The translations under genes were made by a program, and so were the position numbers. DNA of 64,000 nucleotides from Anthoceros angustus (taxonomy: Eukaryota > Plantae > Anthocerotophyta): contig VJWM01000282.1 of NCBI GenBank assembly GCA_010909165.1, forward strand, positions 62,001 to 126,000. Direction: 5' to 3'. Position 1 is the stretch's first letter; the number at the start of each line of letters is the position of its first letter. This document shows positions 1-64,000 of this stretch, piece by piece. Below the pieces are notes generated by a model, which was given only the letters and a program-made list of their open reading frames with translations, had not been told where the DNA came from and did no database searches.

Positions 1-1973
1 CCGTTCCCCCACTTGGTATTCACACTCGAAGCTTTGTGTGCCCCCGCAGCAAGGCATTCCACCGTTGCTTTAGTGGCGGCTGCGCTATTGGCCATATGTC
101 CTTTGTTTGGGGAATTCCGCAGTATTCATCGAGTATGTTCCGTGTGGTTCTACCATGAAACCTTGGGTTATTCACGGCATCTTGTCCCTGACCAAATTGT
201 GCTCCTCGGTGACTGGTCCGCATCGCCCTTCATGACCCTCGGCCATCTCATAGGCTTGTTCCATGTGTCTGCGTGCATCATATGCAAGAAATTGGCAATC
301 ACCCTCCTTTGCCTTCCCGGGAGGCTATGTAGATCTGGGCGGCTTCGCGTGTCTTCACACGCGTGTCTTTTACCGCTTGCCTCAACCTCAAGTAAGCGGA
401 TCGGAGAGGTTCGTTATGCTTGATGGTGAACTTGACTCTGAATCTTTTCTATGGGCGATCTGGAAACATGAATTTGGCGAACATCTCATCCACGGTATGT
501 AATGGTGTCACTGTAGAACGGACGCCTCTTCCACCTCATCCACCTTCAACATCTTCTTGGCCATTCTTGCCTTGGCGAAGCGCATCTTGCAAGATCTGGT
601 CCTTGCGGTCCGATAGCACGTTAACGCCTCTCCACGCAAGCGTGCTCATCTTCCTCAATGCCATCTCGGTGTAAACTCGGTTTGTACTTGAGCACCATCT
701 CATCGATTGCCCACCTAAACTTCTCCTCAAAATCGCCCGACATGCGCCATGTCTGCCGATAAACACATCATTCTTGCTAGGCGCTATTTCATATTCCATT
801 CGACTCCTACTCTCTTCAAATGCTATGGATCGGATGGGACTATGCTCCCTCTCAAAGCCGACCACTTGGCCTCTGGTGTGGTCTTGGGTGATGGGATGCG
901 AGTTTCTGGGCCAGGAGTGATCTCGTTTGTCCACCAGGCAAAACACCATAACTTATCAATCCCTTCCTCTCGAGACTATGTATGGCATTCCATCAAAGTC
1001 GATATTGGTTCCCCTTACATCGATCCATGAGCCATGCCGGTTTGTCAATCACTTCATCCCACAACCTCGCCACAAATATCGGGCTCTATTTACGCTAAGG
1101 TAGCTAGGTGCAAAATGGACCACCCGCATAAAAGCACATCTGTAATCTACAGCACTCTCATTATGGTTCACCATCAACTTATCTGTGGTCCACCACTCTT
1201 CGTGGCGTGTTTGGATTCCCTTCAGCCCTCTTGGTTGGATGCCGTTGGCTTCGGTAGCGGATTCGATGTGCAAAATTCGTCCTTCAATCGGGCCTAAGCC
1301 CATCCACCGCACCTCCGGGCCGTGATTGTCAAAGGAACTCGCACCCTTCTTCATTGGGATTCGTATGGCTGCTGTAGAACAAACATCGACAATCCACCGC
1401 TGCGGATTGGAGCCTACTTTATCACGCCTAAATGCTTGGCGCCCTTCGCGATCCACGGGCACCGGTGCGCCGCCAGCGTCAAGAGGGCTGCCGTCCATGG
1501 CGCGCCATAATTCGCCGTGGCGCTGGCCGGTCGAGTCACCCGTTGCTTCACAGCGCGATTCACGGGCCTCGCGGTCACACATAGTTATCGGCGTGCTTGT
1601 GTGTGTGCATGCCTACGAGATGGGCATGCATGCCATGCTCATGCACATCCTAGCTAATCAACATGTCTACTCACAAGTTATCACATCAGGATGTCATGAC
1701 ACCCTCCTCAACTCGGCCCTTTCCAATTACGCGAGCCAGATAATTAGTCCAAGCTTCATGCACACGCCCGAATCGCATAGGGATTAGATAAGGCGGGCCC
1801 TTGATTCTCCAACGACCAACCACGGTCTGGGACAACCTTCGCCGCATCTGCATCTCGGATTCGGGTGAGGTAGTCCTCCTCGTGGAAGGAAGATTCCAAC
1901 CTCTCTTCATCTGAAAGGTGCCTGTGGGAATGTCTCCTCTGGTGACATAGTTCTGTAGTCTTTGCTTTCTTAG

Positions 1974-2331
1974 TATTTTACCATGTTCGGCTCCAAACTC
2001 TCTCATTGCTCGGATCCTCTTGCATCAGCATTATTTTCCTCTTTCCATCCGGCCTTGTATCGGAATAGCTCGTTGCTGCCAACAAATTACCAGTATGGAC
2101 TTGGGTGTCTCGTTTGTTCTTTGCTGGTGCGCTTTCGTTTGCCTTCTTCCGTATTTTACCATGTTCGGCTCCAAACTCTCTCGTTGCTCGAGATCCTCTT
2201 GCATCACTTGTTTCCTCTTTCGACATCCGGCCTTGTATCGGAAATGACTCGTTGCTACTGCCAACAAATTACCAGCATGGACTTGGGTGTCGTGTTGGGT
2301 TCTTTGTCACGGTGCGCTTTCGTTTGCCTTT
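1974..2331. repeat. Tandem direct repeat, 2 x ~178 bp
   Basis: TATTTTACCATGTTCGGCTCCAAACTCTC...CCAACAAATTACCAG.ATGGACTTGGGTGTC...GTGCGCTTTCGTTTGCCTT starts at ~1974 and again at ~2152. Confidence 0.9.
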
Positions 2332-2442
2332 CCTCCTCCGGCCCCTCGACAATCCAGCTGGTCGATAGCTCTCCTGCTTTGGTATAGTAGAAGGGTGGCG
2401 CTGCTATGGGAGGAAGGAGTTTGGGCGGCATGCCGCCCCCTT

Positions 2443-2580
2443 GCTCCGCCACATCCATAAACATGCATGGGGGTTGGGAGGACTCCACACCCTGCAGCGT
2501 AGGCGGCAGGCATCTGCGCCCTCTCTCTCTTGCTCCTACCACATCCATACATGCACATGAGGGTTGGCGGGGACTCCACC
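2443..2580. repeat. Short direct repeat, ~90-bp period
   Basis: CCACATCCATA.ACATGCA..GGGTTGG..GGACTCCAC at ~2449 and ~2539. Confidence 0.75.
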
Positions 2581-4379
2581 ACAGGAGTCGGGCAGGCATC
2601 GGCGCCGCGCGTGGCGGGTTATAAGGGGCTGTGGGCACAAGCATAGAGTCGGGAGGCATGTCATAATCCATTATTAATTGCATCTCTAACCTCGGTTTCC
2701 AAGTCATCCCGCTTCTTCCATCATCTTCGTCGGATTGTCCAAGGATGTCGGGCAATGGTCCATCATGCTCATCTTGAGGCCCAGCTCCTCTTCCTCTGCA
2801 CGAGGTCCTGTCGTGATTTTGGGAGGCTGCCACAGTTCGCCGCATGCTCATTTCTCTCCGGTGGTCCACGATAGGCTGTGACAAAAGCACGATTGCTTAT
2901 AAAGCCCTCGGCTGTTGACACACAAAACCCATAAGCCAACTCACAGCTACATGCAGCTACAAGCGAAATGAAAAGCACAATTCCGAAGCACAACACAATG
3001 TTAGCCAACCCGTCCATACGTGTTGATTCTGTTTAGCCTCTCGGAAGGCAGTTGTCAGCACATATGGGGAACACTTCTTAAGCTTGAACATCCCAAGGCC
3101 CACGGTGATAACCTTGAACTCCTCTGGCATTGGGCGAATTTCATCCAGTTGGTGTGGCTTTGTTGTAAGGAGGATCTCGAATTCCGGTTCCCGTTGCGAC
3201 AAATCCAGACTTGCCCATACAACCCAGCCAACTCTTGCTCGCTGATTTGGCTTAGCTGGTCCAAACCCTGTAACCCACAGCTTCAGAAGCGGTGTCCATA
3301 TGGCCGCATCATCCAGCGCCTCCGCTTCCTGTTGCAAAAACCACTCCTTCCCTAGACAATTAACTGCATCGATTGAGTTAGTCAGGCGCTTGAGGAGCAT
3401 AGTTTCTTCCAAGTTGTATGGCAAAGGCACAGGATCGGGTTGCGTTTTCTTCTTCCCCTTCAAGCCTCCTTGTCTTTCGGGCTCGCCTCCACGTTGTCTT
3501 GGCTTTTTTGAATTCCGGATATTTCTTGGCCCCACCACATCCTTCTTATGCCTCCCGATGCACAGTTGCTGCGGCCTGGCCACGGTCCTTGTCGCGGCGG
3601 CTGCCCGCCATATCCGACTTCCTCCGTCGCCTCGTCGAGTCGCCTTCTTCTTGACTTCGCCTTCAGGTGGATGGTCAGGCGCGCGCTAGGTCCTTCTTGC
3701 TCGGAGAGCCCTCCCGATGCCATGATTTCCGCCACAAGGAAGCGGGCGCATCAACCAGTGAAATCACGTAGAGTTCTCACTGCGAGGTGGAAAGCATTGG
3801 GGAGAAGAACACCTCCTTCCTTGCGTGGGGATGATCCTCAAAGGCCCTGGCGCATCCACACAGCGTTGAACTCCCTCTTCTCGCCCGCTCGCGAGTCGCA
3901 TGCGATCCACAAAGTTGAAGGGGACGTAAAGCCCGTTTTGTGTGTGGGACTGTGGGAAATGGTTTTAAAAGACCTTATCGCCGGACAAAGTTAGGGTTCC
4001 CCTTCATTGCCGATTCACCGTAACCTCCATGGATTCGCGATCGTACATATATAAATTCCATTTTAGGACAATGTCCTAACTACACCTCTTAATGGTGGTG
4101 TCGTTTTGGCGGTGGGCGCGCCATTACGATGGCGTGCGATTGTTTGCCGTTATAGGTCTACAACTTGTGCATTGAGCGGCCAGCGCCTTTTCGGTGCGTT
4201 GGGCGTTGAAGTTGGTGGCTTGGCGTTATATCCCTTTTCCTAGGAGAACACACTTTCGTTTGTGTGGGTGAAGTGGCACTGCGAGAATGTTACGAGACTC
4301 ACACCGCATGGGCGTGAAGTGAGCGATCTTTGTTGTATCCAATGCACTCCATGCAATAATGTTCCCCTTGATGTTCTTC

Positions 4380-7300
4380 TCCAGCTAAACTTCGTTTTCA
4401 TGTTGCGGGAAGGAGGACTTGCTTGTCATCATGATTCAACCGATGGGCCTGCAAGAAAAAGGAAGCGCAATGCAAGATTGAAAAGTCGATCCTCTCCCCA
4501 TGATGCCGCACAACACACAGTCTCCAAATGGCTTGTGGGTAGTAGATGGTGTGTGTTACTGCGTGCATTTCTGTCTCACGTTGCCAACGGTGACCCAGGC
4601 GACCCAGTGTCACCAAATCTTTGGCGTGTTTGCGGATGAAGGTTGGAGGAGGCGGGTCAGACCTCACCAAGGATTCCTCGGGGTCCTCGTACACCAAGGA
4701 ACATCAATTTGTATTCATGTGGAGGCGGAGTCCTAGTGGCCGCGCCATGAAGAAGCGAATAGTTCCCACGCACGTGCGTCGGGGTTGTTTCCAATTGAGG
4801 AAAGGAGGTGTTCTTGGAAATCCCTCGTCGATGCACCTTTAGTGAGGCAGGAGGAAGGCGGCCGCCGACGCGTCATTCCACCCCAAACCCAGCGAAACAT
4901 TTGTGGCGCCACGGACATGCAATCCGTGGTTCGAGAGAAGGCGGGCAAGTGGAGTTCCTTTGTCGGCGACTCGGCGTGCACGCGGCGGACTTAGGAAGCC
5001 ATCTTGCAACAAGCAATGCGTCGATCAATGTCTAAGGCCAATTTCCATGAGCAAGCGTTATCGTTTTTTGCGAATGGGGAGGCGAGCAAGAGACATTTCT
5101 TGATCCCTCACGGTCGTGGACTTACAGGCCACGAGAAAGGACAAGGTCATCACGCATATAATGGGGCGGCGCATTCGGTGTTGTTTGCAAGCTTTTGAAG
5201 AGTATCGCATCGGCTCGAGAGAGTACGAGGAGTTGAAGAGCGGTGTTATGCAATGCACCGTGGGATGGGTCAAGAGTGAATCGACAACCATCTACACACG
5301 CAGCCGTTGCACTGGATGGATATTTTCAAGTGATGGCGGAAAGGCTTCCAAGCGTTGATGTGTTCCACGGACACGTTCTCAAAGTTGGAGATCTGGGCCC
5401 GGATCGCGGATATGACACGGTCTAGTATGCGATTGTATCCTATTTTCGACCTACGGAGGACCAACTTCCGAAGGTTAGGATTCCAAAGTCTAATAGGTTT
5501 TCCACTTGCTCTTTATGTGAAGGATGAGCGCACCATCCAAACACTTGTAGAGACCAAGGTTTGTTCTTCATATCCTGCTGGGATGTGCATAGTTTCTAAG
5601 AACCATTTTTGCGGAAGGATGCATGGCCCCTGTTTACATGTCTGTCGAGTGTATATGCATATGTGGCTTCTTAAAAGGTGGGCCAGCTTCGTCTCGTTGT
5701 CGCGGAGGTGTGGCAATGTAGATACCAATGTGCAAGACTCACATAGGTTGCACTAGGCGGAAGAGTGCTTCCATTGTCTTGGGCCCAGCACCCTTCGGTA
5801 CATGGGGTGGCAGCGGCTCAGCGCCCCTCTGAGGCCGTGCCCCAAAGCTTTTCCATGTCGGTGGGGAGGGGGAGGGCAGCATGCGCGCCCCTCAGCGTGG
5901 TCTTCACCCATGTTCATGTTATTTACCTGGTTGTGCAACAATACTAATAATACTGTCGTCTCCATTTTTGCAGAGGGGTTTATGAAGGAGCTTTGGCATC
6001 ACACAGTGCGACTAAGCAATGAGAGAGACAAAGCGACAAAACATCGGTCCAAAAGTTATAGTCAGCCCCACAAGTATATGCGACTTGCTATCGATGGCAT
6101 GGACGGAAGAAGAGAGCTCCCTCATTTCCTCCGTTATCCCAAAGAGTTGGCGAGGCATCACTTATTAATGTTCATGTGGTGGGATGTATGATACATAATT
6201 ACACTTTCAAGGCGAGGCATATTTACACTCGCTAATCACTGCATGGCGTAATCTCACTATCCATATAATTCGAGGATGTCATATTTTCTTACGAAGGGTG
6301 CTTCCTAAAGTTCTTTACCTCCTTGATAATACTTGCGAGAACAAGAACCAGCTACTATTCGCGTACCTAAATATGCTCATCGACCTTGTGTTCGTTAAAA
6401 TAAAGGTTGGGTTCCTATTGGTTGGTCATACCCATGATCGAGTTGATCAAATGTTTTCTTGTTTCTCAAGCTTCTTAGGCACAGAAGCGTTTACTATTGA
6501 TACACTTTGGAGATTTTGTGCTTTCACCCCTAGCACTTGAAGTTAAAGTAATAGAGGTGGCGATTTTCGGTCTTATGTATGGCCCATTAAGAAGGGGCGA
6601 GAGGATATGCATACAAGGCGGCGGAATTGAATAATCTTTCCTTCCAACATCAATTTAAAATCACGAGAGAAGGCGGGACCGAGGAAAGTTACGGTCATTC
6701 AGTAAGAGACTCAACATCCCTCAATGGGAATCGAAGATGGGTTGGAATTTTGAAATTTGTTCCATCAACCACGTCACTCCCTCATGCCGAGACAAAAGGG
6801 TCAAGATGGAGGTCTTTCACCAACGGTGTGGCGCACTTGAAGCATGGCTTACTTGGCGGCGTATATCACGCCATCGGAGAGGGTGGTGGAGGTTGTTTGG
6901 GTCGACCGAGGAATTGCCACTATTGTGGAGAACAATATTGCTCTAGTGCTTAAACAACCGTGGTGGTGGTACAACAAGAAGGAGGTGGATGAAGCCTCAG
7001 CAGGGGAGCTCACGAGGAATGCAAGTCGACAACATCAAGAAATAGAAAGGATGAATGGAGATGTCAAAGAGATAAGGAAGGGCATGTTCATTGCAACTCC
7101 ATGCTCGGAGATACACATACAGGGCTTTACGGATTGGGAAGGTGGAAAGCGTAGACTTGATTGCGAACCCATTTCTTATGGTCCACTGGTATAGGGGCAC
7201 CGATGCTTTTGAAGGAAATATGTTGAGAGTTCTTTGTTAGAGGACCAATCGGCGATCGCGAAATGGGAAGAGTGGGAAGAAATTTACCCAAAAACATTGA

Positions 7301-7450
7301 AACTATTTGTGAATAAGACTATTATTCTCTATTATGGGTTCAACCTCAATGCAAGAAAGCACCTTTACGCTTGACAAGAAGGCTATTCGAGATAGAATGA
7401 ATCCGACCTTATCTGCGGCACAGAGGAGGGCGGTGACCAGGAAGTGGATG
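4380..7450 (+). pseudogene. DDD transposase, Sola-like (GHTH.xIDQ / DUF7869-type), frameshifted
   Basis: Motifs in the expected order: PKVRIPKSNRFSTCSLC (~5468-5518), KYMRLAIDGMD..ELPHF (~6071-6128), LPKVLYLLDNTCENKNQLLFAYL and VGFLLVGHTHDRVDQMFS (6298-6460). Candidate intron GT 5559..AG 5973. Family label is from recalled motifs. Confidence 0.75.
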
Positions 7451-9172
7451 ATGGATGTCCTTTGGTTGACGAAGGAATTCAATGTCCCGAAGACTAGAGA
7501 TTTTAGGGTTTTGTGTTCACGATATAGTCAGCGTATGTTGGGTTCCGAGTTTCATACTCGGCCGGCATTACTAGATAGGTTGGCTGAACACTGCTCGCAC
7601 GTTTGGACATCGCTATGTAATGGCGTTTACCGGGTCCATGCTTTTACGTGGTCTACGGTTGTATTGCGGATGTCGGTGGGCTGCGGCATCTTGGCTTCAC
7701 CATTGACAATACCCTAGCCCGGAGAGTTCACTCCTGATATGTTTGTTTCATGCCGGCGCCTCCACTGTTTACACCTGCCCTACAAACGGTAGAAACAAGT
7801 TTTCTCTTGTGCCAATCTGTTTTCTCTTTTGAAGCACTAATCCATGAAGAAGGTGGGAGTCGACAAGTACAAAACACATACCAGAGGCATGCAAACGGCA
7901 ATTGCATTGCATGATTTCGGGAAGATGGAAGCGAGGGGACTGCCTTCTGCGTGTTGAATTTCCATTGTCATCTCAATAGTTATTACACCCTCCTTAAGCA
8001 GTTTTCCAAAATCATATACCCTTCATGTACTGAATGTATAACAAGAGGCCTCTCTCGTGCCCTCTTCGCTGCCACCGACAGAGTGTCATGTATGGGCATT
8101 ATTTCAAGGCAAATGTGTGCCTACCGAGGTTGTATCTCCCTTTTCCAGCCCACCTCATGGCATGTTCCCGGCTTCCTGCACACAAAGCAACCGTACTTTT
8201 GAAACATTTTTTGTGGAAAATGGCAGGAACAGGCGTTTCGTTCCCATGTTCCCGCCGGTTACCAGTATATTCATTGGAAAAGCCGCTTCCTGTTTATTCC
8301 GACGGTATGAATATTATGGTGTTGAAGCATAGTCTTAACTTTCTCTAGTTGTGGAGTATTATTACTGAAAAGAACGCAATCATCCACGTAAAGTGCGAGA
8401 ACAACAAAAAGACCACCCTGGGAAAGGTAAAACACATTGCTGTCCATGATTGTAGAAAACAGAGCTTCTTCAAGTACTTCACAATCCGCTTTATGCCATG
8501 CTCTTGGACTTTGCTTAGTAAATTGTCTTTAGCGACTTGCAAACTTTCCTAGCCCATTTTTGTTGATGAAGCCTTAGTTCTTTGTATATAACACTTCTTC
8601 TAACTCCCCATGCAGAAAGTTGTGGTGGGAGGTTCACGGGACCCCGGAACCCCTCGGCCAGCCATGGCAGCCACACTTATCCACCGTCGGTTGTCGGTAA
8701 TAGGTTTTGTTCCCACGAAGAGTGGGGAGCCTTCCACTTGCGGATGGAGGTGCCCTCTGACCTCTCGACTCCTTGACCCTCCCGTGCAGGCGCCCGGTGA
8801 CTAAGCGCCTCCTACTAGCGCCTGCCCACTAGGTAAGTCACACTACCCTACGCCATGACTCGTGGCGCGGACCTCGTCGCGAGCCGCCCAATCTGCAATG
8901 GCGACCATGGGACACCCCATCACCGTCTGATGGGCAATCCTCCCACCAGCGCAAATCCTACACTCCCTAAGACCCTTCTCCTGAAAAATTTGGGGCCACC
9001 CCCTCAAGCTCTTGTCACAGCCCTTGAAATTTCACCTTCACCTCTCTTTTCTAGATTGCTCTCACACTTTTCTTCCTCCTCTCTTCTCTTTTTGTCTTTT
9101 TCTCTTTTCTCTCTTGCTCCTTCCTTCTCCGGACTAAAACCTTCATCAGCCACATCACGCACTTTCTTGACA

Positions 9173-11700
9173 TGTCACAAGTACGTTTGGGTCATGGTCT
9201 TGTGCCTTTGTATGATGCACAAATCCATGTTATTGCTGGTTGCCTTTTACATGCTGTTTGGGCATCTCCTTGTCGAGTGTGTGTGAATGCCTAGTGTACA
9301 TGTTGATTGTAACCTTAGTTGGCCATCCTTGGGGACATGACGAGAAAAATTTAGTCTTTGCGATCTGGTTCATTTGAGGTGTAGCAGTTGCATGTACCAA
9401 AAGGCTGTGAGCTCGCTGGCAAAGCGTGGGTTTGTAAGCTTTCGACTCATTTGTGTGTAAATGCTTAGTGTAGATGTTGATTGAACTTCAATTAGGCATC
9501 CTTGGGGACTTGTGGGCAAATTGTGGCCTTTGGTGTTCAAGTTCATCGAGGTGTGGCGGATCGCATGTGTGCGGTGAATTCTACTACGCTTTTGTGAGGA
9601 ACACCGGACATTCAAGTAGGGCGGCGGAGCTTTGAGAAGTTGAAGCCATTTTTTGAAGAGCTGCAGGCGTAATCTTTGTTGTTCAGGTATCATGTGGAGA
9701 TGGCCTTTTTGAAGGATGCGTTGAATGGCCTCAGTGGGACTCTCTCTTGTCCATCCGTGGTCTTTGCCATTGTTCTTGTGAGGTCATGCTTTGCCGGTAC
9801 ATCTCCCATTGTTTGTAATGCTCCCTCCACATGTGTGGCGTCGGTGAGGCCTTTGTCAAAGTGCTCTTTGTGCGGCGGTGATGCAGTTGGCATGCTCTGG
9901 CATGTCTGCGCAAGGCACTTGTGTCCTATGTGGGTGAATAAGCTTAAGTTACATCATGGAGACTTATAAATGTTGACCTAATGCTCTTCTAAAATGGAGA
10001 TGCTTCCAATACCAAGTTGTGGGCAAGGATGTGGATGGGCGGGATAAGAAAGCGGATCAAACTTGTCTTCATGGAGACACATCAGAATTTGTTGAGTTCT
10101 TCAAGGGCAAGTTGAAGGATTTCATTCTCCATGACTTTGTTCGTGATGGCGGGGAGTTCCATTGCCTAGAGTGGTTTCCATCGATGTGGTTGTCTCGGTT
10201 ATGGATTTTTCGAATTACGCATTGGTCCAAGATGAAATCCAGTCCATGCATTGGCGGAATGACCGGTTTCCATCCTCCGTTACGGTTTTCTGAAATGGCC
10301 CCTAGATCGACAACCGCAAACATTGAAATACTACCACTTCTACATCGTGACGACCTTGTGCATGACTCTTCGTTCAACCTTTGTTTTGATGAAGCGGTGG
10401 ATGTTGGATTCGGGGTTCCCAAGACCTCGGGAGCATTGGTCTTTGGTCGGATGGGCGACAAGTCAATTCAAGGCATGTCGACCTTCATACTTCATCTCCG
10501 GTACCCTAGCGGTGGGCGCAACATCTTGTGGTCATACTTTGGGAGTGGCCATGGCAAGGGAGAGCATGATGGTGCGGTGCTATTTTGAAGAGCCCTTAGA
10601 GTGAGTCCTCTCCCACGGCGGGGAGGTTGCAAAATCATGGTGATGTTGTCCGATGCAGAACACATTTCTGCTGCACAAGCTCTTATGCATCTGGGCAGCA
10701 TGGAGTGCATAGAAGTTTCGTGGCAAGGATGAGGTGAATCGGAGGGTGAAATATGCTTGTGACCCCATACCGGGTCCAAGAAGATGCATAGCCTGTATGG
10801 GGCTAGTGTGGCGGATCGAACAGCGAAAATCGCCTGTCTTGTTTTTGCAGTGTATGGAAAGCAACCATGATGCTTGAGAGAGTTCCTCACGCTTTTGGAA
10901 TTTAGTTAAGATTAGACCACATCTTTGATGGTCACTCCTCGGATTACGGCAGGCAATTCCTTTACTTAGGGACGCTCTCCTTGCTTCTGGCGCTCGATGA
11001 TGGTGTGGATCTCTCGGTTGGCGGACCTCTTGGAAGTCGGTGACAACTTCATGGTTTTTGCCAATAAAGAAGATGAGGGCCAAGAATTCTACCTTCTGCG
11101 AGGTGAAGCACACGCTTAGCACAAGCCGATCTCGCCCTTGGAGCCGGTCACACATCGGTGAAGTGGTGGTTAGTCGATGTTACATGTTGCGGAAGAATAT
11201 TCGTGTCTGTACCTTGCCTCTAGAAGAGAGCGTGTTCAACGGTGAGTTAGTCAAACTATGCAAGTTTGACATGGTCCATGCAGGATGGTGACGAGTTGTT
11301 ATCGTCCTATCATCGGATGCTCGGCCGTAGTGGACTCCCTTGTGGAGAGAAATGATCGATCCTTAGGTTGTTTTGATGTGGAGTGGTTGTTGTTTTGGTG
11401 TGGAGTGTGCAAAATCTCATTGGACTGGACGGAGATTGTTGGCATGTCATTCCGCTTATCGTTGTTTCCTTGATCCATGAAGATAGCTTGTTTGTATCCA
11501 ATGATGATCCAATAATGCATGGTCGGTGTATAAATTGGAATGCGTTGAGTCGTGGGCACCGGTCATTTTCCAGCTCGAGAGATATTGTGACTTTATAGAG
11601 CGGTAAGTTGTGTCCTTGAACCATGTAGATAATTTCCAACAATGAAATGCATCTGGCGATATGTACGGTTTTTGCAGCTCTTCACAGAGGTGCGCCATTT
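9173..11700 (+). pseudogene. DDD transposase, second Sola-like clade (GHGKG..DG type), frameshifted
   Basis: MDFS(E)NY and DEIQSMHW (10201-10253), SDG..SQFKA.RP.YFIS (~10447-10499), ILWSYFGSGHGKGEHDGA (10522-10576). CT-rich leader at 9050-9130. Start and end approximate. Confidence 0.75.
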
Positions 11701-11902
11701 GGCACAATGACAAAAGTTTGGAGGAGATCATGAAACATTGAATTCATCTTGAATTCAACTTCCTTGACCATACACGTGTGGTGGTGGGATGGAGGCATGT
11801 CGGCAAGGGTTGAACAAGATGCGAGACAAGTATGGACGTGGCTTTATATAGCGGCGGTATGTTCCCTTCAAGTTGGTTACATGTGCACTTATACAGTTGT
11901 TC

Positions 11903-12466
11903 ACTTTTCTTGCCATGTGATCCTCGCATGTTCCGTGGTTACATGGGCACTTGTGCATGGCTCACTCTTCTTGCCTTGTGGTCTGGCATGTTCCGTGGTT
12001 ACATGGGCACTTGTATATGGCTCACTCTGTTGCCTTGTGGTCTGGCATGTTCCCATGGTTACATGGGCACTTGATGGGTTCACTTTTGCCATGTGGTCGT
12101 GATATGTTCCAGGTTATATGGGCACTTATACATGGTGTGGCATGGTGTACTTCTCTTGCTATGTGGTCGTGGCATGGTGTACTTGTCTTGCCATGTGGTT
12201 CTGATCCGTGGTTACATGGGCACTTGTGCATTAGTGTACATGTCTTGTCATATTCTGGTCCGTGGTTACATGGGCACTTGTATATTGGTGTACTTGTCTT
12301 GCCATGTAGTTCTGATCCCGTGGTTACATGGGCACTATATTAGTGTACTTGTCTTGCCATGTGGTTACGGTCCCGTGGTTACATGGGCACTTGTATCTTC
12401 TTCTTGTACTTGTCTTGCCATGTGATCAAGGCTTGTTTTACGGTTGCTGCCGTTACATGGCTACTT
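11903..12466. repeat. Array of degenerate ~45-60 bp repeats, probably transposon subterminal repeats
   Basis: Core CCGTGGTTACATGGGCACTTGT and CTTGCCATGTGG recur about 8-10 times just downstream of the second transposase. Confidence 0.85.
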
Positions 12467-12469
12467 CAA

Positions 12470-12678
12470 AGTTAGAGATGCATGTCTTGAGCGTCTTGCA
12501 TCAAGCGGATGCTTATTAACAATGAATATTAGGTTCATGGTGGGCTTATAAAGGATGGTTACGAGGGGTGTGTCCTTTCACTAGCAGCTAGTTAACTAAC
12601 TACCAACTAGCTGAGTCTAGTTTGACTAATCCACATTGGGTCAGTCTAGTCCTTAACCAACATGCACTATTTCTAACT
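12470..12678 (-). repeat. 3' LTR of Copia A (~209 bp)
   Basis: Ends are inverted repeats (AGTTAGAGAT...ATTTCTAACT). Abuts a PPT. Minus-strand TATA-like CTTTATAAG. The partner LTR is not in the window. Confidence 0.6.
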
Positions 12679-12687
12679 CTCCCTCTC
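12679..12687 (-). promoter_or_regulatory. Polypurine tract of Copia A
   Basis: Minus strand GAGAGGGAG directly before the LTR and downstream of RNase H. Confidence 0.65.
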
Positions 12688-12973
12688 GGACACGTTGAGT
12701 TATCGAGATCTCCTTAAAACAAAGGAGACCACTCGTTGTCAGTCTTGCAATGTGCTGATCTTCCACTACTTTGTCTCAACTCGCGGTGTACTCCCTCATG
12801 GCGGCTCACAGTGACTCCGAGTAGTACACGGTTGTGGCGGGCGAAGCAAATATGCGCAGCTGTCAACTTCAAGTGATGGAACAAAAGATGATAAGCCTCA
12901 CCATATGGTGACTTGTCTAGCGTCATAAAGCTACTACGGTCTACTAATCCAAGCCCTTCTCTTGTGGCGGTGT

Positions 12974-13993
12974 TTAAACTTGGGCAAGGATTTGGTCGGC
13001 TTTGCTATGTTGTATGCATTGGTACATCTGTACCTTTACTATTCCCCTTTCTGCAGCATCACGAATATAGTGATGTTGAATCTCTATGTGTTTCGTGCGT
13101 GCATGGAACACGGGGTTAGCAACTAAAGCAATTGCTGACATATTATCACAGTTAAGTATTGTTGGCCCTTCCTGCGTCATACCCAGATCCTCACATAGCT
13201 TCCTTTCCCATTCAGCCTCTTTGGTGGCTTCAGTGAGAGCCTTGTACTCCGATTCTGTTGATGAAAGTGATATGGCTGCTTGTTTTCTACAAGACCAATT
13301 AACAACGATGGAGCAGAAAGCAATATCTTTGAGATACTTTTCGGTGTCGTCGTCCAAGCCCAATCTGCATCGACATAACATGTAAGTAGGAGGCGCTTCT
13401 TTCCGCTAGGTTTGTAGCATAGGCCATAATTTTGAGTACCCTTGAGGTACGCATGATGCGTTTGAGAGCAACCAGTGATCCCTCCTGGATTCTCGAGAGG
13501 CGAGCAACATTCACGGTGTTTGAGATGTCGGTCTTGTCGATTACTCAAGAACATGAGAGTGCCAACTCCCATGCGGTAGAGCAGATCTCCATCTCCTTCT
13601 TGTCCTCTTGCGAGGCGGGGCGGATGAGCTTAACACCGGCACTGGTGTAGCCCGTCATGCGTTCTCCAAGTTGAATCGTTTTAGCATACCATATATCGTC
13701 CTTGATGAAGATAAATAGCTCCAGTGCTATCTCTATGTACATGCATTCCAAGAATATATTTAACTTTGCGAGATCCTTCATCTCGAATTCTTTGCTCAAA
13801 TCGACTTTTATCTTGTTGATTCAACATTATTGCTGGAATAACTAAGTCATCGACATATAGGGCAACAAGTACAAGTGAGCTATCTGAGAAGTACATAGAT
13901 GTTAGTATCGCTTCACTTTGAGAATCCCAACTTCTTGAGATAAGAATCCATTCTCTCGTACCATAAGCGTGGGCTTTGCTTAACAACACAGTA
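12974..13993 (-). pseudogene. Ty1/copia pol fragment (RT-RNase H), Copia A
   Basis: KQSPRLWY, LVALYVDDLVI, EFEMKDL, YVDADWA, WSCRKQAAISLSSTESEY, CDNMSAIALVANPVFHARTKHIEIQHHYIR. Truncated at 13993. Confidence 0.93.
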
Positions 13994-14067
13994 TGATGTT
14001 CAGCAATTAACGTTGCCATCATCACCCTACGGGATGTGCCTATGGCATTGACACCGCCAACTTCACC
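13994..14067. repeat. ~75-bp direct repeat, copy 1
   Basis: TGATGT.C.GC.AAT.AACGTTGCCATCATCACCCTACGGGATGTGCCTATGGCATTGACACCGCCAACTTCACC matches 15599-15673. Confidence 0.92.
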
Positions 14068-14119
14068 CTAAACCCTAATTTTGTTGGGTCCATGGGGCAG
14101 TGCATAGCGGGTCCCACGC

Positions 14120-15560
14120 TTACCTATCTCTATTACAAGGCTCAGACGGTAGTAGCGAGACTTCACCTCTTGCGTGAGCGAGAGTCCATGCGAGGTTCAA
14201 GAAAGGTCCCGCAACAAGTTTTCCCGCTTTTCCTTCTTCATGAATGCATCGGAGGCATTTGAGTGCCTCACACCACCAATCTAGATTGGTTGGCGATTCT
14301 GAGGCACAACTTTCTGTTGCACATCCATTTCCTCTTCTTACATTGCTGCAACACGCTTGCTGGGAGGGCACGATTTGACATTATAGGCAAGAGTTATGCT
14401 CTCTGTTTCATAGGCATAAAGCTTGAGGGCTTCGTGACCATACCCTCCTATATTTGCATTCCATGTCATCCATGTTGCTCTGGTGGATGCATTGGGAGGT
14501 ATCATCCACCCGACACGCCAACGCCAATCCTACCTTGAGATCCTTCCTCCTCCAAGCTCCTTCCCGTGACCAGGAATAACTCTTGACCAAGCTTGAATAA
14601 AATATCCTTCCTCAATCCACAGCAAGGCGAATGGTTGCTCGAACACCGCACGACATCCCATAACTTGCCACATTACGCACACACATCACTCGCGGTTCCA
14701 CCAATCAAATCGACTCCTAGTACATCTTTACGAATCACACTTTTTCACAATGCAATCTCCACGGATATTACGGGTCATGACAGTAGCACGTCACCATCGG
14801 CTCCAGCCCAGTCCTCAAATGTTACGGTACCCCTTTCTCACCGTGCAAGCATGGGCCGCTTGCCCGAAATAGATCCTTCTTACACACATTTCTTGAATTG
14901 CGTAAAAGATAGATTTGAAATACAGCAGTCATGTTGCACCGTAACTTCCAAAGCCTCAACGGCCCTCAGGAGGCGGCCCAAATGACATAGCTTGCTCACG
15001 GTTTCAGCCGTAACGCCACTCTCCACACCTGCAGACCTATCCACAGCAGCAAGATATTCCATTGGATGGGCTGGCTTCTGGTCTATTTGATCATGAGTGT
15101 GACCAACCAAGAGGAATCCCACCTTCACTTTTTCAAACGTGCCCATATCAACGAGCATGTTCAGATATGCAAATAATAGCTGATTCTTGTTCTCCCGACA
15201 TGTATTATCAAGTTGCAAGTACAAAACTTTGGGCAGCACACCATCATAGTTGTGGATGACATCTTGAATGACGCTGATAGTCAAATTGGCATCATTCCGA
15301 GGTTGGCGTAGTGCAAAACGCTCGGCTTTGTGGGTGTAGTTGTGGATCATGCAACCAACCACGTGAGCATCGACGATGCGTTCTTCATCTAGATTTTGGG
15401 CCACCTCAACATGTGGTATCTACATCTTCTTACGGGTCCATGCCATGATACATAGTAACGTATACTTATGTGGTTCCACATAACTCTTGCTCAGTGTTTT
15501 GTCATCTTACCTTGTTGCTAAAAGGCGCTCATGATGATCAAACACCATAGTATGAGTCCC
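14120..15560 (-). pseudogene. Fragment of a second GHTH-type (DUF7869-like) DDD transposase
   Basis: ORF 14880-15404: HVVGCMIH..DANLTISVI..VLPKVLYLQLDNTCRENKNQLLFAYLNMLV..KVGFLLVGHTHDQIDQ, clearly homologous to 6298-6460. Confidence 0.85.
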
Positions 15561-15598
15561 TTTAAAGATGACAACTTCAAGGTTAACAACCGCGATTA

Positions 15599-15673
15599 TG
15601 ATGTCCGGCCAATCAACGTTGCCATCATCACCCTACGGGATGTGCCTATGGCATTGACACCGCCAACTTCACC
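15599..15673. repeat. ~75-bp direct repeat, copy 2
   Basis: Matches 13994-14067. Confidence 0.92.
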
Positions 15674-18630
15674 TTCCTCACCCCCTTGCCCCCCCCTCTC
15701 CCTATGATCGACCACAAAGGATGTAATGGGAGGAACATATTTGTCGAGGCATTTCCAAATGCGGAAGGCGGGATCGAGAACAAGCGAAGCGTCCGCCTCG
15801 CGGATCATCCGATTGGGTCGCCCGCAGTCGGGGCAGGGTGGGGTCATGGTAGCAGAAGGCGGAACCAAAGGCATCGTGACCGGCGGCCAGAGATAGGGGG
15901 AGGGAGTAAGATGGTAAGTGGTGATTAGAGCACCTGTAGGCTGGCCACCCGCCGAATAGGAGTGTAATAAAGGCGCCGACCTTGGGCGTGGTATAAGAAG
16001 GGGCGGAGTTGCTCTAGTAGAAATATCTTTCTCTTGGTGTGGATAGCGTTTCCCTTCAGGAACACTGCTCGACGTTGGGCTGCGTGGTGATCGGCGGTAG
16101 TACCACCACATCCTCCTCTCCGGCCTTTGGTGGGTCCCACACAGGACCACATAGGTTGTTGCTCCTCCTGAGCACGTGGGGATGACTCCTCTCTCCTCCA
16201 CGAGTCGGGCCTCGGGTCCGGGCCTCGGTCCGGTCTCAACTCGGGTCCGATCTTGAGTCGGTCTTATTCAGTCGGACCTCGGGGTCGGTCTCGTCTGATT
16301 CGGACCTCAGGTCCAGACCTTCTGAGTCCGGTCCTCAAGTCCGGACCCCCAACCCCGGACCGCCTCTGTTGGGGCCGAGTCCTCTCCGGTCCCCTTCACG
16401 GCAGGTCGGTTGGTTTCCTCCTCCCCCCACCCCTTTGGGGCCCTCGTCCCTATCCTCCACTGGTTGCGGACTTACCTCGAGGCCGTTACATTGGCGCGTC
16501 CCTCACTGGGCTCTTCTCCACCCACTGATGCCACCAAACAAGGCCACCAAGGCCCTGATCTGTCCCCATGCCCTTCTTCCTTCCACCCTCGGCCCCCGGG
16601 AGGTCCGGTCCGATTGCTGGTGGGAAGCTTCAGCGCCTTGAGGAGCTTAGCGTGGTAGTAGGCAAAATCCGAGTCAATTTGCTGGATTGCCTCCTCCACA
16701 TGCGCCCGGAGCACCCGATACTCCCTTCGCCATAGGTGCTCGGGGAGCTGAGCGTGTTGTCCGGCTTGCTGGTCCGTCTCTCCTACCAGGTTTGTCAGTT
16801 GGAGCCGGGCAGAATCTCGCGAGGCCACAAGGGAGGCCTCCGTTACTTCCTGCAACCGCCGCTGTTGCTCCACCTGCTCCAGCTCCCGTCGTTTGCCTTC
16901 GGCCGCCACTTCCCGCCATGATGCGGCGCCCTCCGCCTTCCTCAAGCTGGACTGCAGCTTCTTTTCTGCGTCCAAGGCCCTTGCTCCTCCGTTCATCTTG
17001 GCACGGCTCGCCATCTCCCTCCAGGCGGTCGGCAACTCTGCCCGGTTGGCGCCGTCCAAGTCCTCTCCATTTCGACGTCTGCTCCTTGTTCCACCGCCTC
17101 TTACCTCTTGCGCCAATGAGCTGGAGTCGCTCTATCTCCTTCGTGATCCGCGATCACGCGAAACCCCGTTCCGCTCGATTGTATCTTGCTGACTCAAGGT
17201 CTCAAGGTCTTCCATCTCCTGCACTTGTTCCTCCACTTCCATGGCCCGGAGATCCTCCATCTCCTTGTTTACAGCCTCCTTCTCTTACCTGCACACGGTG
17301 GCCCATTTTGCTCGCCTCCGCCTTGCTCGCCTTGTATTTGTCCTGTCTCCCTCCACTTGGTTTGATCCGCGGTAGTGATCACGTTGGTTTAGCCAGCAGC
17401 TTCCGCCTCCGCTTTTTCACCACGAGCCTCCAGCCAGGTGTTGTTCTGTAGCCGCCTCGGCTGGTCTCGACACTCCGCTCCCCTGCCTCCCGGCTCCCCT
17501 AGCCTTCCTCCGCTGGAGAGGTCCGCACTTGGCCTCCTTGCGCTCTGCTTTCACTGTCGCACAGCATGACTTTGGTCCGATCACGAATAGACCGGACCTC
17601 CGTTACGCCTTCCGGCGGCTTCCTCCTCGATTCAAGCGAGGATTACGCCTTCTTCTTGGCCTCACAGGCGCCCACCGCTCTTGGAGGAGCACCATGCGCC
17701 TCTGGTTGCCTCCACCTCACAGGTCTTCTCTGCGTCCCGAGACCCCAGGCATTCCGTCCATGATGGTTGCCAGACTCCGCCGTGTCTCTTCCAGCCACGG
17801 CGCGGGCCAGAAGTCCGTCGTGGGTGAGCATCACCCCTAAGGACCGCCCGGGATCATGGTCCGAGTGAGTCGACTTGGCTCGGGACTAATGTCAGGACCT
17901 CGTGTCCTGGGTGCCTGGTCCGGCCCTTCCACTTCCTTGGCCCGCTTGGCGCTGGCTCATCGCCCGCCGTCTTCGCTTGGGCTGGGTGGCGGCGAGGGGT
18001 CCGAGCGTTTCCCTCTCTCCGTCGGAGCAGGATGGCCCGGATGTGGCTTCCTTCAGGTGCTGGCCCGCCTCACAGGCGGCGTCCCTCTGCCCTCCTTATT
18101 GCTTCCTCCGCCTCACACTGGTAGGTAGAGGCACCTCGGCGCTCCTTGGCCACAGGGAGCCACCTCACCTCTTGACATTTCTTGGGTCTCGGTGTGGCTC
18201 AGCCGGCTGGGGCATGGTGGCTGGTTGGTGGGCGCGCGGCGCCAACTCCCTTCCCGTGGGTGCTCCGTCCGACGGGCACCTCGCCTCCGGGAACGAAGGG
18301 AGGCGGGATATCCTCCCATACCTCTCTGGGCGAGGGGTCCGTTCAGGATGGGTCAATCCTCCCAATCATCTTCCTCCGGGCTCGTTTGGCCTTAGGAGGT
18401 CGGGCCTCGCCTCTCGGCGCCCGCCTTCCATCTGCCTCCCGTGAGCCGCCAGCCCTTCTGCGGCCGCTCCTCTTCTCCCTCCTTGAGGAGGTTGAGGTGT
18501 CCCCACACATGGATGAGGAAGGGGCAGTCTTGTGGCGGGCCTGACTTCCATCCGTAGCTTCTGGCCTCTGGCCCGGTCCGGGCGAGGATGATATGCCCCC
18601 AGTCGGCCCGTTAGCGTGGGTGTCGGTGAG
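15599..18630 (-). mobile_element. GC-rich retroelement-derived segment with coiled-coil ORF; unclassified
   Basis: Begins with TG. Coiled-coil ORF 16472-17116 (LDAEKKLQSSLRKAEGAASWREVAAEGKRRELEQVEQQRRLQEV). CxxC stretch PCPDCGRP near 15830. Degenerate GGTCCG repeats 16200-16360. Right boundary approximate. Confidence 0.45.
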
Positions 18631-19118
18631 GCGGATAAATTGAAAGAATGGATCATTGCGAGAATGTCTGGTAAAGGTATCCTCAGAAAAGCTGTAATTC
18701 TCCGAATTGCCTCAGATTGATGTTGCAGAGCTTCAGAAATCACTGCAATTTTGTCAAGAGCTGCTTCAAGTCTGACGCCAATGTTTGAGGTTTTGCGCAA
18801 CACCAAGACCTGTAAATCCCTGAGTCGATCAGACTCCAGGGCAAGGTATGATTGGTTGAAGATGAGTTCCTCGTCGTCGTCGTCAGTTTGGTACACTCTT
18901 ACAATTCTTCGTAGGAGCCGGCGATCTGCGTGGCAGGAGCACAGACACGCGTCGAGCTCTGGGTGGGCGTTGGGGCCACGTGATTCAAGCTCTTCACCAC
19001 GGCCTTGTGGAGCCGTGCGTGGGCCAGATCTAGATGAGGTAGTATGTGAAACTGTAGAAAGCACGAGGCCTCGGCTTCTCCTACCGGTTGGCCTTGATCT
19101 GCGTTCAACTGGCGTCAT
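18630..19118 (-). CDS. First ORF of short-LTR element D (helical, gag-position; 3' part lost)
   Basis: Lies downstream of the PBS at 19344. Protein-like up to ...IPLPDILAMIHSFNL, then an abrupt switch to GC-rich sequence. No recognisable gag motif. Confidence 0.45.
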
Positions 19119-19343
19119 GTCGATGCTCTCTACGGACCGGACATAGACTTTCTAGTACAGCCCAATTTCTCTTATGCTAACCATCCTGTGCAGGTGATGG
19201 AGTAGGAGATTCAACATAGCTCGGAGTGCAATCTGGATGCACTCTAAATTGCGTTGAGAACCCTATTTCATCAGATGTACAGTATGCAACATAGAGATTA
19301 GATTAGAATGAATCTAGAGGCGGCATGGATCATAGAGCCTAGT

Positions 19344-19355
19344 GCTCTGATACCA
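19344..19355 (-). promoter_or_regulatory. Primer-binding site (tRNA-iMet)
   Basis: GCTCTGATACCA = reverse complement of TGGTATCAGAGC, adjacent to the LTR. Confidence 0.93.
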
Positions 19356-19524
19356 TGTGAATAAAGCGGAAGCTTGCTTACAAAACAAAAAGTTGTAAAC
19401 AAAATGAATTGATTAAATTACAAAACTTGTATGTGTTTAAATGCTTGTCCAAGTGACTATTACGTTAAACCTAAGACATATCAGTGCTCGGCGGTTAATG
19501 CGTTAGGGTAAATAACCCTTAACA
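19356..19524 (-). repeat. 5' LTR of element D (169 bp), inserted in Copia B RT
   Basis: TGTGAA...CTTAACA, next to the PBS. Interrupts RT after KLSLDQ. Confidence 0.85.
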
Positions 19525-20232
19525 CTGGTCAAGTGATAGCTTCATGCACCGCAGCTCCTGGGTGGAGCGAGGCTTACGGTGTCGGATCTGGAATCGATGC
19601 AAAACCTCGCAATATACTTGGCTTGATGAAGGCATAAGAAGAGTATCATCAAGATGGCGCTGAAGTTGAACTCTCAGGAAGCGGTGGTGCCCCAATATCC
19701 TTCATAATGAATTTTTGGTGCAACATGTCTTTGACCCATTATAACAAAACCGGATTGTTTGATGCGAGATGGCATAGTCAACATATAAGCGAGCAGCAGA
19801 TTTACCATCTGGGGTAGAAATATACGTTTGCATCACGGGATTACGAATCGAGCAATAGATTTAAGAGTACTTATCAATGGTCTTATACCATTCCCGTGTT
19901 ACTTCAAACCGTGAGATGGTCTTCTTGAGATGAGACCCAATCCAGTGCTCGGGGTCCAACAAAACCGCTGTGACATATAGATATCCTCTTCGATTCACCA
20001 TACGGAAGGCGGTACATCCATCCTGTCTGGAGATCCCGGGCATTGGCGATAGAGCAAGGATCATGCGGATGGGATTTAGCAGGCTGAAAGTTTCAGTGAA
20101 ATCTATTCCAGGAACCTGGGTAAAACCCATGGCAACAAGCCGAGACTTATATCTGGCAATCGTGCCCTGGGCATTCAACTTATGCTTGAAGACCCATTTA
20201 CAGCTTACAACCTTCCTATCCTTGGGCAAGGG
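19525..20232 (-). pseudogene. Copia B reverse transcriptase, copy 1
   Basis: LPKDRKVVSCKWVFKHKLNAQGTIARYKSRLVAMGFTQVPGIDFTETFS. Confidence 0.92.
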
Positions 20233-23200
20233 TGTGGTTTGGGAAAACCCGGGGCACTCCCGAGGTCCTCCCACTATAGCGGCCACACTTATCCCACTGT
20301 CGCTTCGTACGTTGGGTTTCGTCCCATGAGACTTGTGTGAAAATTCGAGATCTTGTGGTCACCGATCGCTACCTGCAGAGACACAACTCTCAGCCTTCTC
20401 AACGAGCAAGGCGCCCTCTACTCTCCCTCTTACGTGTTGCTTGCCTTCAGAAAATGACCAATCCTCGTACAGCGACAGCACAATTGAGTCACAACCTGGC
20501 GAGCCTATCACGGGCGAGGAGACCCCCAGTCCACACCGCGATTTCGTCCCTACTTCTAAGACCACTCTTCTCCACTCGAGGCGCTCTTTTTCTTGCGGTT
20601 GGGATTGCGTCCCTTAGGCTCACATGGCCTTCCACTAACACCTACACCTCTAATCCTCTACTCATCTTCTCATCTCCTCATCCTCTTCCTCCTATTCTAA
20701 CCTCGATTCGGGCTTCTTGGTTTCGACTCGCCCTTACGGCTGGCTGGTCGCCTCCACCCGGCAAGTTCTTCCTTGGGCGGTTGCTATGAGTTTGACACAC
20801 GGCGAGAACCTCCGAGTCTTTCACTGTAGTCTACCCTCAAGCCGAGTTCTGGGCATTTGCCACACACCCAAAGCAAAGCAATTTCACGGCAACCATTCAC
20901 AAGGGGGAACTCGTTTAGGCACTTGCGGAGCAAGTCCTCCACCAACACTCAGACCACTTCCTCTCTACGAATGTGTTGGCTCACGGTGACACGAAATTCC
21001 TCTGTAATGGCAAAGGACTCGATGGGCGTGACATGATACTTTACTTTGTGAAATCCTCCTCCTCTTATAGGAGGCCTTCCACATACAACCTCCCTTGGGT
21101 GACCCTCTGCGGTCACCTTTTCCAATTCTATTATTTCCTACATGACATTTATATACGGCACCTAATCTATTATCCTTGGTAAATTCTATTCTAGAACTTC
21201 ACCTAAGTCATCCTTGAAGGATGTCGATTACATCACTATCCTTCCTATTCTTCTACCTAGCATTTATGGCCCTTGACCATATCTAGTCTTCACCTATTGG
21301 GGTGAGCGTGTCGTGGTGGATTGGCTCCCTCGCCCTCCTTTTGCTCTTGCCCTTCCCAGCCTTTGTCGCTTCCTAATGTGTGGGGCAAGTACAATCTTGC
21401 CCTTCCTCCATCTCCGGGGGGCGCGATTCTCCCCTCAATCGCGCTTCGCACCTGGCGCCCCTTCCCTCGTCGCCTGTCGCCCGTTCATCGCACCCTACCG
21501 CGGTGTCGGCGGACTACTGGGTGACCTGTAGTGGTCCCTATCTCCTTCTTCCTTCCTCCTTGGTGAGGTTTCTTGAGTCGGGATCTTCATTGCTCTTTGC
21601 CTTCTTTGGATTTGTCCATACCTATCATAGAGCACCCTTCATCCCCATTGCCCATCGGATTTCTAATCTCTCGGGCCCTTTTGCGTTGGACTCCTCCTGG
21701 TCCCGGTTCCTCCCTTACTCGCGGGGGAAATTCCTCACCCTTCCTTCCTCGGCAGGTCGGACCCGTCCTTAGTCTCCTCCGGTGGGGTTGTCTCTCCCAC
21801 CCCAGTTTCCTCGGGGTGTTGCGGACCCCGGCCTTCATCTCCATCCGGGCCTTCCGGCGACTCCCACAGCTCGTGCGGGCACCCTGCCTACAGTAGTCGG
21901 GACTGGCGTGTGTGGCATCCCCGCAGTAGTCGGACTACCGTGGTAGGGTGGTCACCCGTGGTGGGGTGACCCCTGAGGCGGGTGTCCCTCTCCTTGCTCT
22001 CCGCCGTCTCCCACCCACTTGCCAGCTCCTCCTCGTCTCACTCCTCAGTTCCTCGGAGTCCATTTGATGGCCTCATCAAAATCGGAGGCCTCTGCACTGT
22101 TGCGGCTCCCGATCATCATCATGAGGACCCAATGTCCTCCTCTTGGCCAAGTAAGACTTCGTTGTTGGCCTTCAAGATCTGTTGTGGGTGAGCCCCAAGC
22201 TATGATATTGCATTTGGAGATCATCAATCTCGGCCACTCTCCATCTTGCACCTACCTTGTAGGCATCTCTTGCTGGTTAATTCTCCCACCTTCACATGGA
22301 GGTTACATTCTCCTCCCTCACTTCCTTTATGGTTGGCCAATTTTGCACGAAGGGCATAATCGCCAAAATCTTCTTCCTCACTACCGGCATGCACCACCTT
22401 CTTGTGGCGCTCCTCCTCCAGACCTCCTTGTTCCGGTCCTAATTCTTTGGCAAGCCCTCCTCTCTCTTTTGCGCTCCGCTCCAGCTCTTGGTCTTGTGCT
22501 TCTCCGCGCTCCTCCAAATTATCGGGTCCTTCTCAACTCCTCTCCCATATCCCGGATTTGATAGCTTGAGTAGCCATCACACACTCATGCGTCACTTCTT
22601 TGGATTTTCTCCCTTCCTAGTGCCTCGTTTTCTTCCTTTCTTGCTCTAATTGGGCAAAATGCTCTTCGCCTTTTGCCTCCAAGAATCCTTTTGGGTTGTT
22701 GCGAATGGCTCTTTCTTGAGTGACAACTTCCCTCGGGGCTTCTCCGCGCGTTCCAGGTCGGGGAGCTTCTCCTGACCTTTTCCTTGGCTGCCTTTTCATC
22801 GGACTCCATGGCCAATTGCCACCTTTCTTCCCCATGTCATTTCACTTCCTCTTGGCATGCCCACAAGGAGGCTGCTAGGTCCCTAGCCCCTTCAAATCCA
22901 CGGTGAGTGCTTCACAAGCACCCAGCAATTCTCCTAGGGGTCCTAATTCCACCCCTCTCTTCTTCAAATTTCCAGCTCTCACACTTTCGGGCCATCGGCC
23001 GGCGGGTCCCCTTCTCGCTCCATCCGCTCTCCCACAGTGCGATGGTGGCCGGCGCCTCGCGCGCACCTGTTCCTTCCCTTCCCTTCCCTTGCTGGGCGTG
23101 GTGCACGGCGGTGGGTGCTCCCCCCAGTGGTTGCCTACCTACCATGGTGGTGCCTACCGTGGTGCTACCACCCCAGGTGGGCGCCTCCCTAAGGGTGAGG

Positions 23201-25020
23201 CCGAGTGCCTCTCGTAGGCACAAGGAGATGGTGGGGACTCCCCACCCTCGGGGTCACACTCAGTGGTCCTCTCTCATAGACTACCACCATCCGGCCTTCC
23301 TTGCTTCTTGTTCTTCTCCTTGCTCTGTGGGAAAGATTCCCACTCGGCAACTTTGTTGCCTCCATCTTCCTCCTCTTGCTTCTAGCATGCTTGTGGAGGT
23401 CGACCTCCCCGTCTTCAATGCAAAGGCAAGGCCTTTCCAACCTCGGTGGAGTGGATGACCTCAAAGGGATGCCATGCATCTTCAAGCTCCTTGCTTGTGA
23501 AGTCCCTCGGTTTCCACAAATGCACCAAATAGGTGCTAAGGTAGCAGCCTTGGCCCTTCCTCATCCGAATTTGGCTTGAGGAGCTTCTCGGTGGTGGATG
23601 TAGGCCTCATACATGATAGTCCCCAATCGGCTTGGCTCCCATGGAAATCTTCCACAAAAGTTGGTCTTTGAAATAAGAGGTCGTTGGTAATTACCAACAA
23701 TCTTTGCGAAGAGCCTCCACTTGACTCCTTGATGCTCTCGGTCTTCCGACCATTCTTGGCGTGGGCCTTTTCACTCCTCCATCCATCATGTCGAGAACTC
23801 TGCGGGATGTCGGGAGGGCATCCTCTTCCCTCCATTCCTTTCGAGGCAATTCGAGCTCTTCCTCCCGGTCTTCACAGATGCTCCTTACGGTCCAGCAGTG
23901 AGGATCCGTCTAGCATTCCTTCCGTAGCGGCGGCGCTTCCGATTGATGGAGGTTGATGTAACACTCCTCAATCAATTCCAAATTGGTGTAGGCCCATTGG
24001 CCATCCTATGGATGTTCTCCTCCTCGCCTTGCGAAAATCAACCAAATCTCGGGGTTGAGCTGCCCAAAGCAAGTGAATTGGGGCATCACCTCACCTCCCC
24101 CTGCTCGCTTCTTTCCTTCCTCCTCGCGAGGAAGGTGGCCTTCCTTCCTTTCGCTCGAGGCATGGTGTTTTCCTCAAGTGCAAAGGAAGAGACTCTCCAA
24201 TTTGAGCAAACACCTCAGCACCTCTTCTCCTTCTCTGAGCAACCCCGACTCACACGTTAGGATCCCCCTCTCCCTTTCTTCTTCTCCTCCTCCTTGAGGC
24301 GCCCTCTTCACTCTCTCTCGCCTCTCCCTCTGCTCACCCTTCTCCAACTCTTCCTTCCGGTGTCTTCAGCTCTTGTGCTTCCGCTCCAGGCCTCTCCTCC
24401 ACCTCTTTCTCCTTCCTTTCTTCGGTCTCTGAGGGCTCCTCCTTGGTGCGCCGCTCCTTCTCGCCGCTTCTTCCTCTGGCGGCGATGGCGGCTTCCCTTC
24501 GCTTACGCTCCGACTCGATCCTCTTGGGTTGCGCTCGAAGAAGTTGGGCCCAAAGCGCACTTTGCCCTTTGGATGGCGCCACAGGGCACAACCCTAGATT
24601 GGTTCATCATTCCAAAATCCTAATTCTATAATACCTACCTTTCCTACTACCCTAATTAATTCTAATTACTCTATATATTTTCCCTATTGGTGAGCATATA
24701 TAGTGGATATCCCTCTATTCTAATTTCCTTTTTAGCGAGATTGTCGACCTACGCGGTAGTACCGCGTGCTCCTTTTCTCGGACGGCGTGGTGTGGCGACC
24801 CTGGTAGTGACCTACCAACCTTCGGACGCCCTCACCGCCTCAAATGCGGGGTCATTTGACCCGTTCTTCTTCAAATATCCTTCCTAACAATATCCTACTC
24901 GACTTCAAGATTCTCGAGAAGTTTTCTTGGCATGCTCCTCTTCAATCGTTCTTAGCCAAAAAATCAAACTTGTTGTCTGGCAGATTTAGATTTGGTTGCC
25001 CAAACTTTCTACGTTCCACA
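20233..25020 (-). mobile_element. Giant solo-LTR-like element (4788 bp), copy 1
   Basis: TGTGG...CCACA termini. Flanks AAGGG (20228-20232) and AAGGA (25021-25025). Splits the RT motif TWELVP|LPK. No internal LTR pair seen. Confidence 0.85.
21900..24580 (-). CDS. ORF inside the giant LTR-like element (K/E-rich N-terminus, central globular domain, C-terminal coiled coil); frameshifted as assembled
   Basis: QWAYTNLELIEECYINL, WKISMGA..DWGLSCM, YLSTYLVHLW, LAASLWACQEE, AMESDEKAAK, EEHFAQLEQER are conserved between copies. Confidence 0.7.
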
Positions 25021-25025
25021 AAGGA

Positions 25026-27047
25026 CCCACAGTTCCCAAGTATCGTTCTTTATCGAGGAATCGTACTAAATCATGATGGAAGGGATCAGCTCAATGCTCC
25101 TTGTCAGCTCTGATAACCTCTGTGTATGTCTGTGGGTTACGGTTTTAATGTAAGGAGGGCTATCGGCCAGAAAGGCTTAGGTTGTGGAAGGGTAACCCAG
25201 CTACGGGACGTCTGAAATCAATGGAAGAATAAGGGGGTTCTACCCTTCTTGCTTTGAGGTTCCTAATCTGGCCGAGGATATGACGCTCTACATGTGGCTT
25301 TCGGCCAACAAGTTTGTCGACAACTTTGTGGAAGTGACCGGGGCGAGGCCAGACGTAGTTTTTCATGTAAAGTGCGAATCGGTAGGAATGAAGCAGGAAA
25401 GATTATCTTCGACTAAATCATGATCTACCTCATCCTCTGCACAGGAAGATCCCGAACTTCGACTGTAACATCATCAATGTCGGAAGGAGGTAGATAAGCA
25501 TCCATCGTGGCGGTGGGGTACATGAGGCATTTGGGCGAGATCTTGCAGGGGTTACTGTGCGAGTTACCGCACGCGGCTCGCGGATCTTACGATAGGACCA
25601 TAATCCTAGAATGTCATCTTGGAAACTCTGTAGAATCGTCCAGATCTGTGAGGTCCACATGGGTGACAGTCTCTTGATTGTGTGACAGATGATCAAAATA
25701 TGGCAAACCCATGGGACACACAAGCTCCTTGAAGGTCACACTCGGCAAACAATCTTGTGTCAGATGAATGTGGATCCAAGTGGATCCAGCAACATGGGCT
25801 TTGGCCTCTTCACCCATATCCACAAAGATAAGTGGGCGAGCTCTGTCTTCTAATTTCCTTCTCTCTCTCATGAGGATGTGTCGTCTGTTGGAGAATCGAA
25901 GACAGTAAATTAAGCAATTTGGGCTTCTGCCAAATAACTTCAAGCGGGGTCTTCCATCCTTTGCGCTCGTGAGGAAATGTTAAGAATGTAATTCTTTGTA
26001 ACTCTGTTTGCCGATATACTTTGCTCGCCACGACCATTCTAGCATGCTCCTTGTCATGCCCAGCAGCGTCTGATTATAGCATTCGGCAACACCGTTCTGC
26101 TGCTGGGTATAAGGCACAATAAGCTGGCGTACAACACCATTGTCCAGCAAGAACTGGTTGAAGTAAGCATGTGTAAATTCTGTGCCATTGTCAGTTCGCA
26201 ACTGTTGGAGCAAGCATCCTGTTTGCCTCTGTGCCATGACTAGCCATTCCTGGAAGACCTCAAAGGTATCGGACTTTAAACGGATGGGGTAGGTCCAGGA
26301 GTATCTGCTAAAGTCATCAGTGATGGTAAGATAGTACAACGCACCACCAAGGGAAGGAACATGGATCTTGCCTGAAATATCTGCATGTACTAGTTCTAGT
26401 ATACTGCGATGCGATGGAGCAAGCTGACATGAAATGGAACCTCTTTACTGTTTGGCTATAACACATGCATCGCAAAGTGGCAGGTCTTTGAAACATTTAC
26501 GTAGGGGCTCTCTATAGCAACTTAGGTTCGACATTTTTATCAACTTATCACGATTAGCATGACCTAATCTAGCATGCCATAGACTAGCCTGGGCAGATTG
26601 TGACGACTGGACAGCATGCACGGACTCAGGAGGTATGCAGGTAAGATCAAGCTGGTACAAATCATGAACAAGATGTCCTTCGCGTGACTAGACTATCCCT
26701 CCTCTCTTCTTAAGCTCATGACTAGTAGAAGTGAAGATAAGGTCGTATTAGCGCAAGGACATCGGTGGCTAGCAGAAAGTAGGTGTTTGGCCATGAGTGG
26801 AGCGTGCGAGGACATTATCAAGGTGGAGAGACGATTGCCATTATGCAATCTAAAACGGCATGTGCCTGAGCCTGCAATCTAAAGACACATGCGTGTAAGT
26901 TCGTCCCCAACAACACCTTTGTCGGATGTGGTGAAGGCTGGTGACTAAGCAAATTCTTTGTGCGCCGTTAGATGTGGGAGGTGTGCCGGAATCTAAAAGT
27001 ACCATCACAGTGGGAAGGCAGAAGGCGAAGAAGATGCAAAACAAAGC
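25026..27047 (-). pseudogene. Copia B protease-integrase-linker, copy 1
   Basis: LWHARLGHANRDKL..CDACVIAKQ, YYLTITDDFSRYSW, LRTDNGTEF, YTQQQNGVAE, GYGEEAKA, SLIKNDTWE. Confidence 0.93.
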
Positions 27048-27557
27048 TAATCAGGACTCCGGGGCAGGTATGATTGGTTGAAGATGAGTTCCTCGTCGTC
27101 GTCGTCAGTTTGGTACACTCTGCAATTCTTGGTAGGGCGGCGATGCGTGGCGTGAGCAGAGACAGCGTCGAGCTCTGGGTGGGCGTTGGGGCCACGTGAT
27201 TCAAGCTCTTCACCACGGCCTTGTGGAGCCGTGCGTGGGCCAGATCTAGATGAGGTAGTATGTGGGCGCCCAGAAGCACGAGCCTCGGCTTCTCCTACGG
27301 TTGGCGATCTGCGTTCCTTGACTGCGGCATGTCGATGCTCTCTGGACCGACATAGACTTTCTAGTACAGCCCAATTTCTCTTATGCTAACCATCCTGTGC
27401 AGGTGATGGAGTAGGAGATTCAACATAGCTCGGAGTGCAATCTGGATGCACTCTAAATTGCGTTGAGAACCCTATTTCATCAGATGTACAGTATGCAACA
27501 TAGAGATTAGATTAGAATGAATCTAAATAGAGAGCAGCATGGATCATAGAGCCTAGT

Positions 27558-27569
27558 GCTCTGATACCA
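27558..27569 (-). promoter_or_regulatory. PBS (tRNA-iMet), duplicate copy
   Basis: GCTCTGATACCA. Confidence 0.93.
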
Positions 27570-27742
27570 TGTGAATAAAGCGGAAGCTTGCTTACAAAAC
27601 AAAAAGTTGTAAACAAAATGAATTGATTAAATTACAAAACTTGTATGTGTTTAAATACTTATCCAAAGTGACTATTCGTTTAAACCTAAGACATATCAGG
27701 TATAAACCAGTTAATCTGTGTTAGGGTAAATAACCCTTAACA
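27570..27742 (-). repeat. 5' LTR of element D, duplicate copy (173 bp)
   Basis: TGTGAA...CTTAACA with the same RT junction (CTGGTCAAG) as copy 1. Confidence 0.85.
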
Positions 27743-28484
27743 CTGGTCAAGTGATAGCTTCATGCCTGCAACTCCTGGAGTGGAGACAGGCTTGGCAGTG
27801 TCCAGATGGAATCGATGCAAAACCTCTGCAATATACTTGGCTTGATGAAGCATAAGAAGAGTATCATCAAGATGGCGCACAAGTTGAACTCCGAGAACGA
27901 AGGTGAGTGCCCCAATATCCTTCATATCGAATTTTTGGTGCAACATGTCTTTGACCCATTATAACAAACCCGGATTGTTTGATGCGAGGATGGCATAGTC
28001 AACATATAAAGCGAGAACGACGAATTTACCATCCTGGGAGTAGAAATATACGTTTGCATCACCAGGATTCTGAATGCAGCCAATAGATTTAAGGTACTTA
28101 TCAATGGTCTTATACCATTCCCGAGCTGACTGCTTCAAACCGTATATGGTCTTCTTGAGATGACAGACCCAATCCGGGTGCTCGGGGTCAACAAAACCTT
28201 CGGGCTGTGACATATAGATATCCTCTTCCAGTTCACCATACAGGAAGGCAGTACATACATCCATCTGCTGGAGATCCCAGGCATTGGCAGTAGCAAGAGC
28301 AAGGATCATGCGGATGGACTGAGTTTTTACAACAGGGCTGAAAGTTTCAGTGAAATCTATTCCAGGAACCTGGGTAAAACCCATGGCAACAAGCCGAGAC
28401 TTATATCTGGCAATCGTGCCCTGGGCATTCAACTTATGCTTGAAGACCCATTTACGACACAACCTTCCTATCCTTGGGCAAGGG
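27743..28484 (-). pseudogene. Copia B reverse transcriptase, copy 2
   Basis: QMDVCTAFLYGELEEDIYMSQPEGF, IYGLKQSAREW, LALYVDY, KFDMKDIG. Confidence 0.95.
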
Positions 28485-31400
28485 TGTGGTTTGGGAAAAC
28501 CGGGGCACTCCAGGGTCCTCCCACTATAAGCGCCACACTTATCCAGCCAAATGCGTTGGGTTTCGTCCCATGAGACTTGTGTGAAAGTTCGAGGCCTTGT
28601 GGTCATCGCTACTGAGACACAACTTCTCGACCTTCTCAGCGCAAGGCGCCCTCTACTCTCCCTCTTGGCACCGCTTGCCTTTGCTTGAAAATCGCCAATC
28701 CTCGACCTACAGCGACACAAAACAATTAGGTCACCTTGGCGAGGAGCCTATCAGGCGCCGGGGACCCCCAGTCCACACAGCGATTTCGTCCCTACTTCTA
28801 AGACCACTCTTCTCTCCACTCGGGGCGCTCTTTTACTTGCATTTGGGATTCGTCCCTTAGGCTCTGCACGTGGCCTTCCACTAACACCTACACCTCTAAT
28901 CCTCTACTCATCTTCTCATCTCCTCATCCTCTTCCTCCTATTCTAACCTCGATTCGGGCTTCTTGGTTTCGACTCGCCCTTACGGCTGGCACAGGGTCGC
29001 CTCCACCCGGCAAGTTCTTCCTTGGGCGGTTGCTATGAGTTTGACACAGACGGAGAACCTCCGAGTCTTTCCACAGTCTACCCTCAAGCCGAGTTCTGCA
29101 GGCATTTGCCACACACCCAAAGCAAAGCAATTTCACAACCATTCACAAGGGAGCAACTCGTTTAGGCACTTGCAGGAGCAAGTCCTCCACCAACACTCAC
29201 CACCGACTTCCTCTCTACCCGACTGCGTTGGCTCCACGGCCCGGCACGAAATTCCTCTGTAATGGCAAAGGACTCGATGGCGTGGGCGCAAGACATGATA
29301 CTTTACTTTGTGAAATCCTCCTCCTCTTATAGGAGGCCTTCCACATACAACCTCCCTTGGGTGACCCTCTGCGGTCACCTTTTCCAATATTCTATTATTT
29401 CCTACACTTGACATTTAATGGCACCTAAATCTATTATAATCCTTGGTAAATTCTATTCTAGCAACTTCACCTAAGTCATCCTTAAGGATGTCGGTCTACA
29501 TCACTGTCCTTCCTATTCTTCTACCTAGCATTTATGGTCCCTTGACCATTCTAGTCTTCACCTATTTGGGTGGTGACGTCGTGGTGGATTGGCTCCCTCG
29601 CCCTCCTTTTGCTCTTGCCTTCCCGGCCTTTGTCGCTTCCTAATGTGTGGGGCAAGTACAATCTTCCTTCCTCCATCTCGCAGGCGCAGATTCCTGCCCT
29701 CCGGCAATCGCGCCCCTCCCGCACCTGGCGCCCTTTTCTCCCCTCGTGGCCGCGCCACACCTACGCGGTGTCGGCGGACTACGGGTGACGACTTCTGGTA
29801 GTCGGTCCCTATCTCCTTCTTCTTCCTCCTCCGCGGTGAGGGTTTCTTGGTCAAGATCTTCCATTGCTCTTTGCCTTCTGTTTGATTTGTCCATACCTAT
29901 CATAGAGCACCCTTCATCCCCATTGCCCCACCATCGGATCTTCTAATCTCTCGGGCCCTTTTTGGACTCCTCCTCGGGTCCGGTTCCTCCCCTCGTGGGA
30001 TAGTTCCTCACCCTTCCTTCCTCCGTGGTCGGACCCGTCCTTAGTCTCCTCCGGTGGGGTTGTCTCTCCACCACCCAGTTCCTCTGGGGTATGTTGCGGA
30101 CCCCTTTTCATCTTGAGGCTTCTCGGCGACTCCCAACAGCTCGTGCCCGGGCCCTTGCCCTAGTGGCGGATCTGGGGCGTGTGTGGTCATCCCCCGGTGG
30201 TCAGCGGACTACCGTGGTGGGGTGGTCACCCCGTGGTAGGGTGACCCCTGAGGCGGGTGTCCCTCTCCTTGCTCTCGCGCCGTCTCCACCCACTCGGCTC
30301 CTCTCTCCGACTCCTCAGTTCCTCGGAGTCCATTTCGTGATGGCCTCATCAAAATCGGAGGCCTCTGCACTGTTGCGGCTCCTTGTCATCATCATGAGGA
30401 CCCAATGTCCTCCTCTTGGCCAAGCAAGACCGTTGTTGGCCTTCGATCTGTTGTGGAGGTGAGCCCCAAGTTGTGATGCATTTGGAGATCATCAATCTCA
30501 GTGGGCCACTCTCCATCTTCACACCTACCCTTGTAGGCATCTCTTGAGGTGGTCAATTCTCCCACCTTCACATGGAGGTTACATTCTCCTCCCTCACTTC
30601 CTTTTTGGTTGGCCAATTTTGAAGGGCATAATCAAAATGCTTCCTCACCACCGGCATCCTGCACCACCTTCTTGTGGCGCTCCTCCTCGGACCTCCTTTG
30701 TTCCAGTCCTAATTCTTGGCAAGCCCCTCCTTCTCGCTTGCCAAGCATTCTTCGCTCGGCTCCAATTCTTGGTCTTGTTCTCAGCTCCTCCTCCAAATTA
30801 TGGGTCCTTCTCAACTTCCTCTCCCATGTCCGGATTTGATGGCTTTAGCCATCACACTCATGTCGGCCACTTCTTTGGAGTTGCTTCTCCTTCCTAGTGC
30901 CTCGGCCCTTCCTTTCTTGCTCTAATTGGGCAAAATGCTCTTCGCCTTTTGCCTCCAATCCTTTTGGGTTGTTGCGAATGGCTCTTTCTTGACTGTGACA
31001 ACTTCCCTCAGGACCTTTTTATGTTCTAAGTCGTGTGGAGCTTCTCCTGACCTTTTCAACTTGGCTGCCTTTTCATCGGACTCCATGGCCTCCAATTGCC
31101 ACTTGGTCCTGCCTTTCTCCGGCCATGTCTTGAGGTTTCACTTCCTCTTGGCATGCCCACAAGGAGGCTGCTAGGTCCCTAGCCCCTTCAAATCCGGTGA
31201 GTGCTTCACAAGCACCCAGCAATTCTCCTAGGGTCCTAATTCCACCCCTCTGTCTTCTTCTTGGAAATTTCCAGCTCTCCCGCACTCGGGCCATCCCGGC
31301 CTTGGTCCCCCTCAGCTCCATCCGCTCTCCCAGGAGTGGGAGTGGTGCGGCGCGGCGCCTCATGTTCTCCTTCCTTCCCACCGCGTGGCTGCTGCTCGTG

Positions 31401-33448
31401 GGGTGCCCACCGTGAGGTGCTCCTCTGTGATGGTTGCCTACCTACCATGGTGGTGCCTACCTACCATGGTGGCGCCTGCCACCCTTGGGTGGCGCCTCCC
31501 TCGGTAGGGTGCGGGGTGCCTCTCTAGGCACAAGGAGATGGTGGGGACTCCCCCACTCTCGGGATCACCTCACAGTGGTCCTTCTCTCATAGACCACCAT
31601 TCGGCCTTCCTCGGCGGTTCTTGTTCTTCTCCCTTGCTCTGTGGGGAAAGATTCCCACTCCAACTTGTTGCCTCCACATCTTCTCCTCTTGCTTCTAGCA
31701 TGCTTGTGGAGTCGACCTCCCAGTCTTCCTTAATGCAAAGGCAAGGCCTTTCCAACCTTGGGCTGGAGGTGGATGACCTCAAAGGATGCCATGCATCTTC
31801 AAGCTCCTTGCTTGAGAAGTCCCTCGGTTTCCACAAATGCACCAAATAGGTGCTAAGGTAGAGGCCTTGGCCCTTCCTCATCCAATTTGGCTTGAGGAGC
31901 TTCTCGGTGGTGGATGTAGGCCTCATACATGATAGTCCCCAATCCGGCTTGGCTCCCATGGAAATCTTCCACAAAATTGGAGGAAGTTGGTGAAATAAGA
32001 GTCGTTGGTAATTACCAACCCCAGCACAATCTTTTGCGAAAGCCTCCACTTGACTCCTTGATGCTCTCGGTCTTCCGATTCTTGGCGTGGGCCTTCACTC
32101 CTCCATCCATCATGTCGAGGAACTCTGCGGGATATCGGAGGCATCCTCTTCCCTCCATTTGACCTTTCGAGCAGATTCGAGCTCTCTTCCTCCGGTCTCC
32201 ATACACACAGAATGCTCCTTACGGTCCGGCGGGGATCCGTTCGAGCATTCCTCGTGTAGCGGCAGGCTGCCTCGATTGATGGAGGTTGATGTAACACTCC
32301 TCAATCAATTCCAAATTGGTGTAGGCCCATTGGCGGCCATACACCCATCTAGTTGGATGTTCTCCTCCTCGCCTTGCCGAAAATCAACAAATCCACGGGG
32401 TTGAGCTGCCCGGCAAAGCAAGTGAATTGGGGCATCTCGACCTCACCCCTCACTGGCGCAGCCCCTGCTCTTCTTCCTTTCCTCCTCGCGAGGAAGAGCC
32501 CCTTGGCGGTGGCTCCTTCCCTTGCCTTCCTCCTCGAGGCATGGTGTTTTCCTCTTCAAGGAAGAGATTACTTCCCAATTTCTCAACCTCCTTCTCCCAA
32601 CTTCTCCTTCTGTCAGCTGAAACACCACACACGTTAGTCAGCGCTCCATTGCCAATTCTTCTCGCGCCTCCTTCAGGCGTCTTGATCTCTCTCCTCTCTC
32701 GCCTCAATTGCTCACCTCGGTGCTCCTTCCAACTTGCCTTCCTCGTGTCTCCGCTCTTCCTTCTTCAGCGCTCCGGAGCGCTCTCCTCACCTCTTCCTTC
32801 CTTTTCTTCCACTTCCTGCGTTCTTCCTCCTTCGCTCTCTCCTTCAGCGCGCCTTCCTTCCCTTGCTGGCGGCGGCGATGGCGATGGCGCTTCCTCCTTT
32901 CTTGCGCTTACGCTCCACGGCTCGATCTCTCTTCTCTTTCGAAGAGAAGTTGGCGCTTAAAACCACTTTGCCCTCCTTGGACGCCACGGAGGTTCACAAC
33001 CCTAGATTGGGTTCATCATTCCAAAATCCTAATTCTATCTAATTACCTATTTTCCTATTACTACCTCTAATTAATTCTAATTATCTATTTATATTTTCCC
33101 TATTGGTGAGCATATATAGTGGATATCCTCTATTCTAATTTCCTTTGGCGAGATTCGTCAACCTACGTGATGATCGCGACTTACGCGGTGATGCTTCCTT
33201 TTCTCGACCTACCGGTGGTGGCGACCCTCGGTGATGCGCCGACCCCTTTGCCCTCGCCCTCGTGCGGGGTCGTTTTGACCCGTTCTTCTTCTGGGATATC
33301 CTCTTCTTCCTAACAATATCCTACAACTCCGACTTCAAGATTCTCGAGAAAATTTCTTGGCATGCTCCTCTTCAATCGTTCTAGCCAAAAAAAATCAAAC
33401 TTGTTTGTCCTTTGGCGATTTGAACTGTTGCCCAAACTTCGTTCCACA
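28485..33448 (-). mobile_element. Giant solo-LTR-like element (4964 bp), copy 2
   Basis: TGTGG...CCACA flanked by an exact 5-bp TSD AAGGG (28480-28484 and 33449-33453). Internal ORF about 30200-32990. Confidence 0.9.
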
Positions 33449-33453
33449 AAGGG

Positions 33454-35506
33454 ACCGCTTCCCAAGTATCGTTCTTTATCAAGGAATCTGCACAAGTCCT
33501 TGATGGAAGGATCAATGCTCCTTGTCCAAGTGATAGCCTCTGTGTATGTCTTGGGTTACGGTTTAATGTAAGGAGGGCTATCCATGAAGGCTTAGGTTGT
33601 GGAAGGGTAACCACCGGGGGCGTCTGAAATCAATGGAAGAATAAGGTTCTACCCGCTTGAGGTTCCTAATCTGTTGAGGATAACGGCACTACATGTGGCT
33701 CGACAACAAGTTTGTCGGCCACTTTGTCGTCGGGGGCGAGGCCGGAGTAGTTTTCATGTGAGTTTGAATCGGTGAGAATGAGCAGAAAGATTATCTTCGA
33801 CTAAATCATGATCTACCTCATCCTCTGCGGCGGGAGGATCCCGAACTTGGTAACTCATCAGCGTCGGAAGGAGGTAAATAAGCATCCATCGGCGGGGGCT
33901 GCCAGGCGGTGGGCGGGTATTGTTGCAGTGAGTTGCACTCCTTGGATGCCAAATAGGACCATATCCTAGAATGTCATCTTGGAAACTCGAGAATCGTCCG
34001 GATCACATGAGGTCCACATGGGTGGCGATCTCTTGATTGTGTGACGGATGATCAAAATATGGCCCGGGGACACAAGCTCCTTGAAGGTCCTCACGGCAAA
34101 CAATCTTTGTATGAGTAAGTGGATCCAACAACATAGGCTTTGGCCTCTTCACCATATCCCACAAAGATAAGTGGGCAACTCATCTTCTAATTTCCTTCTC
34201 ACTCTCCGAGGATGTGTCGTCTAGGAATCGAAGACTCGTAAGTGTATGGCTGGGCTTCTGCGCCAAATAACTTCAAGCGGGGTCTTCCCATCACTGCGCT
34301 CGTGAGAAAGCTTTATTAAGAATGTAAGTTCTTTGTAACTCTTGCTGATATACTTGCTCATCGTACGACCATTCTAATGCTCCATGTCCTTGCCGTACGT
34401 TATAGCGATTCGGCAACAGATTACTGCTGCTGGGTATAAGGCACAATATGGCGTACAACACCGTCCGGCAGAGCGGTTGAAGTAAGCATGTGTAATTCAT
34501 GCCATTGTCGTTATAGCGGAGCAAGCATCCTGTTTGCCCTACATGCCATGACTAGCCATTCACGGAAGACCTCAAAGGTATCGGACTTTAAGCGGATGGG
34601 GTAGGTCGGGGAGTATACTGCTAAAGTCATCGATGATGGTAGATAGTACGCACCACCAAGGGAAGGAACATGGATCTTGCAGAAATATACGCATGTACTA
34701 GTTCTAGTATACTGCGATGCACGATGGGCAATGACCTGAGGAAATGGAACCTCTTTACGTTTGGCTATAACACATGCGCATGAGTGGCAGTCTTTGAAAC
34801 ATTTAGGTAGGGGCTCTCTGTAGCAACTTAGGTTCGACATTTTTATCAACTTATCACGATTAGCATGACCTAATCTAGCATGCCATAGACTAGCAGACTA
34901 TCTTGTGGGCATTGTAGGGCGGCATGCGGACTCGGAGGTATGCGAGGTAAGATCAAGGCGGGTACAAATCATGAACAAGATGTCCTTTCCGCGACTAGAC
35001 TATCCCTCCTCTCTTCTTAAGCTCATCGAGCTAGTAGAAGTGAAGATAAGGTCGTGTTAAGGACATCGGTGGCTAACGGTAGGTGTTTGGCCATGAGTGG
35101 AGCGTGCGAGGGACATTATCAAGGTGGAGGGCGATTGCCATTATGCAATCTAAAGCGGCATGCGGGCACACGCAATCTAAAGACACATGTGTATGGATTC
35201 GTCCCCAACAACACCTTATGGGATGTGGTGAAGGCTGTGTTAGTAAGCAGGTTCGCCGTTACAGATGTGGGAGGTGCACGGAATCTAAGTACCATACGTA
35301 TTGGGAAGGCAGAGGCGAAGATGCAAAACAAAGCCGTCATCACAACTGGAGGTTTGATAGCAGATGAAGATGCCTTGGCGACAGAGTGGGCCTCAGCCCG
35401 CTTGGGCTTCTCGACTTTTACGGCCAAGCCTTCTTTTTCGGCCGATCTCTCCCGGTGGCCTGGATGCCACCAATTGCGAGAGCCGATCCGCTTTGTGGAG
35501 GCAGAA
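33454..35506 (-). pseudogene. Copia B gag C-terminus, protease and integrase, copy 2
   Basis: Homologous to 25026-27047. Degenerate zinc-knuckle region at 35440-35500. SLIKNDTWEAVPL at the left end. Confidence 0.9.
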
Positions 35507-38500
35507 TGACCCTACTAGAAAGGCCGCCTATGTTACACTTTTTGTTAAGATTTGAACCCCCCCTTGTTGCAATTATGTTAAAATCTTGGGGTCTTGTTAC
35601 ACTTATTTGGCCCCTTGTTACAGTCAGGCTTGGTAACCAACCCTCCATCTTGTTACAATCGCGTTACAGTCTTGTTGCAATTTTGTTGCAGTGTAGTGAG
35701 AGGTGGTATTTGGCCCTTTCAAAATTTCAACATATTTGCAACAACCAAAGTGTTACACCCTCTTTTATTCTGATTTTGCGAGGCTTGGTACGAACCTCCT
35801 TCCCATGTGGGTTTGCCATTATTGCTTTCATTCCTTTGTTTTCCCTGCCTTTATTGTTGTCGTGTACGGACTATAAGTATATAATATGCCTTGGCTTCCA
35901 GTGCGTATTGCCCGATGTCATTACTCAAATACATATCGATGCCTTTTCAAAATTATGTACCGTACAAGTGGTATCCGTGTTGTGCACTCCGTTTTGCAAT
36001 GATGCGGCACCAAAATTTCTGGCGTTTGTTTCCACCCTATTATTGCGGTGCCTTTTCACGTCACTCGTATTTCGTGCCCTTGTGGGCGTCCCGTATAAAT
36101 TACTTGTTTTGGAAACCCTTAGTCTACAAGAACAACGTAGTTTCGTGCACCCTGATAACATGCGGTTCTTTGCGCATCCACATCCAAAATTGGCGTCCTC
36201 CCTCGGTAGCAGGATGAATCTACCGGCATCCGCATCCAGCGGTGTCTGCTCCCTCGGGAGGAATGAACCGCAATCTCCATCCGCGACCTGTGCTCCCTCC
36301 TCAGGGTGAATTGGGGTTGTGGTTGGCATTCTCTGTTGCCCGCCCGTTCTCGTTTCGGTGAAGGCCTACTCCTCGTCGTATCGTGTGGGCTGCACCTCCC
36401 ACAGTTCGATTTTGCCCTTCCTCAAGCGGTCTGCTGGTTTTCCTTCCGTCTCCGATTCCACATTTCACAGGTTTGCAGAACATATGACCACATGCCATTC
36501 CCATGGCCCTTGGCACAGCACAAGCTGGCGAGTGCGGTTGCAATTTGCGAGCTTACCTTCTCGGCCTTCTCTTTGTTTTGTTTCCGCCCACTTCCGCCTC
36601 CGATTGCGTGCTTGTCACGTTCCTTGGCACCACCCTCGGCCGTAACTCTTCCTTCCCCATCGCCTTGCCGGGCATTCCCCTTCCTTTCCTCTTAGGCCTC
36701 CTCCATCCTCCATAGGTTGCGTCACCTTTTGGAGCCCATGCGCAGTCCATGCTCTCGGCATCGGCTCGGCGGTATGTGTCGTACAAAGTTCGCAGGCGTT
36801 CACATCTCCATCCTCTTCCGCCACCTCCATGCTCTTCCTCATCGTCACCATGTCGTGGCCGTCGATCTGTCCATTGAGGCTGCTGGATCCCCGTGATGAT
36901 GTCTCATTTACATCTCGCGCCTCCATTCCCTGCACGCCCCGAGGGGCGTTTTTGGCACCATTGCGCACATCACGTCACACGGTCCCCCCCTGCGCCTCCA
37001 TTGTCCATCCACGCCCATCTGTTGCGCCACTACCGGCCTTGATGTCCGCATCCATTCCACGGATGTGTACATGTACAACTCACTTACGGTGGCGCCCCTC
37101 TACCATGTTCTTCGTTGCCCCGTTTTCCCGAGTCACCCACCATGCCCCCCTCTCGATCATGACCCTTTGCTATGTTACGCCACAACCACGGCCGTTCGTG
37201 GTGTCGGACCACCACCTCATCGCCCTCGCCATAGTCGGCGATGTCGATCCCTGCCCCTGCCCTGCTTGTCAGTTTGCCCCACCGTGTAAGCGTTTCCTTC
37301 TCTCGCACCCTGTTTTGTTTGTTGTCATTTGGTGCTCCATGGCCTACCACACGCCTTGATGTCTGTCCTCCCATGGTTGATCGTTCACCTCGTGGCGTCC
37401 CTCTCCATGTCGGGTTCCCGCCACGCCTTGTTGTCCCCGCCATTCGTCCTTCCTTCACGCACATTTGTGCGCGTTTTTCTCCACCACATGCTTGTGGCTC
37501 CCTCTGCGGCTCGAATGCCTTCGCCTCATCTAGCGCCCCTTTCGTTTGAAGGATTGACCCATTCCACTATCCTCCTCCTTGGAAGGCCACGAGATCGGGA
37601 TCCTTCTCCAACTCTATATCATTGACGCAGATCCTTTCCAGCGTTATCCGGCAATCTCACGCATCTCGTGGGTTCGTGCATACTTTGCCTCCCTCACACG
37701 TCGAGGAACTCGGCACCGAATCGCCCGCCGGCGCCCTAGCACTTCCATGTTTGTCGTTCCTTCTAGCATGCCATACTACCTCGTCATCTGCGGGATCGTG
37801 CCATACGTTGTGAAACCGCAACACCCGGCTGTCACCTCCCTTTCCCCACGGGTTTGGACCCATACCGCCATTTCGGCTAGTCTCTCCTTGCTATTTCGTG
37901 CTTGGATGGTGAAAGCGGCCGTTCCTTTTCAGTCGTGTCGTGCCCATGCTAAGGCATCTTCCCACTCTTCATCGTCCACCATGGAAGGTTTCCTATTCGG
38001 AGGTAGTTCCCCTTTTCCCTCTCTTCCAGCGTAAGCGGCCTTGGCATCCACACATCGGCATTCGCGTCGCGTCATTTGAGAGAAATGTCTACTTATGCGA
38101 CTTGACACTAAATCGGGAAGGCTTCCGCCACACACTTGATTAACCGGGCCTTCTACGCTTTTGGGCGTCCCTCCACCTTGTCGGTACCCAGGTCGTTCAC
38201 AACCTTTGTCTGACTAGCTCCGGCATTTCTTCGTGTCTCCTTTCGCTTAGCCCACGAACAACGGTGCCCTGGCGCCTTTCACAACTCATCAATTCGTTCC
38301 TCAGCCATTTCACTCCATGCTTGTAGCAAAGCATTCACCAAACCTCGTTATCAACACCATTTACGAGGGCATTCACATCTATTGTGCCTGTCCTTCCTGC
38401 CTTGGCGGTTGATATGACACCTCCACGCAACAAATTCCGCCCGCCATTCCCTTTCTAGGGCCTCTGTCGGTCCTTCTGCTGTCCTCCCCTCCCTCCGACC

Positions 38501-39839
38501 GTCTTGCACTGTTACCTTCTGCATTCCCGCATTTTAGTCCTCCTCTCTTACATCCAACTCCCTCCGATCGGGCGTGGGTTGTTCTCCTCTTCCCTTGATA
38601 GTTCCCATTCCCCCTACTTGCCATCCATCGTCTTCGTGCATCCAGCGCATTCACACAATGCACATGGAAATAGCGTTCATCCGGATCGGTCTATATCGAG
38701 ACACCGTACAATGTGTTGCGTGGCGTCACGATATCATCATGCCACAACACACTAACACAGTCCGACATTTCGCTTTCTTGGTCCATGTCCTGCGAGCTCG
38801 GCTGCATTGCTCGTCGTCGTCGTCGGGATGGAAGGTGCCAAGTTTGCGTCATCGCCGAACTGAACCTACATGCCGCCATCGCGTGCTTCCCTCCTTCACG
38901 CTTTGTTGCCTCCTTTGCGCGGGCAGCCTCCTCCCACCGTGCTCGCCGATTGAGCCGGAAGGTGGATGGGGCGGATGAGGAGGATAGGCAAGGCGACCTA
39001 CCCCTCCTCATCCCCTCCACCTTCCTACGGTCTCACAGCCGCGTCGTCGTAAACGCCTCCCGATGTGGTAGGTTGGCCGCGCATCAGTGACATCCTTGGC
39101 CACCTCTGTCAGTCTCACGCCATTTTACGTGCGTTGACCTTCCTTCCCCTGCAATTTTTGGCTCCTCTCTGAGGCAACCTTTTCCTTCCTTCGTCCCTCA
39201 TGGCGGTATCGTGCACTCCTGTCCATACAAACTGGGATTTGAAACATATGAGCCATCCTTCATGGCGTCCTTGAGATTGCGAAACATGGCCAGCGGGCCG
39301 CTTCTGCACTCATATCCCTTGTTCATTGACTTAGGTAGCCTACCAGTGCAGGTCACCAATGTGCATTCGAGGCATTTAGTGTTATTTGTCTTTGAGTGCA
39401 GCGTTTATTCGTTTCATATAATGGAGGATTAATATGCACAAGCCCATATTATGCGTCGGCAAACCCGTCCTTGCGTCATCATCTCTACCCCAATTACGAT
39501 CATTCCTATCGCCTCAATCCATGGGTTCCTACCCCTCCATCCCGTCTTTGGTGCGCCCACCCGATGTTTTCATCCTCTGGATGTAGCATGCATTGGGTTA
39601 CTGTGAGAGCCACACAAATGGGCCATCGATGGGCGCACTCATGTGCAAAGTCTCTCCATGTTCACGTCGAATCCGTGTCGATGTCGCAATGATGGCCTCC
39701 ACTCGGCTCACACTCGTACAGCGAACCTTGACATAACGGGCTTGTACTCCTCCCAGTGCCGCGCAAAATTTCGTATGTGACCATAAAACACTCGCTCTCC
39801 TTCACAACCTTCACCGTCCGCTCATTAAAATTTTGCGAG

Positions 39840-41570
39840 CACCGCCTTGTCCTTAGTGCTCGGCGCCGTCTATCGCCTCTATCGTTCTAAGGTGGCTGCC
39901 TTTGTTCCACATATGCCGATAAGCTCGCCTCCATTCGTGGACCGTCCATGATAGCGCGCACTTCATCATCATAGCCGGTGATTCTCCCATGCGTTGGCAG
40001 CCCTTCACGCATCTAAACCTTGAAAGTTCGCGGTCTCCACGTGAACCATACCTCGACCTCTTCCTCGTACATATCTAGAAGCAGTGCATCACCTCCATGT
40101 GGTACAACACATGTCGTTGCGCCCGTGCCTCCACGGCATCAATTTGTCTGACCTCCCGACCAAGCACCTTCTCTCCGTCTCGCTCGCACTCCATAGCCCT
40201 CCAACGTGACCATAATAACGCCGCAAAATGCCATCCCATAGTGCATGCTCTCCTCCTTCAAGTACCCCAATGCTATCGGCCTCCGGCCTCGCCGCCGGAC
40301 GGTCCTTCCTCGTCCCAAGGTATCTTTCGGGTACATCCACCTCGTGTGCACCGGTCAGAAACACGCTACCTCGTCCACTAGATGGATTATCGGTGAGTGG
40401 ATATATCAAACATTTTGGAGGAATTGCTTTTCCAGATCGCACATCACCCTCGCTGCCTCCTCTTTCATTGCTTGCTTGGATTTCATGGCGGTATTGTCCG
40501 TGGCAAATCCACTGTCTGACTAACTTGACCACCGCCTTGTACACATCGGGGTCTATGCACCCTCGGAGGACAATAGGGAAGACTACTTCCATCATTATGT
40601 GCAGTCATGGCACTTGCTCAACCTTGCCGCTCGCGATTTTCGCTATGTTAGATCCGTACCCGTTGGCGACTTTATGCGTTTCATTTCCGCATAATAACCC
40701 GTTTGATTCCTCTCGACCGGGACATATGCGGCAGAGCAATGGCCATCCTCTCTGACCATAACCACCCTTTCCCTCCACTCGCTTCCATGTCCATCCGTGA
40801 GGCTATGTCATCTCGGTCTCACATCAGCGTATGCCAAATGGCTTGGCGTTGTTTTTCTCGGCGTGCATAACGTCCTTTGGTGCCATTTCGGCAAAACCGC
40901 CGATGGAGGTCTACAAACAAGGCCGCCGTCGGTTCCAAACCGGCCTCGATGGCGCGGTCCGCGGTCGCGTTCACTCGCGCCATATCTTGATGACATCGGC
41001 GAAGATGGCGAGGCGGTGGGGCCGATACTCGCCACTCCATTGTACCAGCCCGTCATCCACCGTCCCACGTCGCGGAAGCCACCTCCTAAACCAGCATATA
41101 TTTCTTTCTTCAAGTCCGAAGAATACCGTGAATCCAAGTCCTCCCGATCAACACATGCACGGGCCCCTCACTTGCAATCCGTCAGTCCCAAGGCTGGGTA
41201 ATGCTATGACGTGCAAAATCGCTGCTCATAGTTTGAAATGCTGTTTGGATGGTTGACGGTTTGGAGAAGTCTTAGTGTCCATGCCTCTCCAAAGGTCCTG
41301 CAGTCCTCGATTAAAGGCGCCATAAAGACATCGAAATTCTGGCGATGCGAGCCGGCACAATCAACGGCATAATCACATTCGCATCCTTTGTGCTGGCCCA
41401 TGGTGGCATATTGTGCCACGAACAAGAACCATATGGATGTGTTTGCGGACACATGGCCAAATGGATTGAAGCCATCGCACAATGCAAACCTTCGTTTCGT
41501 TGCTCTTCCCCAAAGCCGTCTACTCCATCAAAGCATCGGTGTGTATCGACCATGATGGTCATGTCCAAAT
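39840..41570 (-). pseudogene. CACTA transposase (Transposase_21/DUF4218-type), copy X
   Basis: DGFNPFGHVSANTSIW, NMPPW, MEVVFPIVLRGCID, RPEA..YLKEESMHY. Duplicate of 42888-42995 plus 49753-51040. Confidence 0.88.
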
Positions 41571-41579
41571 CACAGCTCT

Positions 41580-42700
41580 GCGTCGCTCCGGTTGGCTTTC
41601 CTCATCGATTAGCCGTCCTTCCATCATGACTTCGGGCGTGGGTACCTCAAACTCAAGCGCATAAGGCGAATGCCCATAGGTTAAAGTAATGCGAGTTCTT
41701 TGTGTGGTTACCTTCTCGCCCGTCACGAAAGCCCATAGCGCGGTATCCCGATCCTGCGCATAATTAAGTAAGCTTATTCGAGATCGACGGATAAGTCCGT
41801 TGGTCTTCTCGTTAACCCATTGGCCTTGGGTTGTATGGTGCCGTCTTGCGATGAGTTATACGAAATAGTCCGTCATTGCGCTATCACGGCATTGAGGAAA
41901 TGAGTTCCCTATCGCTTACTAACGCAGCGGACACCCGTGCCGTGTGATGATGTTTCGTGAGAACTTTGCCACCGTGCTTGGAGTCCGTTCTTGTTGCCAC
42001 CGCCTCCACCCGTGGTGCGATGGTCCGTTGCCACCGGGATGTATCTCTTACGTGCTTCCGTCGTGGGTTGTATAGGTCCAGAGTCGATACCCATTTTTGA
42101 ATGGCGTTAGTGCCGGTGGGCACCTGACCATTGGGTCGTTAGGGGGTGCTTCTCGATCAGCGACAAGCATCACACCGCTTCTGAATGGTCGTCTCCCTAA
42201 ACACAATGGGCCACCGATCCGGCTTCAAGATCTTCATGGTGGTAACTTGCGTCGCATAGTGTCCACCACCTAGCCTTTCATGCATCCCCTTTATTACTAC
42301 CTCCGCGTTTCACTGTTGGAGGTACCTACAAATGGTCCCACTTTAAAGACGCATCCGTTGTACATCCTAAAAGGTCGAGCGTAGTGTACAAAGGCTGTTC
42401 TTTGCGCACGGTTCAACCCGCATCTCCATCCGCCGCAGTACCGCTCGACTCCGCATAGGTGGGCCGTCCCCTTCGTCCGCTCCCCTTCTCCGTTTCTACC
42501 AGATCGCGTCCATAAGCTTGAGGTTCTTGACTCGCTCCTCCGCTGCGCCTCCGTGGCCACCAATTCCTCGTCGGAAGGTCCTCCACGATCCGCAGGGCTC
42601 ATCTTCAATCTTGGCGAAGTCCGGCGTTTTGGTGTTGACGCCTTGCTCGGTCTCCACCTCAAAGGTGAACTCCTGTAGTAACAGAATCCACCTCGTGATG
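41580..42700 (-). pseudogene. Ty3/gypsy pol fragment (end of RNase H plus integrase)
   Basis: RWILLLQEF, MHERLGGGHY..CDAC zinc finger, GIDSGPIQP..RYIPVATDH, GHSPYAL. RNase H precedes INT, the gypsy order. Confidence 0.8.
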
Positions 42701-42995
42701 AGAATCACGCACAAGCACTTGCAAAGAGTCTTGTAGAGTTGCATTACATAATACAAGAGTGTTTATATAGTAGGTAGAGTCGGTGGTTACAACAATAAGT
42801 TGTTGTAACTATAAGTGGTTATAACCATAAGTGGTTATAACAACTAACTACCTAAATAACCTTCTCTCTCTTCCTCTTCCTTGCTCACAGCCTCCAACGT
42901 GACCATAATAGCATACAAAATGCCATCCCATAGTGCATGCTCTCCTCCTTCAAGTACTAGCGCTATCTTGGCCTCGCCTCATGTTGCCAGACGTC

Positions 42996-43247
42996 TTCAC
43001 GAAATATGGAAATGGTGCAAACCAATTGAGTATTTATCAATTACATTATTGTAGAAAATACAAGAAAGCATTAGTAAATTGATTGTAGCAACTAGACTTA
43101 TTCTAGTAGCCAAGAGACATGACCTTTGGCCTAGGGACGTAACCCTAATGAAAGGGTAAGCTAAATAAATTAAAGCTATATACACACATACACTAGATAG
43201 CTAGATATAATAACTATAAGTAATAACTCAACACTCTATCTTCAATA
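42996..43247 (-). repeat. 3' LTR of Copia C
   Basis: Matches 49504-49752. Preceded on the minus strand by PPT-like CAAGTGGGAG (43248-43257). Confidence 0.93.
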
Positions 43248-44353
43248 CTCCCACTTGTTGATTATTGCATAGTGATCTTCTTCTCCATGAGCACCTTTGT
43301 CAGTTGAGCTTGAGTGCGTGTGTGTGTACCAGTTGTGACCCAGGCGACCAGCCAGCGTAATGGAGCGACTCTGTGACAGGTGTGCCATAAGCATAATAGC
43401 TTGCCTTTACGTTCGGTCTTCATTCTTTCCACGACTTCTAGGCGTGGGAAGCTCCTAGGCAAGATGTCTTCATCTTACAGTCATGGACTGTCCTCACAAG
43501 CGCCGTGTCTACGGAGGGATGCTCTAGGTAGGTTTGCGCTGACTAGAACGACCGCCTCCATCTCCCGTGAGGCAAAGGGAGTAACCACTCGAGCGGCAGC
43601 ACAATGGGTCTTGGCGGGCGCGCCTAGGCGGCAGAAAAGACAACGCCGTGCTTGAGGCGCGGGCAGGCTGCGGCAGTAGCAAGTGGAGCAAGAGCCCTGG
43701 AGAGATGGGAGCTCCACCTCGTCGCCTGCACCCAGCACTGTAAGCTTATTTTCTCGAGCTTCGTTTGATGCCCGAGTGCGAGAAGGGTGAGTTCAAGTAT
43801 GCATCTGGCGAGCCACATCCTCCTGCACCACCCAAGTTCCCCGAGCCTAAGAACGAGTCGTCGGAGGAAATTGTTACCCTCGGTTGTGCTCGGTTCCCGC
43901 GCTATTTGGTGTGCTTGGTCACCTGAAGATGGTGAGAGTCCGTGTCCAGGCTCCGGGGCTTTGATGACCACATCATAAGCTTCTATAGTAAGTATTACTC
44001 TTCTGTTTGGGCGTAATCCTTTACGCCACATTTAGTTGCCAATTTTTCCTAAACCCCTGCAGTCTCGGCATGAATTCACTACCTTTTCCTCCCACTCGCC
44101 TCACGGGATCGAGGCAGCTTAGGAGGAGAGGCCGGGGCACCAAGGAGAGGATCTCTCCTACGAGGAGAGAAAGAGAAGAAACTCCCCTGTTCGGTGGTGA
44201 GACATTCTCTACTTCATCGGACAGCTATGCATCTTGGGAGAAGATTTGAGACTCCTCTACTTACATGAGTAGGAGGTCCCTTCTGATCTCTCTCCAAGCT
44301 ATGATGATCCGATTGACAGAATGATTGGGGCTGTTCCTAGCTCATAGGCTAGG

Positions 44354-47300
44354 TTAGGATTGGTTTTGCTTGGCCTCTGGGTAGCCCTCGTGGCTGCCCA
44401 TGCCCAAACTTTTCATGTGCCTGTTGTGTGCGTCCCTACTCAGGGCTTTTGTGAACAAATCTGCTGGATTGTCTGCTGTTGGTACATACTCCAGTGTAAT
44501 CTGACCTGATTTGATAAGATCCCTAATGAAGTGGTATTCCACTTCCACGTGCTTTGTGCGGGAGTGAAAAACAGGGTTCTTGGCCAGGTTCATGGATCCT
44601 TGGTTGTCGGTTCTAATAGTGGTGCAAGTAGGGAGTGGCAATCCCAGCTCCTTAAACATTAGCTTGCACCAAGCTATTTCTTTAGCAGCAGATGTGAGGA
44701 CCCGATATTCACTTGGTCTTTGGAAGTTGCAAGTGGTTGCTTCTTGCTTGACCAGCATATGGGCCTCTGCCACCATGACAACGTGCGGACACGACCTCCG
44801 TGTATCTATGTCACCGGCATAATCGAGTCGTATATACGTCCGACTCAAGTGGTGTGCGGTATGTGTCGAATCGAATCCCAATGTTGGATGTTCCTTGGAT
44901 ACCTAACCACCCTCTTAACACCAGTCATGCGTTTGACCAGGTTCTCGAGGTATTGCGAGCACACTTGGTGTAGGCTACATCGGTCGTGTAGTGTTGGCGA
45001 TAGATAAGTTTGCCAACTCCCCTTTCAGAGGGGACCGACCTCATGTCTTCTATGTCCTTTTTGGTTTCGGGACACATGGACTTGCTAAATTTCGATCCGG
45101 ATGGCGGTGGAGTCGCTGGATTTGCATCCTTCAAGCCAAGATGTTCAGCACATTCTAACAGGTATCGAGGCTGTGTGAGAGATATAGATCTGTTTTTTCT
45201 ATCCCTCTGAATAAGGATTCCCAGGCAGCTCTGAAGTGCTCCAAGGTTAGTCATTTCAAACTTGGTAGATAGCAGCTTGTTAACTTTGGTGATGAATGTG
45301 GGGCTATTGCAGGATAGAATCAAATCATCAACATACACTGCGAGATAGCACACAACGTCACCAGATCTGTAAACATACAGGCTGCTGTCTGAAACACATT
45401 TCACGAATCCAAGTGCACGCAGTTCTTCATCCAGGACAGCATTCCACTCTAATGCTGATTGCTTCAGGCCATAGAGGGTTTTTATTAGGCGCAAGACATG
45501 ATCTTCCTTGCCTTTTACTTCGTATCCTGAGGGCTGCTGCATGTAGATTTCGGTGTCCAACTTGCCATGTAGAAATGCGGTCTTTACATCAAACATGTCT
45601 AACTCGTAGTCTTGATGTCTTGCCGGGGCAGATTGTGCGAAAGGTGGCGGCTTCATCACAGAGCATATGTTTGAGTAATCGAGACCCGGGCACTTGCAGC
45701 CACGAGCTACAAGTCGTGCTTTGTACCTATCAAAACTTCCATCAGCCTTTTACCTTTTTGAAGACCCACTTGCAAGACACCACCTTACGTCCGAGGTAAC
45801 TTAGCTAGTTCCCATGTTCCATTTTTGATCGTGAATCATATTCTAATTGAATTGCCTTTTCCACTCTGCGGCATCGGGCGGCTAAGAGCTTCTTCGTAGG
45901 ATTGAGGTTCGATAGGATCCGAGGAAGTGGCTGCATTAGGTTGGTTTTCTAAAGTCCTGTGATAATGTCGGTGCCGTCTATCTCTTGCGGGATAACGGCG
46001 CTCGGGTTGTGGTGGAGCTTGAGCAAGGGTTGAATCTCGGTTCAACCTGCATCCTTGTCGAAGATGAGCATCTTGACCTCATCCTCGTCAATGTCGGATC
46101 GGTCGTGGATCGGGTAAAAGGTCTGGTTCGTTACTCTGGAGGAGGTTCTTTCTGCAAATGTTCAAGCAAAATTTTCGGTTCATCTCCTTGCTCCGAGCAT
46201 CATTTCTTGTTCTTCCCCCCTGGGAGCAATCTCCGCAAGAGCGAGAATCATCGAAACGATGGCGGGGCAAGGTAGAAAGATCAAAGTCCTCCTGTGGGAG
46301 TAGCTCCCACTTCGCCAAGTTCGACCTTCATCAAAGGTCACGCTCCGTGCATAGACCACCTTGTTCGGTCGTCATACGACTTATAAGCTTTTATACCTTG
46401 AGTATCCTATCATGAGGTACTTCTTGGCCTTAGCGACTAACTTGGTTGCTTGGCCTTAGGGATGAAAGCAAAAGCGATGCATCCGAAAGTGCGAAGATGT
46501 TGGATAGGTGGCTTGCGCCCATAAAGCTTCAAAGTTGTCCAATCACGGCGGTTGTAGGCGATCACATTGCGTAAATACAATCATAAGGGCTTGATAGGAT
46601 AGTGGCAAAGAGGCTTGGTGAAGCATAGAGGAGACCATCTCCTGCGGTGTCAAGTTCAAGCGCTCGGCAGCGCCATTACATTGCGGCGTATACACAAGTG
46701 TGCCTATCCCTTCGTCCTTCTGATGCGGAATTAGATGTGAATTCTCCACCATTGTCTCGAGCGTAGGACTTTCGGTGATTTTCCTGTCCATCTCTCACAA
46801 GTTTCATGTAGTCTTTGAGCAGAGAGAAGCATTCACTTTTAGCTTTCAAGATGTAAGCCATGACAAATCTCGTCTTGTAAATGCAGCAGATGTAAGTATC
46901 GGCCACCGATTGAGGGTGCGAGTGGCCCACATATGTCGATGTGCACAAGTTCAAGCACTTGGGGCTGTGAGGAGTCTTGTTCTTGAAGGCTGCTTGATGA
47001 CGTTTGGACAGACACAGCTTCACGGAGAGGTAAGGATGGCGCCAATTTTACCATCAACATGCAGTCACTAGCGCTAGTTTTTGCAACTTTGCGTGAGGGT
47101 GACCTAAGCGTGCATGCCATAACCTAGCTTGTTCTTCTTGCTGTCTCGAGGACCTTGAAGCTAGGCTAGCCTTGGCATGGGGTGTGAGTGTCGATCTAAA
47201 GAGATCATGGTCGATGATCCATAGGCTAGGATTTTGCGATGATCAAAAGCATCTATAATCCTACGATTACAGCCGGAGTGAAGAGGATGTGACTTTGATT

Positions 47301-48450
47301 ATCCATGTTCAACCTTCTAGCAATCAAGTTTCTTGTCATTTCGGGCACATGATACACATCAGCAAGAGTGTGATGCACGAAGGGACGGTAGCTTGACGGT
47401 GCCAACACCGACACGCAAGCCTACTATCGTCACCTAGGTAAACAAATCATTGTGAACTAACTTTTGTATGTGATGAATGAACAAGCAGATGTATGTTTTG
47501 CACATCAAGGAACCACTCCTGTATGGGTTTGCCTTGAGTATTTGCGAGACAAGCATGTGGGGTTAGCAAGAGGGTAGGAAAACTCCTGGTCCCTACGGTG
47601 AAATGAGCCTTGTTTAGTCACCACAACATGTGTCGAAGTGAGTTGCCCTCCTTGCGAGGTACTCAGGCTTCTTCGACACTCGGACTCCCAATGGCACTGA
47701 ATTTGGCACGGTGGCACTTTCCAGCCTTCTTGGGCTTCTTTGGTGTAGAGACTCCTTCGAGCTACTAGCACCGAGGTATTTTGTCTACCTCGAAGTTGGG
47801 CTTCTTGCCCTTTCCTTTGTTGTTGTTAGTGTACAAAGCTTCTTGCAGAGCGTTTGAATTGTCCTCTTGTGACTTCTTCAGAAGAGCTCCCACTAATTCA
47901 AATGTTGTTTTGGGAGATCAACACTGCGGCTGGGCAATCTTCCGCCCTTGTAGTTGCGAGGTGTTGAATGAGGTCACGAAATGTGCCCAAGATTCGAGTG
48001 ACATCATGAAATGCAGAATGAGAGCACGGTCCTTCACACTATCACTGCGGCACTTTCAAACTTGGAGACTAGGGATAAGGTAGTCGTGTTTTCAATGGAT
48101 TCTCCTTCTTTCATCTTCAAGTTTTGTATGTTGCGGCGTGTCATTTGACTTGTGTCATCGGTTCCCAAATAGACTTTGGAGCAGCGTCCAAATATCGGTG
48201 AGGTTTTGCAACGAGGTGTCTCAACATGTCGTCGACAGACCACTCCGTGGGAGGAAGCTGTGACTTCGTCCTTTATGGTCCAAGCATCAAGTGCCTTGAT
48301 CGGTGAGGGGTGCCATTGAGACTTTGACGTCCCATGAACCACCACTGGCGCTTGTTTTGAAGGGCACGCATTCTAAGTACCCGGATGTCATAATCGCCCC
48401 ACAATCTATCCTTCTCTTTGAATCCCTCCCGCTAAATTAGAGTCACCCAT
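44354..48450 (-). pseudogene. Copia C gag-pol polyprotein (frameshifted as assembled)
   Basis: NLKMKEGESI (gag), LWHARLGHP, LELVHIDICGP, RDNGGEF, YTPQCNGAAER, FDVKTAFLHG, LYGLKQS, AVYVDDLIL, TDNQGSMNLAKNPVFHSRTKHVEV, NPADLFTKAL. Confidence 0.93.
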
Positions 48451-49492
48451 GTTTGGGGTATCGTTAGTCCCCTCACGGTGAGGATTTTATGGATGAATTT
48501 CTAATGTGTGACACCTGTGAAGCTAACGTGTGAGGATTCGAGAAGAGTTATGATGCTACACGTGCATCGAGGATGGGCTGCACATGCAGCCTTTCTGGTA
48601 AGATGGGTTCGATGCTGGTCACCCAAATTGACCAACTCCTATCTACCTTTTCCCTTAATGTTGTGTTTCCTAATCTCCCGATTAAAGGAATAGGTCATGC
48701 AGATGGACACGAGTTTGGATTCTCAAATTTGTGATGCTTGTTAGTTTTGTAGCATGCTTACAAGGTCCCTCGATTGCGAGGTTAGCAAGAAGAGCGAGCC
48801 TCAACAAAGCAAGCAATTTGAAATCCAAGTGACCAATCGATCCGAACGATTGTAAGTCCTCGAAGCAGCAAGCTTTCGACTTATGTTTTCAAAGCGTCAT
48901 CTACATGTCATTGTTGTGATTCTAGTCTAGAACTTAAATGTGTGATCTTTGGTATGTGGTGCTACGTTTGTGGTTAGGAAACCCGAGGATTGCCGTTACC
49001 AACAATGGCGGGTTGCACATTTGGGAGATTGTGAGTCCTCGGCGGAGGCGGCGCGATGGTGAAGATCGGCAGTAGTTCTTCTCCTGCGTTCTCTTGCGCA
49101 CCATGTTGTATTTGGCGATGCGCCATCCGGGCCGTCTGCCCGTCACGAGGATCGGCCATTCATTTGGCCAAATTCTTGTGTTTTGGAAAATTCCAAGAAA
49201 CATATTGTAATTTTATATGATTTTATAAAGATATTTGCCATACGGCGATCGTTCTAGCGTGTCGATGACAGATTGCTTTGCAACAATCAGCGATGATGCT
49301 TAGAACTCTAGAAATGCAAAATTTCTATTAACAAATCAAGCAAAAATAGCTACAAAAGGTTTCTCAAACATTTTCTTGATTTCTTATTAGAAACTAATTT
49401 CTAATCAAGAAACAAACACAAAGAACATTTTATGCACATCAACATGTGCACAATTTAATGTGCATTCTTGTGAATGCAATGCACCTAGCATT

Positions 49493-49503
49493 GCTCGATA
49501 CCA
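49493..49503 (-). promoter_or_regulatory. PBS (tRNA-iMet) of Copia C
   Basis: GCTCGATACCA, one base short of GCTCTGATACCA at the CTG, adjacent to the LTR. Confidence 0.85.
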
Positions 49504-49752
49504 TTACGAAATATGGAAATGGTGCAAACCAATTGAGTATTTATCAATTACATTATTGTAGAAAACAAGAAAGCATTAGTAAATTGATTGTAGCAACTAG
49601 ACTTATTCTAGTAGCCAAGAGACATGACCTTTGGCCTAGGGACGTAACCCTAATGAAAGGGTAAGCTAAATAAATTCAAGCTATATACACACATACACTA
49701 GATAGCTAGATATAATAACTATAAGTAATAACTCAACACTCTATCTTCAATA
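49504..49752 (-). repeat. 5' LTR of Copia C
   Basis: Near-identical to 42996-43247. By eye: one substitution, a 2-bp indel and a 1-bp indel at the end. Confidence 0.93.
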
Positions 49753-51330
49753 CGGTCCGCTTCCTCGTCCCAAGGTATCTTTCGGCGAAGTACATCCACT
49801 CGTGTGCACCGTCGAAACCTGACTACCTCGTCCACTAGATGGATTATCAGGTGAGTGGATATATCAAACATTTTTGGAGGGAATTGCTTTTCCAGATCGC
49901 ACATTACCCTCGCTGCCTCCTCTTTCATTGCTTGGATTTCATGGCCCGGTATTGTCCGTTGGCAAATCCACTGTCTGTAACCCTAACACCGCCTTGTACA
50001 CACATCGGGGTCTATGCACCCTCGGAGGACAATAGGGAAGACTACTTCCATCATTATGTGCGTGGCACTTCGACTCAACCTTGCCGCTCGCGATTTTCGC
50101 AGCTATGTTAGATCCGTACCCGTTGGCGACTTTATGCGTTTCATTTCCGCATAATAACCCGTTTGATTCCTCTCGACCAGACATATGCCGGGGCAATGGC
50201 CATCCTCCTCTGAGCCATAACCACCCTTTCCCTCCACTCGCTTCCATGTCCATCCGTGAGGCTATGTCATCTCGGTCTCCACATCGTATGCCAAATGGCT
50301 TGGCGTTGTTTTCTCGGCGTGCATAACGTCCTTTGGTGCCCATTTCAAAGAAACCGCCAAGATGGGAGGTCTACAAACAAGGCCGACCTTCTCGGGTTCC
50401 AAACCGGCCTCGATGCGCAGTCCGTCCGGGTCGCGTTCACTCGGTGCCATATCTTGATGACATCGACGAAGATGGCGGCGGGCGGTGGGGGCGATACTGC
50501 CACTCCATTGTACCAGCCCGTCACCGTCCCGTCGCGGAAGCCACCTCCTAAAACCAGCATATATTTCTTTCTTCAAGTCCAAGAATACCGTGAATCCAAG
50601 TCCTCCCAATCAACACATGCACGGGCCCCTCACTTGCAATCCTCGGTCCCAAGGCTGGTAATCGCTATGATGCAAAATCGCTGCTCGTAGTTTGAAATGC
50701 CTGTTTGGATGGTCCGCCGGTTTTGAGAAGTCTTCCGTGTCCACGCCTCTCCAAAGGTCCTGCAGGTCCTCTATTAAAGGCGCCATAAAGACATCGAAAT
50801 TCTTGGCGATACTAGGCCCACGCACAATCAACGGCATGATCACATTTGCGTCCTTTGTGCTCGCCCATGGTGGCATATTGTGCACGAACAACAGAACCGG
50901 CCATATGGATGTGTTTGCAGACCTGTGGCCAAATGGATTGAAGCCATCTATGCACAATGCAAACCTCACGTTTAGTTGCTCTTCCCCAAAGCTCTACTCC
51001 ATCAAGAGCTGTCAAGCGGTGTGTCACCATGATGGTCATGTCCCCTCCGGCTCTGTTTCCCACATACCATGTCATCATCTCTTGTATGTGGCATTTGAAA
51101 CATTCGCAGGCGTGCCTTCAACGGAAAATGCCAAAGCACCTTACGCAGTATTTCATCTTCCTCATCAAACCCTTCCCTAAAACCGTGGTGTGTCGCATTA
51201 CGGGCTGCGTGTGGTGCGTACTCTCACATAAAACGGTCCCTCTCACGGTGGATTTTCGTACCTTGGCCCAAACATGTATAAAAGTGCCTTGGCCTCGTAC
51301 ATGTCTTTGGGCGGCAGTTCCGTGGCGTAA
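49753..51330 (-). pseudogene. CACTA transposase (TnpD-like), copy Y
   Basis: FALCIDGFNPFGHRSANTSIWPVLLFVHNMPPW..GP..NFDVFMAPLIEDLQDLWRGV; LEKQFPPKMFDISTHLIIHLVDEV. Confidence 0.92.
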
Positions 51331-53539
51331 TATCGGTGGCAATTAGCCGCAAAGTCCATCATGGCGTCGCGATGTCATACATTGATTGCCAAGACAACAA
51401 TAAGAGTGTGGCGCGCGCTGCTTTCCTTCGAACCATGCCCTTGGGGATGTGGTACAAGGCGTTTCACCGACGCCTCTGGCATCGCTTGCCCTCCCGTTCG
51501 CCCGGGTCGGTTGCCGCCAACAACTCATCCACGTGTACCGGTGGGCAAGTCCTCACCATCCGTCCTCTTCCGAACTAATTATTTGCTATCATTAGCATCG
51601 CTTTGACGGTGCCCTCGGACATATGTGACACCGTGTCCGGCGGGATGCATGGTGCCCACCATACGGTTGCCCATGCCCATCGTCACCCAATTGTGCATGG
51701 GCGGCTGCCATTAACCACAACAATTGAACCATATGGAGCGTGATCGAAGGTCACAATGGTCCGTGCAGCTGCCCTTGCATTACTTGGCGAAGGCAATGAA
51801 CTCGAGACGTGAGCTGGAATACGGCCCGCGGCGCTGCACGCACTCTCGGCAAGGAAACATGTACGGCATGCATCTCGTGGCATTCTCCCGCTGCGTGACA
51901 CATGGATGACGCGGAAGAAGAACTGGCGGGGAGGAAGAACTTCAGGTAAAATGGAAGCGTTTCCGCACTCAAGCGATTCGGAACAAAAAGTAGCGTGCAC
52001 AAGAACAGCTGCTTTCCACCATGGACGGCACGGTGGACTCACCTGACTCTGACCTCGTTGCCTCTGGGAACAGCAGCTCCGAGGATGCGTCGCTGCAGAG
52101 CTAAAGCATCCGCAGCTATGTGTCGACAATGGAAGCCTCCGACAGCACCCTATGGTGTTCTCACCAGAATCAAGCGTTGCGAGACATCACCAGCATGTCT
52201 CGCGCACGCCAAATGCCACCGCCAGACTCCGACCCCGAGCCATCGAGTGGCATGGAACGCGACTTGTGGGTCCGTGTTTGGATTACCGTCGAGCTCCGCA
52301 GAGTGCCGGGAAGGCGAGTTCGTGCACCGAGATGTCTTCCGGATGGACGCCTCGGTCGTCGCCGGCCACCAATTTGCCCTTCGAGCGATGGGATAGAAAG
52401 GGATGACGGTCGGTCGATATCGAGGTTGGGGACAACGGTCGAACGGTCGCTCGTGGGTGACTCCACTTGTGCAACATTCAATGTCATATGTTTGGCGGGC
52501 CACCATTTGACGGTGTCATGCCTTGTGTCAAGAATGCGGTGAAAGGCAAAACATTTCGAGGCGCCACCATCGCTAGTGTGCATAACCTCCTTTATCGCAC
52601 TTTGTCTGGCGAGCGTGGAGCTCATGCTCTCGAAATCTCGGTAGAGCTCCCAAGCGAAAAGCGGACACGCACCCAATGGCTGCAAATCGCGTCCCATGCC
52701 GCCGTCCTCCCTCTCCTGTGTCCATGCCCCTCGTGGATCTTCATCCACAGTGGGCGTGCATCCGATGTGAACCCTCCACATCTGCAGTTCATTCTGTCCA
52801 AAAACAGACGACTTAGTCTGCACAACATCTCCGACTTCGTGCACGGCCTTTGCAAGAATTTCAGTTCAGGTCTCCGGTGTGCCTCTTCTTCCCAGTGGAC
52901 TCCCCCCTCGGCCGCCTGAGGGGTTGCTGCGCCCGCAGCGAGCCTGCGCATTCAACCACACGTCGATTTCCTCTTTCCTTCGCCTCACGGGGACGATGGC
53001 CTCGGACGTCGCCCCTCGCTCCCTTCGTCTTCCCTTTGGACCTCCCCCGTCCTTTCTTTCGCGGCTGCGGATATGAACTCCTTCCTTTCCTAACGGGTCC
53101 ATGTCTCGCGACACACATTCCGCACTCGGTTCCTTTTAGAGCGGTGACCTTACGCTTTTGGGCAAGGTGTGCGGAATTAGTAGCCTTTGTTTAATTCATG
53201 TCCATCCTCACGGCGCTAAGACCAGCCACAATCGGAAGTTGAAGGCAATCATGACCCACGTCACACGGAAATGTCATGGATGCGGTTGGTAGTGTCACCG
53301 ACGGTATGGAGGGGCACCACTCCATACCCCTCCATTCCGCCAACCAGACCTCACAGGTGCCCGTTTCTTTATTTCCAGCCACCAAGTGTCTGATTCGATT
53401 CGGAAAGGACATTCCGGCAAGGCGTTCCCACCACACGCACCTCGACCTCCGAGGTGTACACCTCCCTCCCTCCACCAGCATGTACCTATGAAGAGGATGT
53501 GCCGGGGAGGGGAGGTGCATACAGTCCTTGATGGCACAG

Positions 53540-53610
53540 ACGGAGAGCAACCTTCCGTCCGTCGTCCTTCGGGGCAATGGATCGGAGAGCAACCTTCCGT
53601 CCATCGCCCT
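53540..53610. repeat. 42-bp period direct repeat
   Basis: CGGAGAGCAACCTTCCGTCC occurs twice. Confidence 0.8.
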
Positions 53611-54689
53611 GATGGCCATCGTGTGACGGCTGCCGGTCCAATCCTTCATAGCCATACTCGGTGCCTATCTAGGAGCCCACAACCTCCGCACACACCGCAA
53701 TGTTGGAAGGAAGATAGTTGAGCACGGAAGGAAAAGGCGGCGCATGGGAACCAAAAACTATTGAACGCAATGAGTGAAAAGGGTGAATCCCCGCGACACC
53801 TTGGGCCGGCACAGGTCATGGACGCAGTTCCACACAAACTAACCCGGCACGAGATCCGGCGGGGGGTGGTCGAGACACGAACTCCAAGGCGTTGGGAGGC
53901 TTCCACTTGGCCATTGGAACGGGGTTCCAAAAAGGGCGAGGATACACACAGCCAGCCACGGGTCCTTGGCCATCGAGTTCGTGGAGGTGTCCAAAGTGCA
54001 AGCCGTAGTATGCCCATTCGGAGGAGATACGGGTCACATCTGCCGTGGACACTAGGGACGAGGGCTCGGGCATACCGTGCCTGCCAAGGAGGCGGGGGGG
54101 CGCCGAGAGAGGAACGGGTGGAGACGCGGGTGGGGAGGGGTGGAGGGGAGTGATGTGGGGTTCACGGTAGGCCTCAAAGCTGAGGAGGAGACTTAAGCAA
54201 GAGCTGGAGCTTTTCGACTGCGTCGTGAGTTCGTAGTTAAAGCAAATCTCGGGAGAAGAGCCGATTTCTACATAGCTGCCTCCCGGAACATCGGTTTACG
54301 GTTGGGAGAATCTGCGATATCGGTCCGTTATGCGACAAGCTTGCGAGGCGAGCATTGGGCCGCCCGACAAGCCCGTCGCCATGGCGACCTTTGGCGGTGG
54401 TGTCGCCCGGCGATGGCGTGAGTAGCGGGTTTTCGGAGGTAAGCATAATTAACAAGCAATGCAGCTGCATCGAACAAGCAGGTATAAACCTTGACAATGG
54501 TGCAACGGAGATGGACGGCCCTAGGATCATGGCCACCACCCCAAGTGCAGCTTGTAATGTGGTAGTATGATGACACATATTCATTTCACACCCACGCTAT
54601 CCACGATGCACACCGCGGCCGTTTGCGAGGTGCCTCACAAGTGGCCTTTGCAGGAACGTCTCTCGTGGTCACCGGGATTGTCTTTGGTC

Positions 54690-56168
54690 CATGATGAGTC
54701 AATGCATGTCATGGTCCTTGGATTGGGAAATGCCCATGTCCGCGGTCATTTGTCCTTCATGACATGTACATGCATGACATGGTCCACGGACATCGCATGA
54801 CTTGGGCCATGACATGTATATGCATGTCATGGGCTTGACCATGGCATGCATTTACATGTCATGGCGAACATATATAGTCACGAATATCTCGCTCACACAT
54901 AGCGGCCAAGCACATTTTGGCATTTCGAGGGCCAAGGACAAATGCGACCTCCTGTCATTGCACAAGGATTTATTTGTCCTTGGGCCTCGACATGTGCGTC
55001 ATGGCCCGGTCTTGTCATGTCCTTGGCCCATGACGCGTGCATATACATGTCATGGGCCAAGGACATGATATGACATGTGCATATGCATGTGATGGTCCAA
55101 GGAAACATTTTTCCTTTGACCATGAAATGTATATGCATGTCATTGATGACATTTATATAATAGGCATGGGCCAAGGACATTTATAATTGCCATGGGCCAA
55201 GGACAAATTTGTCCTTGGGCCATGACATGTATATTACAAGGCGTTTCATGGGGCAGGACAACTTTGTCCTTGGCCCATGGCAATGCATGGCATGGTCAAG
55301 ACCAGACATGAACGCCATTTCGTGGGCCAAGGACACATTTGTCCTTGGCCCACTGTAGCATGGTGTGGCCAGACATAAATTTTCATGCCGTGGGCCAAGG
55401 ACAAATTGTCCCCTGCCCAGACATGTAAATTCATGTCATGGGCGAAGGACAAATTTGTCCTTGGCCCACGGAAAGGCGATGCCACATATTGGTGTCTATA
55501 TATGTATAATGAGGTGTTGTAGACTTCATTTGGGAGGACATGCTATTATGAGGACTTAAAACACAAGGAGCGCATGATGAGGTGGCCAAACATGCATGGG
55601 GATGGGCCTAGTTGTCATGGGCCAAGGACAACTTTGAGCTTGGCCCATGACATGTAAATGCATGGCATGGTCTTAACCATGACATGCATATACATGCCAT
55701 GGGCCAAGGACAAAGTTGTGCTTGGCACATGACATGCATATGGATGTCATGGGCCAAGGAAAACTTTGAGCCATGACATGCATGCATGTCGTGCAGAGAC
55801 ATGCATATGCATATATATGACATGACATTTATATACATGCCATGGGCCAAGGACAAAGTTGTCCTTGGCCCATGACATATACATGTCGTCGACATGTATA
55901 TACATGACATGGTCCAATGAAAAATGTTTCCTTGGACCATGTCATATATGCATATCATGTCATCATGTCCGTGGGCCATGACATGTATATGCATGTTATG
56001 GGCCAGGACATGACATGACCATGGGCCATGACATGGACGACTCGAGGCCCAAGGACAAATAGTTCCTTGGGCAATGACAAGCGGTGGCATATGTCCTCGG
56101 CCCTCGAAATGTGAATGTTCTTGGCTCGAAATGTGTGCGAATTTGGTGACTATATATGTCTACGAGTG
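54690..56168. mobile_element. Non-coding fold-back element with a palindrome array (non-autonomous CACTA-like)
   Basis: 54868-54950 is an inverted copy of 56080-56160. The interior has many CATGGGCCAAGGACA..TGTCCTTGGCCCATG hairpins. The right end reads CACT.GTAGAC on the minus strand. Confidence 0.75.
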
Positions 56169-58914
56169 ATAAGTGTGGTCATCGCTGATTAGGTCCCACT
56201 TGTTATAATGAGGAGTTGAGACATAAGGGAAGGCGATGAGGTGGCAAACTTTGAATGGCGCACGGGCGCATGGCGTATCGGCATCGCATCGATGCGGAGA
56301 CATGGCCTATTACTTGCGGCATCACCGCTGTGTTACTTCCACTTGCATCTTTTCAATCGTCACCTTGCGGTTGCAATCTTTTGTCTCGGTTCGCTCCTGC
56401 TCGCTTTCGACTTTCGCGGTTACAAAGATGGTGTGGGACGTGGACTTGAGGATTTGGCCGTCCGCCAAGCGCACTTCAACGCCGTGACACACCCGCCGGT
56501 GAAGATGGCGTTCGCAGATCAAAGGAGGGCGTCCGCCGTCTGAGGCGATGCAATGGCGACTATGGCGGCGGCTGGTGGTGGGCAAGCACGCGAGTGAAAG
56601 GGACCACGTCGCGGCACTGGTCATGTCACGGCTCGGTGGGAAGCAGCGGGAGGTGGAAACGGTGGGTGGACCCATAGAGGCTCCATCCGAGACGGCAGCG
56701 GAGAGGGCGTGGCGGAGGGTGGCAGTGACAACAGACACAGGGAGCGCCACCATGAAGATGGGCAAGTGTCCCTTCCAAGGTTGCGGAGGCGGTGATGGCG
56801 ATGCCCGGCAAGTTGCCCCGCCGAGGGTGGGGATGGGAAGGAAGATGCTTCCACCATCAACCCCCTGGGAGGGAGCGCACCGCTCCTATGGGCGATTCTT
56901 GGCTGCTCCGGAGGGTTTTGGTCCTGAGTGGCGGAGGTGGCCCTTCCGTGGAGCGGTGGGCTGGTCCTCGGATGAGCGAACATCGGTCCCCCGCCCTTGT
57001 GGCATGGATGCCCCAGCAAGTGCGCCCGGGGCCGCCCATCCCTCCCGAGCGGGGACCACTTGCCTATGCCGACGGCAATGCGAGCGAGGTGCACGCGAGC
57101 CAAGGGAGGAAGGGCATGCTCCGACCTCCACCGTGAAACAAGGATGTGGGAGATGAGGACAGGGTTGAGGGCAAGCCGGCCGGAGGCCGAGGCACTCGAG
57201 GCGGATGGAAATGGCGAGGACAATTGCGAGGATGAGGCCGAGGTGGGTGACATGGAAGAACGGGTGGCAGGGCGACGTCCCACCACAACTCCGGCGAGAT
57301 AGGAGAACTCACCACAGCGGGCGGTAAGCAACTCGGCAGCGTCATTCTTTGTGTGTCCAGCTCCACAGGCGGGAGGAGTGTTTATGGTCGGCCGCTGTGC
57401 GATGGAGGTTGGGTCGAAAATGAGGATCAGGTGATGCGGTGGAGGATGAAGAAGGATGAGGAGGGCCTTCCATCCGTGTCTTGGAGCTAGTGTGTGCGAA
57501 GATGGCGTTGATGGTGTGGACAAGCCATGACGAGTCCGAGGGAGGTGAGTATGGTAGAGATTGAGTTTCCGTGTCGAGGATGAGATTGTGGCGAGGTTTG
57601 CGGGTGCATCACGGACAAGGAACCAGCGTAGGAAGAAGGTGAGGCAAGCTGCATTGATATGGAGGGAGAAGGGTAAGGATGCGGCTCCAATCATCGGGAC
57701 CAACCTTTGGCACTAGGCGAAGATTTTGAAGAAGTTGGGTACAGCGGTGGGGAGGGCGCAAGCGGTGGGGAGGCTGCGGTGAGCGTGAGGGCGGGCTTGG
57801 AGAACATGCGGAGTATTGGAGAGGTAAGGGAAAAGGCATGGCGGTGGGTGAGAGGGCAAGTGGGCGAGGCAACGCTTGTCGTGATGTGATCACTGGAGTG
57901 GCATGTGCGGGATGCTTGGAGGCAGGGAATGCAAGAGGAAGCAATGGGAGGCGAGGGACATGCAAAGGCGTTGAAGAGGGTGGGGGGACAACGAGGGAGA
58001 GGGAGGAAGGCTTGCTGGTGGGCAGGAAGAAGGGGGACAACAAGTGGAAGTGGTGGCACCGACACGGAGGATCACACGGGCGTGTCGAAAAGTGTAAGTG
58101 CAAATGTGTAACATGTCATGCAAATGGCGATGCAATGGGCGAAATCGGCTTTGCTTTGTTGCAGCCCATGGTGGTCGTAAAGAAGGAAGCGTGGAAGGAT
58201 GTGTGGGAAAGCCTTGAGCAGGCGTGAGCAAGGAAGAGAAAGCGGGCACCAAGCATGACACCAACAAGCAAAGGAAGAAAGCGGGTTCTACACGGAAGAA
58301 GAAGAAGAATCCTCCACGAGGACAACCAATGAGTGTAGGGTGTCGCAAGAAGCCTAAGTAGCATAGGATTTAGTTTTATGTAGGAAGAAAGTGAGGGCTT
58401 CGAGTTAGCGCCATCTAGATGAATGTGTGGTTCGAGCGTGGTGATGTGAAGGCGAAAGGGAGAAGCTTGTGGCTGCCCGAATCGATGACTCAAGAATGTA
58501 GACAATTGTGACATTCGCTTTTGTGACACAAGCGAAATTCTAGGTGTGGGTTGAAATCGATTGCTAGGTTTCTTGCATGTGTGAAAAAACGACCAGGCGG
58601 GTTGGGGAAAGCGTCACGCCATTGCTCATGGGTACCGGACAAAAGCATGGGATTAGTCCTCATGTACCACCCTTTCCCAATTTCGTGACATCAAGGTATG
58701 TATGTATAAAGGAACCTAGTTGTCCATGCACTGCGTTGGTGGAGTGGAGGCAGATGGTGACGAACAAGCGGTCGTGTTCGAAGCCGCTTAAGTCAAACGA
58801 TTTTGCAAGCAAGAACAAGAGAATAGAGGCGATTGCAATGCGGATAGCCGGCCAGATGAGATATACATGTCTGGAAATAAAAATTAATCCGGTGTTCATG
58901 TACAAATACCTACC

Positions 58915-59092
58915 TACAAGTAGGTATGCGTATGAAGGTAAATCCGTATCTACAAGTAGGTACTATGCGTATGAAGGTAATGTGTATTCTATCTCTACCG
59001 ATATCGAAAAAGCCATAAACAATAGTATACAAGCCAATAATAGCTATGGTAAGCCATAAACAATTAGTATACAAGCCAATAATAGCTATGGT
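58915..59092. repeat. Two short tandem duplications near the right CCCTA end
   Basis: TACAAGTAGGTA..TGCGTATGAAGGTAA x2 and AAGCCATAAACAAT(T)AGTATACAAGCCAATAATAGCTATGGT x2. Confidence 0.88.
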
Positions 59093-59540
59093 AGGGAAAA
59101 AGGTTGATATAGGAATTATGGTCATCGGTGGTAGAGGAAGGAGACAATTAATGAGAGACAATTAATGAGCATGTTATGTGATATCCGGTTTGGGCGCCAT
59201 TAACAATAGTTGTGAAGAGAGTGCAATGAAGAGCAATAGGAAAAACATTAACTAATTGTACTTCCAATGGGGTGTAATAAAGAGGGGATAGAGAGAGAGA
59301 GGGTCCTTATTACGTCATGTTGCATTTGCATGAGGGAATTCATAAACAATGCGTATGAGAGAGGGGATGTAGTTAAGAGGGTGAAGTGGTAGGAGAGAGA
59401 GCAAGGTTCGTGTTAAGATTGTAGGCCCAATGCGGAAAGAAATGACAAACTTAATACCAAGCCTCCAAATGATGTTGCAAGTTACAAGTGTAACATAAAA
59501 ATTGCAACAAGTAACATAGAGGCCATTTCTAGTAGGGTGA

Positions 59541-60314
59541 GATGGCCTGCTCCAAGTTGGTTTACCTTTGGCATTACATCCTTTCGTATAAGAACTCTGT
59601 TTTTAGTTTTACCACCATCTGAAATGGATGTCAGCACCTTTGCTCCTCTTGCGGAGGCCCCAATCACATCGTGAGGCGATGCAGGGTGCTAGTCCACAGC
59701 CACGCCTTGTCTGCTGCGTATGGAAGCAAGCCGAAACAAAGGTCAGTAGCTTGCGGGTAAGTGGGTAAGGGCCACAGCTGCGTCCAACTCCGGTGAGACG
59801 AGGTTCAGAGTTGAGCCCGATTGTGCCAGCGAAGACGAAGGTCCAACCTTCGCCTTCTTTAAGCCTCATGGAAAAACAGTTCTCACAGGATAGCACTTTG
59901 CGGGTAAGAATATTCTTAGCTTCATAAGTCTGCAACAGTTGAATCCAGATCTCATTCGAATTTTGCAGATAAGCTATATCAGGCAGGAGAACTTCTTCCA
60001 GGCCGCTAATCAAAACTGCATGAGCGACATGATTCAGGTTCTCCCATTTTTCGATTTCATCCGCTGGAGCTGTTAAGGCTGGTTTAGGAAATGTGCCACT
60101 AACAACTCCCCACACGTGCCGGGCTTGCAGGGCAGCTGTCATGCGCACACGCCATCCATGGAACTTGGAGCCATTAAACCTGTCACGCTCTTTAAATTCC
60201 ATTGAGTAGGATGGCTGAGGTATAACAGGCACTGGAGGAAGGGGAGGTGAATTATCCTCCTACACCACCTCCTCCTGCACCTCCTCCACCCCCACCTCCT
60301 CCTCCTTTAGCCAT
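59541..60314 (-). pseudogene. Copia B gag N-terminal part
   Basis: RFNGSKFHGWRVRMTAALQARHVWGVVSG..W..AHAVLISGL..EIWIQL, typical Copia gag. ATG at 60314 is followed by a Gly run. Joins 35506 in frame after CCCTA removal. Confidence 0.9.
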
Positions 60315-60798
60315 TCTAACTTACTTTGATGAGATTATCAGGTGCTCACGGGTGATCAAGCCGATTGCACAAGGTACTCTTCTCGAAGTAGGTTGAAATC
60401 TTGAGGGAAAGGCGATGGGTAGCAGAAAATAAGGAACAAAGAAAGGTCGGAGAAGAGGTAAGGGCCGAAAGTCAGATGCCCCCAGACACCATGATTTGTG
60501 TCGGTTGGCGGTTAAGTGCTGACGTGGGGTGGGTGTACACGTCGTTTTGTGGTCGGCGTCCTAGTGACGCTTCTTGCACGGGCGTACACCTCAATGCGAG
60601 GCGCCTCATGCCGGGGAGGCGCAGCGACACAAGCAGCGCGCCCTCCTCCCACTTGGCCACGGCAGCTTGAGATCTAGGCTTGTCATGAAAGGGAGGCCAT
60701 CTTTGAAGCAACTCTGGCGGAAGGATGGGCTCAAAATTCAATGCCGCTATTCGGGTCACCAACTGCGTGAGCTCTCAACATCCTCATTTAATGATGTC

Positions 60799-63700
60799 TG
60801 TGGGAGGGAAAACCCGGGGCTTCAAGGCTTCCCCTCTAGCGCCACACTTATCCTAATCGCCGCTCAGACGTTGGGTTTCATTCCCATGAGACGTGTGAAA
60901 GTTCGAGGTCTTGTGATAACCGATCGCCACACGCAGACACACTTCTCACCTTCTAACAAGCAAGGCGCCTCTACTCTCCTCTACAGCACTGCACCACTTG
61001 ACGCCTCAAAATCACCAATCCTCGACCTACAACGACACACAATTGCAGTGTCCCGCCTTAGCAATGAGGAGCCTATCACGGCGCCTGTGGACCCCACCAC
61101 ACCGCACCTCGTCCCTACTTCTAAGACCACTCTTCCACCTGTGGAGCGCCTTTACTTGCAGATTTGGGATTCCCTTAGGCTCGCCTGTGGCCTTCCACTA
61201 ACACCTACACTCTAATCCTCTACTCATCTTCTCATCCTCTTCCTCCTATTCTAACCTCGATTCGGGCTTCTTGGCTTCGGCTCGCCCTTCGCTGGCTGCA
61301 CAGGTCGGCCTCCACCAGCAAGTTCTTCCTTGGGCGGTTGCTATGAGTTTGACACAGACGTGAACCTCCGGTCTTTCACGTAGTCTACCCTCAAGCCGAG
61401 TTCACAGGCATTGCCACACACCCAAAGCAATTTCACGGCAACCATTCACAAGCAACTCGTTTAGGCACTTGCGGTGAGCAAGTCCTCCACCAACACTCAG
61501 GCCATGACTTCCTCTCTACGACTGCGTTGGCTCACGGTACGAAATTCCTTTACAAGCAAAGGACTCGGTATGGGCGCAAGGCGTGATACTTTGTGAAATC
61601 CTCCTCCTCTTATAGGAGGCCTTCCCTCAACCTCCCTTGGGTGACCCTCTGCGGTCACCTTTTCCAATATTCTATTATTTCCTACATGACATTTAATAGG
61701 CTCTAAGTCTCTTGTATGATCCTTGGTAAATTCTATTCTAGTAACTTCACCTAATCATCCTTAAGGATGTCTCTACACCACCTATCCTTCCGTTCCCCAA
61801 AGCTCATTTATGGTCATTGACCATTCTTAGTCCTTATCTTCTTTGGGGTGGTGACAGCGTGCCTTGATTGGCTCCCTCGCCCTCCTTTTGCTCTGTCCCT
61901 TCCCGGATCTTGTCGTCTTCCTATGTGGGGCAAGTACAATCTGCCCCTTCCTCCACTCCAGCGCCCTCTCATCATTGGCAATCGCCCCCCCCTCGCGCTG
62001 GCGCCCTTTTCTCCTTCCGCGCTGGTCGCGCCATCACCCCGCGGTAGTGGCGGACTACGGGGTGACGACTACCATGGTGATGCGTACCTATCTCCTTCTT
62101 CTCCTTCCTCCTCGGTGATGGCTCCACGGGTTGAGATCCTTTTGCTCCTTTCCTTGTTTGGTTTGTCCATACCTATCATGGAGCATGTCTTCAAAGATCT
62201 TCTCCCATTCGACCGATGTTGTACTAACTCCTGGGCCTTCTTGCGTTGGTCTCCTCTCTCACTCCTCCCTTATCGTGGGGTGAGAACTTCTCACCCTCCC
62301 CTTCCTCGTCTGGGACCCCGTCCTTGTCTCCGGTGGGGTTGTCTCTCACCACCTCCTCCTCCGGGTGTCCTGGACCCCTCCTTCATCCTCGGCCGCCTCG
62401 GGGCGGCTCCTCCCAGCTCGCGGCACCTACCTACCAGTCTGGACTACGGCGTGGGGTGGACTACTGATGATCGGGACTCGTGGTAGGGTGACCCCAGGCG
62501 GTGGGTCCCCCTCCTTGCTCTCACGCCATCTTCCTCTTGGCGCTTGCGCTCTCCTCATCTCCTCCTCAGTTCCTCGGAGTCCATGTGATGGCCTCATCAA
62601 AATCGGGGCCTCACTGCACTGCTGACTCCTTCTGTCATCATCATGAGGACCCAATGTCCTCCTCTTGGCCAAGCCAATCTCATTGTTGGCCTTCAAAATT
62701 CTATTGTGGAGTGGGCCCCTATGTAATCTGCATTTGGAGATCATCAATCTCAGTGGGCCACTCTCCATCCTCACACCTACCCTTGTAGGCGTCCCTTGAG
62801 GTGGTCAACCTCCCACCTTGACATGGAGGTCACATTCTCCTCCTTGCTTCCTCATGGTTGGCCAATTTGCTTGAAGGGCATAATCCGCCAAAATCTTCTC
62901 TTCTCACCACCAGCATTCATGCACCACTTCTTGTGGTACTCCTCCTCTGGACCTCCTTCCTCCCGGTCCAAGTTGTTGGGCAAGCCCTCCTTTTGCACAG
63001 CCCTTCTCGCTCCGGCTCCAATTCTTTGGTCTTGAGTTTGCTCGGCGCTTCTCTCCAAATTATCGGGTTTTCTCAATTCCTCATGTCCGGATTTTGATGG
63101 CTTGGGTGGCCATCACACACTCTTCGTCCATTTGTTGGACCGCTACCTTCTCCCTTCCCAAAGCCTCCATTTTGCCCTTCCGCTCTTGCTCCAATTGGGC
63201 AAAATGTTCCTCCGCCTTCTGTTTCCACGAATCTTGTTGGGTTGTTGCCCGAATGGCTCTCTCCTCGGTTTGTGACAACCTCCCCTCTAGGACCTTCTAC
63301 GCTCTCCGCTGGTCCACAAGATCCCGCTGGAGTTTCTCCACAGCCTTCTCCAACTTGGCTGGCTTCTCATCGGACTCCATGGCCTCCAGCTGCCACTTGG
63401 TCCCTGCCCTCCTTTCGGTCATCTCTTGGGCCTTGACTTCCTCCTGACATGCCCACAAAGAGGCTGCTAGTTCCCTAGCCCCCTTCAAATCCAGTGCTTC
63501 ACAAGCACTTCGGCAATCTCTAGGGCCCAAATTTTGCCCTATGGCTTCTTCTTTGAAATCTTGGGCTCCCTTGCGCCCGGGCCGCCATGCAGTGGGGTCC
63601 CCTCACGTCGCCCCATCCGCTCTCCCCAGTAGCGGAGATGGCGGCTGGGCGCCTTGGCGCCTCATGTTTCTCCTTCCCCTTCTGGCGTAGGGCTGCTCTG

Positions 63701-64000
63701 GCGTGGGTGCCTGAGTGGTAGGCTGCTCCCCTGATGGTCAGCCTACCTACCATGGTGGTGGCCTGATGCTGCACTTGGGTGGGCGCCTCTCTGGGTAGGG
63801 CATAGGCCTCTTCCTAGGCACCACGAGATGGTGGGGACTCCACCACGGGGCATCACCCTCTGTGGTCCCCTCTCATAGACCACCACGGCCCTCCTGGCCG
63901 GATCTTGTTCCTCTTCTTCTCCTCGTTGCTCTTGGGAAGGAAAGATTTCCCATTAAGCAACCTGTTGCCTCACTCCTCACTTGCCTGTGCGCTTGTAGTC
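60799..64000 (-). mobile_element. Giant LTR-like element, copy 3 (diverged subfamily, runs off the window)
   Basis: Starts TGTGGGAGGGAAAACCCGGGG and is colinear with 20233-23380. Left flank differs (ATGTC). Confidence 0.88.

Follow-up and report, generated by a model that had tools for sequence, protein, structure and literature searches.

Solo LTRs arise by LTR-LTR recombination within a single element, and high-copy families with many of them are usual in plants. Plant solo LTRs have TG..CA ends, an intact 5-bp target site duplication (TSD) and no internal genes, they belong to multicopy families and they may be nested in another retrotransposon. The 4,964-bp unit that we analysed here (copy B), within a window of 64,000 nucleotides of Anthoceros angustus DNA, resembles them in all these respects, and with about 5 kb it stands near the top of the LTR size range. 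The LARD/Sukkula elements of barley and its relatives also have very long LTRs, said to measure about 4.5 kb, which are non-coding and occur abundantly in solo form. The likeness to our element concerns these LTR traits. The LARD internal domain is non-coding, and reportedly similar in size to the 3.46 kb found between the two neighbouring copies at this locus, whereas these 3.46 kb consist of a host Copia element placed there by duplication. The Ogre elements (Tat lineage, Ty3/gypsy), with LTRs of 1.9-6.5 kb (PMC6431247), are comparable in LTR size class and are likewise abundant in plant DNA; their extra ORFs are located in the internal region and not in the LTR. Retrosat2/FRetro3 of rice is comparable in its LTRs, which exceed 3.2 kb and contain many putative cis elements, and its extra ORF0 lies upstream of gag-pol inside the element and not in the LTR (PMC3485330); that paper also mentions LTRs longer than 5 kb. 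As for sag of MMTV, the element shares with it only the idea of a long U3; an intact conserved U3 ORF was tested for in the element and was absent.

We propose that the 4,964-bp unit represents a solo LTR without coding function, from an LTR-retrotransposon family that is present in high copy number and has LTRs of about 5 kb, and we give this reading a probability of roughly 80%. Most likely we are dealing with an ordinary case, another decayed solo LTR that sits within a Copia element and belongs to a family with LTRs in the known large size class. The features on which we base this proposal are collected in Table 1.

Table 1. Features of the element and its surroundings (positions in the window)
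Feature	Position	Strand	Basis or remark
Copy B, putative solo LTR, 4,964 bp	28485..33448	- (probable sense strand)	termini, TSD, repeat comparison, contig depth
TSD, left copy, AAGGG	28480..28484		direct reading
TSD, right copy, AAGGG	33449..33453		direct reading
Putative R-U5, about 0.8 kb	28485..29300	-	conservation and contig depth; R/U5 assignment tentative
TATA-like motif CCTCCTATAAGAGGAGG, putative core promoter at the U3/R border	29321..29337	-	identical in A, B and C
Palindrome GGTGACC-N6-GGTCACC, invariant, immediately upstream of the TATA-like motif	29359..29378		
Putative U3, about 4.1 kb	29338..33448	-	purine-rich on the minus strand, poorly conserved in places
Host Copia RT, C-terminal part	27740..28484	-	Pfam match (RVT_2, profile positions 17-242)
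Upstream portion of host Copia: N-terminus of RT (..TWEAVP), integrase core, gag-pre-integrase domain, protease-like stretch	33454..35334	-	
Copy A, same insertion as B in identical host site	20233..25020	-	flank ...GGGCAAGGG/TGTGG; 83-84% identity to B
Tandem unit A (host fragment and copy A)	18828..27047		
Tandem unit B (host fragment and copy B)	27050..35334		junction ..CAAAGC/TA/ATCAGG
Copy C, independent insertion, related subfamily	60799..64000	-	76-81% identity; runs past the window end

Copy B opens with TGTGG and closes with CCACA, and AAGGG stands directly on either side, a TSD within the 4-6 bp looked for in a solo LTR. The ends and the exact TSD agree with the original prediction, and so does the insertion into an RT motif of Copia, since the two flanks form one contiguous Copia RT on the minus strand with the start of the RT domain split by the insert. 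On this strand, the right flank stops at ...NDTWEAVP and the left flank resumes at (P)LPKDRKV..KWVFKHK, with a match to Pfam RVT_2 that starts at profile position 9 in the A copy or 17 in the B copy. With the insert and a single copy of the TSD taken out, the host RT reads continuously across each of the two sites. The predicted emptiness of the unit was equally borne out: a repeat search of the element detected neither direct repeats longer than 23 nt nor inverted pairs, the best pairs in a sensitive self-BLAST were 26-45 nt long with E values of at least 0.07, and copy B contains no gag/pol, PBS or PPT. The self-comparison revealed no terminal direct repeats within the 5 kb, and Rfam and tRNA scans of the element gave no match. 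A whole element of the TRIM/LARD type with short LTRs was ruled out on these grounds, terminal direct repeats with PBS/PPT being absent within the unit.

Copy C helps to define the family. Because it has the same TGTGG terminus next to a different flank, this end is the true border of the family; the right-hand border is set only by the A/B comparison, the TSD and the depth profile. In a public DNA run (X1), 3,188 contigs fell on the element, with a summed word depth in the thousands, against zero on the host flanks. Their depth starts and stops at the borders of copy B, at bin resolution, and is highest at 28788-29378. The family is therefore of high copy number, since the contigs pile up on the element and not on its flanks. 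Exact-pattern scans of metagenome contigs for further copies gave no match, and the window itself holds only solo or terminal copies, with no pair flanking gag-pol.

The TATA motifs announced for the minus strand were found in copy B. Its AT-rich TATA region contains CTATATATGC at 33110-33119 and TATAAATAG at 33085-33093, and the second TATA-like box near 29330 corresponds to CCTATAAGAG at 29324-29333, about 0.8 kb from the minus-strand end of the element, GGTTTTCCCAAACCACA. In A, B and C the TATA motif of Table 1 lies 804-852 nt from one end and within the best-conserved block; the most conserved stretch, 28713-29440, shows 93-96% identity between A and B and 86-89% between B and C. Such a conserved TATA block, situated about 0.85 kb inside the element, is consistent with a U3-R-U5 order on the minus strand. 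In that layout, the minus strand would be the sense strand, and a long and fast-evolving U3, in which we find an AT-rich block (33020-33150) and a 19-20-nt tandem repeat (31435-31511), would be followed by the TATA block and then by R-U5. The canonical AATAAA is absent from the element. The unit would code for no protein, and its sole plausible activity would be that of a relic promoter directed towards lower coordinates. Among the RNA runs searched, none contained the element, and one of them (X2) gave just two partial matches of 42-46 nt.

We then considered whether the element codes for a protein. The original prediction was a solo LTR carrying a gene within U3, in the form of a minus-strand ORF of about 2.7 kb. 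The solo LTR agrees with the ends, the TSD, the lack of internal repeats and coding sequence, the terminus of copy C, the copy number and the TATA block. The gene did not hold, as there is no ORF in the three copies, no sign of selection and no Pfam or sequence relative. Across the span claimed for the ORF, every frame of A, B and C contains at least 20 stops; in copy B, the segment 29400-32200 has 26, 34 and 35 stops in the minus frames and 20-26 in the plus frames. Over its full length, copy B has no stop-free stretch beyond 174 aa on the minus strand or 211 aa on the plus strand, and the longest minus-strand ORF ranges from 125 to 174 aa across the copies. An intact ORF conserved under purifying selection was thus found in none of A, B and C: pN/pS takes values of 0.7-1.0 across the six frames, none of which stands out or is lower than the others, 27 of the 141 A/B indels are divisible by three, which is no 3n bias, and the mismatches between copies lack lag-3 periodicity. 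Period-3 spectral power in 120-nt windows was non-discriminating (insert, 1.05-1.28), as the coding (1.14-2.56) and non-coding (1.22-1.71) controls overlap.

It is nevertheless conceivable that intact LTRs of the family have an accessory gene in U3, as MMTV has sag, and that A, B and C are too decayed to reveal it. We regard this as improbable. Minus-strand stops amount to 0.81-0.97x of the local dinucleotide expectation against 1.04-1.20x on the plus strand, a deficit in the direction expected of such a gene, and decayed Copia coding controls lean the same way (0.71-0.86x); a second figure for the minus strand, 0.90-0.97x of a dinucleotide expectation, makes the deficit slight. Similarly, a frameshift-tolerant path that minimises stops and shifts falls 2-3 SD below base-shuffled controls on the minus strand, and in the comparison with block shuffles the insert gives z from -1.4 to -3.3 (Copia controls, -1.8 to -4.4), an effect that is partly due to dinucleotide bias and is a weak hint at most. 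Copy B is also rich in private indels relative to the majority of the family contigs. Against this gene stand, besides the short ORFs, the unreduced pN/pS and the unbiased indels, the stops themselves, half or more of which on the minus strand of B recur unchanged in copy C, an independent insertion (conservation of 0.60 vs 0.50 for other triplets). The longest minus-strand stretch without shared stops is 627 nt (permutation P=0.67). Only two minus-strand blocks, 28866-28981 and 29528-29564, show shared stops in each of the three frames, both being outside the claimed ORF or at its 3' edge, and the ungapped blocks are too short for this comparison (median 29 nt). Finally, 20 pieces taken from A, B and C gave no Pfam match, a word search with two pieces of the element returned no relatives, and neither did one piece compared with 1.84 billion representatives, whereas the host Copia, decayed to the same degree, still gives matches with E=1e-6 to 1e-48. 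Because A, B and C are old and indel-laden, the ORF tests have limited power for active ancestors; on the three copies checked, the idea of a gene inside a giant LTR fails. It is also very unlikely, in our opinion, that the active members encode a lineage-specific U3 protein without known relatives, in which case solo LTRs would start as promoter-plus-gene cassettes and A, B and C would be decayed relics of them. The weak depletion of stops on the sense strand is a hint in that direction.

On the plus strand, frame 1 of copy B runs for 1,743 nt without stops shared by B and C (P=0.014). We rejected this stretch as an ancestral ORF: it includes 18 B-private non-3n indels, stops interrupt every one of the frames of copies A and C, the pN/pS of the stretch is 0.91, and Pfam matches and relatives are absent.

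Returning to the non-coding solo LTR, its history may be reconstructed in a few steps. A full-length element would have integrated in the RT region of an older Copia, generating the 5-bp duplication AAGGG, and LTR-LTR recombination would have deleted the internal part together with one LTR equivalent, leaving a single LTR with its TSD intact. A later tandem duplication of the 8.2-kb segment, Copia fragment and solo LTR included, would have given rise to copies A and B, which would have decayed afterwards. The two 8.2-kb tandem units are 84% identical, and copy A occupies the same host site as B because host and insert were duplicated together. The K2P distances, 0.11-0.20 for the host flanks vs 0.18 for the insert, indicate a similar divergence that fits co-duplication.

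Could copy A and the 8.2-kb tandem have arisen through misassembly of noisy long reads within a repeat? The differences between A and B are indeed odd for natural decay, with 21-33 gap events per kb, a ts/tv of about 1.1 and mismatches that cluster at lags 1-3. We find an artefact very unlikely, as a divergence of 16% across 8 kb far exceeds that of haplotype or read-stacking artefacts, and of the 3,188 short X1 contigs, nearly all of which were placed on copy B, 1,269 match at 99% or more. This explanation would in any case touch the duplication alone and not the nature of the element.

Two direct copies separated by 3.46 kb, which is near the size reported for the LARD internal domain, also bring to mind a single LARD-like non-autonomous element with A and B as its two LTRs, or else a tandem LTR array, the Copia-derived segment 25021-28484 being the internal domain. 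A passage in PMC13570524 mentions that tandem LTR-internal arrays exist in plants. Such an arrangement is nonetheless highly doubtful here. The sequence to the left of A equals that to the left of B, and likewise on the right; the outer pieces are exactly complementary, 18828 aligning with 27050 and 27047 with 35334, which is what one expects of a simple tandem duplication; and the host RT is continuous across each insert once this and one TSD copy are subtracted. The inner borders on the minus strand point the same way: the one after B, CCCTTGCCCAAGG, lacks a TGG-type PBS, and the one before A, ..GGGAACTGTGGGTCCTT, is not a polypurine tract.

Alternatively, the 5-kb unit might stand on its own without LTRs, inserted by the integrase of a retroelement, or it might be a DNA transposon that generates 5-bp TSDs. 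This idea agrees with its single occurrence with its own TSD and with no partner flanking gag-pol within the window, but it is scarcely credible. Canonical reverse transcription is not possible for a unit without terminal repeats, PBS and PPT, and no pathway is known by which an RNA that lacks R repeats, PBS and PPT could yield integration-competent cDNA. The TATA block placed some 0.85 kb from one end suits an LTR, and solo LTRs in high-copy families are the norm in plants. The inverted sequence at the tips is only 5 bp long, unlike the longer TIRs of Transib and other DNA transposons with TSDs of 5 bp. Mobilisation of an LTR-less unit by integrase, offered as the other option in the original prediction, found no evidence in its favour, and a DNA transposon was rejected on the 5-bp TIR and the absence of a Pfam domain.

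An abundant family with 5-kb LTRs would be missed by LTR finders run at their default maximum LTR length, and missing it would distort the repeat annotation and the insertion dating of this genome.

Copy C was also considered as the 5' LTR of a Copia element whose gag starts about 485 bp further on. This assignment was rejected, as a TGG-type PBS is absent after the LTR end; that Copia has a better LTR-end/PBS junction, CA/TGGTGTCTGGGGGC, about 308 bp inside.

We propose that the element interrupting the older Copia retrotransposon (copy B) is an ordinary solo LTR, decayed and without coding capacity, from a high-copy family with giant LTRs, and we give this reading a probability of about 0.8. 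Several features lead to it: TG..CA tips with an intact 5-bp TSD, the lack of genes and terminal repeats, a border shared with an insertion at an independent site, and the high copy number. The giant solo LTR of the original prediction is supported, but its protein-coding character is not. Direct reading of both borders confirmed the position, the termini and the exact AAGGG duplication. On the plus strand, the left border reads ...GGGCAAGGG/TGTGGTTTGGGAAAACC and the right border ...CGTTCCACA/AAGGGACC, delimiting 4,964 bp with tips TGTGG..CCACA and AAGGG on each side. The identity of the two TSD copies suggests that recombination took place inside a single element, not between separate ones. 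On the minus strand, the host right flank terminates with ...NDTWEAVP and the left flank resumes with (P)LPKDRKV..KWVFKHKLNAQG.... The left flank corresponds to Pfam RVT_2, from profile position 9 (copy A, the second copy at this host site) or 17 (copy B) to 242, and Pfam places the integrase core and gag-pre-integrase domains farther upstream, in the right flank. The flanks are thus contiguous pieces of a Copia RT, and the predicted insertion in this gene splits the very start of the RT domain. The host RT stops at ~27740 without an RNase H domain, next to a Pfam-silent stretch, which indicates that the host, too, is a relic, either truncated or composite; Copia sequence extends to the right of 35334 as a protease-like stretch.

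Coordinates of the features in the window
Feature	Position	Strand	Remarks
Tandem unit with copy A	18828-27047
Copy A	20233-25020
Tandem unit with copy B	27050-35334
Pfam-silent host stretch	27050-27740		~700 bp, partly AT-rich, 0 Pfam matches
Copy B	28485-33448	minus (putative sense)
Best-conserved block (A, B, C)	28713-29440
CCTATAAGAG	29324-29333	minus	predicted motif, present
Purine-rich tract AGAGCAAAAGGAGGGCGAGGGAG	29587-29615	minus	invariant in A, B, C
TATAAATAG	33085-33093	minus	predicted motif, present
CTATATATGC	33110-33119	minus	predicted motif, present
GGTTTTCCCAAACCACA	end of unit	minus	predicted terminal sequence, present
1.3-kb direct repeats	40299-41566 and 49752-51043		89% identity, ~9.4 kb apart
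250-bp repeat	42999-43248 and 49506-49753		98.8% identity
Copia RVT_2	44928-45749	minus
Region with Copia gag	59612-60798	minus	Retrotran_gag_2, DUF4219; ATG near 60314
Copy C	from 60799		extends past window end

The unit occurs twice in the same host sequence. Self-comparison of the window aligned the two tandem units over 8.7 kb at 84% identity. Copy A lies at the same site as B with an identical flank, ...CCTTGGGCAAGGG/TGTGG, the two outer pieces of host complement each other exactly, and the units meet at ..CAAAGC/TA/ATCAGG. The arrangement is a simple 8.2-kb tandem duplication of a Copia fragment together with its insert; A and B therefore record one integration, not two. The K2P divergence between A and B (0.11 and 0.20 in the host flanks, 0.18 in the insert) is similar for host and insert, which fits co-duplication. 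The two tandem units are separated by 21-33 gap events per kb, with a ts/tv of ~1.1 and mismatches clustered at lags 1-3. Such a pattern looks less like ordinary decay than like long-read noise in a repeat; in this assembly, conclusions about repeats that rely on ORFs may therefore mislead in either direction. The odd ts/tv and gap frequency would also suit a duplication created by the assembly, which we hold to be very improbable and which would not change the nature of the element. It is likewise very improbable that A and B are the two LTRs of one LARD-like element with the Copia-derived sequence as internal domain, because the flank homology is circularly permuted, the host reading frame runs across each insert and the inner borders have neither PBS nor PPT. 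Least probable of all is a DNA transposon or a unit without LTRs mobilised by an integrase: neither has positive evidence, and the latter conflicts with what reverse transcription requires.

The solo LTR reading also draws on copy C, which begins with TGTGGGAGGGAAAACCC beside an unrelated flank. At 76-81% identity to B, it represents a related subfamily that inserted independently, and the same terminus next to a different flank makes 28485 a true family border. On the minus strand, its U5-side end adjoins GACATCATTAAATG.., which is not a PBS, and the copy appears to sit within the 5' LTR of another Copia, whose gag (Retrotran_gag_2) starts ~485 bp beyond. Near 60490, CA/TGGTGTCTGGGGGC looks like the LTR end and PBS of this gag-bearing Copia, with C inserted ~308 bp upstream of the junction; downstream of this gag the window contains no pol. 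None of A, B and C (0/3) is a 5' LTR in the window, A and B being bounded by the TSD. Scans of metagenome contigs gave no match. Moreover, a public DNA run from the same organism has 3,188 contigs that fall on the element, with a summed word depth in the thousands that indicates a high copy number, and the contig bins outside 28394-33515 are empty. No RNA run contains the element.

Self-comparison, the check attached to the original prediction, revealed no internal terminal direct repeats. The 5 kb hold no notable direct or inverted repeats, the best matches in a sensitive self-BLAST being 26-45 nt long (E of 0.07 or worse), and tRNA and Rfam scans of the unit gave 0 matches. The predicted minus-strand motifs and terminal sequence were all found on that strand. 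The best-conserved block contains an invariant CCTCCTATAAGAGGAGG, 804-852 nt from the end in A, B and C, preceded by an invariant palindrome, GGTGACC-N6-GGTCACC. The other 4 kb are patchily conserved, and A/B identity goes down to 61% in a GA-rich low-complexity stretch. Judged from sequence, this profile looks like that of an LTR and, with a TATA block near one end, suggests that the minus strand would be sense: U3 would take up ~4.1 kb and R-U5 ~0.8 kb, and the TATA block would mark the U3/R border. The purine-rich tract lies ~1.1 kb from the U5-side end, and no TG start follows it.

The ~2.7-kb minus-strand ORF of the original prediction is absent. Every frame is rich in stops in 29400-32200 (26, 34 and 35 in the minus frames, 20-26 in the plus frames), and the longest stop-to-stop stretches in the whole of B are 174 aa (minus) and 211 aa (plus), those of the other two copies being 123 and 125 aa (minus) and 194 and 221 aa (plus). 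The slightly longer plus-strand stretches are expected from the A-poor composition of that strand (17% A). No Pfam family matched any of 20 translated pieces from both strands of the three copies; 2 pieces had no match in a word-indexed protein search, and a search of 1.84 billion cluster representatives with 1 piece of the central, best-conserved block was equally empty. Pieces of similar length from the equally old host Copia still reach E=1e-6 to 1e-48 in Pfam, so decay alone does not account for this lack of matches, at least where a known domain is concerned.

In coding tests whose power is limited by the age of the copies and by indels that break the frames about every 35 nt, only 27 of the 141 indels between A and B are multiples of three, mismatch positions lack lag-3 periodicity in any copy pair, and Nei-Gojobori pN/pS is 0.7-1.0 with no outlier frame (six frames, all three pairs). 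The part of B that C also covers has 116 minus-strand stop triplets; C has a stop at 75 of them and the identical triplet at 70. Identity in C is 0.60 for these triplets versus 0.50 for all triplets, and 0.49 versus 0.44 in the claimed ORF span; stops are thus at least as conserved as other triplets and not preferentially new. Stretches without shared stops on the minus strand reach at most 627 nt, as expected by chance (P=0.67). A weak irregularity is that, relative to dinucleotide expectation, total stops amount to 0.90-0.97 on the minus strand (0.81 in one sub-region of A) and 1.04-1.20 on the plus strand, and to 0.71-0.86 on the sense strand of decayed Copia coding controls. With no ORF, indel bias or pN/pS outlier, and no homologues of the pieces searched, the accessory gene predicted within U3 is not supported in these copies. 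As most differences between the copies probably arose after insertion, the tests make an ORF in the active ancestors of the family no more than unlikely. A second weak irregularity is that one plus-strand stretch of 1,743 nt (29437-31180, coordinate mod 3 = 1) shares 0 of its 8 B stops with C (permutation P=0.014), the other two plus frames sharing 8 of 16 and 12 of 18; it contains 18 B-private frameshifting indels, has no selection signal and no relatives, and we took it as chance.

LTRs this long are uncommon but have precedents, and the unit belongs to a known size class, although the family itself may be undescribed. LARD/Sukkula LTRs, reportedly described by Kalendar et al. in 2004, are said to measure ~4.5 kb. 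Ogre LTRs span 1.9-6.5 kb (PMC6431247), and LTRs >5 kb, as well as the 3.2-kb LTRs of Retrosat2, have been discussed (PMC3485330). In Ogre, Retrosat2 and LARD/Sukkula, any extra ORFs are located internally, outside the LTR. Elsewhere in the window, the 1.3-kb direct repeats enclose a Copia RVT_2 domain, and 40299-51043 probably represents an older, complete Copia whose LTRs are of ordinary size; the 250-bp repeat lies inside it.
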